Assembly (NCBI GenBank): GCA_902802805.1
Contig: CADCNE010000011.1
Span: forward strand, 1-55,549
Reading direction: 5' to 3'
From: an uncultured Eubacteriales bacterium
GTDB taxonomy: Bacteria; Bacillota; Clostridia; Christensenellales; CAG-138
DNA length: 55,549 nucleotides
Numbering within the stretch: position 1 is the first letter of the stretch; each line of letters opens with the position of its first letter. A program made the translations under genes and the position numbers. Below are positions 1-55,549 of this stretch, piece by piece. The notes under the pieces were generated by a model. The model made no database searches. It was not told the origin of the DNA and saw only the letters and a list, made by a program, of their open reading frames with translations.

Positions 1-218
1 GGGCCGTGAAGCTGGTGAAGAACACCATGCCCTACTTCGAACTCCAGGGGAAGAACCTGCTGCGGCTGTGCTTCGGCTGCACCGGCGGCCGCCACCGGTC
101 CGTCTACGCCGCGGAGACCGTGGCTCACCGCCTCCGGGAGGAGGGCATCCCCGTGCGGGTCTACCACCGGGACCTCACGGTGGAGGCGGCGGACATCGAA
201 AGCAGGATGATGCACTGA
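1..218 (+). CDS. rapZ: RNase adapter RapZ/YvcJ, C-terminal part (truncated by window start)
   Basis: FGCTGGRHRSV and HRD motifs of the RapZ C-terminus; lies upstream of whiA. Confidence 0.9.
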   Translation, partial: AVKLVKNTMPYFELQGKNLLRLCFGCTGGRHRSVYAAETVAHRLREEGIPVRVYHRDLTVEAADIESRMMH

Positions 219-1154
219 ATGAGCTTTGCTTCGGACATCAAGGATGAAGTGGTCCGCATCCGGGTGCGGGATGGGGCGGTGAAGCTGGCAGAGCTTTCCG
301 GCCTCACCTTTGCCTGCGGGAATTTGAAGCTGGGCCGGAAAAAGGGCATCAGCTACCGGACGGAGAACAGGGAGGTGGGCCGCCATATCGCCGCCCTGGG
401 CACGTCCCTCTATGATCTTGAGGTGGAGATGGAGGAGCGGGTGCGGGAGCATCGCAAGGCCCCCCTGTACGTGGTGAACATGAGCGGCGCGAGGGCCGCC
501 GAGATGCTTTCTGATACCGGCGTCATGGTCACGGACGACGAGGGCATCCACCTTTTATCCCGCCTGCCGGAAGGGCTGGTGAAGGACGACGAAGCCCGCC
601 GGGCCTTCGTGCGGGGGTGCTTCCTGGGCGCGGGCAGCTGCTCCGACCCCCAGGGCGGATACAGCGTGGAGATCCTCTGCCGGACGGAGCCCTTCGCCGC
701 GGAGCTCAGTACCCTGTTGATGGACTACGGCCTCACGGCCCGGTACGCCCTCCGGCGGAACCGGTACGTGGTGTACCTCAAGGAGGGGGACAGCGTCACG
801 GGCTTTTTGGCCCTGATCGGCTCCAACATCGCCGCATTGGATCTTGAAAACGTGCGGGCGGAGAAGGAGACACGGAACTACGTAAATAGGACCACCAACT
901 GCGAGTACGCGAACCTCGACAAGCTGGTGGCCGCCTCCGTGAAGCAGCAGCGGGCCGTCCAGACCATCCTGGAGCACGGCCATTTCCAGCGGCTCCCCAA
1001 AACGTTGAAGGAGGCGGCGGAGCTCAGGCTCAACTACCCCGACGCCAGTTTGCAGGAGCTCGCTGACATGGCGGACATCAAAAAATCGGGCATGAACCAC
1101 CGGCTCACCCGGCTGGTGGAGTACGCCCATGACCTGGAGAATGGTTTAGTATGA
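219..1154 (+). CDS. whiA: DNA-binding protein WhiA
   Basis: MSFASDIKDE start, RAFVRGCFLGAGS, NRxxNCExANLDK, C-terminal HTH with KSGMNHRL. Confidence 0.95.
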   Translation: MSFASDIKDEVVRIRVRDGAVKLAELSGLTFACGNLKLGRKKGISYRTENREVGRHIAALGTSLYDLEVEMEERVREHRKAPLYVVNMSGARAAEMLSDTGVMVTDDEGIHLLSRLPEGLVKDDEARRAFVRGCFLGAGSCSDPQGGYSVEILCRTEPFAAELSTLLMDYGLTARYALRRNRYVVYLKEGDSVTGFLALIGSNIAALDLENVRAEKETRNYVNRTTNCEYANLDKLVAASVKQQRAVQTILEHGHFQRLPKTLKEAAELRLNYPDASLQELADMADIKKSGMNHRLTRLVEYAHDLENGLV

Positions 1155-1888
1155 ACGAGGCGTACAGCGCCTTTGCCGCGGGCTACGACCGCATGATGGG
1201 GGACGTGGACTATGACGGCTGGGCCAACTATATCGACAGCTTTTTGAAGGAGGCGGGGGCCAGGACCGTTCTTGAATGCGCCTGCGGCACGGGCAGCCTC
1301 ACCGTCCGTCTCGCCCGCAGAGGCTACGCCATGACCGGCTCGGACCTCTCGGAGGACATGCTCATGATCGCCCGGCAGAAGGCCCTGGACGCGGGGCTGC
1401 GGTTTTTGCCCTTCGTCTGCCAGGACATGCGGAAGATCGCCCTCCACAAGCCCGTGGACGCGGTCATATCGGCCTGCGACGGAGTGAACTACCTGCTGGA
1501 CGGCGCAGAAAATTTCTTCCGGGCGGCCCATGACGCCCTCAAGCCCGGCGGCCTGCTGCTCTTCGACGTTTCCTCCGCCTACAAGCTGTCCGCCGTATTG
1601 GCGAACAACACCTTCGCCGCCACCGGGGAGGACTGGGCCTACATCTGGGAGAACACCTACCATCCCCGCTTGGATCGGGTGGACATGGCCCTGACGGGCT
1701 TTTTGAAGCAGGGCACAGGCTACGCCCGCTTCGAGGAGCGCCACAGCCAGCGGGCCTACACGGAGGAAGAATTGCGGACAGCCCTCGAAAGCTGTGGCTT
1801 CGGGGACGTCCAGGCCTATGAAGCCTTCACCCGGGAGGCGCCCAGCGCCACAGCGGAGCGGCTTCAATTCGTTGCACGAAAGGAATGA
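1151..1888 (+). CDS. Class I SAM-dependent methyltransferase
   Basis: VLECACGTG motif I, GSDLSEDML, DGVNYL. Confidence 0.88.
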   Translation: MNEAYSAFAAGYDRMMGDVDYDGWANYIDSFLKEAGARTVLECACGTGSLTVRLARRGYAMTGSDLSEDMLMIARQKALDAGLRFLPFVCQDMRKIALHKPVDAVISACDGVNYLLDGAENFFRAAHDALKPGGLLLFDVSSAYKLSAVLANNTFAATGEDWAYIWENTYHPRLDRVDMALTGFLKQGTGYARFEERHSQRAYTEEELRTALESCGFGDVQAYEAFTREAPSATAERLQFVARKE

Positions 1889-2781
1889 ACATGAACGATC
1901 AGATCCTGCAGGGACTTTTAAAGAATAATACCATCCGCTTCGCCGCCGTCACCGGCCATGATCTGGTGGCGGAGGCCCAGCGCATCCACACGTTGAGCCG
2001 CACAGCCACTGCTGCATTGGGCCGGGAGCTCCTGATGGTGGCCATGATGGCAGGCCAGCTCAAGAACGACACCGACTCCGTGTCCGCCATCCTTTCCGGC
2101 GGCGGTCCCGGGGGGAACCTCATCTCGGTGGGCCGCAAGGGGCCCTTCGTGAAGGGCTGCGCCGGGGACCCCACCTATGAATTGCCGCCGAAGCCCAACG
2201 GCAAGCTGGACGTGGGCGGCTACGTGGGCAAGAGCGGCAAGCTCACCGTGGTCCGGGACCTCAGTCTGAAGGAGCCCTACGTGGGCATGTGCCATCTCAT
2301 TTCCGGCGAGGTGGCGGAGGATTTCGCGGAGTATTTCACCGCCTCCGAGCAGCAGCCGAGCCTGGTGTATTTGGGTGTTCGTCTGGAGCCCCTTTCCGGC
2401 CAGGTCCTGGGCGCGGGAGGCCTGCTGGTCCAGCCCCTGCCCGACTGCCCCGAGGAGAACGTGGACTACGTCATGACCAAGGCTCAGGCCATCCCCCATT
2501 TGACGGAGCGTCTTTCCGAGGGCGAGAGCTTGCGGGACATCGTCCTCTCCCTGTTCCCCGAGGGGGACGTATCGTTCACAGACGAGCTCCATCCCGCCTA
2601 CCAGTGCGACTGCAGCCGGGAGCGCATGGAGCGGGCCCTGCTGAGCCTGGGCCGGGAGGAGCTACAAAAGATCATCGAGGAGGACGGCCAGGCGGAGCTT
2701 AGCTGCCACTTCTGTAACAGCAAATATTCATTCGCCAAGGCGGAGCTGGAAAGCCTTCTGCGGGAAGGAGCCCGGGCGTGA
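1885..2781 (+). CDS. hslO: Hsp33 redox-regulated chaperone
   Basis: SEQQPS, AGGLLVQPLP, zinc motif CDCSRE...CHFC. Confidence 0.95.
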   Translation: MNMNDQILQGLLKNNTIRFAAVTGHDLVAEAQRIHTLSRTATAALGRELLMVAMMAGQLKNDTDSVSAILSGGGPGGNLISVGRKGPFVKGCAGDPTYELPPKPNGKLDVGGYVGKSGKLTVVRDLSLKEPYVGMCHLISGEVAEDFAEYFTASEQQPSLVYLGVRLEPLSGQVLGAGGLLVQPLPDCPEENVDYVMTKAQAIPHLTERLSEGESLRDIVLSLFPEGDVSFTDELHPAYQCDCSRERMERALLSLGREELQKIIEEDGQAELSCHFCNSKYSFAKAELESLLREGARA

Positions 2782-4490
2782 AGCAGGATCGGGACAACAT
2801 CCTCTCCTTCGACCAGGGGGCGGGCTTCTATCTCAAGACCGGCCGCCGCCAGGCGGAGGCGGGGAACCTGGTCAGGGCCCTCGCTCACCTGAGAACGGCC
2901 CACGAGAAGGACCCCGGCAACGCGGAGATCACCATCGCCCTCGCGGAGGTCCTGAACCGCATGCAGCGGTTTGAGGAGAGCATCACCGTCCTTATGGGTC
3001 TCGGGCGTCTCGAGACCCTGCCGCCGGACGGGCTGTTTGGCCTCGCCAGCAACTTCATCGCTCTCGAGGAGTTCGGCCCCGCCCGCATGTGCCTCGAATA
3101 CTACCTCCACCGGGACCCGGAGGGGGCCTACGCCGCCGACGCCGCAGACTATCTGGACCTCATGGACGATACGCCGGAGATGAACTGGCAGCGGGGTCTC
3201 GACGAGGGAGAGGACGTGGACCTGATCGCCCATATCCACTATTCGAAGACCCTCCACGTGTCCTACCGGGACAAGGAGGCCCTGCGGCACCTCTTAGACC
3301 TGGAGGAGCGCTATCCCAAGTCCCTGTGGCTCCAGATGGAGATCGCCCTGTCGGAATACTGCGTGGAAGAGTACGAAGCCTGCGAGCAGCGGCTCTTCAA
3401 CATCCTCAAGGAGGATAAGGACTACGTCCGCGCCCGGTGCCTGCTGGCCCTGCTTCGGCGGGGCGAGGGCAAGAAGCGGGAGGCCCGGGAGATGCTTCGC
3501 TCCATCCCCATCCCCGTGGACGGCACCACCGAGGAGCTGGGGAATCTGAACGTGATGCTCCTCGATGTGGAGGACTATGCCCGGGCGGAGGAGTGCGGCG
3601 AGTGCCTCAGCAGGATCATCCCCTACGACCCCCTGACCCTCCACGAGCTGGGGTATACCAAGTATATGCTGGGCAAAAATCAGGAGGCGGCGGACCTCTA
3701 CCGCCGGATCGTGGAGATGGACCCCCACGACACCGTGGCCAGCTGGTATCTCGCCGCGGCCCAGGCGGAGCCGGACCCCAAGAAGGGCGGCAAGGGCTGG
3801 ACCGTCCAGTACGACGTGCCCTACCGAGTGGCCGTGGAGCGGCTGCGGCTTATCGGCGACGTCTTCGCCAAAGGCCCAGAATTTCTGAAGAAGCGCTGGA
3901 CGGAGGACGGGGAGTACCGGGACCTGGTGGCCTGGGCCCTGTTTTCGCCCCTGGCGCCCGATAAGCACGGCATCCTCACCATCCTCGCCGTGGTGGCCGA
4001 TGCTGAGGCGGAGCGGCTGCTGCGGGAGTTTCTGCTCCGGTCCGATCAGTCCGATGAAAACAAGCAGATCGCTTTCGGCGCTCTCCACACCTACGACGGG
4101 GCGGAGCCCAACGCCATGTTCTACAACGGTCTCTGGCAGTTCGGGGAGGTCATCCACGCCACCCTGCCGGCGGACCTGCCCAAGGCCTACATGAAGGTGT
4201 TCCAGCGGCTCTCCCGGTGCGCGGAGGCCATCTCCTGCCCGGAGCGGACGGCGGAGCTCAGTCAGCGGGCCTTCTACTTCTTCGTCCTCGCCCAGCAGGG
4301 CAATTATCGGCGCATCTCGCCCACCCAGGAGGACGCCTTCGTGGCCGCCTTTGTGTGCATGGCGATCCACTTCCAGGAGCAGGACATCCGGGAGGAGGAC
4401 CTGTGCGAGGCTTACGACATCACCGCCCGGCGGCTGAACAACGCCCTCAAGATCATCTTTGCCACACTGGAGGAGGGGAACCGGAAATGA
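2778..4490 (+). CDS. Tetratricopeptide-repeat protein
   Basis: 570-aa ORF with repeated helical TPR-like units; overlaps neighbours on both sides. Confidence 0.75.
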   Translation: MKQDRDNILSFDQGAGFYLKTGRRQAEAGNLVRALAHLRTAHEKDPGNAEITIALAEVLNRMQRFEESITVLMGLGRLETLPPDGLFGLASNFIALEEFGPARMCLEYYLHRDPEGAYAADAADYLDLMDDTPEMNWQRGLDEGEDVDLIAHIHYSKTLHVSYRDKEALRHLLDLEERYPKSLWLQMEIALSEYCVEEYEACEQRLFNILKEDKDYVRARCLLALLRRGEGKKREAREMLRSIPIPVDGTTEELGNLNVMLLDVEDYARAEECGECLSRIIPYDPLTLHELGYTKYMLGKNQEAADLYRRIVEMDPHDTVASWYLAAAQAEPDPKKGGKGWTVQYDVPYRVAVERLRLIGDVFAKGPEFLKKRWTEDGEYRDLVAWALFSPLAPDKHGILTILAVVADAEAERLLREFLLRSDQSDENKQIAFGALHTYDGAEPNAMFYNGLWQFGEVIHATLPADLPKAYMKVFQRLSRCAEAISCPERTAELSQRAFYFFVLAQQGNYRRISPTQEDAFVAAFVCMAIHFQEQDIREEDLCEAYDITARRLNNALKIIFATLEEGNRK

Positions 4491-5608
4491 GATTCATCGC
4501 CACCACCAAGCTGGGGCTGGAGAGCGTCACCGCTTTCCAGCTCAAGAAGATGGACCTGAACGACGTCCAGAACGCCGACGCAAATGTAAGTTTTTCCGGT
4601 TCTTTCGAGGACATGGCCCGAGCGCTCCTGTACCTCAGGACCGCTGAGCGGCTGCTCCTCGAGGTGGGCAGCTTCGAGGCCGCCACCTTTGAAGCCCTCT
4701 TTGAAGGCGTCAAGGCCATCGACTGGAAGCCCTATCTCACTCCCCACAGCCGCATCCACGTGAACGGCAAGAGCGCCAAGAGCACCCTGTTCTCCGTGTC
4801 CGACTGCCAGAGCATCGCGAAGAAGGCCATCGTGGAGAGCCTGAAGGCCGCCTACCATACGGACCGCATCATAGAGGACGGGGCGGAGGTCATCGTGGAG
4901 GTGGGCCTCCTCCGGGACAAGGTCACCGTGGCCCTGGACTGCTGCGGGGCGGGCCTCTCCCGCCGCGGGTATCGGACCTACAATGTGGCCGCGCCTTTGA
5001 GCGAGACTTTAGGCGCGGGGCTCGTCCTCCTGAGCCGCTACTGGCCGGACATGCCCTTCATCGACCCCATGTGCGGCAGCGGCACCATGCCCATCGAGGC
5101 GGCCATGATCGGCAATAACAAGGCCCCCTCCCTGAACCGGCGCTTCGCCGCGGAGGACTGGCCCTTCCTGGACGGCTCCCTCTTTTATTACGCCCGGCAG
5201 CGGGCCAGGGACGAGGAGCGGCATGACGAGCTGCCCGTCTTCGGCTACGACATCGACGAGCGGTCCGTGGCCGTCGCCCGTCGTCACGCCGAGAAGGCGG
5301 GGGTGAAGGTCCATTGGGAGGTCCGCCCGGTCCAAAAGCTCACCACCCCCTATGAAAAGGGGCTCCTTCTTTGCAACCCGCCCTACGGGGAACGGATGCT
5401 CACCGGCAAGGAGGCGGCGGACCTCTACCGGGACATGCGCCGGGTCTTTGACGGCCTTCCCGGCTGGAACGTGGGCATCATCTCCGCCATGGACAGCTTT
5501 GAAAAGGTCTATGGGAAACGCGCCGACAAGCGCCGCAAGCTCAGCAACGGCGGCATGCCCTGCACCTTCTATCAATACTTCCCCCAGCGATTCCGAAAAG
5601 ACGAATGA
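4487..5608 (+). CDS. THUMP-domain RNA methyltransferase (RlmL/YpsC-like)
   Basis: ATGA overlap with upstream stop; LSRRGYR, APLSETL, DPMCGSGT and NPPYG motifs. Confidence 0.9.
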   Translation: MRFIATTKLGLESVTAFQLKKMDLNDVQNADANVSFSGSFEDMARALLYLRTAERLLLEVGSFEAATFEALFEGVKAIDWKPYLTPHSRIHVNGKSAKSTLFSVSDCQSIAKKAIVESLKAAYHTDRIIEDGAEVIVEVGLLRDKVTVALDCCGAGLSRRGYRTYNVAAPLSETLGAGLVLLSRYWPDMPFIDPMCGSGTMPIEAAMIGNNKAPSLNRRFAAEDWPFLDGSLFYYARQRARDEERHDELPVFGYDIDERSVAVARRHAEKAGVKVHWEVRPVQKLTTPYEKGLLLCNPPYGERMLTGKEAADLYRDMRRVFDGLPGWNVGIISAMDSFEKVYGKRADKRRKLSNGGMPCTFYQYFPQRFRKDE

Positions 5609-5615
5609 TCCCATC

Positions 5616-5639
5616 AAAAGCGCCCCGCGGCGCTTTTTT
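5616..5639 (+). terminator. Intrinsic terminator
   Basis: aaaagcgcc-ccgc-ggcgctttttt hairpin with T tract. Confidence 0.75.
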
Positions 5640-5769
5640 CTTGCGTAAAAAGCGGATAAGTAATAATTCGTGTCAGGTTTTTGACAGCATGGCCCGGCGA
5701 AAGGCGATACAATATCCATGTTGAAGATTTGTACCATCAGAGAATGTGGACCTTGTGAAGGAGGACAGT

Positions 5770-7277
5770 ATGAACGAGTTCGTATTTGAAGACAAGCGGC
5801 CCATCGTGGAGACCAAACAGGGGAAGCTCCGGGGCGTGACCTACGGCGACGTGAACATCTTCATGGGCATCGACTACGCCCGGGCAAAGCGCTTCCATAT
5901 GCCGGAGGAGATCGAGCCCTGGACCGGCGTCAAGAATGCCTACCAGCACGGCCCCGTAGCCATGCAGGTGCTGGAGACCAACCCCTTCTTCTACTATCGG
6001 GGCCTCCATATGCTGGAAAAGGAGAGCGAGAACTGCCAGAACCTGAACATCTGGGCCCCCAAGTGCGCCCCGGGGGAGAAGAAGCCCGTGTTCGTCTGGA
6101 TACACGGCGGCGGCTTCTTCGGCGGCAACGCCTTCGAGGAGATCTCCTTCGACGGCTTCCGCGTGGCTCACTACGGGGACGTGATCTTCGTGTCCATCAA
6201 CCACCGGCTGAACGTCATCGCCCACCTCAATTTAGAGGACTACGGCGAGGAGTTCTGGAACTCCGGCAACGTGGGCATCGCGGACCTGGTGGTGGCTATG
6301 AACTGGATACATGACAACATCGCGGCCTTCGGCGGCGACCCGGAGAACGTGACCATCTGCGGCCACTCCGGCGGCGGCGGGAAGGTCCAGTGCCTCTATC
6401 AGCTCAAGGACGCTGCCCACACCTTCCAGCGGGGCATCGTCCTGAGCGGCGCTCGGGCCGGCACCGGCTCCCCCTGCGACACCCGGGAGAACAGCCGCAA
6501 GACCGCCCGGGAGATCTTGGACGTGCTGGGCATCACCAAGGAGAACATCGAGAAGATCTACGAGGTGCCCTATCGGCAGCTCGCCGACGCCGCCCTCAAG
6601 GCCTCCAACCCCTTCGCCTTCTCGCCCATCGAGAACGACTATTTCCCCGGCTTCCCGGCGCTGACCAGGCTCATGCCCTTCTCCGCCCACAAGCCCATCA
6701 TCTACAGCTCCGTCCTCGCCGAGATGCCCACCTGCAAGCTCACCGCCGAGGAGAAGGAAGTTATGACCGAGGCGGACAAGATCAACTACCTCCGGGGCTT
6801 CTTCCCCGAGAAGGCGGACGAGCTCATGGAGCTGTTCCGCGCCGCCTACCCGGACCACGACATTCTGGACCTTGCCTACATGAACTCCGGCTACCGCATC
6901 GCGGCGGAGCGATCCGCCCGGGTGCATCTTGAAGCGGGCTGTGAGGACGTGTGGCTCCTGCATCCGGCCTACACCGTGCCGGAGGACGGGAGGTGGGCTA
7001 CATCTTTATGAACGAGGATAAGGTCCTGGTGCTCAACGACGCGGAGAACGGACAGAAGTACGCCAATGCCCTCAGCACCCTGGTCCTGAACTACACCAAG
7101 ACCGGCGACCCCAACAACCAGTACCTGCCGGAATGGAAGAAGGCCACCCTGCAGGATAACTACACCATGATCATCGACAAAGAGTGCCGCTGCGTCGCTC
7201 ACCACGACGACGCCCTGGTGGACCTCCACTACCAGTACGCGCCCAAGTTCGTCCCGCCGTTTATGAAGAAGAAGTAA
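5770..7277 (+). pseudogene. Type-B carboxylesterase (pNB-esterase-like), frameshifted near 6989
   Basis: ENCQNLNIW, WIHGGGF and nucleophile GHSGGG; C-terminus (EVGYIF...TGDPN...PEW) continues in another frame. Confidence 0.85.
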
Positions 7278-7295
7278 GCATAGCGACCAGCAGAC

Positions 7296-7329
7296 AAAGC
7301 CTCTTTTGCTGCGGCAGGAGAGGCTTTTT
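7296..7329 (+). terminator. Intrinsic terminator
   Basis: aaagcctcttttgc-tgcg-gcaggagaggcttttt hairpin. Confidence 0.75.
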
Positions 7330-7408
7330 GCGTGGATTCGCTGTTTGTGGGGAGGACAAAGAGGCCGTCCTGTGGTATGCTGTAGCCACCAAACAGGAGG
7401 GATGACGT

Positions 7409-8710
7409 ATGGACATGACGCGCATCGGCGCTTTTCTGGCGGAGCTGCGGAAGGAACGGGGCCTCACCCAGGAGGAGTTGGGGGAGGCGCTGGGCGTTTC
7501 CAACAAGACCGTTTCCCGCTGGGAGACCGGGACGTATCTGCCCCCGGTGGAGATGCTCCAGCAGCTCAGCGACCGCTACGGCGTGTCCATCAACGAGCTG
7601 TTGAGCGGGGAGCGGCTCACGGCGGAAAGCTACCGGGAGAAGGCGGAGGAGAACATCAAGTCGGCCCTTTCGGAGAGCCCCTTCACCGTGGAGGAACGGC
7701 TGGATTTCTTCAAAAAGAAGTGGCGGAAGGACAACGTGCTCACCATGGTCTGCTGTGCTGTCTGCTGGCTGGTGATACTCCTGGCCCTGGAGTATAAGGG
7801 CGTGAACATCTTTCTCATCGCGTTTACGGCTGGCCTCCTGCTGGTGGCCTTCTATGTGGTGCTGTATAACCGCATGATGGCCTATGCGGAGAGCCGGGTG
7901 TTTGACAAGGTCATCCGAAAGATGGACCCCGAATGGGAAGCGGGCATGGCGGAACAGCGGCAGGATCGCTGGCGGCCCCGGGGCGGGTTTTGGATGGCGG
8001 TGCTGATCTGCCTGGGGTTCGTGAGCGCCGAGTATATGGCGCAGGGGTTCGCCCAGGAGCCCGCGATCCGTCTGCTGCTGGACATCCTGCTGCGCCTTGG
8101 TTTTGGCTTGGTGACGCTGTGGATCCTGGTGAAGTATTTCGACAAGGGCAACTATAAAGAGATCCTTCACACGCGAAACGTGGGCTCTGCTTTATTGGCG
8201 GGCGGCGGCGTGATCATTTTTCTGTTGGTGGAGATCGTGGTGCTGTTCACCGGGACCCCCACAGACTATTGGAGCGCATGGCGGAGAGAAGTCCCCTGGA
8301 ACCTGATCATTGAACAGCTTATGGGGCAGCAGTTCACAGACGCCTTTTTCACGGAGCTGCTATTTGCGCTCCTGCTGGAGGGGTATTATCGGCAGGGGGA
8401 GCGGAGCGGAAAGCGGCGGCTGCTCTACGGCTTGCTTTGCGGCGGGGTCTATGGTGCAACGACACTGTTGGGATTGAATCAGTCCTCTCTTCTGTTCATG
8501 GGCGTGTTCGGTCTCGCCATGGCGGCGGTGTATCTCCATTCCCACAACATTCTTGTACCCATCCTGCTCCACTTTTTACAGAGCGTTATGGGGCATCTCG
8601 CTCCCTATGAAATGGAACAGCTCATTTCCAAAATGCCGCTTCAGGCGGTGTTCCTTGTGGTTTTAGCGGGGTGGGCGGTGGCGTTTCTGCTGCTGCCGGA
8701 AAGGGAATAA
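7409..8710 (+). CDS. XRE-family HTH protein fused to a multi-pass membrane region with degenerate CPBP/Abi-like C-terminus
   Basis: LRKERGLTQEELGEALGVSNKTVSRWETG HTH; many hydrophobic segments; VYLHSHNILVPILLHF resembles CPBP motif 4; RBS caggagg. Confidence 0.75.
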   Translation: MDMTRIGAFLAELRKERGLTQEELGEALGVSNKTVSRWETGTYLPPVEMLQQLSDRYGVSINELLSGERLTAESYREKAEENIKSALSESPFTVEERLDFFKKKWRKDNVLTMVCCAVCWLVILLALEYKGVNIFLIAFTAGLLLVAFYVVLYNRMMAYAESRVFDKVIRKMDPEWEAGMAEQRQDRWRPRGGFWMAVLICLGFVSAEYMAQGFAQEPAIRLLLDILLRLGFGLVTLWILVKYFDKGNYKEILHTRNVGSALLAGGGVIIFLLVEIVVLFTGTPTDYWSAWRREVPWNLIIEQLMGQQFTDAFFTELLFALLLEGYYRQGERSGKRRLLYGLLCGGVYGATTLLGLNQSSLLFMGVFGLAMAAVYLHSHNILVPILLHFLQSVMGHLAPYEMEQLISKMPLQAVFLVVLAGWAVAFLLLPERE

Positions 8711-8711
8711 G

Positions 8712-8818
8712 CCTTCCCCCAAAGCAACGCTTAACGTTGCAGGGAAGAGGGGACCGCATGCGCGTTATTCATGCCTTCCCCTTCGGGGGAAGGGGGACCG
8801 CTTGCGGTGGATGAGGGG
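8712..8818. repeat. Two REP-like palindromic units (ccttcccc...gggaag...ggggaccgc)
   Basis: Units start at 8712 and 8774 with a shared ccttcccc/gggaag stem and ggggaccgc tail. Confidence 0.55.
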
Positions 8819-8833
8819 TATTTGTTTGAGCGG

Positions 8834-9063
8834 TGGCGCAATCCCTCTCATTGCGCCAGAGCAAAATGGGCGCCCCGCAAGGGGGTGCCCATTTTGAGAG
8901 AGAGGGATTCGCTCTCGCCTGCGGGCTCGGTCAGGGCGCGCTCTGAATGTCCACTGGACATTCATTCACCACGCGCCCGTTCGAACCCCTCCCTCTGCGC
9001 CGTAATAAAATGAGCACCCGGATTGGGTGCTCATTTTATTGGCGCAGAGAGAGGGATTCGAAC
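8834..9063. repeat. Nested palindromes built from copies of the tRNA-Ser 3' end
   Basis: tRNA-end-like segments at 8840-8858, 8896-8911 and 8979-9002; long hairpins at 8862-8896 and 9004-9040. Confidence 0.75.
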
Positions 9064-9130
9064 CCTCGATACTATTCCTAGTATACACGATTTCCAGTCG
9101 TGCGCCTTAGACCAGCTCAGCCATCTCTGC
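9040..9130 (-). tRNA. tRNA-Ser(GGA)
   Basis: Acceptor GCAGAGA/TCTCTGC-G-CCA, anticodon arm CACGA-CTGGAAA-TCGTG, long variable arm, GTTCGAAT T-loop. Confidence 0.95.
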
Positions 9131-9191
9131 ACAGGGTCCGATGGGTATATTACACTATTTCATTTTAGAATGCAAGAGTTTTTTGACCGTT

Positions 9192-9491
9192 TCATCCTTC
9201 TTTTTTCTTCGCCAGCTCCATGAGCTCCGGGTAGCGGGAGATGATATAGCTGTAGCTCTTGCGGTTGTGGGGCACCATGCAGCCCGAGCAGTCCTTCACG
9301 CCGTTCTCCGTGTAGCGGAAGTTCCCCTTGCACTTATCGCCCAGGGCGTAGAGAGGGCAGTAGCAGAACAGGCAGTTAAAGTCCTCCGGCCGGTCCGTCT
9401 TGTGGCAGGGGAAGAACTCGCACTCCTTGTGCTGGAAGAAGGAGTAGTGGCACTCCTCGGGCTTCTTGTAAAAGGCTTCGCTGTGGGCCAT
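9192..9491 (-). CDS. Cysteine-rich small (zf-like) metal-binding protein
   Basis: CEFFPCH, FNCLFCYCPLY, KDCSGCMVPH; RBS aaggagga before ATG at 9491. Confidence 0.88.
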   Translation of the reverse strand: MAHSEAFYKKPEECHYSFFQHKECEFFPCHKTDRPEDFNCLFCYCPLYALGDKCKGNFRYTENGVKDCSGCMVPHNRKSYSYIISRYPELMELAKKKEG

Positions 9492-9550
9492 AGGTTCGTC
9501 CTCCTTATATGCTGATATCATCTTATCCGTTTCGGCAGATGCCGTCAAGG

Positions 9551-10426
9551 TCATTCCTCTGGGTTCTTGAAGCCCAGGCCGTATACCTCGTCGTTGGGGG
9601 AGATCATGATAAGGGCCTTTTCGTCGATGGAGTAGACCAGCTTCTTCACCCGGTACCCCTCCGCGTTGGAGCAGGCGCAGAGGAGCATGGTGTGGGGAAG
9701 GCCCGAGTAGGCGCCGGTGACCTGCATCATGGTCACGCCACGGCCGATCTGCTTGCCGATGGCGTCCGCCACCTCCTGACCCTTGTCGGTGATGACGGTG
9801 ATGCGCTTGCCGGACCCGGTGCCGTAGAGGATCTTGTCGATCATGACCGTGCTCGCCGCCGTCATGACGATGCCCTGCAACACCGCGTCCACCCGGCCGA
9901 ACACGAACCCGCCCGCCAGGATGATGGAGCCGTCGATGAGCAGGGTGATGGAGCCCACGGACAGATGGGGGAGCTTTTTGCGGATGGCCATGATGAGAAA
10001 GTCGGAACCGCCGGAGCAATATCCGCGCATATAGATGAGGGACAGACCCGTACCGGAGATGAGCCCGGCGAACAGGGCGGCCAGCAGCGGATCGCCGTGG
10101 TAGGCGGGCACATGGGGAAAGACCACGTCCAGCATAAAGGCGACGATGCCCATGGCTATGATGGATTTAAGGAGATACTTCTTTCCCAGGTATGCGTAGC
10201 ACAGGATGATCACCGGGATGTTGAGCAGCACGGTCAGCGTTCCGATGGGCAGGGAGGGAAGGAAGTGGTGCGCCAGGATGGCGAGACCCGTGATCCCGCC
10301 CGGTGCGAAGTCCGCATTCACGGCAAAGGAGTATACGCCCGCGCTGAACAGCGTTGCGCCCGCAACGTCCGCCAACAGATCCTTGCCCCATTCCTCTATG
10401 CAAACCGATTTCTTCAGCTTTTTCAC
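9551..10426 (-). CDS. YitT family membrane protein
   Basis: APGGITGLA, LNIP, SGGSDF, RGVT and C-terminal IDEKAL..EVYGLGF; start inferred at GTG 10426. Confidence 0.9.
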   Translation of the reverse strand: MKKLKKSVCIEEWGKDLLADVAGATLFSAGVYSFAVNADFAPGGITGLAILAHHFLPSLPIGTLTVLLNIPVIILCYAYLGKKYLLKSIIAMGIVAFMLDVVFPHVPAYHGDPLLAALFAGLISGTGLSLIYMRGYCSGGSDFLIMAIRKKLPHLSVGSITLLIDGSIILAGGFVFGRVDAVLQGIVMTAASTVMIDKILYGTGSGKRITVITDKGQEVADAIGKQIGRGVTMMQVTGAYSGLPHTMLLCACSNAEGYRVKKLVYSIDEKALIMISPNDEVYGLGFKNPEE

Positions 10427-10536
10427 TGTTTCCTGCCCCTTTCGATCCAATGACAGCCCGTATAATACCATGGCAATATTCATTTTGCAAGGGGTATCCG
10501 TGGAAAAAATAGCTGCCCATCCGGCAGCGGGAAGTG

Positions 10537-11127
10537 CTATTTCACTTTCTCAAAAAGAACGGTGACTGTGCCCTCGATCTCCCCGGGCTCCAGGGAGAAA
10601 CTGAACCGCCAGCTGTTGGCGACCTGGGCGGAGGCCTTGCCGGTGTCCATGGTCTGCCGGAGCTTTTCGAGGGCGCTGTCCCGCCGTGCGGCCACCCGTC
10701 CGTCCGTGGCGGCTATGGCGTCGAAGAGGGAGAGGAACATGGCTTCGCCCCGCTGGGCCCCATCGTCATGCGCTTCCTTCAGGGAGGTCAGGCTCTCGCT
10801 GTTCTTCGTTTGGACATAGGTGGGGAGAGGGAAGGAGAGGGTCATGGCGCCGATCTCGCCGCTTTCGTCTTTGGTCACCGCCAAAGTGCCTGCTTCCTTT
10901 CCCGACGCATCCAGGAGCATGCCTCCGTCCAAAGAGAAGCCGTCGGCGTACAGATAATTCTCGACAGCCAGATCTGTCAAAGTCAGCGGCTCGCTGGCCT
11001 GTATCTCCCTGACGGCCGCAGGTTCCTTCGTATCATTCCGCAGCAGAGCGAGCACGATGAGCAGTCCGCAGAACAGGATCGGCAGGATGTAGACGGATAT
11101 TCCCTTTTTGAGCCTGTCGGAGGTCAT
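10537..11127 (-). CDS. Hypothetical membrane-anchored protein
   Basis: N-terminal hydrophobic helix; 3 nt downstream of preceding minus-strand gene. Confidence 0.7.
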   Translation of the reverse strand: MTSDRLKKGISVYILPILFCGLLIVLALLRNDTKEPAAVREIQASEPLTLTDLAVENYLYADGFSLDGGMLLDASGKEAGTLAVTKDESGEIGAMTLSFPLPTYVQTKNSESLTSLKEAHDDGAQRGEAMFLSLFDAIAATDGRVAARRDSALEKLRQTMDTGKASAQVANSWRFSFSLEPGEIEGTVTVLFEKVK

Positions 11128-11130
11128 AGG

Positions 11131-12039
11131 TCAGTCGATGTCCCGCACGGGGCCCAGGACCGGCTCGTCCAGCACGTAGGGATTTTTGAGGTAGGTGCGC
11201 ATGAGCTTGAAGGCGGAGGCGTAGTAGAAGCCGTCGCAGATGCGCTCGTCGGTGACGGCGGTGATGTCGATATACTTCTTCTCCGACACGGTGCCGTCAT
11301 TGTTCAGCTCGTTCCGCCGGTACTTCGAGCCAAAGGCCAGAAACACGGGGATGTTCCCGAAGTCGTACAGGTGGTGATAGATGGGCGGGATGCCCAGCGA
11401 GCCCATGGACGTGATGAAGAAAGAGGCGTGAAAGGGGCTGGCCATGGTCAGCTTCCGGGGCAGCAGATCGAAGTAATCGAGGAGCTTGAGGAGCCACACC
11501 GCGAGCTTCAGCAGCACCCCCGGAATGAAGGAGAAGAACTTCGCCGTGTTGTCGAAGTTGCTGTTGAGCTCGGACGTGGCCTTGTTCTTCTCGACGATGG
11601 CGTTGATCTTTTCGTATATCTCCGCCGCCGTGTCGTGAGCGTCCAGGATGGGCTTGATGCAGGTGTCGGGGGAGTCCGGGGACATCTCCTTTTTCACCAC
11701 CAGAGACATCTCGATATACTCGTCCCGGGCATAGATCTTTTGGCCCGCGATGAACCGGTTGATGGCGGGGCGCTGGGAGACGGCCCGCACGTAGGCGGCG
11801 ATGATCACGTGCATGATGCCGAAGCTGGTGAGCCCCTGCTTCCGCTTCTCCCGGATATACTTCTCGATCTCCGTGATCTCCACCGTGTCCCGGAAGAGAT
11901 TGCTGGAGGTGTTTCTCGTCACCATGATGTAGGGGGAGACCATGGACATGGCCGTGAGGCTCCGTATCCGCCGGCCATCCTTTCGGTCGCCCCACTTTTT
12001 CCTAAACTTCTTTGCTTCCACTTTGACACGCCTTTCCAA
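11131..12039 (-). CDS. Stand-alone 2-oxoacid dehydrogenase E2-like acyltransferase catalytic domain
   Basis: PAINRF, ITSMGSLGI and DERICDG; no lipoyl domain; start uncertain. Confidence 0.8.
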   Translation of the reverse strand: MERRVKVEAKKFRKKWGDRKDGRRIRSLTAMSMVSPYIMVTRNTSSNLFRDTVEITEIEKYIREKRKQGLTSFGIMHVIIAAYVRAVSQRPAINRFIAGQKIYARDEYIEMSLVVKKEMSPDSPDTCIKPILDAHDTAAEIYEKINAIVEKNKATSELNSNFDNTAKFFSFIPGVLLKLAVWLLKLLDYFDLLPRKLTMASPFHASFFITSMGSLGIPPIYHHLYDFGNIPVFLAFGSKYRRNELNNDGTVSEKKYIDITAVTDERICDGFYYASAFKLMRTYLKNPYVLDEPVLGPVRDID

Positions 12040-12073
12040 GGGTTTTCTATAGTATACCTGTTGAAAAGAGCGA

Positions 12074-12102
12074 TTGCAAGGAGGGAATCGTCACGATATA
12101 AT
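12074..12102 (+). promoter_or_regulatory. Sigma-A-like promoter of U32 gene
   Basis: TTGCAA-17 nt-TATAAT. Confidence 0.6.
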
Positions 12103-12129
12103 AGGGACATATCACAGGGAGGTCCTGCC

Positions 12130-14143
12130 ATGGAGATACTGGCTCCTGCCGGAAACGAACAAAGCCTCATAGCCGCCGTACGCAGCGGCGCGGACGCGGT
12201 CTATTTGGGCACCGGCGCCTTCAACGCCCGGCGCAACGCGGACAATTTCAAGGACAACAGCCTCGCGGAGGCGGTGAACTACTGCCACGGCCGGGGGGTG
12301 AAGGTATACGTGACCCTCAACACCCTCATCCGGGACGAGGAGCTGCCCGCCTTCCTCGACGCCGCCCGGGAGGTGGCCGAAGCCGGGCCCGACGGGGTCA
12401 TCGTCCAGGACCTGGCGGTGGTGAAGGTGCTCAAGACCATCTGCCCCGACCTGCCGCTGGTGGCCTCCACTCAGATGTCCGTCCACAACGCCGCCGGGGT
12501 CAAAGCCCTGGAGGACCTGGGGTTTTCCAGGGTGGTCCTGGCCCGTGAGCTGACGCTGGAGGAGATACGAAAGATACGCAGCGAGACCAGGGCTGAGCTG
12601 GAGGTCTTCATCCACGGGGCCCTGTGCATGAGCGTGTCCGGTATGTGCTACTACTCCGCCATGATGGGGGAACGGAGCGGCAACCGGGGCCTGTGCGCCC
12701 AGCCCTGCCGCCTCAACTCCGCCTGCAACGGGCGGCCCTACGCCCTGTCCTTGAAGGACATGTCCTTCATCACCCGGGTCCGGGACCTGGAGGCGGCGGG
12801 GGTCTGCTCCGTGAAGATCGAGGGGCGTATGAAGCGGCCGGAGTACGTGGCCGCCGCCGTCACCGCGGTCCGCACGGCCCTCGATGGGAAGGAGCCGGAC
12901 ATGGCCACCCTCCAGGCGGTGTTTTCCCGCAGCGGCTTCACCGACGGCTATCTCACCGGCAAGCGGAACGTAAGTCCGCACCGCGGAGGACGCCGCGGCC
13001 TCCAAGACCGTCTTCGGGAGGCTCGCCGACCTCTACCGCCGGGAGTTCCCCGGCGTGTCCGTGGATATGACCCTGGCGGCGACGAACGACGCACTTTCCC
13101 TGACGGTGCAGGATGGGGAAGGCAATACGGCCTTTGCCTCTGCTCCCCTGGAGAAGGGCGAAATGGCTCCTCTCACCGAGGACATCGCCCGGCGGAACCT
13201 CAGCAAGACGGGCGGCACCCCCTTCGCCGTGAGGACCTGCACGGTGGACTTGCCGGAAAATTTGCCCGTGCCCGGGTCCGTGGTGAACGGCCTTAGGCGG
13301 GAAGCCCTCGAGCAGCTTTTAGCCCTTCGCAGCCGGAGCAACGGCTACGCCCTGTGGCCCATGGACGTCCCGGAGATAGCCCCCTATACTCCCCAAAATC
13401 AAACCCTTCGGCTCCGGTTCCAGCGGGCAGACCAGGTCTTCTCCGCGCCGGGCGTGGAGGCGATCATCCTGCCCTTTGAGGAGATAGAGAAGCACCCGGA
13501 CCTGCTGGCGGGGGAGACGCCCCTGTGGGCGGAGCTGCCCCAGCTCGTCTGGCCCCTGGAGGAACAGACCATCCTGGACCGGCTCCTGGCCCTGCAGGAG
13601 AAGGGCCTCACCGATGCGGTGGCGGGCAACGTCTGTGAGCTCATCCTGGCCCAAAGGGTCGGGCTCACCGTCCACGGCGGCCCCACCATGAACATATCGA
13701 ACACCCTGTCTATGGAAGCCTACGAGGCCATGGGCCTTGCGGACGCCACCCTGTCCTTCGAGCTGCCCGTGCGCATGGGCGCGAAGCTGGGCGGGACCAA
13801 GCCTCGGGGCATCCTCGCTTACGGCCGCCTGCCCATCATGCAGTTTCGCGCCTGCCCTGCCCGGGGGGAGAAGGGCTGCGGCGCCTGCGGCGGCCGCCCG
13901 GAGCTGGTGGACCGCAAGGGCGTCACCTTCCCCATGATCTGTCACGACCGGCGCTACACCACCCTCCTCAACTCCGTGCCCCTGTACCTGGGGGACAAGG
14001 CCCTGCCGTCCTTCGACTTCGCGACCCTGTACTTCACCACGGAGGACAGGGACACCTGCCGCCGGGTGTACGACGGCTTCCGCCAGGGGGCGGCCCCCTG
14101 GTTTGAAAGGACCAGCGGCCTCGCCTATAGAACACTGTTATAA
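12130..14143 (+). pseudogene. Peptidase U32 family protein (long RlhA-like form), frameshifted at about 12975
   Basis: EILAPAG, GADAVYLG, FIHGALC.SVSG.C, NRGLCAQPCR, KIEGRMK; C-terminal half continues in another frame. Confidence 0.85.
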
Positions 14144-14158
14144 ATACCCATAAACGAC

Positions 14159-14186
14159 AGCGGTTCGCCAGCGGGCCGCTTTTTTT
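14159..14186 (+). terminator. Intrinsic terminator
   Basis: agcggttcgc-ca-gcgggccgct followed by T tract. Confidence 0.7.
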
Positions 14187-14216
14187 GTTGCCCATACATG
14201 GGGCGTATGGACAGGT

Positions 14217-14224
14217 CATACAGT
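14217..14224 (+). promoter_or_regulatory. Possible sigma-E -10 element before spoIIIAA
   Basis: CATACAGT matches sigma-E -10 consensus CATACANT; -35 spacing is imperfect. Confidence 0.3.
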
Positions 14225-14229
14225 GGACC

Positions 14230-15132
14230 ATGGAAGAAAGAACGGATTGGAAAACCTGGCTGCTGCCCCTGCTGACGGAGGATATGCGACAGGCGCTGAC
14301 GCCCCTGGCGCTTCCGGACGTGCAGGAGATACGCCTCCGGCTGGGCAAGCCCATGGAGGTGGTCACCCCCACCGGGAGTCGGCTCCTCTACGCCCCCAAC
14401 GGACGGCCCATGCTGCGGGAGGGGGAGCAGGAGCAGCTCCTCTCGGCCTTCTGCGGCCACGCCCCCTACGCCTGGGAGAAGGAGATACGGCAGGGATTCA
14501 TCACCCTGAACAGCGGCTGCCGGGTGGGCATCGTCGGGCGGATCGCCGCCGACACCGGGGCCCCCGCCGCGGTGACGGGCTTCTGTATCCGCATCCTCCG
14601 GCCCGTGGTGGGCTGCGGGGAAGGGTTGCTGCCGGAGCTGCTGGACGGCGGTCGGCTTCGTTCCACCCTTGTTTATTCCGCGCCGGGCTGCGGCAAGACC
14701 ACCTTGCTACGGGATATTATTCGCCTCATCTCCGACGGCCGCTCGGGGGCGTCGCCCCATCGGGTGGGCGTGGTGGACGAGCGCTTCGAGATCGGCGGGG
14801 AAGGGGGCACGGCCTTTGATCTCGGGGATAGGACGGACGTGCTCTCTGGCGTACCGAAGGGGGAGGGCCTGCTGCGGCTGCTGTCCACCATGGGCCCCCA
14901 GGTCCTGGCGGCGGACGAGCTGAACTTTGCGTCGGACGTGGCGGCGGTGATGGAGGCGAGGAGCCGGGGCGTCACGGTCCTCTGTACGGCCCATGGCGGC
15001 GCCTTCGAGGAGCTGCTCCGCCGGGAGGGCATGAGAACGCTGTTTGCGGCCAGGACCTTCGAGCGGTACGTGCGCCTCACCGGCTGCGGAAAGGTGGACG
15101 AGATCCGGGACGGGGAGGGGGAATTGCTGTGA
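14230..15132 (+). CDS. spoIIIAA: Stage III sporulation protein AA (ATPase)
   Basis: EIRLR, GFITL..GCRVGIVG, Walker A PGCGKTTLLRD, VVDERFEI, ADE, TAHG. Confidence 0.92.
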   Translation: MEERTDWKTWLLPLLTEDMRQALTPLALPDVQEIRLRLGKPMEVVTPTGSRLLYAPNGRPMLREGEQEQLLSAFCGHAPYAWEKEIRQGFITLNSGCRVGIVGRIAADTGAPAAVTGFCIRILRPVVGCGEGLLPELLDGGRLRSTLVYSAPGCGKTTLLRDIIRLISDGRSGASPHRVGVVDERFEIGGEGGTAFDLGDRTDVLSGVPKGEGLLRLLSTMGPQVLAADELNFASDVAAVMEARSRGVTVLCTAHGGAFEELLRREGMRTLFAARTFERYVRLTGCGKVDEIRDGEGELL

Positions 15133-15578
15133 AGCTGGTGGCGGGCGCGCTGCTGTTTTTGCTGTGCGGTTTGGCGGGCGAAGGGAAGGCGCGGCGCCTA
15201 ATTCGCCGGGAACGGACCCTGGTCAAGCTGTATGAGCTTATCAAGGAGATCGGCGACCGGCAGCTCACCGGCCTCGTTTCCTTCCGGGAAGGGGCTATCC
15301 GCTGTCCACCATCGCCGGAACGGGACCAGCTGTTGGCCCTGGCGCAGGGCAAGGAAGTGGATATGTCCCTGCTGACGGCGGAGGAGCGGTCCGCACTCGA
15401 AGCCTACGTTCGGTCCGACAGCCGATCCCTGGAAGCCCTGCGAACCCAGCGAGACGCTCTCCTGACCCTGCTGCGGCGGGAACGGGACCAAACGAAGGAG
15501 GAGCTGTCCCGCAAGGGCCAGGTCTATCGATCCGTAGGGTACCTATTCGGCGTGGCGGTCCTGCTGCTGGTCCTCTGA
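15129..15578 (+). CDS. spoIIIAB: Stage III sporulation protein AB
   Basis: Operon position; MKLVAG N-terminal TM and YRSVGYLFG C-terminal TM. Confidence 0.8.
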   Translation: MKLVAGALLFLLCGLAGEGKARRLIRRERTLVKLYELIKEIGDRQLTGLVSFREGAIRCPPSPERDQLLALAQGKEVDMSLLTAEERSALEAYVRSDSRSLEALRTQRDALLTLLRRERDQTKEELSRKGQVYRSVGYLFGVAVLLLVL

Positions 15579-15579
15579 A

Positions 15580-15777
15580 ATGCAGATCGAGATACTCATC
15601 AAGATCGCGGGCCTGGGGCTGCTGGTGTCCGTGATCATCAACCTGCTCAAGCAGAGCGGCCGGGAGGAGCTGGCGGCCCTGGTGGCGGTGGTGGGCCTGG
15701 CTATCGGGACGCTCCTGGTGCTGGAAACGGTCTCCTCCCTGATGGAGACCATTCGGCGGGTATTCTCGCTATATTAG
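15580..15777 (+). CDS. spoIIIAC: Stage III sporulation protein AC
   Basis: IKIAGLGLLV...LKQSGREE motif, 65 aa. Confidence 0.92.
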   Translation: MQIEILIKIAGLGLLVSVIINLLKQSGREELAALVAVVGLAIGTLLVLETVSSLMETIRRVFSLY

Positions 15778-15782
15778 GAGAG

Positions 15783-15869
15783 TGTGAAAAACAGGTTTTT
15801 CACACCTGCAGTTTGTGCCTTTGCTGCGGACCGGCGCAGCAATTTCGCAGGCGAAACCGGCAAAACTGC
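15783..15869. other. Structured intergenic insert (hairpin plus three-way junction)
   Basis: gtgtgaaaaac/gtttttcacac hairpin, then gcagttt..aaactgc stem enclosing ttgctgcg/cgcagcaa and tttcgc/gcgaaa. Confidence 0.55.
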
Positions 15870-15890
15870 CAAAAGGAATGGTGATTCGAT

Positions 15891-16289
15891 ATGGAGATGG
15901 TGCGCGTGCTGGGCATCGGCGTGGTGGGCACGGTCCTCGCTGTGACCCTGGGCCGGCACAACGGCGGATACGGCCTGCTGACGGGCCTGGCCACGGGGTG
16001 CCTGCTGCTGATGCTGTTCCTCGGAGAGACCGGGGAGTTGGAGACCGCCCTTAGGGAGCTGGCGGGCGCAGGGAGCCTGTCCTCCGAGTACCTTTCTCGG
16101 GTGGTCCGCATTTTAGGCCTTGCCTGCCTCACCGAGGCGGGGAGCCGCATTTCTAAGGACGGGGGCCAGGGGAACATCGCTTTGAAGGTGGAGCTATGCG
16201 GCCGGGTCATGATCCTGTGCGCGGTGCTGCCCGCCGTGCGTGAGGTCCTTTCCTCCGCCCAGACGGTGTTGTCTGAGATCGGCCCATGA
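15891..16289 (+). CDS. spoIIIAD: Stage III sporulation protein AD
   Basis: ILGLACLTE...KDGGQGNIALKVELCGR motif. Confidence 0.9.
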   Translation: MEMVRVLGIGVVGTVLAVTLGRHNGGYGLLTGLATGCLLLMLFLGETGELETALRELAGAGSLSSEYLSRVVRILGLACLTEAGSRISKDGGQGNIALKVELCGRVMILCAVLPAVREVLSSAQTVLSEIGP

Positions 16290-17398
16290 TGGCCCTGCTC
16301 CTCTGCGGCCTGCTGTTGCTTTCCCCTGCGGACACGGTGCCAGTGGCCACCCCGCCGCCGACGGAGGCGGAGGACGTAATAGAAGCAGTAGACCTGGCCC
16401 CCTGGGACGATCTCTTTTCCCGCATGGAGGACGGGGAGGCCTGGCAGCGGCCCTCCGCCCTTGTTCGCAGCATCGCGGCCGGGGAGGAGGACCCGGCGCG
16501 GCTGCTCGCCTGGCTCAAGGAGCTGGGGCTGAGCGGGGTATCCGAAGCGGCAGGCCTATGCCTCGTTGCCCTGGTCACCGGGGTGCTGGGGGCCCTCCTC
16601 GAAACGGTGTTGGACGGGCCGGCGGTCCCCGCCCGCCGGGTCCTGTCCGTGGGTCTTGCCGCCTTTCTTCTCATGCGCCTCCTGCCCCTGATCCGAAAAG
16701 GTCTTGCTTGCCTCGATGGGGTGCTGACCCTGGCGGAGGTGACCGTGCCGCTGATGACCGGGGCGCTCCTGCTGCTGGCGAGCCCCCAGGGGGCCAGCGT
16801 CCTGGGCACCCTGGGGGAGCTGCTGCTCACGGTCTTCCTGCGCTGGATGCAGGGGAGCCTGGTCCCCCTCGCCCTGTCGGCGGGGGTCCTGCGGACGGCG
16901 GACTTCATGGGCGACAGCGTGCTTTCGGCCATCTCCCGGCTGCTGTTCACCCTGGTCCGCTGGGGTATACGCGTCCTGTGCCTTGGCTACATGGTCCTCT
17001 CCGGCCTTATGGGGGCCGGGGCGGCCAGCATGGATTCGCTGCTGCTGCGCTCCGGCAAGGTGGCGGCGGGGAGCCTGCCCCTGGTGGGCTCCATCGTGTC
17101 GGACTCCCTGGGCGCAGCGGCCGCCTGCCTGGGCCTCGTGAAGGGTGCCATGGGGCGGACCGGGATGCTGTTGGTGGCGGTCCAGGTGATCGGTCCGGTG
17201 GGGGTGCTGCTGGTGCACGGCTTCGGCCTCAAGGCCACGGCGTCCCTGCTCTCGACCCTGGAGCAGCGGGAGATGGGGACCATGCTCTCCTCTATGGGCG
17301 ACATGCTGACCGTGCTCGGCGCCATCATTCTGGCCGCGGGAGCCATGCTGTGCACAGCGGTGGTTGGGGCGGCGGGGCTCCTGGGAGGCGGTCTATGA
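16286..17398 (+). CDS. spoIIIAE: Stage III sporulation protein AE
   Basis: Multi-pass membrane protein with LPLVGSIVSDS and LVKGAMG motifs; operon position. Confidence 0.85.
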   Translation: MMALLLCGLLLLSPADTVPVATPPPTEAEDVIEAVDLAPWDDLFSRMEDGEAWQRPSALVRSIAAGEEDPARLLAWLKELGLSGVSEAAGLCLVALVTGVLGALLETVLDGPAVPARRVLSVGLAAFLLMRLLPLIRKGLACLDGVLTLAEVTVPLMTGALLLLASPQGASVLGTLGELLLTVFLRWMQGSLVPLALSAGVLRTADFMGDSVLSAISRLLFTLVRWGIRVLCLGYMVLSGLMGAGAASMDSLLLRSGKVAAGSLPLVGSIVSDSLGAAAACLGLVKGAMGRTGMLLVAVQVIGPVGVLLVHGFGLKATASLLSTLEQREMGTMLSSMGDMLTVLGAIILAAGAMLCTAVVGAAGLLGGGL

Positions 17399-17559
17399 AG
17401 GAAGGCATGATGGACCTATGCGTGATAGGCGGGTTCACCGGGCTTATCCTCCTGCTGTTCCCATCCGGCACCTCCGGGGCGGCGGGGCGGAGGGCCGTGT
17501 CTGTCTGCTATCTGTTGGAATGTTTGCGCCTTCTCTCGGGGGCGCTGAAGGGAGGATGA
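17395..17559 (+). CDS. Very short SpoIIIAF-like protein (54 aa)
   Basis: ATGA overlaps on both sides; two hydrophobic segments with LLFPSG resembling the SpoIIIAF N-terminus; AF position. Confidence 0.55.
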   Translation: MKEGMMDLCVIGGFTGLILLLFPSGTSGAAGRRAVSVCYLLECLRLLSGALKGG

Positions 17560-18113
17560 GGATGGACAGGACATGGATCAAAAGGGTCTTCGAACGCCTG
17601 CGGGGTTGGCGATATTTCTCCGCGGCCCTGTACGGGGCACTGCTCCTCTTGGCCGTCCTCTTCTACGGGGTGGGCGACGACTGGTTCGTGGCCGCTCCCC
17701 GAGATGGGCCGGTGAAGGCGGAAACGACCCTGGAATCCCGCCTGGAGGACATCTTGAGCACCGTCCGTGGCGCGGGCCGGGTGCGGGTCCTCATCACCTA
17801 TTCTACGGCGGGGGAGCGGGTGGCCGCCACCGTCAGCACCACGGACGAGAGCGTGTCGGAGACCTCCAGCGGCGCCACTGCCACCAGGAGCGAGCAGTCC
17901 CGGGAGATGAAACAGCCCGCCACCATCTCCGTCGACGGGGGTCAGAGCCCCATCATCCTGGTGGAGAAGGAGCCGGAGATCCGGGGCGTTCTCGTGGTGG
18001 CGGAGGGAGCGGTGGACCCTACCGTGCGGCTGAGTCTCCAGCGGGCGGTGCAGGCGGTGACGGGCGTTTCTCTTTCCTGCATCGAGGTGTTTGAAATGAA
18101 CTATCCGTCATAG
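17556..18113 (+). CDS. spoIIIAG: Stage III sporulation protein AG
   Basis: LEDILSTVRGAGRVRVLIT and PEIRGVLVVAEGA motifs; RBS ggagg. Confidence 0.9.
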   Translation: MRMDRTWIKRVFERLRGWRYFSAALYGALLLLAVLFYGVGDDWFVAAPRDGPVKAETTLESRLEDILSTVRGAGRVRVLITYSTAGERVAATVSTTDESVSETSSGATATRSEQSREMKQPATISVDGGQSPIILVEKEPEIRGVLVVAEGAVDPTVRLSLQRAVQAVTGVSLSCIEVFEMNYPS

Positions 18114-18171
18114 AATTGACCATGGAACCGGTATCCCTAAATACGACAACATTCGATAAGGAGGAAGAAAC

Positions 18172-18693
18172 ATGAGACCAACGATCCAAAACATGAGGAA
18201 ACTGCTGAACCGGCGCACCATGACGCTGCTGGGCGTTGGGCTGCTGCTCCTCGCCGCAGTGGCGGCCAACGTCATCATGAACCGAAATGAGGAGCGGCTG
18301 GTGAAGGCGGATACGGCGGCCGTCAGCGTGTCCGCACCGGGGAGCCAGGGGAGCTTCTTCGACATCTATCGCAGCGAGCGGGACAGCGTGCGGACCCAGG
18401 AGCTGGCGTATCTCGACGCCATCGTAGCTCAGGGCGGCGATGAAGCCACCCTCTCCGAGGCCCAGAAGCAGAAGATGACCCTGGTGGGCTGCATGGAATC
18501 GGAGCTGAACACGGAGAACCTCATCCGGGCCAAGGGCTTCGAGGAGGTGATCGTGTCCATGCACAATGGGTCCGTGAACGTGATCGTGGACGCCGACGCG
18601 CTCACCGATGAGCAGGTGGCGCAGATACTGGATATCGTCCTTCGGGAGACCGGGGAAACGGCGGAAAATATCAAGGTATCCACCGCGCAATAA
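18172..18693 (+). CDS. spoIIIAH: Stage III sporulation protein AH
   Basis: N-terminal TM; FFDIYRSERD, ENLIRAKGFEE, QVAQILDIV. Confidence 0.9.
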   Translation: MRPTIQNMRKLLNRRTMTLLGVGLLLLAAVAANVIMNRNEERLVKADTAAVSVSAPGSQGSFFDIYRSERDSVRTQELAYLDAIVAQGGDEATLSEAQKQKMTLVGCMESELNTENLIRAKGFEEVIVSMHNGSVNVIVDADALTDEQVAQILDIVLRETGETAENIKVSTAQ

Positions 18694-18697
18694 CGGG

Positions 18698-18726
18698 TTG
18701 CCTTTTTCGTCAGGAGTTGGTATACT
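18698..18726 (+). promoter_or_regulatory. Sigma-A-like promoter for asp23-nusB operon
   Basis: TTGCCT-17 nt-TATACT with TG extension. Confidence 0.6.
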
Positions 18727-18770
18727 AATACTGTATCAGTGTGTCCAAAAACCAGAAGGAGGTCAACACA

Positions 18771-19250
18771 ATGAACGAAGTCGATACCAACATGGAGATC
18801 AACCAGGGCGGAAAGATCGTATTTGCCGATGACGTGGTGGCCACCATCGCCTTTTTGGCGGCCGGTGAGGTGGAGGGCGTTCACGCCATGATCGGCTCCA
18901 CCAGCATCAGCGAGATGCTCGGCAAAAAGAATTATACCAAGGGCGTGAAGGTGGAGGTCGGCTCCGAGGAATGCGCCTGTGATATCACCATCGTGGTCAA
19001 GTACGGCTATCGCATCCAGGCGGTGGCCCAGAAGGTCCAGGAGGAGATCAAGAACGCCATCGAGACCATGACCGGCCTTCGGGTGGTGGAGGTCAACGTG
19101 AATGTGAACAGCATCTACTTTGAGCCCGAGAAGAAGGAGGAGCCAAAGCCCGCCCCCAAGCCCGCTCCCGAGCCTGAGCCGGAGCCCGAGCCCGAACCGG
19201 AGCCCGAAGAGGAAGAGCCCGCGCCCGCGCCTGCGCCGCGCGTAAAGTGA
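18771..19250 (+). CDS. Asp23/Gls24 family envelope stress protein with Pro/Glu-rich tail
   Basis: DDVVATIA, KGVKVEV, VQEEIKNAIETMTGL; RBS aaggagg. Confidence 0.92.
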   Translation: MNEVDTNMEINQGGKIVFADDVVATIAFLAAGEVEGVHAMIGSTSISEMLGKKNYTKGVKVEVGSEECACDITIVVKYGYRIQAVAQKVQEEIKNAIETMTGLRVVEVNVNVNSIYFEPEKKEEPKPAPKPAPEPEPEPEPEPEPEEEEPAPAPAPRVK

Positions 19251-19318
19251 TTTTGTCGATATGATCCGGCGGAGCCCGCCTCGGTGCGGGCTCCTGCCAG
19301 TCAGGAAGGGGAAAAGCT

Positions 19319-19888
19319 ATGAAGCTGTTGGACCGAGTACTGCTTTGGGTCCTGTCCGTGCTGGCCATCATACTGGGCCTGCTGCTCATTCTCCTGGTCC
19401 TCATCCCGTCCCTCAGCTGGCTCAAGGCTTCCCCCGTGCGGATCACGGTGGGCGTCATGACCCTCCTGAGCATGGCTTCCGCCCTGTTGCTCCTGCTCCG
19501 CTGCGGCGGACCCAGGGAGCAGGAGGAGGCGGCCCTGGTGGACGACGGGGAGAACGGCAGCGCCTATGTGACGCTGAACGTGCTCAGCGACATGGCTAAG
19601 CGCATCACTCAGGATACGGAAGGCGTTCGCTCCTGCAAAAGCGAGGTGAAGAACAGCGAAGGCGGCGTGGACGTGGAGCTGGAGCTGGCCCTGAACCCGG
19701 GCATTCCGGTGGCGCCTTTGGCCAACAGGCTCCAGGCGAAGCTGAAGGAACGGATCTATGAAATGACCGGCATCCGGGTGAACAAGGTCAGCATCCTTGT
19801 GGAGGCCGCCGCGGAGGGAAAGGCGTCTTTGCCGCCTCCCATCGTGCAGCTGCCGCCGGCACAAACGGAATCGGGGGACAAGCTATGA
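19319..19888 (+). CDS. amaP: Alkaline shock response membrane anchor AmaP
   Basis: Two N-terminal TMs plus Asp23-like C-terminus; canonical position between asp23 and DUF2273. Confidence 0.8.
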   Translation: MKLLDRVLLWVLSVLAIILGLLLILLVLIPSLSWLKASPVRITVGVMTLLSMASALLLLLRCGGPREQEEAALVDDGENGSAYVTLNVLSDMAKRITQDTEGVRSCKSEVKNSEGGVDVELELALNPGIPVAPLANRLQAKLKERIYEMTGIRVNKVSILVEAAAEGKASLPPPIVQLPPAQTESGDKL

Positions 19889-20106
19889 AGGATTGGTTGA
19901 TACGGTTTTACGGGGAGCACAAATGGCTCTCCATCTTGGCGGTGGCCGCTCTGGTGCTGGGGATCCTGTTCCTCTGCATCGGATTCTGGCGGACGCTCCT
20001 GCTGGCGGTCCTGGTGGCCCTCGGCGTGCTGCTGGGCACCCTGCTCGATCGGGGCGGCTGGCCTGCGGTCAAGGATTTCTTCCTCAGCATATTTCATAAA
20101 AGGTAA
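19885..20106 (+). CDS. DUF2273 small membrane protein
   Basis: IGFWRTL motif, two TMs, synteny. Confidence 0.82.
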   Translation: MKDWLIRFYGEHKWLSILAVAALVLGILFLCIGFWRTLLLAVLVALGVLLGTLLDRGGWPAVKDFFLSIFHKR

Positions 20107-20115
20107 AGGACGGAT

Positions 20116-20526
20116 ATGGATCATTCCCTGGCGCGTGAGATCGCGATGAAAATGCTCTACGCCGCCTCCCTGGGCGGGGAGGAGTCCATGAGCGAGGTTT
20201 TGGAACAGAGCGGACAGGCGGACACCCTCTCCGGCAAGGAGAAGACTTTTTTGGAGAACCTGGTGGCGGGCGTTCGCGACCGGCAGGAGGAGCTGGACGA
20301 GATCATCGGCCGGTACTCTCAGGGCTGGGCGCTGAACCGCCTGGCCAAGGTGGATCTGACCATCCTGCGCATGGCCGTCTATGAGCTTAAATACATGCCC
20401 GAAGTCCCCGTAGGCGCCACCATCAACGAGGCGGTGGAACTCTCCAAGCAGTTCTGCGAGGACAAGTCCTCCGGCTTCATCAACGGCATCCTCGGGAGCG
20501 TGGCCCGGGCCATGACGAACGAATGA
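20116..20526 (+). CDS. nusB: Transcription antitermination factor NusB
   Basis: WALNRLAKVDLTILR, INEAVELSK, FINGILG. Confidence 0.95.
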   Translation: MDHSLAREIAMKMLYAASLGGEESMSEVLEQSGQADTLSGKEKTFLENLVAGVRDRQEELDEIIGRYSQGWALNRLAKVDLTILRMAVYELKYMPEVPVGATINEAVELSKQFCEDKSSGFINGILGSVARAMTNE

Positions 20527-21467
20527 AGGGGACGGTGCTGGGCATCGACACCAGCTGTTACACGACCTCGGTTGCCTGCTTCGGCGAAGCTGGCGTCCTG
20601 TACGACGGGAGGACCCTCCTTCCCGTCCAGAAGGGCGGCAGGGGATTGCGGCAGTCCGAGGGCGTTTTTTTGCATACCCGACAGCTGCCGCCCCTGGTGG
20701 AGGCAGCTTTTGCCGCCGTGTCGCCGGACAGCATCAGGGCGGTGGCCTGCAGCCGGGCCCCTGTGGATCGTGAGGATTCCTATATGCCCGTGTTTTTGAC
20801 GGGCGTGGGCGTGGCCCGGGCGCTGGCTGCCTCTCTGAAAGTGCCTCTAATTTCTCTCGATCATCAGAGCGGGCACATCCGCGCCGCTCTGATCGGCAAC
20901 GAGAAACTGCTGACGGCTCCCTTTTACGCCGTCCACCTCTCCGGCGGGACGACCGACCTGCTGGCGGTGGAGGCGAAGGCTCCGGGAGCCTTCGTGATCG
21001 AGCCTTTGGGCTGCTCCGAGGACCTGCATGCTGGCCAGCTGGTGGACCGGGTAGGGGTGCTTCTGGGTTGCGGCTTCCCGGCGGGGAAGGAGCTGGAATC
21101 CCTGGCCCGGCAGGCGACGGATAGGGATCTGCGCATCCCGGCCTCCGTGCGGGAGCTCAGCTGCTCCCTGTCCGGGGCGGAAAGCGCGGCCCGACGGGCC
21201 TTCGAACAGGGCAGACCGGCGGCGGAGATCGCCTATGGCGTCTACGACCTTTTGGGGAGAACTTTGACGAAGCTGCTGGCCAACGCGGTCGCTATCCATG
21301 GGGAGCGACCTGTGCTTCTTTGCGGCGGGGTGGCGTCCAGCCTCCTTTTGCGGGAGCTGCTCAAGGAACGGTGCGATCTGCCCGTCTTTTTCGGCGAGAG
21401 CCGCTTCAGCAGCGACAACGCCGTGGGCGTGGCGGCCCTGGGCTATGATCGGGAGGCGGGCCTATGA
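20523..21467 (+). CDS. TsaD/Kae1 (peptidase M22) family paralogue
   Basis: GIDTSCYTTS, HQSGH, HLSGGTT, GGVASS, SDNAVG. Confidence 0.85.
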   Translation: MKGTVLGIDTSCYTTSVACFGEAGVLYDGRTLLPVQKGGRGLRQSEGVFLHTRQLPPLVEAAFAAVSPDSIRAVACSRAPVDREDSYMPVFLTGVGVARALAASLKVPLISLDHQSGHIRAALIGNEKLLTAPFYAVHLSGGTTDLLAVEAKAPGAFVIEPLGCSEDLHAGQLVDRVGVLLGCGFPAGKELESLARQATDRDLRIPASVRELSCSLSGAESAARRAFEQGRPAAEIAYGVYDLLGRTLTKLLANAVAIHGERPVLLCGGVASSLLLRELLKERCDLPVFFGESRFSSDNAVGVAALGYDREAGL

Positions 21468-22684
21468 CGGAGCTGAAACCGGTCTTTACCGTGTCGGAAC
21501 TCAACGAATATGTGGACCTGATGCTCTCCCGGGACCCCTTCATGGTGGAGCTAAATGTGACGGGGGAGATCAGTGCCTTCAAACGCCACACCTCCGGCCA
21601 TCTGTATTTCACCCTGAAGGATGACGCCGCCTCCGTTCGCTGCGTCATGTTCCGGCCCAACGCCCTGCGGCTCAGCTTTTTCCCCAAGGACGGCATGTCC
21701 GTCCGCATCGAGGGGCGGGCGGGGCTCTACGGTCGGGACGGCTCCTTCCAGGTCTATGCCGAGCGCATGGAGAAGACCGGGGACGGGGCCCTGTATCAGA
21801 AGTTTTTGGCCCTCCGGGACGAGCTTAAGGGCCGGGGCTGGTTCGACGAGAGCCTGAAGAAGCCCATCCCCTTCCTGCCCCGGGCGGTGGGGGTGGTGAC
21901 CTCCGGCACCGGTGCGGCTATCGAGGACATCCGAAACGTGATCTCCCGCCGGTTCCCCAACATGCCCATCGTCCTCTACCCCGTGGCGGTCCAGGGAGAG
22001 AAGGCGGCGGAGGAGATCGCGGCCGCCATCCGCAAGGCGGACGAGGAGCGCCGGTGCGACGTGCTGATCGTTGGCCGGGGCGGCGGCTCTCTGGAGGATC
22101 TGTGGGCCTTCAATGAGGAGATCGTGGTCGAAGCGGTCCATGACTGCGGCCTGCCGGTGATCTCCGCCGTGGGCCACGAGATCGATTTTTCTCTGACGGA
22201 TTTTGCGGCGGACCTGAGAGCGCCCACGCCCTCGGCGGCGGCGGAGCTCGTTGTGCCGGAGCTTGCTAAGCTGAAGGACCGCCTGTTCGAGAGCCGGGAT
22301 AGGCTCCGTTCCGCCCTCCTGCATGGAGTGGAGCGGAAGAAGGATCGGCTGGAGCTGCTGATCCGTCGTCGGGGCGGCATCGTGACGGAGCAGCGTCTTC
22401 TGCAGGAACAGCAGCGGCTCGACCAGTGCAAGGATGCTCTGGAAGAAGGGATCGAGCGGCGGTTCCAGCGGCAGCGGGACGCCTTGACCACCGTGGGCGC
22501 GCGGCTGAAGGCTGCGGACCCTCTGGGAGCCATGGACAGGGGGTTTGCTCTGGTGTACGATAACAAGAACGGCATCGTTCGCCGGGCGGCGGAGACGGCC
22601 GTGGGCGAGGGATTGACCCTGCGATTCAGGGACGGTCGCGTACAGGCGGACGTGACGGGAAAGGATCTGTATGAAAAAGAGTGA
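21464..22684 (+). CDS. xseA: Exodeoxyribonuclease VII large subunit
   Basis: SGHLYFTLKD, RGGGSLEDLWAFNEE, APTPSAAAE. Confidence 0.96.
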   Translation: MTELKPVFTVSELNEYVDLMLSRDPFMVELNVTGEISAFKRHTSGHLYFTLKDDAASVRCVMFRPNALRLSFFPKDGMSVRIEGRAGLYGRDGSFQVYAERMEKTGDGALYQKFLALRDELKGRGWFDESLKKPIPFLPRAVGVVTSGTGAAIEDIRNVISRRFPNMPIVLYPVAVQGEKAAEEIAAAIRKADEERRCDVLIVGRGGGSLEDLWAFNEEIVVEAVHDCGLPVISAVGHEIDFSLTDFAADLRAPTPSAAAELVVPELAKLKDRLFESRDRLRSALLHGVERKKDRLELLIRRRGGIVTEQRLLQEQQRLDQCKDALEEGIERRFQRQRDALTTVGARLKAADPLGAMDRGFALVYDNKNGIVRRAAETAVGEGLTLRFRDGRVQADVTGKDLYEKE

Positions 22685-22865
22685 AAAAAGCTTTGAAGAA
22701 AAGATGGCCGAGCTCGAGGAGCTGATCTCCAAACTGGAGAGCGGCAGCGTGCCCCTTGAGGAGATGGTCGCCCTCCACGAGCGGGGCATGGCCCTGTATG
22801 AAAGCTGTGCCAAGGAACTGGCTGCCTTTGAAAAGCGGCTCAAGATCCCGGGTACGGACGCATGA
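22671..22865 (+). CDS. xseB: Exodeoxyribonuclease VII small subunit
   Basis: SFEEKMAELEELISKLESG..LEE; follows xseA. Confidence 0.93.
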   Translation: MKKSEKSFEEKMAELEELISKLESGSVPLEEMVALHERGMALYESCAKELAAFEKRLKIPGTDA

Positions 22866-23665
22866 AGGACTATCTGTCCCTCATTGAGGAAGCTCTGGAC
22901 CGATACAGCGCCGCCTTCGACCTTCCGGAGCTGTTTCGAAAGTCCATGCGCTACAGCCTCCTTTCCGGCGGCAAGCGGATCCGGGCCTGCCTGTGCCTTG
23001 CATGCTGCGAACTGGTGGGAGGCCAAGTGGAAGACGCCTTGCCTTTTGCGGCGGCCCTGGAGATGATCCACGCCTATTCTCTCATCCATGACGATCTGCC
23101 CGCCATGGACGACGACGATATGCGCCGGGGCAAGCTCAGCAGCCACAAGGCCTTCGGCGAGGGGAATGCCATTCTGGCCGGGGACGGGCTCCTCACCATG
23201 GCCATGCGGGTCCTATGCGACGTTTCGGGGCAGGAGGCGGCCAGGAAAGCCGTCTTCCAGGGCGCTTTGGAGATGGCGGCGGGCCAGAGCCTGGACCTGA
23301 ACGTAACGGCACGGGACATCGATTCTTTGCAGCGCATCCACGACCTCAAGACCGGCGCTCTCTTTCGGGCGGCGTGTCTCTCCGGAGCGTATCGGGGCGG
23401 CTGCGGGGAAGAGGAGGCGGCCACGATCCGCGCCTTTGCGGACAAGCTGGGCCTGCTCTTCCAGATGACCGACGATTTGCTGGATATAGATAAGGATATG
23501 GCAGAGAACAAGCTCACCTATGTGACGTTGCTGGGTGTCGAGAAGACGAAACAGGAGATCGATTCCCTGGCGGCGGACATACATGGCATTTTGAACAGCT
23601 ACAATGGAGAAGCGGCGGCGTATCTTAGGGATATGACCCACAGGATCGCCGTCAGGACGGTATGA
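22862..23665 (+). CDS. ispA: Geranyltranstransferase / FPP synthase
   Basis: GGKRIR, SLIHDDLPAMDDDDMRRG, KTGALF, FQMTDDLLD. Confidence 0.92.
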   Translation: MKDYLSLIEEALDRYSAAFDLPELFRKSMRYSLLSGGKRIRACLCLACCELVGGQVEDALPFAAALEMIHAYSLIHDDLPAMDDDDMRRGKLSSHKAFGEGNAILAGDGLLTMAMRVLCDVSGQEAARKAVFQGALEMAAGQSLDLNVTARDIDSLQRIHDLKTGALFRAACLSGAYRGGCGEEEAATIRAFADKLGLLFQMTDDLLDIDKDMAENKLTYVTLLGVEKTKQEIDSLAADIHGILNSYNGEAAAYLRDMTHRIAVRTV

Positions 23666-25497
23666 AGGATTATCCCATTTTGCAACAACTGAACGGACCC
23701 GCTGACCTGCAGGCCCTGCCCGAGGAAAAGCTGCCCGCTTTAGCTGAAGAGGTACGGGGCTATATGGTGGACTGCGTGTCGAAAAACGGCGGTCACCTGG
23801 CGGCCAGTCTGGGGGCGGTGGACCTGATCATCGCCCTGCATCGGGTGTATACGGACGAGAAGGATCGGCTCATCTTCGACGTGGGCCATCAGGCCTATGC
23901 CCATAAGATATTGACCGGGCGGCGGGACGCCTTTGCGGACTTGCGCCAGGAGGGGGGCATCTCGGGCTTCCCCAAGCGGGAGGAGAGCCCCTACGACGCT
24001 TTCAACACCGGCCACGCCAGCACCTCCATCTCGGCGGCTCTGGGTATGGTGCGGGCAAAGAATCTGCTGCATGAGGCTGGTCATGTGGCCGCCGTCATCG
24101 GCGACGGGGCCCTGACCGGCGGCCTTGCCTACGAAGCCCTGGACGACGGGGGCGACAGCAAGCTCCCCCTGGTGGTGGTCCTCAACGACAACGAAATGTC
24201 CATCTCCCGGAACGTGGGCGCCATGAGCCGGAGCCTGTCCCGCCTCCGTGCCAGCAGCGGCTACAACCGTCTGAAGCGGTTCGTGGTCCGGGCTTTGGAA
24301 ACGGGCACGGTGGGCCGCCGCATGTCCAAGAATCTGGAGGGCTTCAAGAACCGCATCAAGCGGTTCGTGCTCCAGAACACCTTTTTTGAAGAGATGGGCT
24401 TCACCTATCTCGGACCCATCGACGGCCACGACATCCCTCAGATGATCGCCCTGCTGCGGGAGGCCAAGGCCCTGGAGCGGCCCGTGGTGGTCCACGTGAT
24501 CACCCAGAAGGGCAAGGGCTACAGCCTGTCGGAGCGGAATCCGGAGAAGTTCCACGGCATCGCGCCCTTCTCCCCGGAGACGGGGGCGGTGGCCGCCTCC
24601 GGTGCGCCTTCCTGCTCGCAGGTCTTCGGCGAAACGGTGTTGGAGCTCGGTAAAGAGGATGAGTGCATCGTGGCCATCACCGCCGCCATGCGGGACGGCA
24701 CGGGCCTCAGACCCTTCTTCGACGCGTTCCCGGACCGGGCTTTTGACGTGGGCATCGCGGAGGAGCATGCCCTCACCATGGCCGCCGGCATGGCGGCGGA
24801 GGGGTTGAAGCCGGTGGCGGCCATCTATTCCTCCTTCCTGCAGCGGGCCGTGGACCAGCTCTGCCACGATATCTGCCGCCAAAAGCTGCCGGTGGTCGTG
24901 GGCGTGGACCGGGCGGGCCTCGTGGGCCAGGATGGGGAGACCCATCAGGGCATCTACGATCCGGCGCTTCTGTGCGCCATACCGCATCTTTCCGTATATG
25001 AGCCGGCAACGCTTGCCGAGCTTCGCGCCATGGTCCACCTGGCGGTGGAGCGGGGGGAGCCCGCAGCCATCCGCTATTGCCGGGGCACCCTGCCCGAAGG
25101 CGGGGACGAGGAGCCCGTGACCTACGGGAAGTGGGTCACCCTCCGGCCTGCCGCGGACGTGGTCATCGTCGCCGCCGGCCCCCTGGTCGAGATTGCCCGT
25201 CAGGTAGCGGAGGAACAGGATTGCGGCCTGGTGGAGGCAAGGTTTTATAAACCTTTGGACTATGCGCTGCTGGACGATCTCAGAAAGCGGGGCTGCAAGC
25301 TGGTGGTGGCCGAGGAGAACGTGGCGGCTTTGAGCCTGTATGTGGCGGCTTATTGCCCGGAGCTCGTCGTCCGGCCCCTGTGCCTGCCCGACGGGCCCAT
25401 GCCCCAGGCGACGGTAGCACGGCAGCGGACCCTGGGCGGCGTGGATGCGGCGGCCATGACCCGGGCTGTAAGGGAGCTGAGAGGTATCCATGGATAA
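23662..25497 (+). CDS. dxs: 1-deoxy-D-xylulose-5-phosphate synthase
   Basis: GGHLAASLG, FDVGHQAY, GDGALTGG..NDN TPP motif, DRAGLVGQDGETHQG. Confidence 0.96.
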   Translation: MKDYPILQQLNGPADLQALPEEKLPALAEEVRGYMVDCVSKNGGHLAASLGAVDLIIALHRVYTDEKDRLIFDVGHQAYAHKILTGRRDAFADLRQEGGISGFPKREESPYDAFNTGHASTSISAALGMVRAKNLLHEAGHVAAVIGDGALTGGLAYEALDDGGDSKLPLVVVLNDNEMSISRNVGAMSRSLSRLRASSGYNRLKRFVVRALETGTVGRRMSKNLEGFKNRIKRFVLQNTFFEEMGFTYLGPIDGHDIPQMIALLREAKALERPVVVHVITQKGKGYSLSERNPEKFHGIAPFSPETGAVAASGAPSCSQVFGETVLELGKEDECIVAITAAMRDGTGLRPFFDAFPDRAFDVGIAEEHALTMAAGMAAEGLKPVAAIYSSFLQRAVDQLCHDICRQKLPVVVGVDRAGLVGQDGETHQGIYDPALLCAIPHLSVYEPATLAELRAMVHLAVERGEPAAIRYCRGTLPEGGDEEPVTYGKWVTLRPAADVVIVAAGPLVEIARQVAEEQDCGLVEARFYKPLDYALLDDLRKRGCKLVVAEENVAALSLYVAAYCPELVVRPLCLPDGPMPQATVARQRTLGGVDAAAMTRAVRELRGIHG

Positions 25498-26311
25498 AAA
25501 ACGTTTGGATGTACATATGGTGGAGGCGGGCCTGGCCCCTTCCCGGGAACGAGCCCGGGCCATGATCATGGCCGGGGAGGTCTTCGTTAACGGCCAGAAG
25601 GCGGAGAAGGCCGGGATGGAGGTGCGTCCGGACGACGTTGTGACCATACAGGAGGACCCCATCCCCTTCGTGAGTCGGGGCGGCCTCAAGCTGGACAAGG
25701 CCCTGAAGGTGTTTCCCCTGACGCTGAAAGACAAGGTGTGCCTGGACGTGGGCGCATCCACCGGCGGGTTCACGGACTGTATGCTCCAAAATGGGGCGAA
25801 GCATGTCACCGCTCTGGACGTGGGCTACGGCCAGCTGGACTGGAAGCTTCGCAACGATCCCAGAGTCACGGTCATGGAACGCCGCAACGCCCGCTTCATG
25901 GAGCCCGCCTGGTTCGATGGCCTCTTCGACTTCGCGTCCATCGACGTTTCCTTCATTTCCCTGAAGCTGATCCTGCCGCCCCTCAAAGCCTGTTTGAAGC
26001 CCGACGGCCAGGTGGTGGCCCTCATCAAGCCCCAGTTCGAGGCAGGCCGGGGCCAGGTGGGCAAGAACGGCGTCGTTCGGGAGGCGTCTATTCATAATGA
26101 TGTATGTATAAACATTATTCGGTTTGCACAACAGTCTGGATACAGCGTGGAGGACCTTTCCTTTTCACCCATCACAGGCCCCAAAGGAAACATAGAGTTT
26201 CTGCTGTTTTTGCGGAATGAGGGCGAGATGAGACCGGTCGAAGTTGACGATTGGGCGCAAAAAACGGCCCGGATCGTGTCGGATGGTCATAAATTTCACA
26301 TAAATTGTTAA
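25490..26311 (+). CDS. tlyA: TlyA family rRNA methyltransferase
   Basis: S4 domain, FVSRGGLKL, DVGASTGGFTD, IKPQFE. Confidence 0.94.
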   Translation: MDKKRLDVHMVEAGLAPSRERARAMIMAGEVFVNGQKAEKAGMEVRPDDVVTIQEDPIPFVSRGGLKLDKALKVFPLTLKDKVCLDVGASTGGFTDCMLQNGAKHVTALDVGYGQLDWKLRNDPRVTVMERRNARFMEPAWFDGLFDFASIDVSFISLKLILPPLKACLKPDGQVVALIKPQFEAGRGQVGKNGVVREASIHNDVCINIIRFAQQSGYSVEDLSFSPITGPKGNIEFLLFLRNEGEMRPVEVDDWAQKTARIVSDGHKFHINC

Positions 26312-26330
26312 AAAATTATTCATATCTGTA

Positions 26331-26359
26331 TTGAAATTTCGGAAACTATACTGTATAAT
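26331..26359 (+). promoter_or_regulatory. Sigma-A-like promoter for nadK-argR-recN
   Basis: TTGAAA-17 nt-TATAAT in an AT-rich gap. Confidence 0.65.
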
Positions 26360-26390
26360 ACATCTGCAGTATTCATCCGAGGGTAAGGTT

Positions 26391-27173
26391 TTGTATCTAT
26401 TCTTTGCGGCGAATCCTAAAAAACCGGCCACTTTCGACGCGAAAAAACGCATGATGGATGCAGCGGCAAGCTCCGGTTTTTTATGCGCTGAGCTGGAAGA
26501 GCGGGCCCCCGTTGCCGGGGAGGACGGCATCCTCATCGTCATCGGCGGCGACGGCTCCATCATCCGGCATGTGCCGGTGGCTATGACAGCCCGGATGCCC
26601 ATCCTGGGGATCCACTTCGGTCGCGTGGGCTTTCTGACGGAGCTGACGGAGGAAGGCTTTTTGACGGCTCTTCCGCGGCTCAAGGCGGGGGACTACCGTC
26701 TGGAGCGGCGGGCCATGCTGGATTGCGAGGTCAGCACGGGGCGCATTTATCGGTGTCTCAACGACGCGGTGCTCTACAAGCTCTCCTTCTCCGGCGTCAC
26801 GGAGATCGACGTGCGCATCGGCGGCAGGAGCGCCTGGACGGTGAGTGCGGATGGGGTCATGGTCTCCACGCCTACAGGCTCCACCGGCTACAATCTGTCG
26901 GCCGGCGGCCCCATCGTGCCGGAGGGGCTGGACGCCATGGTCATCACGCCCATCTGTCCCCACAAGCTCCATGTACGGCCCATCGTGGTCCGGAGCGATA
27001 CCGAGGTGGAGCTGGTGGAGCATGACGACGGCATGGCGGCCATGGACGGTCAGCGGGTGTGTCGGGTGGCCAAAGGGGAATCTTTGAAGATCACCGGGTC
27101 GAAGGAGAGCGTCTCCTTCATCCGGTTCCAGCAGATGGATCTTTACAGCCGCATACAGGAACGGCTGACATGA
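26391..27173 (+). CDS. nadK: NAD(+) kinase
   Basis: GGDGS, GRVGFL, LND, ADGVMVSTPTGSTGYNLSAGGP; start inferred at TTG 26391. Confidence 0.92.
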   Translation: MYLFFAANPKKPATFDAKKRMMDAAASSGFLCAELEERAPVAGEDGILIVIGGDGSIIRHVPVAMTARMPILGIHFGRVGFLTELTEEGFLTALPRLKAGDYRLERRAMLDCEVSTGRIYRCLNDAVLYKLSFSGVTEIDVRIGGRSAWTVSADGVMVSTPTGSTGYNLSAGGPIVPEGLDAMVITPICPHKLHVRPIVVRSDTEVELVEHDDGMAAMDGQRVCRVAKGESLKITGSKESVSFIRFQQMDLYSRIQERLT

Positions 27174-27231
27174 ACGTGCAGCCGCATACAAAAGCGGCGG
27201 ATATAGACTTGAAACGAACGAGGCGGAAACT

Positions 27232-27681
27232 ATGAAGACGAAACGACATGCCATGATCATCAAGATCATCGCTTCCCGGGATGTGGAGACCCAGGAGGAG
27301 TTGGCGCGGCTCCTGGGCGAACAGGGGTTCCAGGTCACCCAGGCCACTGTCTCCCGCGATATCAAGGAGCTGCGGCTCATCAAGGTCCTCACCAGCGAAG
27401 GCCGCTATAAGTATGCCACCGTGGAGAAGGCTGAGTCCGATCTGCAGGAGCGGTTCATCCGCCTGTTCTCCAACTGCGTGATCTCCGTCACCAACGCGGG
27501 GAACCTGATCGTGATCAAGACCATCTCCGGCAGCGCCTCCGTGGCCGGGGAGGCCATCGACTCCCTGAAGTGGCCCGAGGTCGCCGGTTCCATCGCCGGG
27601 GACAACACCATCTTCGTGGCCATCCGGGAGGGCAAGAACACCGCCGAGATCATCAAGCGTTTCCAGAAGATGATGAAATAA
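27232..27681 (+). CDS. argR: Arginine repressor
   Basis: TQEEL, VTQATVSRDIKEL, IAGDNT. Confidence 0.96.
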   Translation: MKTKRHAMIIKIIASRDVETQEELARLLGEQGFQVTQATVSRDIKELRLIKVLTSEGRYKYATVEKAESDLQERFIRLFSNCVISVTNAGNLIVIKTISGSASVAGEAIDSLKWPEVAGSIAGDNTIFVAIREGKNTAEIIKRFQKMMK

Positions 27682-27695
27682 AGGAGCAAAGAAGC

Positions 27696-29369
27696 GTGCT
27701 CAGGCACTTGACCATATCCAATATCGCATTGATCGATAAGCTCTCCCTGGACTTCGAGGAGGGCTTTTCTGCACTGACGGGCGAGACCGGCGCCGGCAAA
27801 TCCATCCTCATCGAGGCAGTGGGCCTGGCCCTCGGGGAGCGGGCCTATCGGGAGAGCATCCGCACCGGTGCCCAGAAGGGGGCGGTGGAGGCCCTGTTCA
27901 CCGTGAAGGAGGGCACGCCTGCGGCGGAGTACCTGCTGGATCAGGAGCTCTACGACGGGGAGGAGGTGGTCCTCTACCGGGAGCTGTATATGAGCGGCAA
28001 GAGCGTCTGCCGGATCAACGGCACCCTGGTCAGTGCGGCGGAGCTGAAGACTGTGGGGGATATGCTGGTGGACATGCACGGCCAGCACGCCCACCAATCC
28101 CTGCTGAACGAAAAGACTCACCTGGGCCTGCTGGACGCCTTCGCGGACAGCGACGGGGACGGTCTTCTCAGCCGGATGCTGGAGGAGCGCAGATCAGCCC
28201 TCGAAGCCCGCGCCGCCCGGGAGAAGCTGCAATCGAGCCTCAAGGAGCGGGCCAGGCGCCTGGATGTGATCGCCTATGAATTGAAGGAGATCGACGGCGC
28301 GTCCCTGGAGTCGGGGGAGGAGGAGCAGCTGGAGCTTCGGAAAAAGCAGCTCCAGAACTTCGCCGCCATCGAGGAGAACCTGCAGGCCGCCTACGACGCC
28401 CTCTATGAGGAGCAGGGAGCCCTGGGCAAGGTGGCGGACGCCAAGCGGTGCCTTTCGGCTCTGGGCGAATACGGGGAGGAATATGAGGCCGCAGCTCGGC
28501 AGACGGAGGAGGCCTACTACACTTTGGAGGACGTGTCCTACACCCTCCGAGACGCTTTAAACGGCCTGTCCTTTGACCCCGAGACCCTGAACGAGATCGA
28601 AAGCCGTCTGTTTCTCATCGAGCAGCTCAAGCGCAAGTACGGCGCGAACATAGAGGAGATACTGGCCTACGCCGACGGCCTGCGGGCGGAGCAAACGGAG
28701 CTTCTGGGCGGCGAGGATCGGATGGCCGAATTGGAGCAGGCGGAGCGGGACGCCGTGGCCGCCTTCACGGCCGACGCCCGGGCCCTGTCCCAGCGCCGAA
28801 AGGAAGCCGCGCAGCGGCTGAAGATCGCCATCGAGACGAACCTGAAGGACATGGGCATGCCCTTCGCCTCTTTCTCTGCGGGATTTGCTCCCGTAGACCC
28901 CGAAGCTCTGGCCGAGAATGGCATGGACGAGGTCGCCTTCCTGTTTTCCGCCAACAAGGGCGAGCCCGAAAAGCCCCTTGCTCGCGTGGCCTCTGGCGGC
29001 GAGGTGTCCCGGGTCATGCTGTCCTTCAAGGCGGCGCTGTCCGGAGCGGACGCCATCGACACCCTGATCTTCGACGAGATCGACACGGGCATCTCCGGCC
29101 TCATCGCCAACGCCGTGGCCAGGAAGATGCAGGAGCTGTCCAGGACCCATCAGCTCCTCTGCGTCACCCACCTTGCCCAGATCGCGGCCCGGGCGGATCA
29201 GCAGTATTACATCTACAAGGAGACGGTGGGGGAGACCACCCGTTCTGCGGTGAAGCCCCTTTCTGAGGCGGAGCGCCCGTGTGAGCTCGCTCGCATCATG
29301 GGCAGCGTCAACGATCCCCTGGCCATCCAGCACGCCAAGAATCTGCTGCGGAGCGCTCGGGAGAGCTGA
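27696..29369 (+). CDS. recN: DNA repair protein RecN
   Basis: TGETGAGKS, HGQH, ASGGEVSR, FDEIDTG, VTHLAQIA; GTG start after aaggag. Confidence 0.96.
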   Translation: MLRHLTISNIALIDKLSLDFEEGFSALTGETGAGKSILIEAVGLALGERAYRESIRTGAQKGAVEALFTVKEGTPAAEYLLDQELYDGEEVVLYRELYMSGKSVCRINGTLVSAAELKTVGDMLVDMHGQHAHQSLLNEKTHLGLLDAFADSDGDGLLSRMLEERRSALEARAAREKLQSSLKERARRLDVIAYELKEIDGASLESGEEEQLELRKKQLQNFAAIEENLQAAYDALYEEQGALGKVADAKRCLSALGEYGEEYEAAARQTEEAYYTLEDVSYTLRDALNGLSFDPETLNEIESRLFLIEQLKRKYGANIEEILAYADGLRAEQTELLGGEDRMAELEQAERDAVAAFTADARALSQRRKEAAQRLKIAIETNLKDMGMPFASFSAGFAPVDPEALAENGMDEVAFLFSANKGEPEKPLARVASGGEVSRVMLSFKAALSGADAIDTLIFDEIDTGISGLIANAVARKMQELSRTHQLLCVTHLAQIAARADQQYYIYKETVGETTRSAVKPLSEAERPCELARIMGSVNDPLAIQHAKNLLRSARES

Positions 29370-29377
29370 TCCTTTTC

Positions 29378-29869
29378 ATGGCAAACCTTATCACAGGCAT
29401 ACGCGTATTGGCGAGCGTCGGGCTGCTGTTCTACCCGGCGCTTTCTCCGTCCTTTTTCGCCCTGTATCTGCTGGCTGGCCTTACCGATATGATCGACGGC
29501 CCCGTGGCGCGAAAGACCCATACCGCCACCGCCTTCGGCGCAAAGCTGGACACCTCGGCGGATATACTCTTTGCGGCGGTGTGCCTTGTCAAGCTTCTGC
29601 CGGTTTTGAACATCCCCCTATGGATGTTTATCTGGATCGGTCTCATCGCCCTCATAAAGATCATGAACATCGTCTCCGGCTTCGTGATACGGAAACGCTT
29701 TGTTTCCGTCCATACACCTATGAACAAAGCGACAGGAGCGCTTTTGTTTCTCCTGCCGCTGACGGTCTCCTGTATTGATTTGAGATATACAGCGCCCATC
29801 GTCTGCGCTGTCGCCACCTTTGCCGCCCTTCAGGAGGGCCATCTCATTCGAACGGGACGCAGGGAATAG
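29378..29869 (+). CDS. CDP-alcohol phosphatidyltransferase family protein
   Basis: ANLITGIR and DMIDGPVAR...FGAKLDTSAD signature. Confidence 0.9.
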   Translation: MANLITGIRVLASVGLLFYPALSPSFFALYLLAGLTDMIDGPVARKTHTATAFGAKLDTSADILFAAVCLVKLLPVLNIPLWMFIWIGLIALIKIMNIVSGFVIRKRFVSVHTPMNKATGALLFLLPLTVSCIDLRYTAPIVCAVATFAALQEGHLIRTGRRE

Positions 29870-29877
29870 AGGGATGC

Positions 29878-30546
29878 TTATCTGTCAGACGGCTGCGCTA
29901 TCCCGAATCCGGCGAGCTCGCTGACCGGCAACGAGAAGGCGATCGCGCCCGCTTTGGTGTCGGGGCCGGCCTGTTCGATGATGGCCTTCATGATGGCGGC
30001 CTTCTGGCTGGCGGCGGACACGATGAGGATGACCTCCTTCTCCGCGGCGATGGAGACCTTGTAGAACTTTTCCGCGTTCTTGCTCCCGGTGCCTAAGCCG
30101 TGGATCACCGTGCCGCCCCGGGCTCCGGCGGAGCGGGCCGCATCCATGACCTGGTCCGTGGCGCCCTGGTTGGCGATGATCATGATGAGCTCGTAATCAT
30201 AGTTGAGGGTGGGCAGGCCCTTTACGTTTTGCCCGTTGGATAAGAATGCCAATGTCTTGCTGCCTCCTACGCTCTTGATGGGGACTGAGACGGTGATGCC
30301 GTTGCCCGGCGCGTCGATGTAGAGCCGTTTTCGCTGTTCCTGGATGAGCTGCTTCGTCTGTTCGGGACTGGCCACGGTTATGAACAGCCGCCGGTCCTTG
30401 GATTCCATGCCCAACAGATCCAACATGCTCTTTGTGGCCGTGCCCCGGCAGGGAATGGAAAGGACGATGGGCAGGCCCATCTCCTCACAGAGCTTTTGCA
30501 TGATGTTGGCCCCCAGAGGGTGGACCACAGAGATCACATAGTTCAT
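29878..30546 (-). CDS. Tandem P-II-like regulator (DUF1538-associated)
   Basis: Two P-II-like halves; VMDAARSAGARGGT, EKEVILIV, GAIAFSLPV. Confidence 0.85.
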   Translation of the reverse strand: MNYVISVVHPLGANIMQKLCEEMGLPIVLSIPCRGTATKSMLDLLGMESKDRRLFITVASPEQTKQLIQEQRKRLYIDAPGNGITVSVPIKSVGGSKTLAFLSNGQNVKGLPTLNYDYELIMIIANQGATDQVMDAARSAGARGGTVIHGLGTGSKNAEKFYKVSIAAEKEVILIVSAASQKAAIMKAIIEQAGPDTKAGAIAFSLPVSELAGFGIAQPSDR

Positions 30547-31992
30547 GCAGCCACCTCCCAAAGCTCAATGATATCCGCTTCGCCGTAGATCTCCGCCCGA
30601 GCTGCACGCCGTCGTTCCTGAATGGCCGCCCGGACGCCCAGCAGCTGGATGGTGATGAGGGGCATCATGGCCACCATGGCTACGATCCCGAAGGCGTCGG
30701 AGAGAACGTTGCCCCCAAGGGCACTGCTGGCGCCGATCATGAACTGCAGCATGAAGGCGGCGGTCATGGGCCCCGAGGCCACGCCGCCGGAGTCAAAGGC
30801 GATGGCAGTGTAGATGTCCGGCACGAAAAAGGAGAGGGCCAGGGAGATGACGTATCCGGGGATCAGGAAGTAGAGCAAAGATAGCCCTGTCAACACCCGC
30901 AGCATGGACACGCCCATAGCGAGGGCGATGGCTACGGACAGGCCCAGCTGGATGGATCTGCCGGAGATAGCCCCGGAGCTCACCTGCTCGATCTGCTTTC
31001 GCAGCACCTGTACCGCCGGCTCCGCGGAGATGATGAACCACCCCAGCAGCATACTGAGCGGCACCATGAAATACCGCAGCGGGCCCTGGGTCAACGCCGT
31101 GCCAAGAACGCTGCCTAACGAGGCGAAGCCCACGTTCACCCCCGTCAAAAACAGCACCAGGCCCAGATACGTGAAACCGACGCCCATCAGGATCTTCCAA
31201 AAGCTCCGCCGATTCATGTGGAAACTGATGATTTGGAACACCAGGAAGATGATCAGGATGGGCAGCAGGGCTATTGCCGTTTCCTTTAGATATTCAGGCA
31301 GAGCAAACAGATACGAATACCCCAGCGCCGTGGTGGTCTCGTGGGCAGTGATAACGGAGGATACAGCGCCCTCTCCCTGGCCGTAAAAGAGGCTCAGCAC
31401 CAGCACCGAAAGGATGGGCCCTACGGAGCAGAGGGAGACCAGGCCGAAGCTGTCGGACTCCGCGTTGCTGTCGCTTCGGATGTGGCTGACGCCCACGCCC
31501 ATGGCCAGGATGGCGCAACACCAGTCCGTAGAGGCCCAGCAGCAGATACCGGAGCTTCACGCCGGTGAGGATGCGGAACATGGCCAGAGCCAAAAACAGC
31601 CCAACGCCTGCGCCTACCACGATGAGCAGCACTACGGTGTCGATGTGGGGCACGGAGTTTGCAAGGACCTGCAGATCCGGTTCGGAGACCGTCACCGCCA
31701 TGCCCAACACGAAACTGACGATCAGGATCAGCGGCAGCTTCCTGGATTTCGTCAGGGTGGAGCCGATCTTGCCGCCGATGGGGCTCATGGAGCTTTCCGC
31801 ACCCACGGTGAACAGGCCCATGCCCGCCACCACGAACAGCGACCCTACCAGGAAGGACAGCATGTGCCCCGTGGGCAGCGGCGTCACGAAAAGACACAGC
31901 AAACACACGATGACCAGGATGGGCAGCACCGAATTGATGCTCTCCTGCACCTTGTCCGCGATCATAGCCTTTTGTTTATTCAACTCGTTCAT
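30543..31992 (-). pseudogene. DUF1538 membrane transporter (two repeats) with internal deletion/frameshift near 31515
   Basis: SEPDLQVLA, DSFGLV, AEPAV, AFDSGGVASGPMT; first-repeat FDSGG segment absent and frame changes at the junction. Confidence 0.85.
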
Positions 31993-32052
31993 GTCAAACA
32001 AAGTATACTATAGCCGAAAGAAAAAGGAAAGATGAGAAAAGCAAGTTTTCTG

Positions 32053-32081
32053 TTGCGTCAAAATGGCCGGCTATGTATAAT
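32053..32081 (+). promoter_or_regulatory. Sigma-A-like promoter of queA
   Basis: TTGCGT-17 nt-TATAAT. Confidence 0.55.
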
Positions 32082-32109
32082 AGGGAGGAATCTGCTGCAG
32101 AGGTGTATT

Positions 32110-33135
32110 TTGAAGACAAGCGACTTTTACTATGACCTGCCCAGGGAGCTGATCGCTCAGACCCCCGCGCCTGTGCGCAGTGAGTCTAGGCTCCTCATAT
32201 ACAATAGAAAGGACAGCTCCATCACGGACGGCGTGTTCACCGACGTGCTGGACTATCTGTGCCCCGGGGACGTGCTGGTGCGCAACAACACCCGGGTCAT
32301 CCCCGCTCGGCTCATCGGCCATCGGCCCGAAACCGGCGGCACCATGGAGTTTTTGCTGCTGAGCCGGTTGGAGGGCGACGAGTGGGAATGTCTCTGCAAG
32401 CCCGCCAAGCGGGCCAAGGTGGGCACGGTCTACGAGGTCACGCCGGAGCTTTCCGTGAAGGTCCTGGGGGACGCCCCAATGGACGGCGGCAAGCGGGTGG
32501 AGCTTCTTTACGACGGCATCTTTGAGGAGGTACTGGACCGGGCGGGGCAGATGCCCCTGCCGCCCTATATCACGGAGCGCCTTGAAGACAAGGAGCGGTA
32601 TCAGACCGTCTACGCCGTGACCCGGGGCAGCGCCGCTGCCCCCACCGCGGGCCTTCACTTCACGAAGGAGCTGCTTGCCGCCATCGAGGCGAAGGGCGTA
32701 AAGATCGTGGACGTATTATTGCACGTGGGCCTTGGCACCTTCCGTCCGGTCAGCGAGGAGAACATCGAGGACCACAAGATGCATCAGGAGTTCTACCGGG
32801 TCACCGAGGCGGCCGCGAAGACCATCAACGACGCCCGGGCCGCCGGGGGCCGGATCGTCTGCGTGGGCACCACCTCTGTTCGTACGTTGGAGAGCGTCGC
32901 CACAGACGACGGCGTGATCCATCCGGGCAGCGGCTACACCGGCATCTACATCACCCCCGGCTATCGTTATAGGGCCGTGGACGCCCTGATCACCAACTTT
33001 CACCTGCCGGAGAGCACCCTCCTCATGCTGGTCTCCGCCTTCGCGGGCCGGGAGGAGGTCCTGCGGGTCTACGAACACGCGGTGAAGGAAAGATACCGGT
33101 TCTTCAGCTTTGGCGACGCGATGCTCATCTCATGA
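32110..33135 (+). CDS. queA: S-adenosylmethionine:tRNA ribosyltransferase-isomerase
   Basis: DFYYDLP..LIAQ, PLPPYI, AAPTAGLHFT, LHVGLGTF, YRFFSFGDAM. Confidence 0.97.
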   Translation: MKTSDFYYDLPRELIAQTPAPVRSESRLLIYNRKDSSITDGVFTDVLDYLCPGDVLVRNNTRVIPARLIGHRPETGGTMEFLLLSRLEGDEWECLCKPAKRAKVGTVYEVTPELSVKVLGDAPMDGGKRVELLYDGIFEEVLDRAGQMPLPPYITERLEDKERYQTVYAVTRGSAAAPTAGLHFTKELLAAIEAKGVKIVDVLLHVGLGTFRPVSEENIEDHKMHQEFYRVTEAAAKTINDARAAGGRIVCVGTTSVRTLESVATDDGVIHPGSGYTGIYITPGYRYRAVDALITNFHLPESTLLMLVSAFAGREEVLRVYEHAVKERYRFFSFGDAMLIS

Positions 33136-33141
33136 AGCCGG

Positions 33142-33894
33142 CTATTGTCGGTCCAGCCGCTGCTTTCCGTAACCCACCACGTCATGGAGCAGGATCTGTT
33201 CCCTGAATCCCTTGGGCGTGACCCACATGGCGCCTTCCTCGTTGACGTGTACGAGCTCGCCGGCTGCCTGCAGCAGTTCGGAGGTGGCAAGGATCTGTCC
33301 GCCCGCGGCGAAGCCCTGTACGCGGGAGGCGAGATTGACGTTGCGGCCGATCATATCATACTTCATCCGGGTCTGGGAGCCGATATTCCCAAGGATCGCC
33401 TCCCCGGTGTGCAGACCGATCCCCATCTCGATGTTCGGGTAATGATGCTCCCGGTTCCATGCGTTCACCGCCGGCATGCGCCTCTGCATGGCGACAGCGC
33501 ATGCCACGGCGTCGCGGGCGGAGAGCTCATTGGGATGCGGCGCGCCGAAGACCGCCACGATCGCGTCGCCGGCAAATTCCAGGATGTTGCCCTGCCAGGC
33601 GTTGATGATCTCGATCATCTCTTCAAAAAAATGATTGAGCATGTTCAGAAAGGATACGGGGTCCATCTCTTCGGAAAGCTGGGTGGAACAGCGCAGATCC
33701 GTGAACATCATGCTCACGATCCTGCGTTCCCCGCCGATCTTCAGGCCGTCTTCGCCGGACATGATTTCTTCAAGCACTTCGTCGGTCAGATAGCGGCCGA
33801 AGGTGTTGCGAATAAAAGCATCTCTGGCAAAGAGAGCCTCTTTCAAATGCACGTTTTCCCTCTGGAGCACTGTGATATCCGAATGATCCATCAT
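33142..33894 (-). CDS. Class III nucleotidyl cyclase (adenylate/guanylate cyclase family), no sensor domain
   Basis: FGRYL, MFTDLRCST, ILEFAGDAIVAVFGAP, GIGLHTG..GNIGS, YDMIGRNVNLASR. Confidence 0.93.
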   Translation of the reverse strand: MMDHSDITVLQRENVHLKEALFARDAFIRNTFGRYLTDEVLEEIMSGEDGLKIGGERRIVSMMFTDLRCSTQLSEEMDPVSFLNMLNHFFEEMIEIINAWQGNILEFAGDAIVAVFGAPHPNELSARDAVACAVAMQRRMPAVNAWNREHHYPNIEMGIGLHTGEAILGNIGSQTRMKYDMIGRNVNLASRVQGFAAGGQILATSELLQAAGELVHVNEEGAMWVTPKGFREQILLHDVVGYGKQRLDRQ

Positions 33895-34688
33895 ATTTCG
33901 ATCTCCTCTCCTTCACGGGCATAGCGGATGCGCTCGCTGTTGAACCGACGTTCCCTGCGCAGAAGCTCCTCGTCGGATGCCTGCGGATCGTGGTGGATCA
34001 GAAGAAGCCGCTTCGCGCCGCAGCGCTCCATGAGCTCAACTCCCTTCTCCGCCGTGGAGTGGCCGAAGCCCTTTTTGGTGATGGAGTCTTTCTCGGTGAA
34101 CTGTCCGTCATAGAGCAGTAGGTCAGCCCCGTCGCAAAACGAGATCAGTTTTGAAAAGAACGGGTCATCCGGTTCACAATCGGTGGCATAGACGAGGCGT
34201 TTGTCCCCATATTTCAGACGAAAGACCAGGCAGCCTCCCGGATGACGGCCTTCGATGCTCTCAACGGTCACATCCCCGATCCGCAGGGTCGGCTTGAGCG
34301 GCTCGAGAAGCAATGTCCCCTTGTACTCTGTGAGAGGGATCGGCCAGAAGGGAGGAGAGAACAGCTGTTGAAGCAGGGCTCGCATCTCATCTTCCGTATC
34401 CGCCCTGAACAGCAACCGGGTGATCGTCCCGTCCTGAGAGAGCCGTGGATACATGCCGAGCCCGATCACGTGATCGAGATGCAGATGGCTGAGCAAAATG
34501 ACCGGCGTTTTTTCAAACCGCGCAGGGGCCGAAACGAGGCCGGTGCCTCCGTCCAGAAAGATGGTCTCCGAGCCTGCCTGCACCATGTAGCACGAGGTGG
34601 CGCCGCCGAACCGGGACCGTTTTGTGTCGCTGACCGGCAGGGAGCCGCGTGCGCCTAAAACGGTCAGGCACATGTTGTGTTCCTTCAT
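33891..34688 (-). CDS. MBL-fold metallohydrolase, putative cyclic nucleotide phosphodiesterase
   Basis: LGARGS..FGGATSC, LDGGTG, SHLHLDH, HPGG, YATDCE, GHST, HHDP; RBS aaggagga; 4-nt overlap with cyclase. Confidence 0.9.
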   Translation of the reverse strand: MKEHNMCLTVLGARGSLPVSDTKRSRFGGATSCYMVQAGSETIFLDGGTGLVSAPARFEKTPVILLSHLHLDHVIGLGMYPRLSQDGTITRLLFRADTEDEMRALLQQLFSPPFWPIPLTEYKGTLLLEPLKPTLRIGDVTVESIEGRHPGGCLVFRLKYGDKRLVYATDCEPDDPFFSKLISFCDGADLLLYDGQFTEKDSITKKGFGHSTAEKGVELMERCGAKRLLLIHHDPQASDEELLRRERRFNSERIRYAREGEEIEI

Positions 34689-34784
34689 CTGCGTCCTCCT
34701 TGCGGTTTACTACTATATTTATACTACCACAGAGGCCGCCGTTTCAACTTTTTTTGTCGCTGTGAAAATCTTTTTCGACGTTTC

Positions 34785-34846
34785 TTGAATAATCCGATCC
34801 TATATGATATTCTATCCATGAACATATATGCACATCGCTGTGTGCA
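34785..34846 (+). promoter_or_regulatory. Promoter and palindrome upstream of cNMP-binding genes
   Basis: TTGAAT-17 nt-TATTCT (34785-34813) then TGCACA-N6-TGTGCA (34829-34846). Confidence 0.5.
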
Positions 34847-34866
34847 GTGGAAATGGAGGATACTAT

Positions 34867-35346
34867 ATGAGCGACACGAAGATCTACCGCCGCAATACCG
34901 TCGTTTTCCGTGAAGGGGATCCGGGCGATTGCATGTATCAGATCGAGACCGGCATGGTGGGGATATATCACGATTACGGCGGCAAGAACGAAACACAGAT
35001 CGCCACTCTCGACAGCGGCAAGGTGTTTGGAGAGATGGGGCTTCTGGATCATGCGCCCCGGTCTGCCACCGTGGTCGTGCTGGAAAAGGACACGATGCTG
35101 ACAAAGATCTCCGAGGAAAGCTTTCTGGCGTTCTTTGAAGAGAATCCTTATGTGATTCTCGACGTCATGCAGCAGATGTGCAATCGACTGCGCATGACGA
35201 CCAAGGCGTATACGGAGGCTTGCCATACGGTGTACGATGCGGTCGAGGCGGAGAAGAGCGGGCAGAAAAAGAGCCCTTCCCTGAAAGAACGCATCCAGGA
35301 GCTTTGCCGAGCCTATCGTGATTTTCGTTTTGATCTATTCTATTAA
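34867..35346 (+). CDS. Stand-alone cyclic nucleotide-binding domain protein 1
   Basis: VFREGDPGDCMYQIETG and phosphate-binding cassette FGEMGLLDHAPRSATV; RBS ggagg; no evident HTH. Confidence 0.92.
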   Translation: MSDTKIYRRNTVVFREGDPGDCMYQIETGMVGIYHDYGGKNETQIATLDSGKVFGEMGLLDHAPRSATVVVLEKDTMLTKISEESFLAFFEENPYVILDVMQQMCNRLRMTTKAYTEACHTVYDAVEAEKSGQKKSPSLKERIQELCRAYRDFRFDLFY

Positions 35347-35363
35347 GTGGGGAGAGCGATACC

Positions 35364-35825
35364 ATGAATACATTGACACTTCATTCCGGTGAGATCATTT
35401 TCCGGCAGAAAGACTTTGCCGAAAGCATGTTCGATATCGTCAGCGGCAAAGTCGGTATCTTCAGCAACTACGGGACCGATACGGAGACTAAGATCACGGA
35501 GCTTGGAGAGGGCCAGACCTTCGGCGAGATGGGCATGATCGAATACTTTCCGAGGTCGGCGACGGCCGTTGCCCTGGAGGAGACCGTTCTGACAGAGATC
35601 AAAGAGGAAGAACTGAAAACGTACTTCCGGGACAAGCCGGAAAAGCTGCTGCGGATCATGAAGCTGCTGAGTCAGCGCATACGCGAAACGAACGAAAAAT
35701 ACATCGCAGTTTGCCGGTCCGTCAGCGAGCATGAGTCGCTGGATACCATGGATCCGGATGCGATGGACGTTGCCTGGATCGAGATGGAACGGTACGCCAT
35801 GGACTATTGGCTCCACTGGCACTGA
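35364..35825 (+). CDS. Stand-alone cyclic nucleotide-binding domain protein 2
   Basis: GEIIFRQKD..MFDIVSGKV and FGEMGMIEYFPRSATA; no evident HTH. Confidence 0.92.
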   Translation: MNTLTLHSGEIIFRQKDFAESMFDIVSGKVGIFSNYGTDTETKITELGEGQTFGEMGMIEYFPRSATAVALEETVLTEIKEEELKTYFRDKPEKLLRIMKLLSQRIRETNEKYIAVCRSVSEHESLDTMDPDAMDVAWIEMERYAMDYWLHWH

Positions 35826-35898
35826 GCTTTTTGAGACCCGGAGGTGGTCGCCGCTCGTTTCGGGGAACGGGCGCTGACCGCGGCTGACGCAAACAAGG

Positions 35899-36002
35899 TT
35901 GCAATTTGATGGTCCCGGCCGTATAATACGGAATAGGCCAGATGGAAACGAAGAACAGGGATCGTGACGGCATGGCTTTCGCATGTGGGCCATGCCGTTT
36001 TT
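35899..36002 (+). promoter_or_regulatory. Promoter followed by terminator-like hairpin in the tgt leader
   Basis: TTGCAA-17 nt-TATAAT (35899-35927); acggcatggc/gccatgccgt stem plus T tract (35967-36002). Confidence 0.55.
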
Positions 36003-36091
36003 GATTGGAAGAAGGGCAAGCGTCCGCCGACAGGGATCGGCGTTTGCCGAGGAACAGGCAGTTGCGTGTCTGTTTGATTGAGAGATCGGAC

Positions 36092-37207
36092 ATGAACGAG
36101 AATTTCAAGTTTGAAGTGCTGCACGTGGACAAGCAGACCGGGGCGCGTCTCGGTCGCCTCCACACCCCCCATGGGGACATCGACACCCCCGTATACATGC
36201 CTGTGGGCACCCAGGCCACGGTGAAGGCCATGACGCCCCGGGACGTGGAGGAGACGGGGGCGTCCATCCTCCTGTCCAACACCTACCACCTGTACCTCAG
36301 GCCCGGCCATCGGCTGGTGGAGCAGGCTGGCGGTTTACACAAGTTTATGCACTGGGACAGGCCCATCCTGACGGACAGCGGCGGCTTCCAGGTCTTCTCC
36401 CTGGCCAAGAAGGGGGATATCCACGAGGACGGCGTGCTGTTTCGCTCCCATATCGACGGCAGCAAGCACCTGTTCACCCCGGAGAGCGTCATGGCTGTGG
36501 AGCAGGCTCTTGGCGCGGACATCGCCATGTGCTTCGACGAGTGCGCCCCCGGCACGGCGGACTATCGCTACGCCGTGAAGGCCATGGATCGGACCCATCG
36601 CTGGGCGGAGCGTTGCCGGGAGGTCCACACCCGCCCCGATCAGGCTCTCTTCGGCATCGTTCAGGGCTGCGTCTACGAGGACCTCAGGATCGAAAGCGCA
36701 AAGACCCTGGCGTCCATGGACTTCCCCGGCTACGGCATCGGGGGCCTCTCCGTGGGCGAGCCCAAGGAAAAGATGTACGAGATGCTGGACGCCATCCGGC
36801 CCTACATGCCCGAGAACAAGCCCCGGTACCTTATGGGCGTGGGCAGCCCCGATTGCCTCATCGAGGGGGTCCTGCGGGGCGTCGATATGTTCGACTGCGT
36901 GCTTCAGACCCGGGCGGCCAGGAACGGCCTGGCCCTCACCCGCAAGGGGCGGATCATGCTCCGCAACCAGACCTACGCCGAGGACTTCTCGCCCATCGAG
37001 GAGGGCTGCGACTGCTACGCCTGCCGCAACTTCTCCCGGGCCTACATCCGCCACCTCATCAAGGCGGAGGAGATCCTCTCCGGCACCCTCATCACCATGC
37101 ACAACATCCGCTTCTCCGTACGGCTCATGGCGGACATCCGCCGGGCCATCGCGGAGGATCGGTTCGGCGACTTTGCCAAAGAGCTGTTGGAGGTCAAGCT
37201 GTTCTGA
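36092..37207 (+). CDS. tgt: tRNA-guanine transglycosylase (preQ1-type)
   Basis: [35 protein letters not shown], zinc CDCYAC. Confidence 0.97.
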
Positions 37208-37656
37208 TGGAACGGACGCTGACGCTGAAAACCGAACAGGACATGGAAGCCCTGGGCTCCCGCATCGCCCGAGCCTTGCCTACGGGCGGCTTCGTGGCCC
37301 TCTGCGGCGACCTGGGGGCGGGGAAGACCGTCCTCTGCCGCGGCGCGGGCCGGGCTCTGGGTCTCGACCATCTCAGCAGCCCCACCTTCACCATCGTCCA
37401 GGAGTACCCAACTGTCCCGCCTCTGTTCCACTTCGACGCCTATCGGCTGGCGGATGAAGACGAGCTGTACGCCATGGGCTTTGAGGACTATCTCGAGCGG
37501 AGTGGCCTGATTCTCATGGAGTGGGCGGACCGGGTAACCGGCGCCCTGCCCCGGGAGCGGCTGGACATCGAGATCGTGGGCAGCGGCGCGGACGAACGCA
37601 TGGTGCGGCTCCTGCCCCACGGGGATGTATATGAAGGACTGGTGAAAAACCTATGA
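37207..37656 (+). CDS. tsaE: t6A biosynthesis ATPase TsaE
   Basis: GDLGAGKT, SSPTFTIV, HFDAYRL, MEW. Confidence 0.95.
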   Translation: MERTLTLKTEQDMEALGSRIARALPTGGFVALCGDLGAGKTVLCRGAGRALGLDHLSSPTFTIVQEYPTVPPLFHFDAYRLADEDELYAMGFEDYLERSGLILMEWADRVTGALPRERLDIEIVGSGADERMVRLLPHGDVYEGLVKNL

Positions 37657-38255
37657 CCATACTTGCTTTGGAGACTACGGATAAAGTGGCCTCGGTGGCT
37701 TTGCTGACGGACAGCGGCTGCCGGGAGATGCGGATCGACAGCCCCCTGCGGCATGAGGAGACCGTCATGCCGGCGGTGGACGAGCTGCTGGCGGAAGCGG
37801 GCCTTGCCCCCGCCAACTTGACCACCATTGCGGTGGACGTGGGCCCCGGCTCCTTCACGGGGGTCCGCATCGGCGTCTGCCACGGCAATGCCATGGCATT
37901 GGCCCTGAGACTGCCTATCGTAGCTGTGAATGCTCTCGAAGCCCTGGCCTTTCCGTTGCTGGGCGGCAAAGTCCCGGTGGCGGCGATCATCGACGCCCGG
38001 AACGGCAACGGCTACGGGGCCCTCTACGCCCCCGACGGCGCTGTCCTGATCCCGCCCTGCGCCATGGAGATCGAACCCTTTTTGCAGAGCCTGCCGGAGG
38101 ATGCCATCCTCACCGGCACCGGATTCCCCGGCGCGGACGGGGCCCTGCCCCTGGCTGACAGTGTCGCCCGGATCGCCGCGGACCGGGCGGGGGAGAGGGC
38201 GGCGAGCCCCCTGTATCTTCGGCCCTCTCAGGCGGAAAGGAAGCAGAAGGCATGA
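37653..38255 (+). CDS. tsaB: t6A biosynthesis protein TsaB
   Basis: ILALET, GPGSFTGVRIG, IDAR, PLYLR. Confidence 0.95.
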   Translation: MTILALETTDKVASVALLTDSGCREMRIDSPLRHEETVMPAVDELLAEAGLAPANLTTIAVDVGPGSFTGVRIGVCHGNAMALALRLPIVAVNALEALAFPLLGGKVPVAAIIDARNGNGYGALYAPDGAVLIPPCAMEIEPFLQSLPEDAILTGTGFPGADGALPLADSVARIAADRAGERAASPLYLRPSQAERKQKA

Positions 38256-38743
38256 TGACGGTGCGGCCCATGACCAAGCGGGACGTGACCCGTGTCTACG
38301 AGATCGAGGTCCAGAGCTTCCGCTCCCCCTGGTCCAAGCTTTCCCTGCTGGGGGAGCTCCACAACAACGTGGCCCACTATTATGTGGCGGAGGAGGAGGG
38401 CCATGTCGTGGGTTACGGCGGCATGTGGCTCCTCTTCGATGAAGCCCATATCACCAACATCGCCATCGCCCCGGAGGCTAGGGGCAGGCACCTCGGGCGG
38501 TACCTCCTGTACGGCATGATGAAGGCGGCCCATGAGCGTGGCGCGGAGCGCATGACGCTGGAGGTCCGGGAGACCAACACGGTAGCCCAAAACCTCTATT
38601 ACAGCTTCGATTTCGAGAAGCAGGGCTTCCGCAAGCGGTACTACGAGGACACGGGGGAGGGGGCCTTGCTCCTCTGGAACGAGGATCTGGGGGCCACCCT
38701 GGAGAAAAACGCTTGCATTCAGGACAGTTTTGCCGTACAATAA
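38252..38743 (+). CDS. rimI: Ribosomal-protein-alanine N-acetyltransferase
   Basis: EAHITNIA, RGRHLG, TLEVRETN, RKRYY. Confidence 0.93.
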   Translation: MMTVRPMTKRDVTRVYEIEVQSFRSPWSKLSLLGELHNNVAHYYVAEEEGHVVGYGGMWLLFDEAHITNIAIAPEARGRHLGRYLLYGMMKAAHERGAERMTLEVRETNTVAQNLYYSFDFEKQGFRKRYYEDTGEGALLLWNEDLGATLEKNACIQDSFAVQ

Positions 38744-38769
38744 ACCGATTTTAAAAAAGGAGTCGAACC

Positions 38770-39276
38770 ATGAGTCTGTACAGCGATTGGAAAGCACGGG
38801 CGGAGGAGCTTCAGAGCGACGCCGCCTATCAGCAGTATTGGAGCACCTATTTTGCCCAGGAGACCGAGGTCTATAAGAAGGTCCTTCTGAGCCACGACAA
38901 GCCCCTCTCGGGCACGGTGAAAGCCCTTGCGGAGCAGGTGGGCATGGACCCCGTGGCCTTCGTGGGATATCTCGACGGGGCCAACTCCTCCTTTGCCGAC
39001 GGGGAGAAGGACCTGGACGCCCTCACCGAGGACAGCGAGGTCACCCTGACCTTCGACTTTGAGAAGCTCTTCTTCAACATGCACGAAGCCAAGGCCGACT
39101 GGCTTTACAACCTGCCTGAGTGGAACGACGTCCTCACCGAGGAAAAGCGTCACGAGATCACCAAGGCCTACCGTTCGTCCAAGATCTTCGTGAACACCGT
39201 CCAGGTGGGGCGCAACGACCCCTGCCCCTGCGGCAGCGGGAAGAAATACAAGAATTGCTGCGGGAAAAACAAGTAA
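38770..39276 (+). CDS. SEC-C motif protein
   Basis: C-terminal [20 protein letters not shown]; AKADWLY. Confidence 0.92.
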
Positions 39277-39309
39277 GCAATTTTTCTTCGCGGAATCTTC
39301 GAAAAGAAG

Positions 39310-39338
39310 TTGACAGGAGCGCCGATCCTTGTTAAAAT
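39310..39338 (+). promoter_or_regulatory. Promoter of tRNA operon 1
   Basis: TTGACA-17 nt-TAAAAT. Confidence 0.75.
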
Positions 39339-39359
39339 GTATGACTGGAACTCCTGAAT

Positions 39360-39436
39360 GCGCCTGTAGCTCAGCAGGATAGAGCAACGGCCTTCTAAGC
39401 CGTAGGTCCAGGGTTCGAATCCCTGCAGACGCGCCA
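39360..39436 (+). tRNA. tRNA-Arg(TCT)
   Basis: Anticodon arm ACGGC-CTTCTAA-GCCGT, T-loop, CCA. Confidence 0.93.
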
Positions 39437-39515
39437 AAAGCGCGGCGTTCGCCGGGAGGAGATCGACCGGCGATCGCATGCGTATGCGGGGGAAGTTCAT
39501 CCGAAAAGTTTATAT

Positions 39516-39594
39516 GGTGGGCGTAGTTCAGCCTGGTTAGAATGTCAGATTGTGGCTCTGAAGGTCGTGGGTTCGAATCCCGTCGCCCACCCCA
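39516..39594 (+). tRNA. tRNA-His(GTG)
   Basis: G-1; TCAGA-TTGTGGC-TCTGA; CCA. Confidence 0.95.
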
Positions 39595-39615
39595 TTTTTT
39601 TCGGATGAACATCGG

Positions 39616-39691
39616 TGGGGTGTCGCCAAGCGGTTAAGGCACAAGACTTTGACTCTTGTATGCGCAGGTTCAAATCCCGCCACCCCAGCCA
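39616..39691 (+). tRNA. tRNA-Gln(TTG)
   Basis: CAAGA-CTTTGAC-TCTTG; CCA. Confidence 0.94.
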
Positions 39692-39695
39692 ACCT

Positions 39696-39771
39696 GACCC
39701 GTTAGCTCAGCTGGCAGAGCATTTGACTTTTAATCAAAGGGTCCGGAGTTCGAATCTCCGACGGGTCACCA
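39696..39771 (+). tRNA. tRNA-Lys(TTT)
   Basis: TTTGA-CTTTTAA-TCAAA; CCA. Confidence 0.95.
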
Positions 39772-39783
39772 GCTTCTTGCAGC

Positions 39784-39868
<85 letters not shown>

Positions 39869-39869
39869 G

Positions 39870-39943
39870 GCAGGTATAGTGTAGCGGTAACACATTAGCC
39901 TTCCAAGCTGAGATCACGGGTTCGAGTCCCGTTACCTGCTCCA
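39870..39943 (+). tRNA. tRNA-Gly(TCC)
   Basis: TTAGC-CTTCCAA-GCTGA; CCA. Confidence 0.94.
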
Positions 39944-40010
39944 TTTTTTGCCGCTCCGCCTGCGTGAGATGCCCTGCCGACGGGTCTGAAAAATATTTTT
40001 CGACGACCCA

Positions 40011-40038
40011 TTGACAACCGGCAGATTTTTGTTATAAT
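40011..40038 (+). promoter_or_regulatory. Promoter of tRNA operon 2
   Basis: TTGACA-16 nt-TATAAT with TG extension. Confidence 0.75.
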
Positions 40039-40051
40039 AACCCATGCGCGT

Positions 40052-40127
40052 GCGGGAATAGCTCATTTGGTAGAGCGCAGCCTTGCCAAGGCTGAGGTGG
40101 CGGGTTCGAGCCCCGTTTCCCGCTCCA
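40052..40127 (+). tRNA. tRNA-Gly(GCC)
   Basis: CAGCC-TTGCCAA-GGCTG; CCA. Confidence 0.95.
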
Positions 40128-40131
40128 GTAT

Positions 40132-40208
40132 GCCTCCTTAGCTCAGTTGGCTAGAGCACCTGACTCTTAATCAGGGTGTCCAGGGTTCGAGTCCCTGAGG
40201 GGGTACCA
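40132..40208 (+). tRNA. tRNA-Lys(CTT), island integration site
   Basis: CCTGA-CTCTTAA-TCAGG; CCA; 3' part duplicated at 50017-50056. Confidence 0.94.
40164..40203 (+). repeat. att core, left copy (inside tRNA-Lys)
   Basis: ctcttaatcagggtgtccagggttcgagtccctgaggggg. Confidence 0.93.
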
Positions 40209-40236
40209 AAAAACCACCCAAAATGGGTGGTTTTTT
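40208..40236 (+). terminator. Intrinsic terminator after tRNA-Lys
   Basis: aaaaaaccaccc-aaaat-gggtggtttttt. Confidence 0.8.
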
Positions 40237-40684
40237 CTATTCTCAAGAGATTTTTCAGCGAAAAATCGTCTTTTGGGAATAGATTTACCCCTCTGGGAAG
40301 GCCAAAAACGGTAGCAAAATGGGTAAAAATCCACTTACAGCCTCTTTTTTGGATCTGTCAAAAGAACAACGCGCACGTCTTTTTTCAGTCAAAAAATGAC
40401 GTTTTTCACCTCAAATGAGTGAAAAAAAGCATCTCTCAACGACAGTTCACAAATATTTCACATTTCAGATCCTAAAAGACAAGCGGTTTTCCCATTTAGA
40501 GCTTAGTTAGGTTGGCGCTAAAATAATATATTTTCTCGAACCATAGATGCCTCGTTTAAGAGTTACCTGAGGATCCGATCTGAGTTGTCTGTTTTCAATT
40601 GTCCAAGCTGTCGATAGATAGAAGGAACATGCGGAGAGCAGTAAAGAAAAGATGAATCAAAAAGTGCTCTAAGGAGGAAACAAA

Positions 40685-41893
40685 ATGGAAACAAAAACTA
40701 AACTGGGCGTCCCCTACAAACGCGGGACAGGATATGTGTACTATCTCGGTATCCGTGATGACTCCGGAAGGAAGAAGACTTGGTTTTCTCGAGTCTTCAA
40801 AACGTATGAGGAGGCTCTGGCCGATTCTACCGAGCGGCAGAAATATCTGAAGCAAATACAAGCCCAGACTTCTCCAAATGAAAAACTGAAAAACTATCTG
40901 GATCGATGGTTGCGGGGGAAATACTATTTCACCGTTTCTGTGTCTACGTGGCGTTGTGCGGAATCTCATATCCGTCTTTATATCAATCCTACGATAGGCC
41001 AAACAAAGATGTGCATGCTTACAGACGCGGATGTTGAGAAGGTTATGAAAAAGTGCCAACGTAGCGGGTTATCGGCGTCCAGCACGCGATTTGTTTTTTC
41101 AACGCTCAGAAGTGCGTTGAAACAGGCTGTAAAGGAAAAGATCATCAAATCGAATCCTTGCTCGCTTGTATCTCCGCCGTCCGTGAAACGGGTTCGTCGC
41201 CAACTGATCCCACCGGAAAAGACAGCAGAGTTTCTTGAATTGGCAAAGAAACATGGTATCTATCTGGAGGTGCTGTTCGGAATCAACTTCGGATTGAGGA
41301 GGGGAGAGGTTCTTGGACTTCAGTTCAGGGATTTCGATCTTCAACAGAATCTCCTGACGCCGAAGAGACAAATTGGGTACACGCTGAAGACGAATCAATT
41401 GGACAAGGGGGTTCCTCGCACAGACTGGGGTGTCGTCGACAATCTGAAGACGGATGAAAGCTATGGGCGTGAGCTGGTTATCTCTCCAAAGATAAAGGAG
41501 CTCATCCTGTATCTTAAAGATAAATACGTGGAAGAGGGCGTATGCGAAAAGAAGAACATTGAGAAATGCTTCGTATGCTGCCGGGCTGACGGGACTTTCA
41601 AAAGCCCCAATGTCCTTCGAAAGAGGTTTATGGCTGTTCGTGAGGAAGCTGGGATGCTGAAGCTTCGCTTTCACGATCTCAGGCATACGTTCGCTTCCTA
41701 CATGATCGAGGATGGAATCCCGGTTGCCGTTGTCAGCGCAGCCTTGGGCCACACCTCTATCACGACTACGCTAAACTCTTACTATGACGTGATCAATGGC
41801 GGAAAACAGATCGCTGATCACATGAGCGACAAGCTCTGCGACACGCTTGTCCCAACAGAAGCTGAACTCAAAGCTTCTATTCGAAACAAATAG
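40685..41893 (+). CDS. Tyrosine recombinase / phage-type integrase
   Basis: GLRRGEVLGL, FHDLRHTFAS, LGHTSITTTLNSY (R-H-R-H-Y); RBS aaggagg. Confidence 0.95.
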   Translation: METKTKLGVPYKRGTGYVYYLGIRDDSGRKKTWFSRVFKTYEEALADSTERQKYLKQIQAQTSPNEKLKNYLDRWLRGKYYFTVSVSTWRCAESHIRLYINPTIGQTKMCMLTDADVEKVMKKCQRSGLSASSTRFVFSTLRSALKQAVKEKIIKSNPCSLVSPPSVKRVRRQLIPPEKTAEFLELAKKHGIYLEVLFGINFGLRRGEVLGLQFRDFDLQQNLLTPKRQIGYTLKTNQLDKGVPRTDWGVVDNLKTDESYGRELVISPKIKELILYLKDKYVEEGVCEKKNIEKCFVCCRADGTFKSPNVLRKRFMAVREEAGMLKLRFHDLRHTFASYMIEDGIPVAVVSAALGHTSITTTLNSYYDVINGGKQIADHMSDKLCDTLVPTEAELKASIRNK

Positions 41894-41912
41894 AATCCTC
41901 CATAAACATATC

Positions 41913-41942
41913 AAAGAAGCCTTGGAGACAGGGCTTCTTTTT
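41913..41942 (+). terminator. Intrinsic terminator after integrase
   Basis: aaagaagcct..gggcttcttttt hairpin. Confidence 0.7.
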
Positions 41943-42066
41943 GTAAGGCAAAACATAATGAACGGTCAAAATAAGATGGCATCGCATTTTGGCCGGAATG
42001 GATGGTGAGAATAAACAGAAAAAGAAGCCTGTACGAATAGGCTTCTGTTCAAACGTAGTGATCCGA

Positions 42067-42393
42067 TTAAACTGCCGCAGTATTATACGGACGGATGAGA
42101 GCAATTTCCTTCCAGGAGGATTCCTTCAAGCTCCGAATGTCGATATCATTCTGCAGGTTCAGAAAATAACGATCGGAGACACCGAAGAACTTCGCTAACC
42201 GCAGAGAAGTATCCGCCGTGATCTTCCGCCTATTATGAAGCATATCCTGTATCCTGGACGTGGGCACATGGATCTCCTGCGCAAGCTTATACGCAGAAAG
42301 ATTAAACGGCTCCATGAATTCTTCCCAAAGGATCTCGCCGATCGTTGGGGTACAAACTATTTCTGTTTTGTTATCAGTAAGACTATTGATCAT
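42067..42393 (-). CDS. HigA-family antitoxin/HTH regulator with no adjacent toxin
   Basis: GEILWEEFMEP, SAYKLA, RKITADTSLRLAKFFG, FLNLQ. Confidence 0.88.
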   Translation of the reverse strand: MINSLTDNKTEIVCTPTIGEILWEEFMEPFNLSAYKLAQEIHVPTSRIQDMLHNRRKITADTSLRLAKFFGVSDRYFLNLQNDIDIRSLKESSWKEIALIRPYNTAAV

Positions 42394-42399
42394 GTCCAG

Positions 42400-42433
42400 A
42401 TTATACACAGGGCGGATGTATATGTAAATACAT
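42400..42433 (-). promoter_or_regulatory. Promoter and palindromic operator of the higA-like gene
   Basis: Minus-strand TTTACA-17 nt-TATAAT ending 6 nt before ATG; ATGTAT-N6-ATACAT (42416-42433) overlaps the -35. Confidence 0.55.
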
Positions 42434-42770
42434 TCTCAGAAACGCACATGTGAGTTCTTTTATTGTCCCTTAATCCGTCTCGTTTTTACAAAGCGTTTCT
42501 TGTCTCGCCTTTCCGCATCGATTACACTATAACCGTCGAGAATTATGTTTAACAAGATTTCGCCAATTCTTCGCATTCTGCAGTTCATCCTGCAAATGAG
42601 ATTTGGCGGCAAAAAGTTTGTTAAACACAAAAACCAAGTCAGGTGATCTCGCCCAGGGTTTCATTTTTCTTTCATACTATTATTGCAGATGCGGATTTCC
42701 GTGGCTTGCGAATAAGTGAGAAAGAAGATATAATAAAATGACTTTTTGTATAGGGAAGGGCGGAGAAATA

Positions 42771-44336
42771 GTGGATACGAAGAAAGAGCAAGAGCGCGAA
42801 GAACTGCACCGTGCTATTTGGGCGATCGCGGATGAACTCAGGGGCTCTGTGGACGGCTGGGACTTCAAGAACTATGTTCTCGGCACCATGTTCTACCGCT
42901 ATATCTCCGAGAACCTGGCCAACTATATCAACGAGGGAGAGCAGGCTGCCGGCAATACCGATTTTGATTATGCCAAGATGTCCGACGCCGAAGCGGAGGA
43001 GGCCAGGGAAGGGCTGATTCAGGAGAAGGGCTTCTTCATCCTCCCGTCCGAACTGTTCTGCAATGTCCGTGCCCGCGCGCCCCGCGATGAGAACCTCAAT
43101 GAGACGCTTGAGCGCGTGTTCAACAACATCGAGGATTCCGCCAAGGGCAGCGATTCCGAAAACAGCTTTGCCGGCCTCTTCGACGATTTCGACGTCAACA
43201 GCAACAAGCTCGGGCCCACGGTTGCCAAGCGCAACGAGCGTCTGACGAAGCTCCTTGACGGTATCGCCAACATGAATCTTGGCGACGTCAAAACCCATGA
43301 CATAGACGCCTTCGGTGACGCCTACGAATATCTGATGACGATGTACGCCTCCAACGCGGGCAAGTCCGGCGGCGAGTTCTTTACCCCTGCGGATATCTCC
43401 GAACTGCTGACGCGCATCGGCACTGTCGGCAAGACGGAAGTCAACAAGGTGTACGATCCCGCCTGCGGTTCCGGTTCGCTGCTGCTGAAAGCCGAGAAGA
43501 TCCTCGGGCGCGACGGCGTGCGCGTGGGCTTCTTCGGGCAGGAGATCAACATCACCACCTACAACCTCTGCCGCATCAACATGTTTCTCCACGATATCGG
43601 CTTCGACAAGTTCGATATCGCCTGTGATGATACGCTGACAACGCCCGCACATTGGGATGATGAGCCCTTTGAGCTGATCGTTTCCAATCCCCCGTACTCG
43701 ATCAAATGGGCGGGCGACACCAATCCGCTGCTGATCAATGATCCGCGCTTTGCCCCGGCCGGCGTTCTGGCGCCCAAGGGCAACGCCGACTTCGCTTTTA
43801 TCATGCATTCCCTTTCCTGGCTCGCGCCCAACGGCACGGCTGCCATCGTCTGCTTCCCGGGCATCATGTATCGGGGCGGGGCGGAACAGAAGATCCGCAA
43901 GTATCTGATCGACAACAACTTCATCGACTGTGTGATCCAGCTTCCCAGCAACCTGTTCTTCGGTACGTCCATCGCCACCTGCATCATGGTGCTGAAGCGC
44001 GGCAAGGCGGACGGCAAGGTGCTGTTCATCGACGCCACAAAGGAGTGCATCAAAGTCGTCAAGAACAACAAGCTGACGCAGGCGAACATGGATCGCATCG
44101 TGGACACCTTCACCAAGCGGGAGGAGATCCAGCATTTTGCGCACCTCGCTGATCTGAATGAGATCACGGAAAACGATTACAACCTTTCTGTATCCACTTA
44201 TGTGGAGGCGGAGGACACCCGGGAGAAGGTGGATATCCAGAAGCTCAACGCCGAGATCCGGGAGATCGTGGCGAGGGAAGCGGTTCTCCGCGCGGAGATC
44301 GACAAGATCATTGCAGAGATCGAGGGGGTGCAATAA
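42771..44336 (+). CDS. hsdM: Type I RM methyltransferase subunit
   Basis: GDAYEYL, GEFFTP, YDPACGSGSLL, NPPY (m6A); GTG start inferred. Confidence 0.96.
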   Translation: MDTKKEQEREELHRAIWAIADELRGSVDGWDFKNYVLGTMFYRYISENLANYINEGEQAAGNTDFDYAKMSDAEAEEAREGLIQEKGFFILPSELFCNVRARAPRDENLNETLERVFNNIEDSAKGSDSENSFAGLFDDFDVNSNKLGPTVAKRNERLTKLLDGIANMNLGDVKTHDIDAFGDAYEYLMTMYASNAGKSGGEFFTPADISELLTRIGTVGKTEVNKVYDPACGSGSLLLKAEKILGRDGVRVGFFGQEINITTYNLCRINMFLHDIGFDKFDIACDDTLTTPAHWDDEPFELIVSNPPYSIKWAGDTNPLLINDPRFAPAGVLAPKGNADFAFIMHSLSWLAPNGTAAIVCFPGIMYRGGAEQKIRKYLIDNNFIDCVIQLPSNLFFGTSIATCIMVLKRGKADGKVLFIDATKECIKVVKNNKLTQANMDRIVDTFTKREEIQHFAHLADLNEITENDYNLSVSTYVEAEDTREKVDIQKLNAEIREIVAREAVLRAEIDKIIAEIEGVQ

Positions 44337-44554
44337 TGAATAAAAACAGCCTTCACATTCCATTTTCTGCGCCGTTGAATGCTGCAGATACTGAGAGCCA
44401 GACGTATGGGTGTAGGCAGAACAACCCAGACATCTGTTCCAACAATAGCTTGCCAGGCGTTTGCGCCTTTACAAGTGCAGATTGCATCTGCAAGAAACCC
44501 TCCAGAGCTTGGAAAAAACGGTACAATGAGCTTCGGGAGGAATCACATGAGTAA
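44336..44554 (+). CDS. Small Cys-rich hypothetical protein (72 aa)
   Basis: TAATG coupling to hsdM, RBS gaggggg, overlaps hsdS start; five Cys. Confidence 0.7.
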   Translation: MNKNSLHIPFSAPLNAADTESQTYGCRQNNPDICSNNSLPGVCAFTSADCICKKPSRAWKKRYNELREESHE

Positions 44555-45683
44555 ACTCGAAGAACTGCTTTTACAATACTGCCCGGATGGGGTTGAGTTT
44601 CGGAAAATCAAGGATGTCTATCAACGTTTGAGGGGGACTCCCATAACCGCGGGCAAGATGAAGGAAATTGAGAATCCGGACGGCGACATCCGTGTGTTTG
44701 CCGGAGGTAAAACCGTTATCAATGCGTTTGAAAAAGATATTCCGAATGCAAACATTACGAGAGTGCCCGCTGTTCTCGTCCAGTCAAGAGGCGTAATCGA
44801 TGCGGTATACTACGATAAGCCGTTTACATTCAAAAACGAAATGTGGGCATACACAGCCGAGGAGCAAGTTTCAGTCAAGTATCTGTTTTATGTGCTCAAG
44901 AACAATGTTGAATACTTCCGGACAGCGGCTTCCGGGATGGGATCACTTCCGCAGATATCACTCCCGGTTACGGAAGAGTTCAGCATTCCCGTACCTCCCA
45001 TAGAGGTACAGCGTGAAATTGTCCGCATATTGGACAATTTCACGGAGCTTACAGCGGAGCTTACAGCGGAGCTTACAGCGAGAAAGAAGCAGTATGAGTA
45101 TTACAGAGATTGGATGCTATCGTTTGATTCCTCGGTTCAGTATAAAAGAATACAGGACATTTGTACGATTTCTCGCGGTAAAGTCATTTCAAAGGATGAT
45201 TTACGTATCAATGCAGGAGACTATCCTGTGTATTCTTCTCAAACTGAAAACAATGGAGAGTTTGGCCGAATAAACTCTTTCATGTATGATGGCGAATATC
45301 TAACATGGACAACGGATGGAGCAAATGCTGGTTCGGTTTTTTATCGTAATGGAAAGTTTAGCATTACAAATGTTTGCGGGCTATTGAAAGTCGATCCATC
45401 AATAGCAGATATTAAATATTTGTTCCATGCTCTAAAAGTAGAGGCGCCAAAGTATGTTAATAGTGGCATGGGAAACCCAAAACTGATGAGCAATGTTATG
45501 GGGGGCATTAAGATTGCTCTTCCTTCAATGGAACGTCAGAAGAGAATAGCAATAATTCTTGACAACTTCGAATTGATTTGCTCTGATTTGCGCATCGGCC
45601 TGCCGGCGGAGATCGAAGCACGGAGACAGCAATACGAACACTACAGGGACAAACTCTTGACTTTTAAGGAGAAGGAAGCATGA
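44547..45683 (+). CDS. hsdS: Type IC RM specificity subunit
   Basis: CPDGVEF start, IPVPPIEVQREIV, TAEL repeats, GLPAEIEARRQQYEHYRDKLLTF; RBS ggagg. Confidence 0.95.
   Translation: MSKLEELLLQYCPDGVEFRKIKDVYQRLRGTPITAGKMKEIENPDGDIRVFAGGKTVINAFEKDIPNANITRVPAVLVQSRGVIDAVYYDKPFTFKNEMWAYTAEEQVSVKYLFYVLKNNVEYFRTAASGMGSLPQISLPVTEEFSIPVPPIEVQREIVRILDNFTELTAELTAELTARKKQYEYYRDWMLSFDSSVQYKRIQDICTISRGKVISKDDLRINAGDYPVYSSQTENNGEFGRINSFMYDGEYLTWTTDGANAGSVFYRNGKFSITNVCGLLKVDPSIADIKYLFHALKVEAPKYVNSGMGNPKLMSNVMGGIKIALPSMERQKRIAIILDNFELICSDLRIGLPAEIEARRQQYEHYRDKLLTFKEKEA
45045..45080 (+). repeat. 12-bp tandem repeat (gagcttacagcg)x3 encoding the TAEL spacer
   Basis: Three exact copies read directly. Confidence 0.92.
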
Positions 45684-46336
45684 AAAAGGGCGTTATCTAC
45701 ATCCTCACCAATCCGTCTTTTCCGGATTACATCAAAATAGGGTACGCGCACAATCTGGAGAAAAGGCTGAAACAGCTTAACCGGAGCGAAACGATCCCGT
45801 TCGCATTTCGTGCCTATGCGGTGTATGAAGTAGATAGCGAGCTTACTGATAAAGAGCTTCACAAGCTTATCGATGCTCTTAACCCGGATCTGCGTACCAT
45901 TGAAACTTTTGATGGCAAAGAACGGGTAAAGGAGTTTTATGCCATGTCGGCTGAGGAAGCATATGCTCTTCTTGAATGTATCGCCAAAATCAGCGGCACA
46001 ACCGGAAGCCTGAAGCGGATGAAGCCAGAGGGCCATGAGGTTCTGGATGAACAGATCGCCCAGGAAGTAAGAGAGAGTGCTCGCAAAGGCCCGTTCAGGT
46101 TTTCAGAGTGCGGAATACCTGTTGGATCTGAAATCGTTTTTATCGAAGATGCTTCAATCAAGGCAACGGTTATTGATGATCGAAAGATCGAATATAACGG
46201 TGAAACGACATCGGTATCCGCATTGGCGCAGAAAATCAAGGGATTTGATCATCCTGTCCAGGGAACGCTCTGGTTCACATATAACGGGAAACGCTTAACT
46301 GAAATCAGAGATGAGCTGGATAATAGACAGAAATAA
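45680..46336 (+). CDS. GIY-YIG (T5orf172-like) nuclease-family protein with RAMA-like C-terminal domain
   Basis: GVIYILTNPSF..IKIG..RLKQL..KEFY; C-terminal IEYNGETTSVSALA..QGTLWFTYNGKRL. Confidence 0.78.
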   Translation: MKKGVIYILTNPSFPDYIKIGYAHNLEKRLKQLNRSETIPFAFRAYAVYEVDSELTDKELHKLIDALNPDLRTIETFDGKERVKEFYAMSAEEAYALLECIAKISGTTGSLKRMKPEGHEVLDEQIAQEVRESARKGPFRFSECGIPVGSEIVFIEDASIKATVIDDRKIEYNGETTSVSALAQKIKGFDHPVQGTLWFTYNGKRLTEIRDELDNRQK

Positions 46337-46354
46337 ACTATAGGTGGTGTCATT

Positions 46355-49300
46355 ATGACATTTTTCAATATTGTCGCTCAAACAAGTGACAATACCGTTG
46401 TAACAGAATATGAACCCGTCAAAGCTCGCTCAGACAGCTACCAGAGCGAGGCGGATCTGGAGAAAGAATTCGTTCGCATGCTCACCGAACAGGGGTATGC
46501 GTACTTGCCGATCCATTCCGAGGCAGAGCTCGTCTCCAATTTAAGAGTGCAGTTGGAAAAGCTGAACGGCTATACCTTCTCCGACTCCGAGTGGGATCGT
46601 TTCTTCAAAAACAACGTTGCCAATCCCAATGAGCATATCGCGGAGAAGACGCAGAAGATCCAGGAGGATTATGTTCAGGTTCTCAAGCGGGACGACGGCA
46701 CTACGAAGAATATAACGCTGATCGACAAGAAGAACGTCCACAACAATTTCCTTCAAGTTATCAATCAGTATGAAGTGAGCCAGGCAGAAGGCGCCAATCA
46801 CGACAACCGGTACGACGTCACGATCCTGGTAAACGGCCTGCCGCTCATCCATGTGGAGCTGAAGAGAAGGGGCGTGCCCATCCGCGAAGCGTTCAACCAG
46901 ATCAACCGATATCAGCGGGATTCCTTCTGGGCTGGCTGCGGTTTGTTTGAGTATGTCCAGATCTTCGTGATCAGCAACGGCACCAATACCAAGTATTACA
47001 GCAACAGCACCCGCTGGAACGCCATCAAGGATGCCAAAGCACCCAAGACGAATAAACAGAAAACGTCTAACAGCTTTGAGTTCACGTCCTTCTGGGCTGA
47101 TTCCAATAACCGCGTGATTCCGGATCTGATCGACTTCACCCGAACCTTCTTCGCCAGGCACACGATCCTGAATATCCTGACGAAGTATTGTATCTTCACT
47201 TCGGAGAAGATGCTGCTTGTCATGCGTCCGTATCAGATCACGGCAACGGAGCGTATCCTGAACCGGATCGACATCGCCACCAACTACAAGAAGTACGGCA
47301 CCATTGCCGGCGGCGGATACATTTGGCATACAACCGGTTCCGGTAAAACGCTGACATCGTTCAAGACGGCTCGGCTTGCTTCCCGCCTGCCGTATATCGA
47401 CAAGGTTCTCTTCGTCGTCGATCGCAAGGATCTGGACTACCAGACGATGAAGGAGTACGATCGCTTCGAGAAGGGCGCTGCCAACAGCAATACTTCCACG
47501 AAGATACTGAAGAAGCAGCTTGAGGATCCGGAGTGCAAGATCATCATCACCACGGCGCAAAAGCTGTCGATCTTCATCGATAAAAATCCCGGGCATCCGG
47601 TGTATCAGAAACATATCGTCATCATCTTCGACGAATGTCATCGCGGACAATTCGGCGACATGCACGCCGCTGTCGTCAAGAATTTCAAGAAGTACCATAT
47701 CTTCGGGTTCACCGGTACGCCCATCTTCGCCGCCAATGCCGTGAGAGGTGCTGGCTCTCAGCTCATGACGACGACGCAGGTGTTTGGCGATCAGTTGCAC
47801 ACTTACACCATCGTCGATGCTATCAACGATAAGAACGTGCTGCCGTTCCGCGTGGATTATATCAAGACGATGGATTCCGATGACAGCATTGAAGACGAGC
47901 AGGTTTGGGACATCGATCGCGAAAAGGCGTTCATGGCACCTCAAAGGATCTCGCTCGTCACCCAGTACATCCTGGATCATTTTACGCAGAAAACATATCG
48001 CGGCAGCCGCTCCTATGATTTCAATGCGCTCACCAACATTGCGGATGTAGCGTCAGCGGATAGGGGAGTGGTAGAGGAGATCAAACAAAAGCAGCGGCTC
48101 AGCGGCTTCAACGCCATATTCTGCGTGGCCTCTGTGCCCATGGCGAAACTGTATTATGAAGAGTTCAAGAAGCAGATGGCAGTCGATCCCACCAAGAAGC
48201 TGCGTGTTGCTACGATCTTCAGCTATGCTGCGAACGAGGCTGAATCAGACGGCATCCTGGGAGAGGAAAACTCCGAGGACACTTCCGCTTTGGACAAGCC
48301 CTCCAGGGACTTCCTCGATGCGGCGATCAAAGATTATAACGACATGTTCCATACGAACTATTCGACGGACGGCGACAAGTTCCAGAATTACTACAAAGAC
48401 GTGTCCCTCCGCATGAAGAATAAGGAGCTGGATCTGCTCATCGTTGTAAATATGTTTCTGACTGGTTTCGACGCCACAACCCTCAATACGCTGTGGGTGG
48501 ATAAGAACCTGCGAATGCACGGGCTGATTCAGGCGTTCAGCCGCACGAATCGTATTCTGAACAGCATCAAAACGTTCGGCAACATCGTTTGCTTCCGCAA
48601 CCTTCAAAAGAAGGTGGATGAAGCCATAGCTCTGTTCGGTGACAAGGACGCGGGCGGCATTGTATTGCTGAAACGCTTTGACGATTATTATTACGGATAC
48701 GAAGATGCAGATGGAAAGAAGCATCCCGGCTATGTCAGCATGATTGAGGATCTTCAGACGAAGTTCCCACTGTCGGAGCCCCAGATAATAGGGGAGAAGG
48801 CCCAGAAGGAGTTTTTGAAGCTCTTTGGTGCCATCCTTCGTATGAGAAACCTGTTGTCTTCCTTCGACGAATTTGAGGGCAGAGGGATTCTTTCAGAACG
48901 TGATCTGCAAGACTATCTCAGCCGGTATCAGGATATGTGGCCTTTGCCAGTTCATACTGGAGACAAGGAAGATGTTTCGGATGACATCGTGTATGAGATC
49001 GAGCTCATCCGGCAGATCGATATCAACATCGATTATATCCTGCTGCTCGTCAAGAAGTACCATGACAGTCACTGCGACGATAAAGAGATTCTTATCACGA
49101 TCCAGAAGGCGGTGGATGCATCGCCCGAGCTGCGCAGCAAGAAGGAACTGATCGATACGTTCATCGCCGGCATCAACGACGTGGATGATGTGCTCACCGA
49201 ATGGAGAAGTTTCATAGCGGAGGAGAAGGAACGCCAGCTTACCCAGATCATTCAAGAAGAGAAACTAAATGAAGAAGCCACGCGGAAGTTCATAGCCGAT

Positions 49301-49456
49301 TCTCTGCGAAACGGTGAAGTGAAAACAACCGGCACGGACATCGACAAGCTCATGCCCCCGACGTCCCGTTTCGGCGGCGGCAACCGTGCAGCCAAGAAGC
49401 AGACGATCATCGAGAAGCTGAAAGCCTTCTTCGAACGGTTCTTCGGGATAGGATAA
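46355..49456 (+). CDS. hsdR: Type I RM restriction subunit
   Basis: RYDV..VELK..QINRY nuclease; HTTGSGKT, DECHR, FTGTP, MFLTGFDA, QAFSRTNR. Confidence 0.97.
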   Translation: MTFFNIVAQTSDNTVVTEYEPVKARSDSYQSEADLEKEFVRMLTEQGYAYLPIHSEAELVSNLRVQLEKLNGYTFSDSEWDRFFKNNVANPNEHIAEKTQKIQEDYVQVLKRDDGTTKNITLIDKKNVHNNFLQVINQYEVSQAEGANHDNRYDVTILVNGLPLIHVELKRRGVPIREAFNQINRYQRDSFWAGCGLFEYVQIFVISNGTNTKYYSNSTRWNAIKDAKAPKTNKQKTSNSFEFTSFWADSNNRVIPDLIDFTRTFFARHTILNILTKYCIFTSEKMLLVMRPYQITATERILNRIDIATNYKKYGTIAGGGYIWHTTGSGKTLTSFKTARLASRLPYIDKVLFVVDRKDLDYQTMKEYDRFEKGAANSNTSTKILKKQLEDPECKIIITTAQKLSIFIDKNPGHPVYQKHIVIIFDECHRGQFGDMHAAVVKNFKKYHIFGFTGTPIFAANAVRGAGSQLMTTTQVFGDQLHTYTIVDAINDKNVLPFRVDYIKTMDSDDSIEDEQVWDIDREKAFMAPQRISLVTQYILDHFTQKTYRGSRSYDFNALTNIADVASADRGVVEEIKQKQRLSGFNAIFCVASVPMAKLYYEEFKKQMAVDPTKKLRVATIFSYAANEAESDGILGEENSEDTSALDKPSRDFLDAAIKDYNDMFHTNYSTDGDKFQNYYKDVSLRMKNKELDLLIVVNMFLTGFDATTLNTLWVDKNLRMHGLIQAFSRTNRILNSIKTFGNIVCFRNLQKKVDEAIALFGDKDAGGIVLLKRFDDYYYGYEDADGKKHPGYVSMIEDLQTKFPLSEPQIIGEKAQKEFLKLFGAILRMRNLLSSFDEFEGRGILSERDLQDYLSRYQDMWPLPVHTGDKEDVSDDIVYEIELIRQIDINIDYILLLVKKYHDSHCDDKEILITIQKAVDASPELRSKKELIDTFIAGINDVDDVLTEWRSFIAEEKERQLTQIIQEEKLNEEATRKFIADSLRNGEVKTTGTDIDKLMPPTSRFGGGNRAAKKQTIIEKLKAFFERFFGIG

Positions 49457-49469
49457 ACAATGGAAACTT

Positions 49470-49491
49470 AAGAGGCCTTCGGGCCTCTTTT
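49470..49491 (+). terminator. Intrinsic terminator after hsdR
   Basis: aagaggcc-ttcg-ggcctctttt. Confidence 0.82.
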
Positions 49492-50016
49492 GCGTTGTAG
49501 AGTATCTTGAAAGTACAAGTTTGCAAATTTTATATGCGGCAAATCCGGAATCTGATCCTGGATTTGCCAACTTTTTGGCTTCAAAGCCTGTAAATGACTT
49601 GTAACAGCCACTCAATTAAGAAGTCTTCTGGCTTCTTTTTCGTTGTGTGCGTGCAAACGACTTGCTACCGCGAAACAGGTGATAATTGCAGTTACATAAT
49701 ATTTTGTGCAGAAAAAATAAAGGGGAAAAAAGAACGCAATAGCGTCATTTTTTGCCTGGAGGAATAGTTAAGGAATGGGGCTTGACACCCTGACTATTGA
49801 TCAAATATACCCTGACATATTTGACAAAAAATAACAGGTGCCCTATTATAGTTTTCAGAGGTGAATAGGACGGAATTTTGATAGTAAATGCTGATCTTTT
49901 ATTGAGCGGAAAAACTTTAGTGGAATCTCTTTGTAACAGAAAAATAGGCTGATTTCAGTTACAAGCACCTTGAAAATTGGCTAAATACGGGGGTTTTTTG
50001 GAGCGGTGATGAATGG

Positions 50017-50056
50017 CTCTTAATCAGGGTGTCCAGGGTTCGAGTCCCTGAGGGGG
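50017..50056 (+). repeat. att core, right copy (tRNA-Lys 3' fragment)
   Basis: Identical to 40164-40203. Confidence 0.93.
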
Positions 50057-50277
50057 ACCCCCGTACACATATCATCCGCACCCCGCCCCAGCGTGGGCGC
50101 GTATTCTCGTCCCTGAAGAGGCTTTCCCTCTGCTTTCCTTAATATTTTTTCCAAAAACTATTAACAATTTATTTAAAAATACTTGCCAACGGCAGGGAAT
50201 GGTGTTAGAATACCTCTGATCCACAATATGTTGTGGTTTCCAGGCGCACCCGAAATCAAGATAGCGGAGGGATCGAT

Positions 50278-50838
50278 TTGCGGATCATTGCCGGTTCGGC
50301 CAGAGGGCGGAGCTTCGACGCGCCCCAGGGCAGGGATACCCGGCCCACGCTGGACCGGGTCAAGGAGGCCATCTTCGGCAGCATCCAGTTTCAGGTGCCC
50401 GGGGCCACGGTCCTGGATCTCTTCTCCGGGTCCGGCAACATGGGTCTGGAGGCCCTGTCACGAGGCGCTGCGGAGGCCATCTGTGTGGACGCTTCCCCCG
50501 CATGTGCCGCGTTGATCCGAAAAAACGGCGAAAAGCTGGGCCTTGCCCAAGGGCTGCGGGTGCTGAACGCCGATTATCGGGCAGCGCTTTCGTCCATGAT
50601 TTCTGAAGGGAAGCAGCTGGACCTGGTGTTCTTGGACCCGCCCTATGCCTCTGGCTTCGCGGCGGACGCGGTGGAGATCATCTTCCGGGAAGGGCTTCTC
50701 AGGCCCGGCGGCGCCCTCATCGTGGAGCATGCCTGGGATCAGCCGCCTAAGCTGGGGGAGGGACCCTGGCAGGTGTCGCGGGTGAAGCGGTACGGCGTCT
50801 GCGGCGTAACGACTTTGATTTGGAGGGAACGGCAATGA
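50278..50838 (+). CDS. rsmD: 16S rRNA m2G966 methyltransferase
   Basis: RIIAG, TRPTLDRVKEAIF, LDLFSGSG, EALSRGA, DPPY; TTG start after ggagg. Confidence 0.95.
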   Translation: MRIIAGSARGRSFDAPQGRDTRPTLDRVKEAIFGSIQFQVPGATVLDLFSGSGNMGLEALSRGAAEAICVDASPACAALIRKNGEKLGLAQGLRVLNADYRAALSSMISEGKQLDLVFLDPPYASGFAADAVEIIFREGLLRPGGALIVEHAWDQPPKLGEGPWQVSRVKRYGVCGVTTLIWRERQ

Positions 50839-51323
50839 CCGTTGGCGTGTATCCGGGGAGCTTTGATCCCTTCACGGTGGGGCATCTCGATGTGCTCACC
50901 AGCGCGGCGGGTCTGTTCGACCTCGTGTACGTGGCCGTGCTCCACAACGTGGACAAGCGCCCCACCTTCACGGTCCAGGAGCGCATGGACATGATCGAGA
51001 ACGTGCTCAGGGCCGAAGGCCTGAAAAACGTCCGTTGCGGCACCTTCGATGGGCTGCTGGTGGAGTACGTCAGATCCGTGAACGCCACGCACATCGTACG
51101 TGGGCTTCGGGCCACGTCTGACTTTGAATATGAGTTCCAGATCGACGCCGTGAACCGTCATCTGGATAACTCCTTGAGAACGGTGTATTTTATGGCTTCC
51201 CCCGGCCACTCCTTCCTGAGCTCCAGCAACGTGAAGGAGATCGGCCTCTGGGGCGGCAGCATCCGGGGACTGGTTCCCCCTGTAAATGAAGATATCATTC
51301 GTGAAAGGTTGGCAAGAAAATGA
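50835..51323 (+). CDS. coaD: Phosphopantetheine adenylyltransferase
   Basis: YPGSFDPFTVGH, VRGLRA..DFEYE, SSSNVKE. Confidence 0.96.
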   Translation: MTVGVYPGSFDPFTVGHLDVLTSAAGLFDLVYVAVLHNVDKRPTFTVQERMDMIENVLRAEGLKNVRCGTFDGLLVEYVRSVNATHIVRGLRATSDFEYEFQIDAVNRHLDNSLRTVYFMASPGHSFLSSSNVKEIGLWGGSIRGLVPPVNEDIIRERLARK

Positions 51324-52249
51324 GCAGCGCGCAGACGATGAAGATCTACAGCATCATATCCCGCATCGAGCAGGTATTGAACGACAGCCCCAAGTATAAG
51401 CTGGGCGGCGGCAACAAGAAGATCGTGGAGGTCGAGGAGCTCTTCGACCTGCTGGGCGATCTTAAGGTCACCATCCCGGAGGATATCCGTCGGGCCAGCG
51501 GCATCATCGCCGAAGAGACGAACATCCTGGGTGACGCCAACGAGCAGGCGGAGGAGACCATCAGCAAGGCCAAGGCCGACGCCGAGGATCTGATGCGTCA
51601 GGCTCAGGAAGCGGCGGAGAAGGTCTACAATCAGTCCGTGCAGGAGTACGAGGCGCTGGTATCGGAGGAATCCGTATACCAGGAGGCCGTGGCCCGCGCC
51701 AAGCAGATGCAGCAGGAAGCCATGGACAACGCCAACGCCATCACCAACGGCTCCCGTCAGTATGCGGACGACATGCTGGCCGATGTGCAGCGGTATCTCA
51801 ACGACTACATCAAGATGCTCAACACCAACCGGGAGGAGCTGAACGTTCAGGCCGTGCCGGAGTACGAGGAGAAGGATGTGGAGCAGGCCGTTTCCGAGGA
51901 GAGGGCCATGGAGGAGCGTCACACCGTCACAGCAGCCGCGGCAGAGCCCGAGGCCGAGGAGCCGGAGGAGCCGGCTCGCCCCGCCCGCAAGGAGCCCAAG
52001 AAGGCCTCCAAGCCCGCCGCACCCGCCTATGACGACGAGGAGGACGATGAGCCCAGGAAGCCCAAGAAGAAGGGCTGGTTCAAGCGCATGCTGGAGGGCG
52101 ATGACGACGAGGACGAATTCGACAACGATGAGGTCTGGGGCGAGGACGAGGAGCCGGCCAAGGAGCCGAAGCCCAAGAAGAAGCGCCACAAGCTCTTTGA
52201 GATCGTGGAAGTCGACGACGACGAGGAAGAAGAGGAATACGAGGACTGA
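51320..52249 (+). CDS. Coiled-coil protein typical downstream of coaD, with long acidic tail
   Basis: IPEDIRRA..AE coiled coil, YADDML; Asp/Glu/Pro/Lys-rich C-terminus. Confidence 0.8.
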   Translation: MSSAQTMKIYSIISRIEQVLNDSPKYKLGGGNKKIVEVEELFDLLGDLKVTIPEDIRRASGIIAEETNILGDANEQAEETISKAKADAEDLMRQAQEAAEKVYNQSVQEYEALVSEESVYQEAVARAKQMQQEAMDNANAITNGSRQYADDMLADVQRYLNDYIKMLNTNREELNVQAVPEYEEKDVEQAVSEERAMEERHTVTAAAAEPEAEEPEEPARPARKEPKKASKPAAPAYDDEEDDEPRKPKKKGWFKRMLEGDDDEDEFDNDEVWGEDEEPAKEPKPKKKRHKLFEIVEVDDDEEEEEYED

Positions 52250-52257
52250 GACACCCG

Positions 52258-52284
52258 GGAGCGCCCACGCGGCGCTCCTGTTTT
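52258..52284 (+). terminator. Intrinsic terminator
   Basis: ggagcgcc-cacgc-ggcgctcc-tgtttt. Confidence 0.7.
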
Positions 52285-52325
52285 ATTGCTCTCCGCTGTC
52301 CCCATGGTACGACACCATAAATACT

Positions 52326-52359
52326 TGTCATCCAGAACCGCGCAGCGGTGAAGGATCTC
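52326..52359. repeat. Degenerate REP-like unit (tgtcatcc...gaaggatct)
   Basis: tgtcatccagaaccgcgcagcggtgaaggatctc resembles the gtcatcctgagc..gaaggatct extragenic repeat type as recalled from related genomes. Confidence 0.4.
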
Positions 52360-52560
52360 TGAACGTTCCCCCCTTGCCCTCGCGGCCGGTTTCTGTTATA
52401 CTATACGTGTATTATTTGTACGGAAGGGGCTTGAACGGCCATGCTGTATTACCCCGCGCACAGACGAATGAGCGACGATCCATCAAGACAAGTGTTTCCT
52501 GCGGCCTGAAACCGATGTTTCGAGCCGTTTTTTGTACTCTGTGGGAAAAAGGAGGATCAT

Positions 52561-55430
52561 ATGAGAAACGGTAAACGCATCCTGTCCCTGGCGCTGCTGG
52601 CGCTGCTGGTGGTGCTGCTGACGCCCGTCGCGGCCCACGCCGACCCGCCTCAGGACGGCTGTCCGGGGAGCGCTGCTGGAGGCCCCGTAACGACGACACA
52701 CAGCTGGGTGATCGATAGCGACACGGCCACCTGTACAAAGGATGGAAAGCGTGTCTGGAGATGCACGAAGTGCGGCAAGACCTACGGCGAAAAATCGCCG
52801 GCTCTTGGCCATGACTTCGGCAACGGCCGGGTCACCAGGGAGGCCACCTGCACCAAGGAGGGCGAAAAGACCTGGACCTGCTCCCGCTGCGGGGCGACGA
52901 AGACCGACACCTTCCCTGCCAAGGGCCATTCTCCGGTGAGCATCCCGGCGGTAGCCCCCACCTGCACGGAGACGGGCCTCACCGAGGGCAGCAAGTGCGA
53001 GACCTGCGGCGAGATCCTGACGCCCCAGGAGACCGTCCCTGCCCTGGGCCATGCCCCGGTCACCATCCCGGGGGTGGAGCCCACCTGCACGGAGACGGGC
53101 CTCACCGAAGGGGAGAAGTGCGACCGCTGCGGCGCGGTGCTGAAGGCACAGGAGACCGTCCCCGCCCTGGGCCACGCCCCTGTCACCATCCCCGGTTCGG
53201 ACCCCACCTGCGAGGCGGACGGATATACCGATGGGGAGACCTGCGACCGCTGCGGCTTCGTGTTGAAGGAGCGGGAGGTCCTGCCCGCCATCGGCCATGA
53301 GTGGGACGAGGGCGCGGTCACCACGGAGCCCAGCGGCTTCACCCCGGGCGTCCGGACCTTCACCTGCCAGCACGACCCCAGCCACACCCGCACGGAAGAG
53401 ATCGACCCGGCCCCCTGGCTCTTTGCCACGTTCACCGGCTCGATCCCCGATTTCACCACCTTTGAAGCGGCCACCCATGATTTGACGCCCCTTACCATCA
53501 CGGAGCATCCCCAGGATGGCGCCGTCACCCGCCACGGCGGCGACAGCCTCACCCTCCATGTGGCGGCCACCGGCGGCACGGGGGACTATACCTATGAGTG
53601 GAAATACAGACCCACCTACAACTCGACCATAGGAAACATTATCAGCTGGACGTTTCTTCATACCTCCGGAAAGCAGACAGAGCCGGTCTTTGAAGCCTAC
53701 GACGGCAACATGCGGTACTGGTGCGTGGTCACCGACTCTGCCGGCAACACCGCCCAGTCGGAGACGGCTATCGTTAGCTATAAGCTGGGCATTGCCAAGC
53801 AACCCGACAACGCCAAGACAACGCCAATCTGCAGCCCACCGGGAAGGCCACCCTCTCCTGCCTCGCGGAGGACGGCTCCGGCTCCTATTCCTACCGCTGG
53901 ATCGACAATCAGGCCAACGAGATCGACGTGGGTTCCTCCATCGACGTCACCGAGATCGGCGACTATATGTGCATCGCCACCGACGATCTGACCGGTGAAT
54001 CCGTGTCCTCCTACGCGTGTCAGGTCTATTCCATCGATCCGTTTCGGCTGGTGAACATCACTGAGAGCTGCGAGGTCTTGCCGGAGGAAGAAACGTTCGT
54101 GGTCGCCTCCTTTGCTGGTGGCGTGGAGGAGTATGAGATCTGGTGGGACAAGAACGGCACGGCCATCGACTCCGTGGAGGGCAGGGACGAGGTGGATCAC
54201 GTCTATTCTCTCGCGAACGTTGACGGGCCCGGGGTCTATACCGTCCACGGCGTGGACAGCATGTACGCCACCGCCTCGGGGACCGTCACCATTTCCGCCC
54301 CCAAGCTCACCATTGTGGCGCAGCCAAAGGGCGGCACCATACCGAAGGGCAGTTATACGACCATTCACGTGACCGTCTCTGATGGCGAAGCGCCGTATCG
54401 TTTTGTACTCTGTCGGAACGGAGAACACTATGTTGAGGTAACAGATGACCCCGCTTTCGCCACATTCGGTGTCTGGTATCCCGGCGAATACTATTTCCAC
54501 ATCGAGGACAGCAAGGGCCGCTCGGTCGATTCGAATGCGGTCACCTTCGAGAACGCCGTCTTCCGCATCAAGGACCAGACCGAATCGGCGTCCCTCGCAA
54601 AGCCCGGAGACACCGCGTCGCTGTTTGTGGAAGCCGAGGGCGGTATAGAGCCCTATACCTACCTTTGGTCATTGAAGATAGGCAACACCCGATACAAGGT
54701 GGCAGAAAGCAGAACCGTTACCGCCGACAAGCCCGGCGAATATCTGTGCCGTGTGGTGGACACCGATGGGGAGATGATTCACAGCAAGACGATCCTGGTC
54801 GGCTACACCGGCGATACACCGATCATCACCAAGCAGCCCGTTGGAGGTAATCTTGTGTATGGCGGTTCGGTCTATCTTTCCTGTGCTGCCGTTTCCGGCT
54901 CCGGAGGTGAACTGCGCTATGAGTGGGAGAGGAGCACGACCGAGGCAGGTATGAGACCCAGCTGGGGCAAAGCTTCTCGCAGCGGAGGATCGACCTGGTA
55001 TATGGAAGCGTCTGCGGCGGGCGCATACCACTGCAGGGTCACCGATACCAAGACGGGCAAGTATACATTTACCCAGACGGTGTTCGTGACGAGAGAACTG
55101 TCAGCCACGGCAGAGGGACACACATACAGTTTGCAGCCTAGCGAATATTTTTACACGCTCCACATTCAGGGCGGCACAGCCCCCTATACCGTAAAAGTCT
55201 ACCTGATAACGGAACGCTCCGAATTCAATCCGAAGACAATTCTATGGCGTACGCATACGGTTGCCACAGATGAGGAAGCGCTAAATTTCGCAGAACAGAT
55301 ACCGAGATATTGGAATTATTCATATTACTATGCGCCGGATAACGAATGGATAAGGACTTTTGAGAGCACAAAAGCATTTGCCATCATTACGGACGCCGAG
55401 GGCAAAACCACAAGGGTAGATATACGGTAA
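52561..55430 (+). pseudogene. Secreted/surface protein with Cys/His repeats and Ig-like domains, split by an 11-bp duplication
   Basis: Signal peptide; PTCTETG..CxxCG..ALGH repeats; ITxQP/YxYxW/YxCxVxD Ig-like motifs; gacaacgccaa x2 at 53806-53827. Confidence 0.85.
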
Positions 55431-55492
55431 CGAATTCTTCCAGTAATGATTTGTAAATCCTGCATGAACCATCATCCGAAAGGAGTATTGAT

Positions 55493-55549
55493 ATGAAAAA
55501 GCTGTGTATGATCCTGCTGGCGGCCCTGCTGCTGCTCTCGGCGGCCTGC
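55493..55549 (+). CDS. Start of an exported protein, possibly a lipoprotein (truncated by window end)
   Basis: RBS aaggag; MKKLCMILLAALLLLSAAC signal peptide. Confidence 0.65.
   Translation, partial: MKKLCMILLAALLLLSAAC

Follow-up and report, generated by a model that had tools for sequence, protein, structure and literature searches.

The window, a 55,549-nucleotide stretch of DNA from an uncultured Eubacteriales bacterium (GCA_902802805.1 CADCNE010000011.1:1-55549), carries a compact four-gene cassette in which a sensor-less class III nucleotidyl cyclase overlaps the gene of an MBL-fold hydrolase and lies divergently from genes for two paralogous cyclic-nucleotide-binding (CNB) proteins. 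The cyclase belongs to a clade whose second base-selecting residue, Asp180, is almost invariant while the first, Glu106 in this copy, drifts. As the best overall explanation, to which we assign a probability of about 0.6, the four genes would form a cNMP cassette in which the base is set mainly by Asp180 and cAMP is the likeliest product. A preliminary description of this DNA had concentrated on the residue pair of the cyclase; by itself this pair is less remarkable than was held there, the clade-level pattern and the cassette are of more interest, and the neighbouring MBL and CNB genes, left unmentioned there, are more telling on function than the pair. The features discussed below are collected in Table 1.

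Table 1. Positions of the cassette features in the window
Feature	Position	Strand	Description or basis
queA, left flank of the insertion	32032..33135	(+)	PF02547 6.6e-137; last codons replaced by cassette sequence
Cyclase	33142..33894	(-)	Class III (Cya2-like, IIIb-type) nucleotidyl cyclase, 250 aa, without sensor domain
Asp180 codon GAT, second base-selecting position	33355..33357	(-)	Equivalent to Cya2 Gly562; Asp/Thr in adenylyl cyclases
Glu106 codon GAA, first base-selecting position	33577..33579	(-)	Aligned with Cya2 Glu488; adenylyl cyclases have Lys
N-terminal coiled coil (aa 4-32) and cyclase-transducer element with FGRY (aa 33-46)	33757..33885	(-)	AF2 secondary structure, FGRY motif, alignment to 6FHT linker
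MBL-fold hydrolase, 265 aa, putative cNMP phosphodiesterase	33891..34688	(-)	PF12706 1e-18; stop overlaps cyclase start (ATGA)
Divergent intergenic region between MBL-cyclase pair and CNB pair	34689..34866	.	Gene layout; predicted promoters (probable)
CNB1, stand-alone CNB protein, 159 aa	34867..35346	(+)	PF00027 1.7e-21; weak CRP match 15-129
CNB2, paralogous stand-alone CNB protein, 153 aa	35364..35825	(+)	PF00027 5.5e-19; conserved pair with CNB1
Terminator-like hairpin past the CNB pair, within the inserted segment	35966..35999	(+)	Pattern match only
Remnant of original queA 3' end, right insertion border	36064..36081	(+)	Same-genus queA-tgt junctions

The cyclase and its gene partners

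Residues 60-229 of the cyclase match PF00211 (6.6e-26, 91.5 bits; cut-off 21.9), and a codon check confirmed the metal-binding residues D66 (in FTDL, codon 33697-33699) and D110 (codon 33565-33567), the transition-state residues N187 and R191 (in VNLASR), R68 and K228, as well as E106 (in ILEFAGD, four residues ahead of D110) and D180 (in KYDMIG). In agreement with the preliminary description, which had called the metal and transition-state residues intact, none of the 121 orthologs lacks D66, D110, N187 or R191, and R68 and K228 are invariant in the cyclase alignment. By its residues the gene encodes an intact class III cyclase, and from family membership its active sites would be expected to form in a head-to-tail homodimer. 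Two copies with 96% identity (loci L017 and L033) also carry the Glu/Asp (E/D) pair, which therefore cannot be put down to an isolated error.

Among solved structures, phmmer placed a bacteriophytochrome-Cya2 chimera (6FHT) closest to the cyclase at 3.8e-52, followed by Synechocystis Cya2 itself (2W01; E 1.7e-43, 152 bits, 40-42% identity), with the adenylyl cyclases CyaB (3R5G, 1.3e-28) and CyaC (1WC1, 9.1e-19) as the next relatives. In the phmmer alignment, which has no gaps near the motifs, E106 falls on the Glu of Cya2 'tidEfmGD', a site occupied by Lys in the E488K chimera, and D180 pairs with the Gly of 'KYGvvG'; sequence alignments to CyaB and CyaC place D180 on their specificity Thr. 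The AF2 model (pLDDT 85.6) superimposes on 2W01 with a TM of 0.92-0.94 and an rmsd of 1.5 Å and also matches 3R5G and 1WC1. The earlier placing of Glu and Asp at the two specificity sites is confirmed. The same model comprises a helix at 4-32, a second helix at 38-46 bearing FGRY, the motif of the cyclase-transducer element (CTE; PMC5995499), and then the catalytic core, with the N-terminal region aligning to the 6FHT linker. The earlier observation that only a short coiled coil precedes the catalytic domain therefore holds as regards the coiled coil and the absence of a sensor, and is to be amended by the transducer element that is also there.

Like Cya2, the cyclase has Glu at the first position, an arm of the class IIIb type, a transducer element with FGRY and the complete set of catalytic residues; it differs from Cya2 in having Asp rather than Gly at the second position, in the surrounding pocket (Leu versus Asp at 105, Thr versus Lys/Arg at 175, Met-Ile versus Val-Val at 181-182), in lacking CHASE2 or a membrane sensor, and in belonging to a clade where the Glu is not conserved. 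Compared with the class IIIb enzymes CyaB (P. aeruginosa) and CyaC (Spirulina), Asp180 occupies the site of their Thr and the segment 'GRNVNLASR' is almost unchanged in CyaB, whereas the residues themselves differ at both positions, these enzymes having Lys for our Glu and Thr for our Asp.

The closest solved relative of the MBL protein by sequence is B. subtilis YhfI (6KNS, 2.7e-13), which is also the best fold match to its AF2 model (pLDDT 90.9, TM 0.80); Apyc1 (7U2S) and yeast PDE1 appear further down the list, at ranks 18 and 43. All nine metal ligands (H68, H70, D72, H73, H149, D170, H210, H232 and H233) are invariant in 22 sequences. Like YhfI and Apyc1, the protein thus keeps the HxHxDH motif and the other metal ligands; it differs in being only ~22-24% identical and in being coupled or fused to a cyclase, an arrangement that we did not find described. 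Against NF041851, the curated family of cNMP-degrading phosphodiesterases, it scores 54.6 bits, with a cut-off of 400. These likenesses in sequence and modelled fold point to a putative YhfI or class II-type phosphodiesterase; YhfI itself is reported to prefer cAMP and cGMP over cCMP and cUMP (PMC9117128).

The association of this enzyme with the cyclase is recurrent. In 38 of the 43 ortholog loci whose upstream sequence extends for at least 300 nt, the MBL gene immediately precedes the cyclase (the five without it are L034, L057, L059, L068 and L069), and the two are naturally fused, in the same order, in four 90%-identity clusters comprising 17 member sequences of 504-566 aa. In every fusion the MBL ligands (9/9) and the DEDDNR residues of the cyclase are kept, and the MBL domain sits N-terminal to the coiled coil and transducer, where the sister clade has PAS. 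A literature search found no description of an operon of MBL, cyclase and CNB genes.

The CNB1 open reading frame runs from 34828, and ortholog alignment together with the ribosome-binding site, a GGAGGA 7 nt ahead of the ATG at 34867, makes Met14 its likely start. CNB1, CNB2 and their orthologs carry the phosphate-binding cassette FGEMG...PRSAT with its Glu and Arg, then a C-helix like that of CRP, and end in a conserved tail of ~45 helical residues ('EACRTVYE.VEAEK'). In CNB1 the C-helix reads RLRMTT at the place matching T127/S128 of CAP, with the offset taken from the CRP match. These proteins therefore resemble CRP/CAP and Clr in the CNB fold, the FGEMG...PRSAT cassette and a C-helix RLRxTT/TN at CAP T127/S128, and differ in having the ~45-residue tail in place of a helix-turn-helix and in always occurring as two paralogues. 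Neither Pfam nor NCBIfam returned an HTH DNA-binding domain, the proteins ending ~45 residues past the C-helix, and neither a TIR nor a transmembrane effector domain was found, PF00027 being the only domain and the tails reading without a hydrophobic segment. The pair accompanies the cyclase in 12 of the 17 loci with at least 2 kb of upstream and 0.7 kb of downstream sequence. Within the genome (2.12 Mb, 93.5% complete) the window cyclase is the one PF00211 domain, and CNB1 and CNB2 are two of three PF00027 domains, the third lying in an Fnr-like frame without the Arg of the phosphate-binding cassette.

Insertion of the cassette and its distribution

At the queA-tgt junction the cassette is missing from all nine same-genus loci compared; in eight of these tgt follows within ~90 nt of queA, and in L025, the ninth, the two genes are separated by a GNAT-like ORF. 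The window and the 96%-identical locus L017, recorded as a Christensenellales rumen MAG, instead have ~2.9 kb with four genes at this place. At the left border the queA C-terminus reads ..GDAMLIS in the window against ..GDACLFE in relatives, and at the right border tgt starts with the ATG at 36092, just downstream of the queA remnant. Read from these junctions, the four-gene cassette is an insertion between queA and tgt. Rfam returned nothing in 32900-36200, and PHROGs gave generic cyclase and hydrolase families only.

The short-form cyclase occurs in 2 of 151 sampled genomes of the family (G000 and, at a different site, G029) and in none of the rest of the 400 class genomes scored at E <= 1e-70, and the same cassette is found in records titled Clostridia and Coriobacteriales/Coriobacteriaceae. 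This distribution indicates that the cassette is horizontally transferred among rumen and gut anaerobes and rare among species genomes. Relatives in viral contigs were found in 0/96 candidate stretches. In six loci the flanks differ and consist of housekeeping genes (folate C1 metabolism, ABC transporters, queA/tgt).

Some relatives have additional partners. In the CNB-less loci L039, L040 and L042, and in L048, a membrane sensor PP2C-HATPase_c_2 fusion and a STAS gene lie directly upstream of the MBL gene, which links the MBL-cyclase pair to a partner-switching module; in L018 and L044 these sensor and STAS genes are present together with the CNB pair. A GAF-ABC ATPase lies downstream of the cyclase in L040, L045, L059 and L061, and the GAF of this neighbouring GAF-ABC protein did not match a regular expression for the NKFDE-type cNMP-binding GAF signature, and so offers no hint.

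Conservation of the two base-selecting positions

A HMMER scan of 1.84 billion representatives returned 1,986 proteins at E <= 1e-30, and the residue pairs were scored in the best 150. Of these, 100 carry E/G, 13 E/A, 8 E/D, 8 E/N, 7 E/S and 3 E/T, the other 11 being singletons, and these counts place the query in a large Cya2-like 'Glu' lineage. A word-indexed search gave 628 proteins at E <= 1e-10, and the query plus the best 120 form the ortholog set; these 120 are 65-92% identical and 246-288 residues long except for two of 312 and 328 aa. In this set Asp180 is present in 120 of 121 sequences, whereas position 106 is E in 63, D in 48, G in 5, A in 2, S in 2 and K in 1. Position 106 is thus acidic in 111/121, with G, A, S or K in 10/121, and in a 126-row tree it has undergone at least 17 changes of state, at least 3 of them between acidic and non-acidic. 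An independent set of 52 ortholog loci shows the same spread (E 18, D 17, S 9, G 6, two unreadable), with S or G in 15 of the 50 readable loci. In these metagenome loci Asp was found in 51/51, a count that is partly circular, as one of the two search patterns contained KYD, and for which the 121-ortholog count is preferred. We left out as non-orthologs the 35 loci L077 and L079-L112 minus L097 (33 K/T, one N/S and one K/A, at 35-42% identity), together with L075 (E/D, 47% identity).

In a FastTree phylogeny of 184 rows, with SH-like supports and the trait columns kept in, the 250-aa cyclases are monophyletic (40 rows, support 100) and nested in a 45-row clade with Asp at the second position (support 94), whose other five members are PAS-cyclases of 370-460 aa; the sister group has the E/N pair. 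The pocket differs accordingly between the clade and its E/G relatives: position 105 is L in 113 of 120 clade members and D in 78 of 100 E/G relatives, position 175 is T in 118/120 against K or R in 78/100, positions 181-182 are MI against VV, and position 70 is S against the F of 'GFT'. These differences indicate that the pocket was recast where the clade arose, position 180 going from G to D, 175 from K/R to T, 105 from D to L and 181-182 from VV to MI. The best 150 of the 1,986 include 138 Cya2-like representatives without the Asp, and 132 of these retain Glu, as compared with 63/121 in the clade; thus the Glu was freed exactly where the Asp became fixed. The weight that the preliminary description had laid on a 'guanylyl-type' Glu is not borne out by this pattern, in which the position carrying it drifts and its partner is frozen.

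The Asp found at the second position is the acceptor of adenine N6 in adenylyl cyclases. The window cyclase has the Glu of Cya2-type guanylyl cyclases at the first position (E106) and, at the second, D180 rather than their Gly, C, S, T, H or A; judged as a canonical adenylyl cyclase it has an Asp/Thr-type second residue (D180) and lacks the first-position Lys, a residue seen in 1/121 orthologs. Published guanylyl cyclases combine Glu with C, S, T, H, A or G, with D unlisted at the second site, and adenylyl cyclases combine Lys with Asp (PMC4215837). With a pair that differs from both Lys/Asp and Lys/Thr, the enzyme is not a standard adenylyl cyclase, in line with the earlier suggestion, and its nearest characterised relative is the guanylyl cyclase Cya2. 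The literature search found no natural 'Glu-Asp' cyclase pair and nothing relevant on the residues of Rv1900c. The sole enzyme found with the same pair and measured activity is Ma1120 K101E of Mycobacterium avium, which uses both ATP and GTP; it is an artificial mutant of a Lys/Asp adenylyl cyclase, on a distant, low-activity scaffold and with no natural family (PMC4215837). This mutation removed 92% of the adenylyl cyclase activity at pH 7.5 and raised guanylyl cyclase activity 4.6-fold, leaving Vmax values of 9.4 nmol cAMP and 7.4 nmol cGMP/min/mg and kcat/Km values of 0.82 for ATP and 0.05 x10^6 for GTP (PMC4215837).

Product of the cyclase and proposed mechanism

One and the same CNB pair accompanies E/D, D/D, S/D and G/D cyclases, which argues for one ligand whatever the residue at 106. 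The combination of an invariant Asp with a drifting first position makes ATP fit as the common substrate of the clade, and variants with G, A, S or K at the first position cannot read guanine in the canonical, Glu-dependent way. For these reasons we favour cAMP, or mixed cAMP and cGMP, over dedicated cGMP synthesis, as a reading that is unproven. Taken singly, a product that is mainly cAMP falls somewhat short of an even chance, formation of both purine cNMPs is doubtful, mainly cGMP is unlikely, and some other product is improbable. The cGMP that the preliminary description had put forward accordingly survives as a possible product of this Glu-bearing copy without being the likeliest, with D absent among the listed guanylyl residues and the engineered E/D enzyme dual-specific.

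Several observations speak for a dedicated guanylyl cyclase, in which Glu106 would read guanine N1/N2 as in Cya2, Asp180 would be tolerated or water-bridged, and the cassette would be a cGMP circuit, and most of them also weigh against cAMP. The best solved relative is Cya2, by sequence (1.7e-43, 40-42% identity) and by fold (TM 0.92-0.94), Glu106 lies on its Glu488, and R68 and K228 are retained. Cya2 itself, with its Glu-Gly pair, prefers GTP (PMC6005667), and the single change E488K turns it into an adenylyl cyclase (PMC5995499), so that on this guanylyl scaffold, the Glu of which the window copy keeps, the first position alone sets the use of GTP or ATP. The acidic majority at position 106 (111/121) could moreover mean that Asp replaces Glu for guanine in the remodelled pocket, with the G, A, S and K lineages having simply switched product; K101E shifts Ma1120 from adenylyl towards guanylyl activity (PMC4215837); and bacterial cGMP signalling is documented, for example in Pucsar (preprint). 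We nevertheless regard this as an unlikely account. Glu is present in only 63/121 orthologs, with G, A, S or K in 10/121 and S or G in 15/50 loci, no known guanylyl cyclase is listed with a second-site Asp (PMC4215837), and Asp180 would set a negative charge against guanine O6. Position 175, commonly Lys/Arg in the E/G clade, is Thr in this enzyme, and the activity-boosting Tyr of Cya2 is Ser190. This last argument, built on Cya2 Tyr572, which is said to boost guanylyl activity, is a weak one, as the Tyr is rare among E/G relatives too (2/100).

A true dual-specificity purine cyclase, whose Glu/Asp pocket would take ATP and GTP and whose Clr-like CNB proteins would answer to both cAMP and cGMP, would account for the near-equal cAMP and cGMP Vmax of the engineered E/D Ma1120 (PMC4215837) and for the C-helix of CNB1, whose RLRMTT stands where Clr has the TT motif that serves both nucleotides (PMC10127613). 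We had considered this TT as a marker of cAMP and rejected it on account of Clr's use of it for both; the resemblance counts against a cAMP-only reading, as it allows no discrimination in silico. Dual specificity is nonetheless an improbable reading, with a single engineered precedent, of low activity and on a different scaffold, and with Glu-less orthologs that would not share the property.

The patchy distribution, horizontal transfer and insertion at queA-tgt could also suggest a Pycsar/Pucsar-like anti-phage or conflict system, in which infection would trigger a (possibly pyrimidine) cNMP and the CNB proteins and/or the nuclease-like MBL protein would act as effectors. Such systems likewise place a sensor-less class III-type cyclase beside CNB proteins and are mobile and patchy, and PADLOC PycC models match the cyclase at up to 68.7 bits, with the CNB proteins matched as well. 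These PycC scores are far under the 152 bits of Cya2, however, and the matches to the CNB proteins are confined to the CNB part of the PycTIR models; TIR and transmembrane effector domains are lacking, the CNB proteins ending in ~45 soluble helical residues, and the cassette differs further in its dedicated MBL hydrolase. Its flanks are housekeeping genes in six loci, viral contigs contributed 0/96, and the recurrent partners are regulatory (SpoIIE-HATPase_c_2 with STAS, GAF-ABC). By effector content or context, as judged from the genes present, the cassette is not a Pycsar/Pucsar system, and we consider a defence role very improbable.

Returning to a cNMP cassette with its base set mainly by Asp180, its uniformity has limits, since the MBL gene is missing upstream in 5 of 43 loci and the CNB pair in 5 of 17 amply flanked ones. 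The cassette could work as follows. The sensor-less, Cya2-like class III cyclase would, as a homodimer, make a purine 3',5'-cNMP, with the base chosen mainly by the invariant Asp180 and the Glu106 position evolutionarily free; cAMP would be the likeliest product, and cGMP would at best accompany it, as a side or dual product, in copies that carry Glu, the window's among them. The translationally coupled MBL enzyme would hydrolyse the cNMP, providing turnover or feedback, and where fused, at the place of PAS, it may also gate the cyclase. The receptors of this messenger would be CNB1 and CNB2, binding it probably as a dimer of the CRP type, with an output that we expect to pass through protein-protein contact and that in some relatives may reach the partner-switching module.

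More tentatively, and by analogy with GGDEF-EAL proteins, the MBL-cyclase pair could be an undescribed synthase-hydrolase unit in which the phosphodiesterase takes the usual place of a sensor domain and gates the sensor-less cyclase, forming with the two receptors a portable circuit spread over two phyla, with cGMP, both purine cNMPs or another cNMP as the messenger. If so, the messenger would be non-standard for these bacteria, and the acidic/Asp pocket would be unlike those of characterised cyclases. The recurrent coupling and fusion of MBL and cyclase, which our literature search did not find described, suggests built-in turnover or feedback.

The clade provides a natural counter-example to the two-residue rule by which adenylyl and guanylyl cyclases are annotated, with the adenylyl-type Asp frozen while the position deemed dominant in the parent Cya2 scaffold drifts. 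Cyclic-mononucleotide signalling is little charted in strictly anaerobic Clostridia and Coriobacteriia, and the cassette, holding the only class III cyclase and the only apparently competent CNB domains of its genome, would offer a small, closed and tractable circuit in which it may be approached.

Insertion at the queA–tgt junction

The four-gene cassette, comprising the cyclase, the MBL-fold putative phosphodiesterase and two cyclic-nucleotide-binding proteins (CNB1 and CNB2), lies on an inserted segment that separates queA from tgt and is accompanied by a remnant of the queA 3′ end (see table). In junction comparisons these two genes are adjacent in 8 of 9 same-genus loci. The remaining locus, L025, carries a GNAT-like ORF at the site filled by the cassette in the window, so that insertions seem to recur at this junction. 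Within the insert, a good sigma-70-like promoter match is followed by a terminator-like hairpin, and Rfam gave no match across 35899–35999.

Features of the insert and of the third CNB-type frame
Feature	Location	Strand	Remark
Insert with four-gene cassette	window 33136–36091		between queA and tgt
Remnant of queA 3′ end	window 36064–36081		
Sigma-70-like promoter match (TTGCAA-17-TATAAT)	window 35899–35927	+	inside insert, 5′ of tgt
Terminator-like hairpin, 13-bp stem	window 35966–35999	+	inside insert, 3′ of promoter match
Third CNB-type frame	contig C74, L004 1393–1845		cut off by contig end

CNB-type frames and other parts of the window

The CNB1 ORF as listed begins at 34828, but translation probably starts at Met14 (ATG at 34867), as judged from the orthologs and a GGAGGA motif. 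The third CNB-type frame of this genome has SKSPV at the place expected for the phosphate-binding RSA, and given this replacement the frame probably encodes an Fnr-like regulator with no cNMP binding.

Elsewhere in the window, two DUF1538 ORFs (30543–31502 and 31294–32001), adjoined by a P-II-domain protein (29878–30561), share 209 nt while lying in different frames, which may be a frameshift or a genuine overlap; in the 96%-identical locus L017, the DUF1538 region reads as a single 529-aa frame. The G+C content is 0.46–0.51 across 40001–50000 versus ∼0.60–0.65 in the remainder; this stretch may be foreign.

Gene partners of related cyclases

The related protein P0271 (1071 aa, a single-member cluster) combines an AddB N-terminal domain with a cyclase domain of 68% identity; because this join is known from one sequence only, it probably reflects a chimera produced by assembly or gene calling. 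Four loci (L040, L045, L059 and L061) have a GAF-ABC-ATPase gene directly 3′ of the cyclase; in L040, the one locus whose further downstream region was inspected, an FtsX-type permease comes after it. A regular expression for the NKFDE-type signature gave no hit in the GAF domain.

In six loci (L018, L039, L040, L042, L044 and L048), a STAS protein and a membrane sensor protein, the latter comprising a pair of hydrophobic segments, a ∼190-aa outside domain, PP2C/SpoIIE and HATPase_c_2, are encoded immediately 5′ of the MBL-cyclase pair. This arrangement suggests partner-switching control of the cyclase, or exerted by it, in these loci.

Follow-up and report, generated by a model that had tools for sequence, protein, structure and literature searches.

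Cyclic-mononucleotide (cNMP) signalling is poorly charted in Clostridia and gut anaerobes, and the bacterial cNMP receptors known so far are mostly transcription factors or effector-fused domains. Gene clusters that combine a CHASE2-linked cyclase with a phosphodiesterase (PDE), FecR and TPR proteins have been noted in Campylobacterota (PMC9239204), and in this analysis clusters of the CHASE2-cyclase/PDE type were also seen in Clostridia and on an Ensifer plasmid. Here, we describe a 2,957-nt insert with four genes, which is sited between queA and tgt in a window of 55,549 nt (the whole stretch of DNA that was analysed) and has a lower GC content than the genome. This cassette of about 3 kb sits within a housekeeping operon in a gut bacterium, the close relatives of which are without such signalling. 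It is a stripped-down relative of the cluster type already noted and a new variant built of known parts, an acquired make/break/sense unit. We give a probability of about 0.6 to the reading that the block arrived by horizontal transfer as a self-contained 3',5'-cNMP signalling cassette and works as proposed below.

As in the CHASE2/PDE/FecR/TPR clusters, the cyclase of the window stands beside an MBL-fold phosphodiesterase-type gene (MBL proteins 32-41% identical). However, it has lost CHASE2, and no FecR, TPR, GAF-ABC or FtsX gene accompanies it, whereas the cyclases of those clusters carry Lys-Thr/Ser pairs at the specificity positions and lack CNB genes. Only the cyclase-PDE adjacency is kept, and we do not count the block as a member of that cluster type. 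A search of the genome of the window for a CHASE2 cyclase and FecR gave no true match; the tblastn matches to FecR were due to a PT repeat only.

The left flank is queA (32032-33135, plus strand; PF02547 456 bits, NF001140 465 bits), which lies outside the module and encodes …FGDAMLIS before its stop codon, compared with …FGDACLFE at the empty sites of relatives. Two genes follow on the minus strand, a class III cyclase (33142-33894; 250 aa) and an MBL-fold hydrolase (33891-34688; 265 aa; PF12706, 68.1 bits), with ATGA shared by the stop of the MBL gene and the start of the cyclase gene. On the plus strand, divergent from these, are two proteins with a cNMP-binding domain (CNB), namely CNB-A (CNB1, 34867-35346 in an open reading frame from 34828; 159 aa; PF00027, 76.4 bits) and CNB-B (CNB2, 35364-35825; 153 aa; PF00027, 68.4 bits), which share 41% identity over 111 aa (E 2e-31). 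The start of CNB1 at 34867, downstream of GGAGGA, is the likely one and gives the length of 159 aa. Thus, open reading frames and Pfam bear out the initial annotation, which had described a packed block of two overlapping minus-strand enzymes and two divergent, paralogous CNB proteins. It had also stated that sensor and output domains are absent, and Pfam, NCBIfam and PADLOC found neither in the block.

The divergent intergenic region (34689-34866) is AT-richer and includes the ribosome-binding site GGAGGA of CNB1. The promoters of both operons should lie within it; a simple promoter scan of this region scored no consensus promoter, and it holds one short palindrome only. The right arm of the insert (35826-36091, plus strand) stands where relatives have a queA-tgt spacer of 10-12 nt and is conserved in the genome G015. 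It contains a GC-rich hairpin, a promoter-like site found by the scan (TTGCAA-17-TATAAT, 35899-35927) and, according to a fold computation, a terminator-like hairpin with a T-run (35966-36005), while an Rfam search of the arm gave no match. The right flank, again outside the module, is tgt (36092-37207, plus strand, open reading frame from 36005; PF01702 551.7 bits, TIGR00430 528 bits), the ATG of which was placed at 36092 by alignment to the empty sites of relatives.

The composition of the block had been described as less GC-rich than its flanks. This is clear for the CNB half, with 53.1% GC against 61.1% for the genome (4th percentile of 1-kb genome windows), and only mild for the MBL-cyclase half (58.5%, 19.5th percentile). 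Adjacency of queA and tgt, taken as usual by the initial annotation, was seen in the genus, where the distance from the queA stop to the tgt ATG is a bare 10-12 nt in 10 of the 14 junctions measured and 73-91 nt in three, and one junction holds a different insert of 536 nt. The queA-tgt junction of another species carries an unrelated GNAT gene. As an insertion site, queA-tgt is incidental.

The empty site that was to be looked for in relatives is indeed there, since, of 16 further genomes of the genus, 15 are without the block between queA and tgt. One of these 15 has a diverged copy at another locus, 51-57% identical and with its genes in a different order. Of the 17 genomes of the genus only three have class III cyclases, and these are exactly the carriers of the module; order-wide the distribution is patchy (5 of 401 genomes). 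Horizontal acquisition, as claimed before, is therefore supported by the empty sister sites, the second diverged copy elsewhere, the lower GC content and the restriction of class III cyclases to the carriers, and the cassette has been gained independently at least twice within one genus. In the genome of the window the cassette cyclase is the only class III cyclase, and the cassette CNB domains are the only ones with the cassette Arg; a third CNB-like protein is without it. In comparison with G015, all four genes have dN/dS values of 0.06-0.13 at dS 0.22-0.32 (cyclase 0.07, MBL gene 0.13, CNB-A 0.08, CNB-B 0.06) and are under purifying selection. The block represents a minimal mobile unit of synthase, eraser and two effector-less receptors in a genus otherwise without class III cyclases.

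We compared 15 loci with a close relative of the MBL gene. A cyclase adjoins the MBL gene in 11 of them, and the stop/start overlap (ATGA/GTGA) is present in all 10 MBL-cyclase loci compared, i.e. in 10 of the 11. The four close loci without an adjacent cyclase are L035, with full 5-kb flanks, and L058, L059 and L062, which lie on short or cut contigs. Twin CNB genes are found in seven of the 15 loci and missing from eight; all four genes stand together in six, in three gene orders, and the seventh locus has the CNB pair next to a truncated MBL gene. The expectation that the four families should co-occur elsewhere is therefore confirmed. Other loci of this set have STAS/RsbW or GAF-ABC genes in place of the CNB pair; STAS/RsbW and CNB pairs hold equivalent positions beside MBL-cyclase pairs, and the cyclases concerned are 67-69% identical. 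In these gene neighbourhoods, the conserved core is the MBL-cyclase pair, with the CNB pair one of at least two alternative receptor/regulator sets, the other being STAS/RsbW with GAF-ABC. A natural fusion of MBL domain, linker and cyclase exists as well (P0132, 566 aa). In the wider MBL family (about 30% identity), no cyclase adjoins the MBL gene at 70 of 75 distant loci from metagenomes, many of which are short. More distant relatives are also found in cyclase operons of Clostridia and of an Ensifer plasmid. At every locus examined, the flanks are housekeeping genes. The strict coupling of cyclase and phosphodiesterase, together with the fusion, offers a simple model for setting a messenger level without a sensor domain.

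In the cyclase, a short coiled coil at the N terminus is followed by a cyclase-transducer element (FGRY) and then by a class III catalytic domain (PF00211, 91.5 bits against a gathering score of 21.9). A CHASE2 sensor was sought, and only the coiled coil and the transducer element precede the catalytic domain. The metal-binding Asp/Asp and the transition-state Asn/Arg (FTD.., ..GD, VNLASR) are invariant in nine orthologues. Its closest solved relative is Cya2, the CHASE2-linked guanylyl cyclase of Synechocystis PCC 6803 (2W01, E 1.7e-43; 6FHT, E 3.8e-52). The alignment extends through the transducer element and every catalytic residue, and the window cyclase has Glu at the site of E488K, an exchange described as converting Cya2 to an adenylyl cyclase (PMC5995499). 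Unlike Cya2, the window cyclase is without CHASE2 sensor and membrane part, has Asp instead of Gly as second specificity residue, where the Cya2 type calls for a small residue or Cys, and has Ser in place of the Tyr that boosts guanylyl activity. The base-specifying pair is thus Glu/Asp, which conforms to neither rule, Lys-Asp for adenylyl cyclases or Glu-Gly/Cys for guanylyl cyclases. Ma1120 K101E, engineered to have this pair, is described as a poor, mixed cyclase (PMC4215837).

Among the orthologues the first specificity position is Glu, Asp or Ala, never Lys, and the second is Asp in 10 of 11 tabulated orthologues without a sensor, the exception being L060 with Glu-Gly. Reading the pairs by regular expression in the 150 nearest 50%-cluster representatives gave E-G in 91, E-A in 12, E-D in eight, E-S in six, E-T in three and other pairs in 11, and no Lys was read at the specificity position in this set (19 unresolved). 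Since the adenine-specifying site has no lysine, cGMP is the favoured predicted product, to which we give about even odds; cAMP comes clearly behind it, and then a promiscuous enzyme or another product.

The MBL protein is predicted to be a cNMP phosphodiesterase and to belong to the 'atypical class II' enzymes. Its motif SHLHLDH fits [T/S]HxHxDH, given as the signature of these enzymes in PMC9293780, and the metal ligands H149, D170, H210 and H232/H233 are invariant in nine orthologues. The closest solved relative by sequence is YhfI of Bacillus subtilis (6KNS, E 2.7e-13), reported to hydrolyse cAMP and cGMP as its preferred substrates (PMC9117128), and YhfI also ranks first in Foldseek with the predicted model (pLDDT 91; E 1.1e-16, TM 0.76/0.83). 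With YhfI, Rv1339 of Mycobacterium tuberculosis and CpdA of Corynebacterium glutamicum, as described in PMC9293780 and PMC9117128, the protein shares the PF12706 fold, the signature and a similar size. However, it is only 22-25% identical to YhfI, and the genes of these characterised enzymes stand alone, whereas that of the window is translationally coupled to a cyclase gene. Apyc1, the anti-Pycsar phosphodiesterase of phages, belongs to the same superfamily and has the two-metal motif (NF041851, E 1e-14; Foldseek ranks 31 and 49), but the window protein is chromosomal and cyclase-paired and scores only 54.6 bits against the equivalog cut-off of 400. RNase Z models of NCBIfam score slightly higher (66.6 bits), all of these values being far under the cut-offs, and the Foldseek list also contains PhnP-type diphosphatases, RNase Z and PqqB. 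The typical class II phosphodiesterase family (PF02112) had no Pfam match at E<=0.01, and yeast PDE1 comes no higher than rank 47 among the fold matches. No relatives were found in viral contigs, and phages gave only two matches, 27% identical.

Both CNB proteins have the canonical receptor motif Gly-Glu … Arg-[ST]-Ala, seen as FGEMG…PRSAT. The phosphate-binding cassette of CNB-A is FGEMGLL..PRSATVV, with no further domain in the protein; that of CNB-B is FGEMGMIEYFPRSATAV, and this protein ends in an aromatic tail that is conserved. Across 10 sequences, G, E, R, A and T of the cassette do not vary, and the A and B types are kept distinct. A-type orthologues occur in five further loci, and the CNB-B family comprises 306 near-length clusters at E<=1e-10, with the tail conserved in 118 aligned members. 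In common with CRP/FNR proteins, both have a CNB domain with a dimerising C-helix, and the CRP model NF008732 matches over the CNB part. However, they stop 30-45 residues past the C-helix and have no DNA-binding helix-turn-helix; with PF00027 alone in 153-159 aa, we do not regard them as CRP/FNR transcription factors. As in the regulatory subunits of cAMP- and cGMP-dependent kinases, two CNB domains would act jointly, and regulatory domains of PKG and PKA are the top PDB matches of CNB-A. In the cassette, unlike in tandem-CNB proteins, the domains are separate polypeptides, and there is no kinase or exporter nearby. Fused tandem-CNB proteins with 36-50% identity do exist, in contexts without cyclase or MBL genes. 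The bacteriocin-transport-associated tandem-CNB family TIGR03896 matches weakly (E about 2e-4, about 21 bits against 161), and we do not assign the proteins to it. Related forms have the same CNB fused to a ParB/Srx-like domain.

Structure prediction suggests that CNB-A and CNB-B heterodimerise. The median score of the complex was 0.73, compared with 0.19 for the best of three controls, and of 80 solved complexes 58 come up to the mark used, as do 2 of 110 mismatched pairs. The runs share at least 56% of contacts, with a partner pLDDT of at least 70. The score, obtained for the A/B pairing alone, may echo solved CNB dimers of the CRP type that the model has memorised.

Taking these features together, we infer the enzyme activities, the nucleotide, the heterodimer and a partner in trans as follows. 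The cyclase would be a naturally sensor-less form of the CHASE2-linked Cya2 enzymes; it would dimerise and be more or less constitutive in producing a purine cNMP. For a rhizobial cyclase from which CHASE2 was deleted, constitutive activity is described in PMC5498481. The co-translated MBL enzyme, of the YhfI/Rv1339/CpdA type, would break this cNMP down, so that its level would depend on how the two activities balance and on transcription out of the promoter region between the divergent operons. CNB-A and CNB-B would pair by way of C-helices and tails, take up the nucleotide in the canonical cassettes and signal by binding or releasing a partner encoded elsewhere, resembling the free regulatory subunit of cAMP-dependent kinase and not a transcription factor. 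A synthase and an eraser on one coupled message would run a futile cycle unless they are regulated, which counts against this model, as do a base-specifying pair outside both rules, the close loci that lack an adjacent cyclase or the CNB pair, and the wider MBL family, which is mostly not cyclase-adjacent. Should the CNB pair target a host protein, it would represent a new class among bacterial cNMP receptors, made of CNB domains alone and working purely by protein-protein contact, and it would explain more than 300 clusters labelled 'Crp/Fnr regulator' without a DNA-binding domain. A bolder idea, which we put forward only tentatively and consider rather unlikely, is a plug-in system that installs cNMP signalling de novo in lineages without any, in which the split tandem-CNB heterodimer is either a kinase-type subunit clamping a conserved host protein or a defence guard set off by the loss of the nucleotide to a phage enzyme or sponge.

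Instead of acting on a host protein, the CNB heterodimer could bind the coiled coil of the cyclase or the MBL enzyme and feed back on synthesis or breakdown in a closed homeostat, STAS/RsbW partner-switch proteins taking the same role at CNB-less sister loci and any output going through another receptor or nucleotide turnover itself. The sensor-less cyclase retains coiled coil and FGRY transducer, the usual receivers of a sensor signal, the two regulator pairs interchange beside closely related cyclases, and neither an output domain nor a partner was found in the genome of the window, all of which favours such a loop. Since an output-less loop is hard to reconcile with the observed purifying selection, and CNB-B belongs to a large stand-alone family with fused tandem forms in contexts without cyclase or MBL genes, we judge it improbable. 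To the same degree we doubt that the MBL protein acts on another phosphodiester (such as an RNA end, a 2',3'-cyclic phosphate or some by-product of the cyclase), which would leave no make/break pair. The RNase Z scores, the other enzymes in the fold list and the distant relatives, most of which are not cyclase-adjacent, point in this direction; against it stand the first rank of YhfI, described as a cAMP/cGMP hydrolase (PMC9117128), in both sequence and fold matches, the atypical class II motif (PMC9293780), the stop/start coupling at 10 of 10 loci, the natural fusion and the distant relatives in cyclase operons of Clostridia and the Ensifer plasmid.

A role in anti-phage defence had also been proposed. 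An infection-activated cyclase as in Pycsar or Pucsar could be involved, or, inversely and as in Panoptes, a constitutive cNMP could silence the CNB pair until a phosphodiesterase or sponge of the phage depletes it and so triggers the response. The block shares with Pycsar/Pucsar a class III-type cyclase beside CNB receptor genes; PADLOC profiles for PycC match the cyclase (best E 1.2e-19) and those for PycTIR match the CNB domains. The patchy, horizontal spread (5 of 401 genomes of the order, two gains in one genus) would suit defence, cGMP-based defence systems are presented in a preprint (10.64898/2026.08.12.744502), and decoy-nucleotide logic has a precedent in PMC12657218. However, the receptors lack a TIR, transmembrane, nuclease or other killing domain, and the matches span only about 42-147 of the 288-306 positions of the effector profiles, i.e. 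the CNB part. Moreover, the nearest relatives of the cyclase are physiological, sensor-linked Cya2-like enzymes, the flanks are housekeeping genes, viral contigs gave no relatives and phages only the two distant ones, and a built-in phosphodiesterase would dampen an alarm signal. The Pycsar-like proposal thus finds no support here, and a defence role of either kind is unlikely, more so than the readings above. Least credible, and disfavoured by us, is a hitch-hiking or decaying insert without current function. The foreign composition and the incidental site, with an unrelated gene at the same junction in another species, would agree with it, but four intact frames with low dN/dS, the preservation of all catalytic and binding residues and the conservation of the unit through three gene orders speak for the signalling cassette.

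In four metatranscriptome libraries, each from a different study, nearly identical contigs cover parts of the block, and three of these contigs span CNB-A into CNB-B; such contigs may contain DNA and are unsuitable for ranking expression.

The four open reading frames that the initial annotation had described between queA and tgt were all recovered by ORF and Pfam scans. On the minus strand, the gene of a metallo-beta-lactamase-fold (MBL) protein (33891-34688, 265 aa; PF12706, 68.1 bits) is followed downstream by a class III cyclase gene (33142-33894, 250 aa; PF00211, 91.5 bits), and the tetranucleotide ATGA is common to the stop of the former and the start of the latter. The plus strand carries CNB-A, whose frame opens at 34828, has a likelier start at 34867 behind GGAGGA and ends at 35346, and CNB-B (35364-35825). 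Both have the cyclic-nucleotide-binding (CNB) domain PF00027 as their sole domain and are 41% identical across 111 residues. queA ends 6 nt ahead of the cyclase stop on the left, and tgt starts at 36092 on the right. The further surroundings are housekeeping genes, with recN, a CDP-alcohol phosphatidyltransferase, a P-II-like protein, two DUF1538 proteins and queA to the left, and tgt, tsaE (named from sequence only), tsaB, rimI and a tRNA cluster to the right. The P-II-like protein (227 aa) and the two DUF1538 membrane proteins, encoded at 29878-32001 on the minus strand upstream of queA, are kept across the genus, module present or not; the two DUF1538 frames as listed overlap by about 200 nt, so that one start is probably later. 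The block is indeed less GC-rich than its genome, with 53.1% in the CNB part (4th percentile of 1-kb windows) and 58.5% in the MBL-cyclase part (19.5th percentile of 1-kb genome windows) versus 61.1%.

Comparison within the genus bears out that the block was inserted and that relatives keep an empty site. tgt is present in all 17 genomes, and the block lies between queA and tgt in the window's genome and in G015, with proteins 95-97% identical between the two. At 14 other junctions measured, the queA stop and the tgt ATG are 10-12 nt apart in ten and 73-91 nt apart in three, and the remaining one (G010) holds an unrelated 536-nt insert; at a fifteenth, on a contig end in G009, queA and tgt abut too. 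The insert in the window measures 2,957 nt and replaced the short spacer together with the last queA codons. The G010 insert encodes a GNAT acetyltransferase of 176 aa (L021:2610-3140), and the presence of this unrelated gene in another species marks the junction as a repeated insertion point. In a third carrier, G003, the queA-tgt site is empty and all four genes lie on another contig, on a single strand in the order MBL, cyclase, CNB-A, CNB-B, flanked by DUF4364/pcrA/ligA and DUF3783/DAGK genes. Since the G003 tgt is 97% identical to that of the window but the module copies only 51-57%, the two copies represent separate acquisitions. PF00211 occurs in three of the 17 genomes, exactly the three module carriers, once in each, and PF00027 proteins number three per carrier and 0-2 in the other genomes, where they are Crp/Fnr-sized. 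A link to queuosine was rejected because of the location of the G003 copy and of the GNAT gene at the same junction.

The MBL protein resembles a group of bacterial phosphodiesterases. Its SHLHLDH motif and all further metal ligands are unchanged in nine orthologues, and the motif fits [T/S]HxHxDH, the proposed signature of the 'atypical class II' phosphodiesterases YhfI, Rv1339 and CpdA (PMC9293780). By sequence, YhfI (6KNS; full-length match at E 2.7e-13) ranks first among solved relatives, with BA1088 next. A first model built from three sequences (pLDDT 64) was set aside; the final model, from nine sequences, has a pLDDT of 91.2 and again retrieved YhfI first (E 1.1e-16, TM 0.76/0.83). Other fold matches were BA1088, a PhnP-family diphosphatase, ELAC1, a Brucella protein solved with GMP/AMP and RNase Z, with Apyc1 at ranks 31 and 49 and yeast PDE1 at rank 47. 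YhfI has been reported to prefer cAMP and cGMP strongly, while Apyc1 cleaves cCMP and cUMP too (PMC9117128). Assignment as an Apyc1 equivalog was rejected (54.6 bits versus 400 required).

The best solved relatives of the cyclase are Cya2 (2W01, E 1.7e-43), the CHASE2-linked guanylyl cyclase of Synechocystis (PMC5995499), and its phytochrome fusion 6FHT. The Cya2 alignment starts at residue 28 and spans the FGRY transducer element. The two metal-binding Asp and the Asn/Arg pair are unchanged across nine orthologues. The exchange E488K converts Cya2 to an adenylyl cyclase (PMC5995499); the corresponding position is Glu in the window's protein and E, D or A, never Lys, in the orthologues. Of the 11 sensor-less cyclases tabulated, 10 have Asp at the second specificity position, the exception (L060) having Glu-Gly like Cya2; MBL-linked CHASE2 cyclases have Lys-Thr or Lys-Ser. 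A search of the full library returned 1,986 representatives at E<=1e-30. The best 150 of these are mostly 340-1,900 aa long, and five of ten that were Pfam-scanned have a PAS, receiver or MBL domain before the cyclase. A motif regex read Glu-Gly in 91 of the 150, Glu-Ala in 12, Glu-Asp in 8, Glu-Ser in 6, Glu-Thr in 3 and other pairs, none with Lys, in 11, leaving 19 unread. Judged by these residues, the window's cyclase belongs to a Cya2-like group that probably uses GTP; its Glu/Asp-Asp pair is unusual. An engineered Glu-Asp cyclase showed weak, mixed activity (PMC4215837). A rhizobial cyclase deprived of its CHASE2 domain is described as producing cAMP constitutively (PMC5498481), and by analogy a natural sensor-less cyclase would fit a constitutive role.

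CNB-A and CNB-B both carry a canonical phosphate-binding cassette (FGEMG…PRSAT), whose Gly, Glu, Arg, Ala and Thr are unchanged in ten sequences, and their best solved matches are the CNB domains of cGMP- and cAMP-dependent kinases, Epac and CRP. The absence of an output domain was confirmed, as domain-profile scans found no helix-turn-helix or effector domain in either protein. CNB-B belongs to a sizeable family of 306 clusters (E<=1e-10), most of them 152-158 aa long, with 50-65% identity across 99% of the length; an alignment of 118 sequences shows strong conservation of the cassette and C-helix and moderate conservation of the aromatic tail. CNB-only clusters of 76-185 members are found among the Bacillota in the Atlas. 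Longer relatives fall into seven clusters of tandem-CNB proteins (297-347 aa) and three (P0128-P0130, 279-280 aa) in which a CNB-B-like domain, 55-59% identical, is joined to a ParB/Srx-like domain (PF02195) that may serve the family as an output domain. A class-wide sample of 399 genomes gave 7 with a match at E<=1e-20, and the six others all belong to one genus. The tandem-CNB proteins encoded at four loci fetched from it are 301-315 aa long, and those scanned, three in number, contain two PF00027 domains and nothing else. By tblastn, no cyclase or MBL gene lies in these four loci, and the annotated neighbours are unrelated.

Complex prediction supports a CNB-A/CNB-B heterodimer, the one pairing modelled being A with B. 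The median score was 0.73, which may partly reflect predictor memory since CRP-type CNB dimers have already been solved, compared with 0.19 for the best of three controls; of 80 solved complexes 58 attained the mark used for this score, as did 2 of 110 mismatched pairs. Different runs share at least 56% of contacts with a partner pLDDT of at least 70, and the predicted interface follows the C-helices (about residues 100-123) and the tails.

Species-representative genomes scanned with an MBL alignment gave 10 loci, and metagenome contigs scanned with a nine-sequence MBL alignment gave 229 relatives, of which 80 were kept. The close set consists of 15 distinct loci whose MBL protein shares 48% identity or more with that of the window (G000, the window's own, with L028-L036, L057-L060 and L062); L028 duplicates the G015 locus and L034 the G003 locus, each being counted once. 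By tblastn, the cyclase adjoins the MBL gene in 11 of the 15 and was not found in L035 (full 5-kb flanks) or in L058, L059 and L062 (short or cut contigs). All ten MBL-cyclase loci checked have a 4-nt stop/start overlap, ATGA in nine and GTGA in one. A tandem CNB gene pair is present in 7/15, and every pair combines an A-type with a B-type protein, each with its own conserved cassette. All four genes occur together in 6/15, the contig of L062 stopping within the MBL gene, and the co-occurrence expected outside the window was thereby established. Three gene orders exist: divergent as in the window (G000, L028, L062), CNB-A, CNB-B, MBL, cyclase (L031, L033, L036) and MBL, cyclase, CNB-A, CNB-B (L034).

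Other close loci have different signalling genes as neighbours. In L029, L032 and L057 an RsbW-like kinase and a STAS protein are encoded just upstream of the MBL gene, and the gene after the cyclase in L029 and L032 encodes a GAF-ABC ATPase. A MatE-HATPase_c_2 fusion and a SpoIIE phosphatase are also found directly upstream of the MBL-cyclase pair in this group, the phosphatase in L029. As these genes abut the pair, a partner-switching cascade is coupled to the cNMP make/break genes. In L030 a STAS protein follows the cyclase, and in L058 a GAF-ABC gene comes immediately after the MBL gene. The cyclases of STAS-type loci are 67-69% identical to the window's and those of some CNB-type loci less close, at 55-58%, which means that receptor sets have been swapped around a stable MBL-cyclase core.

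Of 401 genomes sampled evenly across the order, 5 (4 of 173 genera) have an MBL relative at E<=1e-25. In the three more distant of these (G187, G268 and G141, the last assessed by tblastn and ORF layout only) the MBL gene shares an operon with genes for a CHASE2-class III cyclase and a protein with a FecR domain; G187 adds a GAF-ABC ATPase and an FtsX-like permease, G268 a GAF/HD protein. The operon at L047 (G187:C7) and L048 (G141:C39) comprises a GAF-ABC ATPase, an FtsX-like permease of 1,062 aa that has long coiled coils, the MBL gene, a FecR/PT-repeat protein, the CHASE2 cyclase and an NHL-repeat protein, and looks like a cNMP-controlled exporter or envelope system. On an Ensifer megaplasmid, FecR, TPR, cyclase and overlapping MBL genes lie next to an NHLP bacteriocin exporter, and a cluster of CHASE2-cyclase, phosphodiesterase, FecR and TPR genes has been noted in Campylobacterota (PMC9239204). 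The window's block is thus a pared-down offshoot of a known cluster type. Among distant metagenome relatives (28-36% identical) a cyclase was seen in 5 of 75, much of the fetched DNA being short. Carriage by phages or plasmids was rejected, as no relatives were found on viral contigs, the two matches in a phage collection, from Listeria phage, are 27% identical, and the plasmid matches, 32-38% identical, are MBL genes of rhizobial megaplasmids.

Purifying selection acts on all four genes, with dN/dS between G000 and G015 of 0.07 for the cyclase, 0.13 for the MBL protein, 0.08 for CNB-A and 0.06 for CNB-B at a dS of 0.22-0.32. Four metatranscriptome libraries from as many studies yielded contigs that match parts of the block with 0-4 differences, DNA carry-over being possible, and three of them span CNB-A and CNB-B; these Logan contigs speak to presence only, and the uncovered parts (most of the MBL and cyclase genes, runs X8 and X9) are uninformative. 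The window's genome contains no second class III cyclase and no further CNB domain with the cassette Arg. Two candidates for an output in trans were rejected: for the GAF-ABC ATPase of the sister loci, all 65 matches in this genome cover the ABC half of the query only, and for a ParB/Srx-like protein, as in the CNB fusions, no tblastn match better than E 0.2 was obtained in this genome or the fetched loci. A Crp/Fnr-like protein on another contig (G000:C74:8876-9328; L040:1393-1845) has a cassette without Arg, its frame leaving the contig end. Of the 16 other genomes in the genus, 15 encode at least one Crp/Fnr-sized PF00027 protein, and most of these 15 lack a cyclase; on these grounds the C74 protein is probably not a cNMP receptor.

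The selection on all four genes, together with the lack of another cyclase, Arg-cassette CNB domain, GAF-ABC or ParB/Srx match, argues for a self-contained make/break/sense cassette, which is our best reading, and the CNB heterodimer would then act on a partner encoded in trans. The same four genes could instead form a closed feedback loop. Another rival gives the MBL protein a role outside cNMP metabolism, and its fold matches include, beside YhfI, a diphosphatase and RNase Z. A natural single chain in the representative library (P0132, 566 aa) joins an MBL domain through a repeat-containing linker, with a duplicated 17-residue segment, to a cyclase 57% identical to the window's, and this fusion argues for functional coupling of the two. 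A further rival is a defence or guard system; the initial annotation had proposed a test for a Pycsar-like role. Pycsar and Pucsar have effector-bearing receptors, whereas the CNB proteins of the block have no effector domain, and in the accessible text of a recent comparative survey of immune cyclases the effectors listed are CNB-TIR and 3TM, with nothing resembling the block (10.64898/2026.08.12.744502); the Pycsar-like role was therefore not upheld.

All parts of the block belong to known families, and cyclase-phosphodiesterase clusters have been noted previously. We found no description in the literature of a module of cyclase, MBL protein and twin CNB proteins; supplementary Table S1 (10.64898/2026.08.12.744502) and Table S6 (PMC9239204) may list kin. 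As far as our searches show, the minimal sensor-less form, the strict translational coupling of MBL protein and cyclase, the pair of effector-less CNB proteins and the repeated horizontal installation in a lineage without other class III cyclases are undescribed. The chief reason for interest is that the block makes the role of CNB-only proteins directly testable.

The search for an operator in the divergent intergenic region gave one weak 11-nt palindrome only, and no riboswitch or known RNA was found in the tgt leader. At 35899-36005 lies a near-consensus promoter (TTGCAA-17-TATAAT), followed about 40 nt on by a 13-bp hairpin and T-run 87 nt upstream of the tgt ATG. G015 has kept this element, for which Rfam gave no match. 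One possibility is a small RNA of about 70 nt; another is an attenuator standing in for the lost queA-tgt coupling. A second tgt fragment, 69% identical, on a small contig of the same assembly (G000:C133:2-601) is more in keeping with the contamination estimate of 5.8% than with a paralogue. Eight tRNA genes are clustered at 39360-40205, and at 40000-42000 the GC content falls sharply, to 39-50% versus 61% in the genome; this low-GC stretch beside the tRNA cluster may be another foreign segment.
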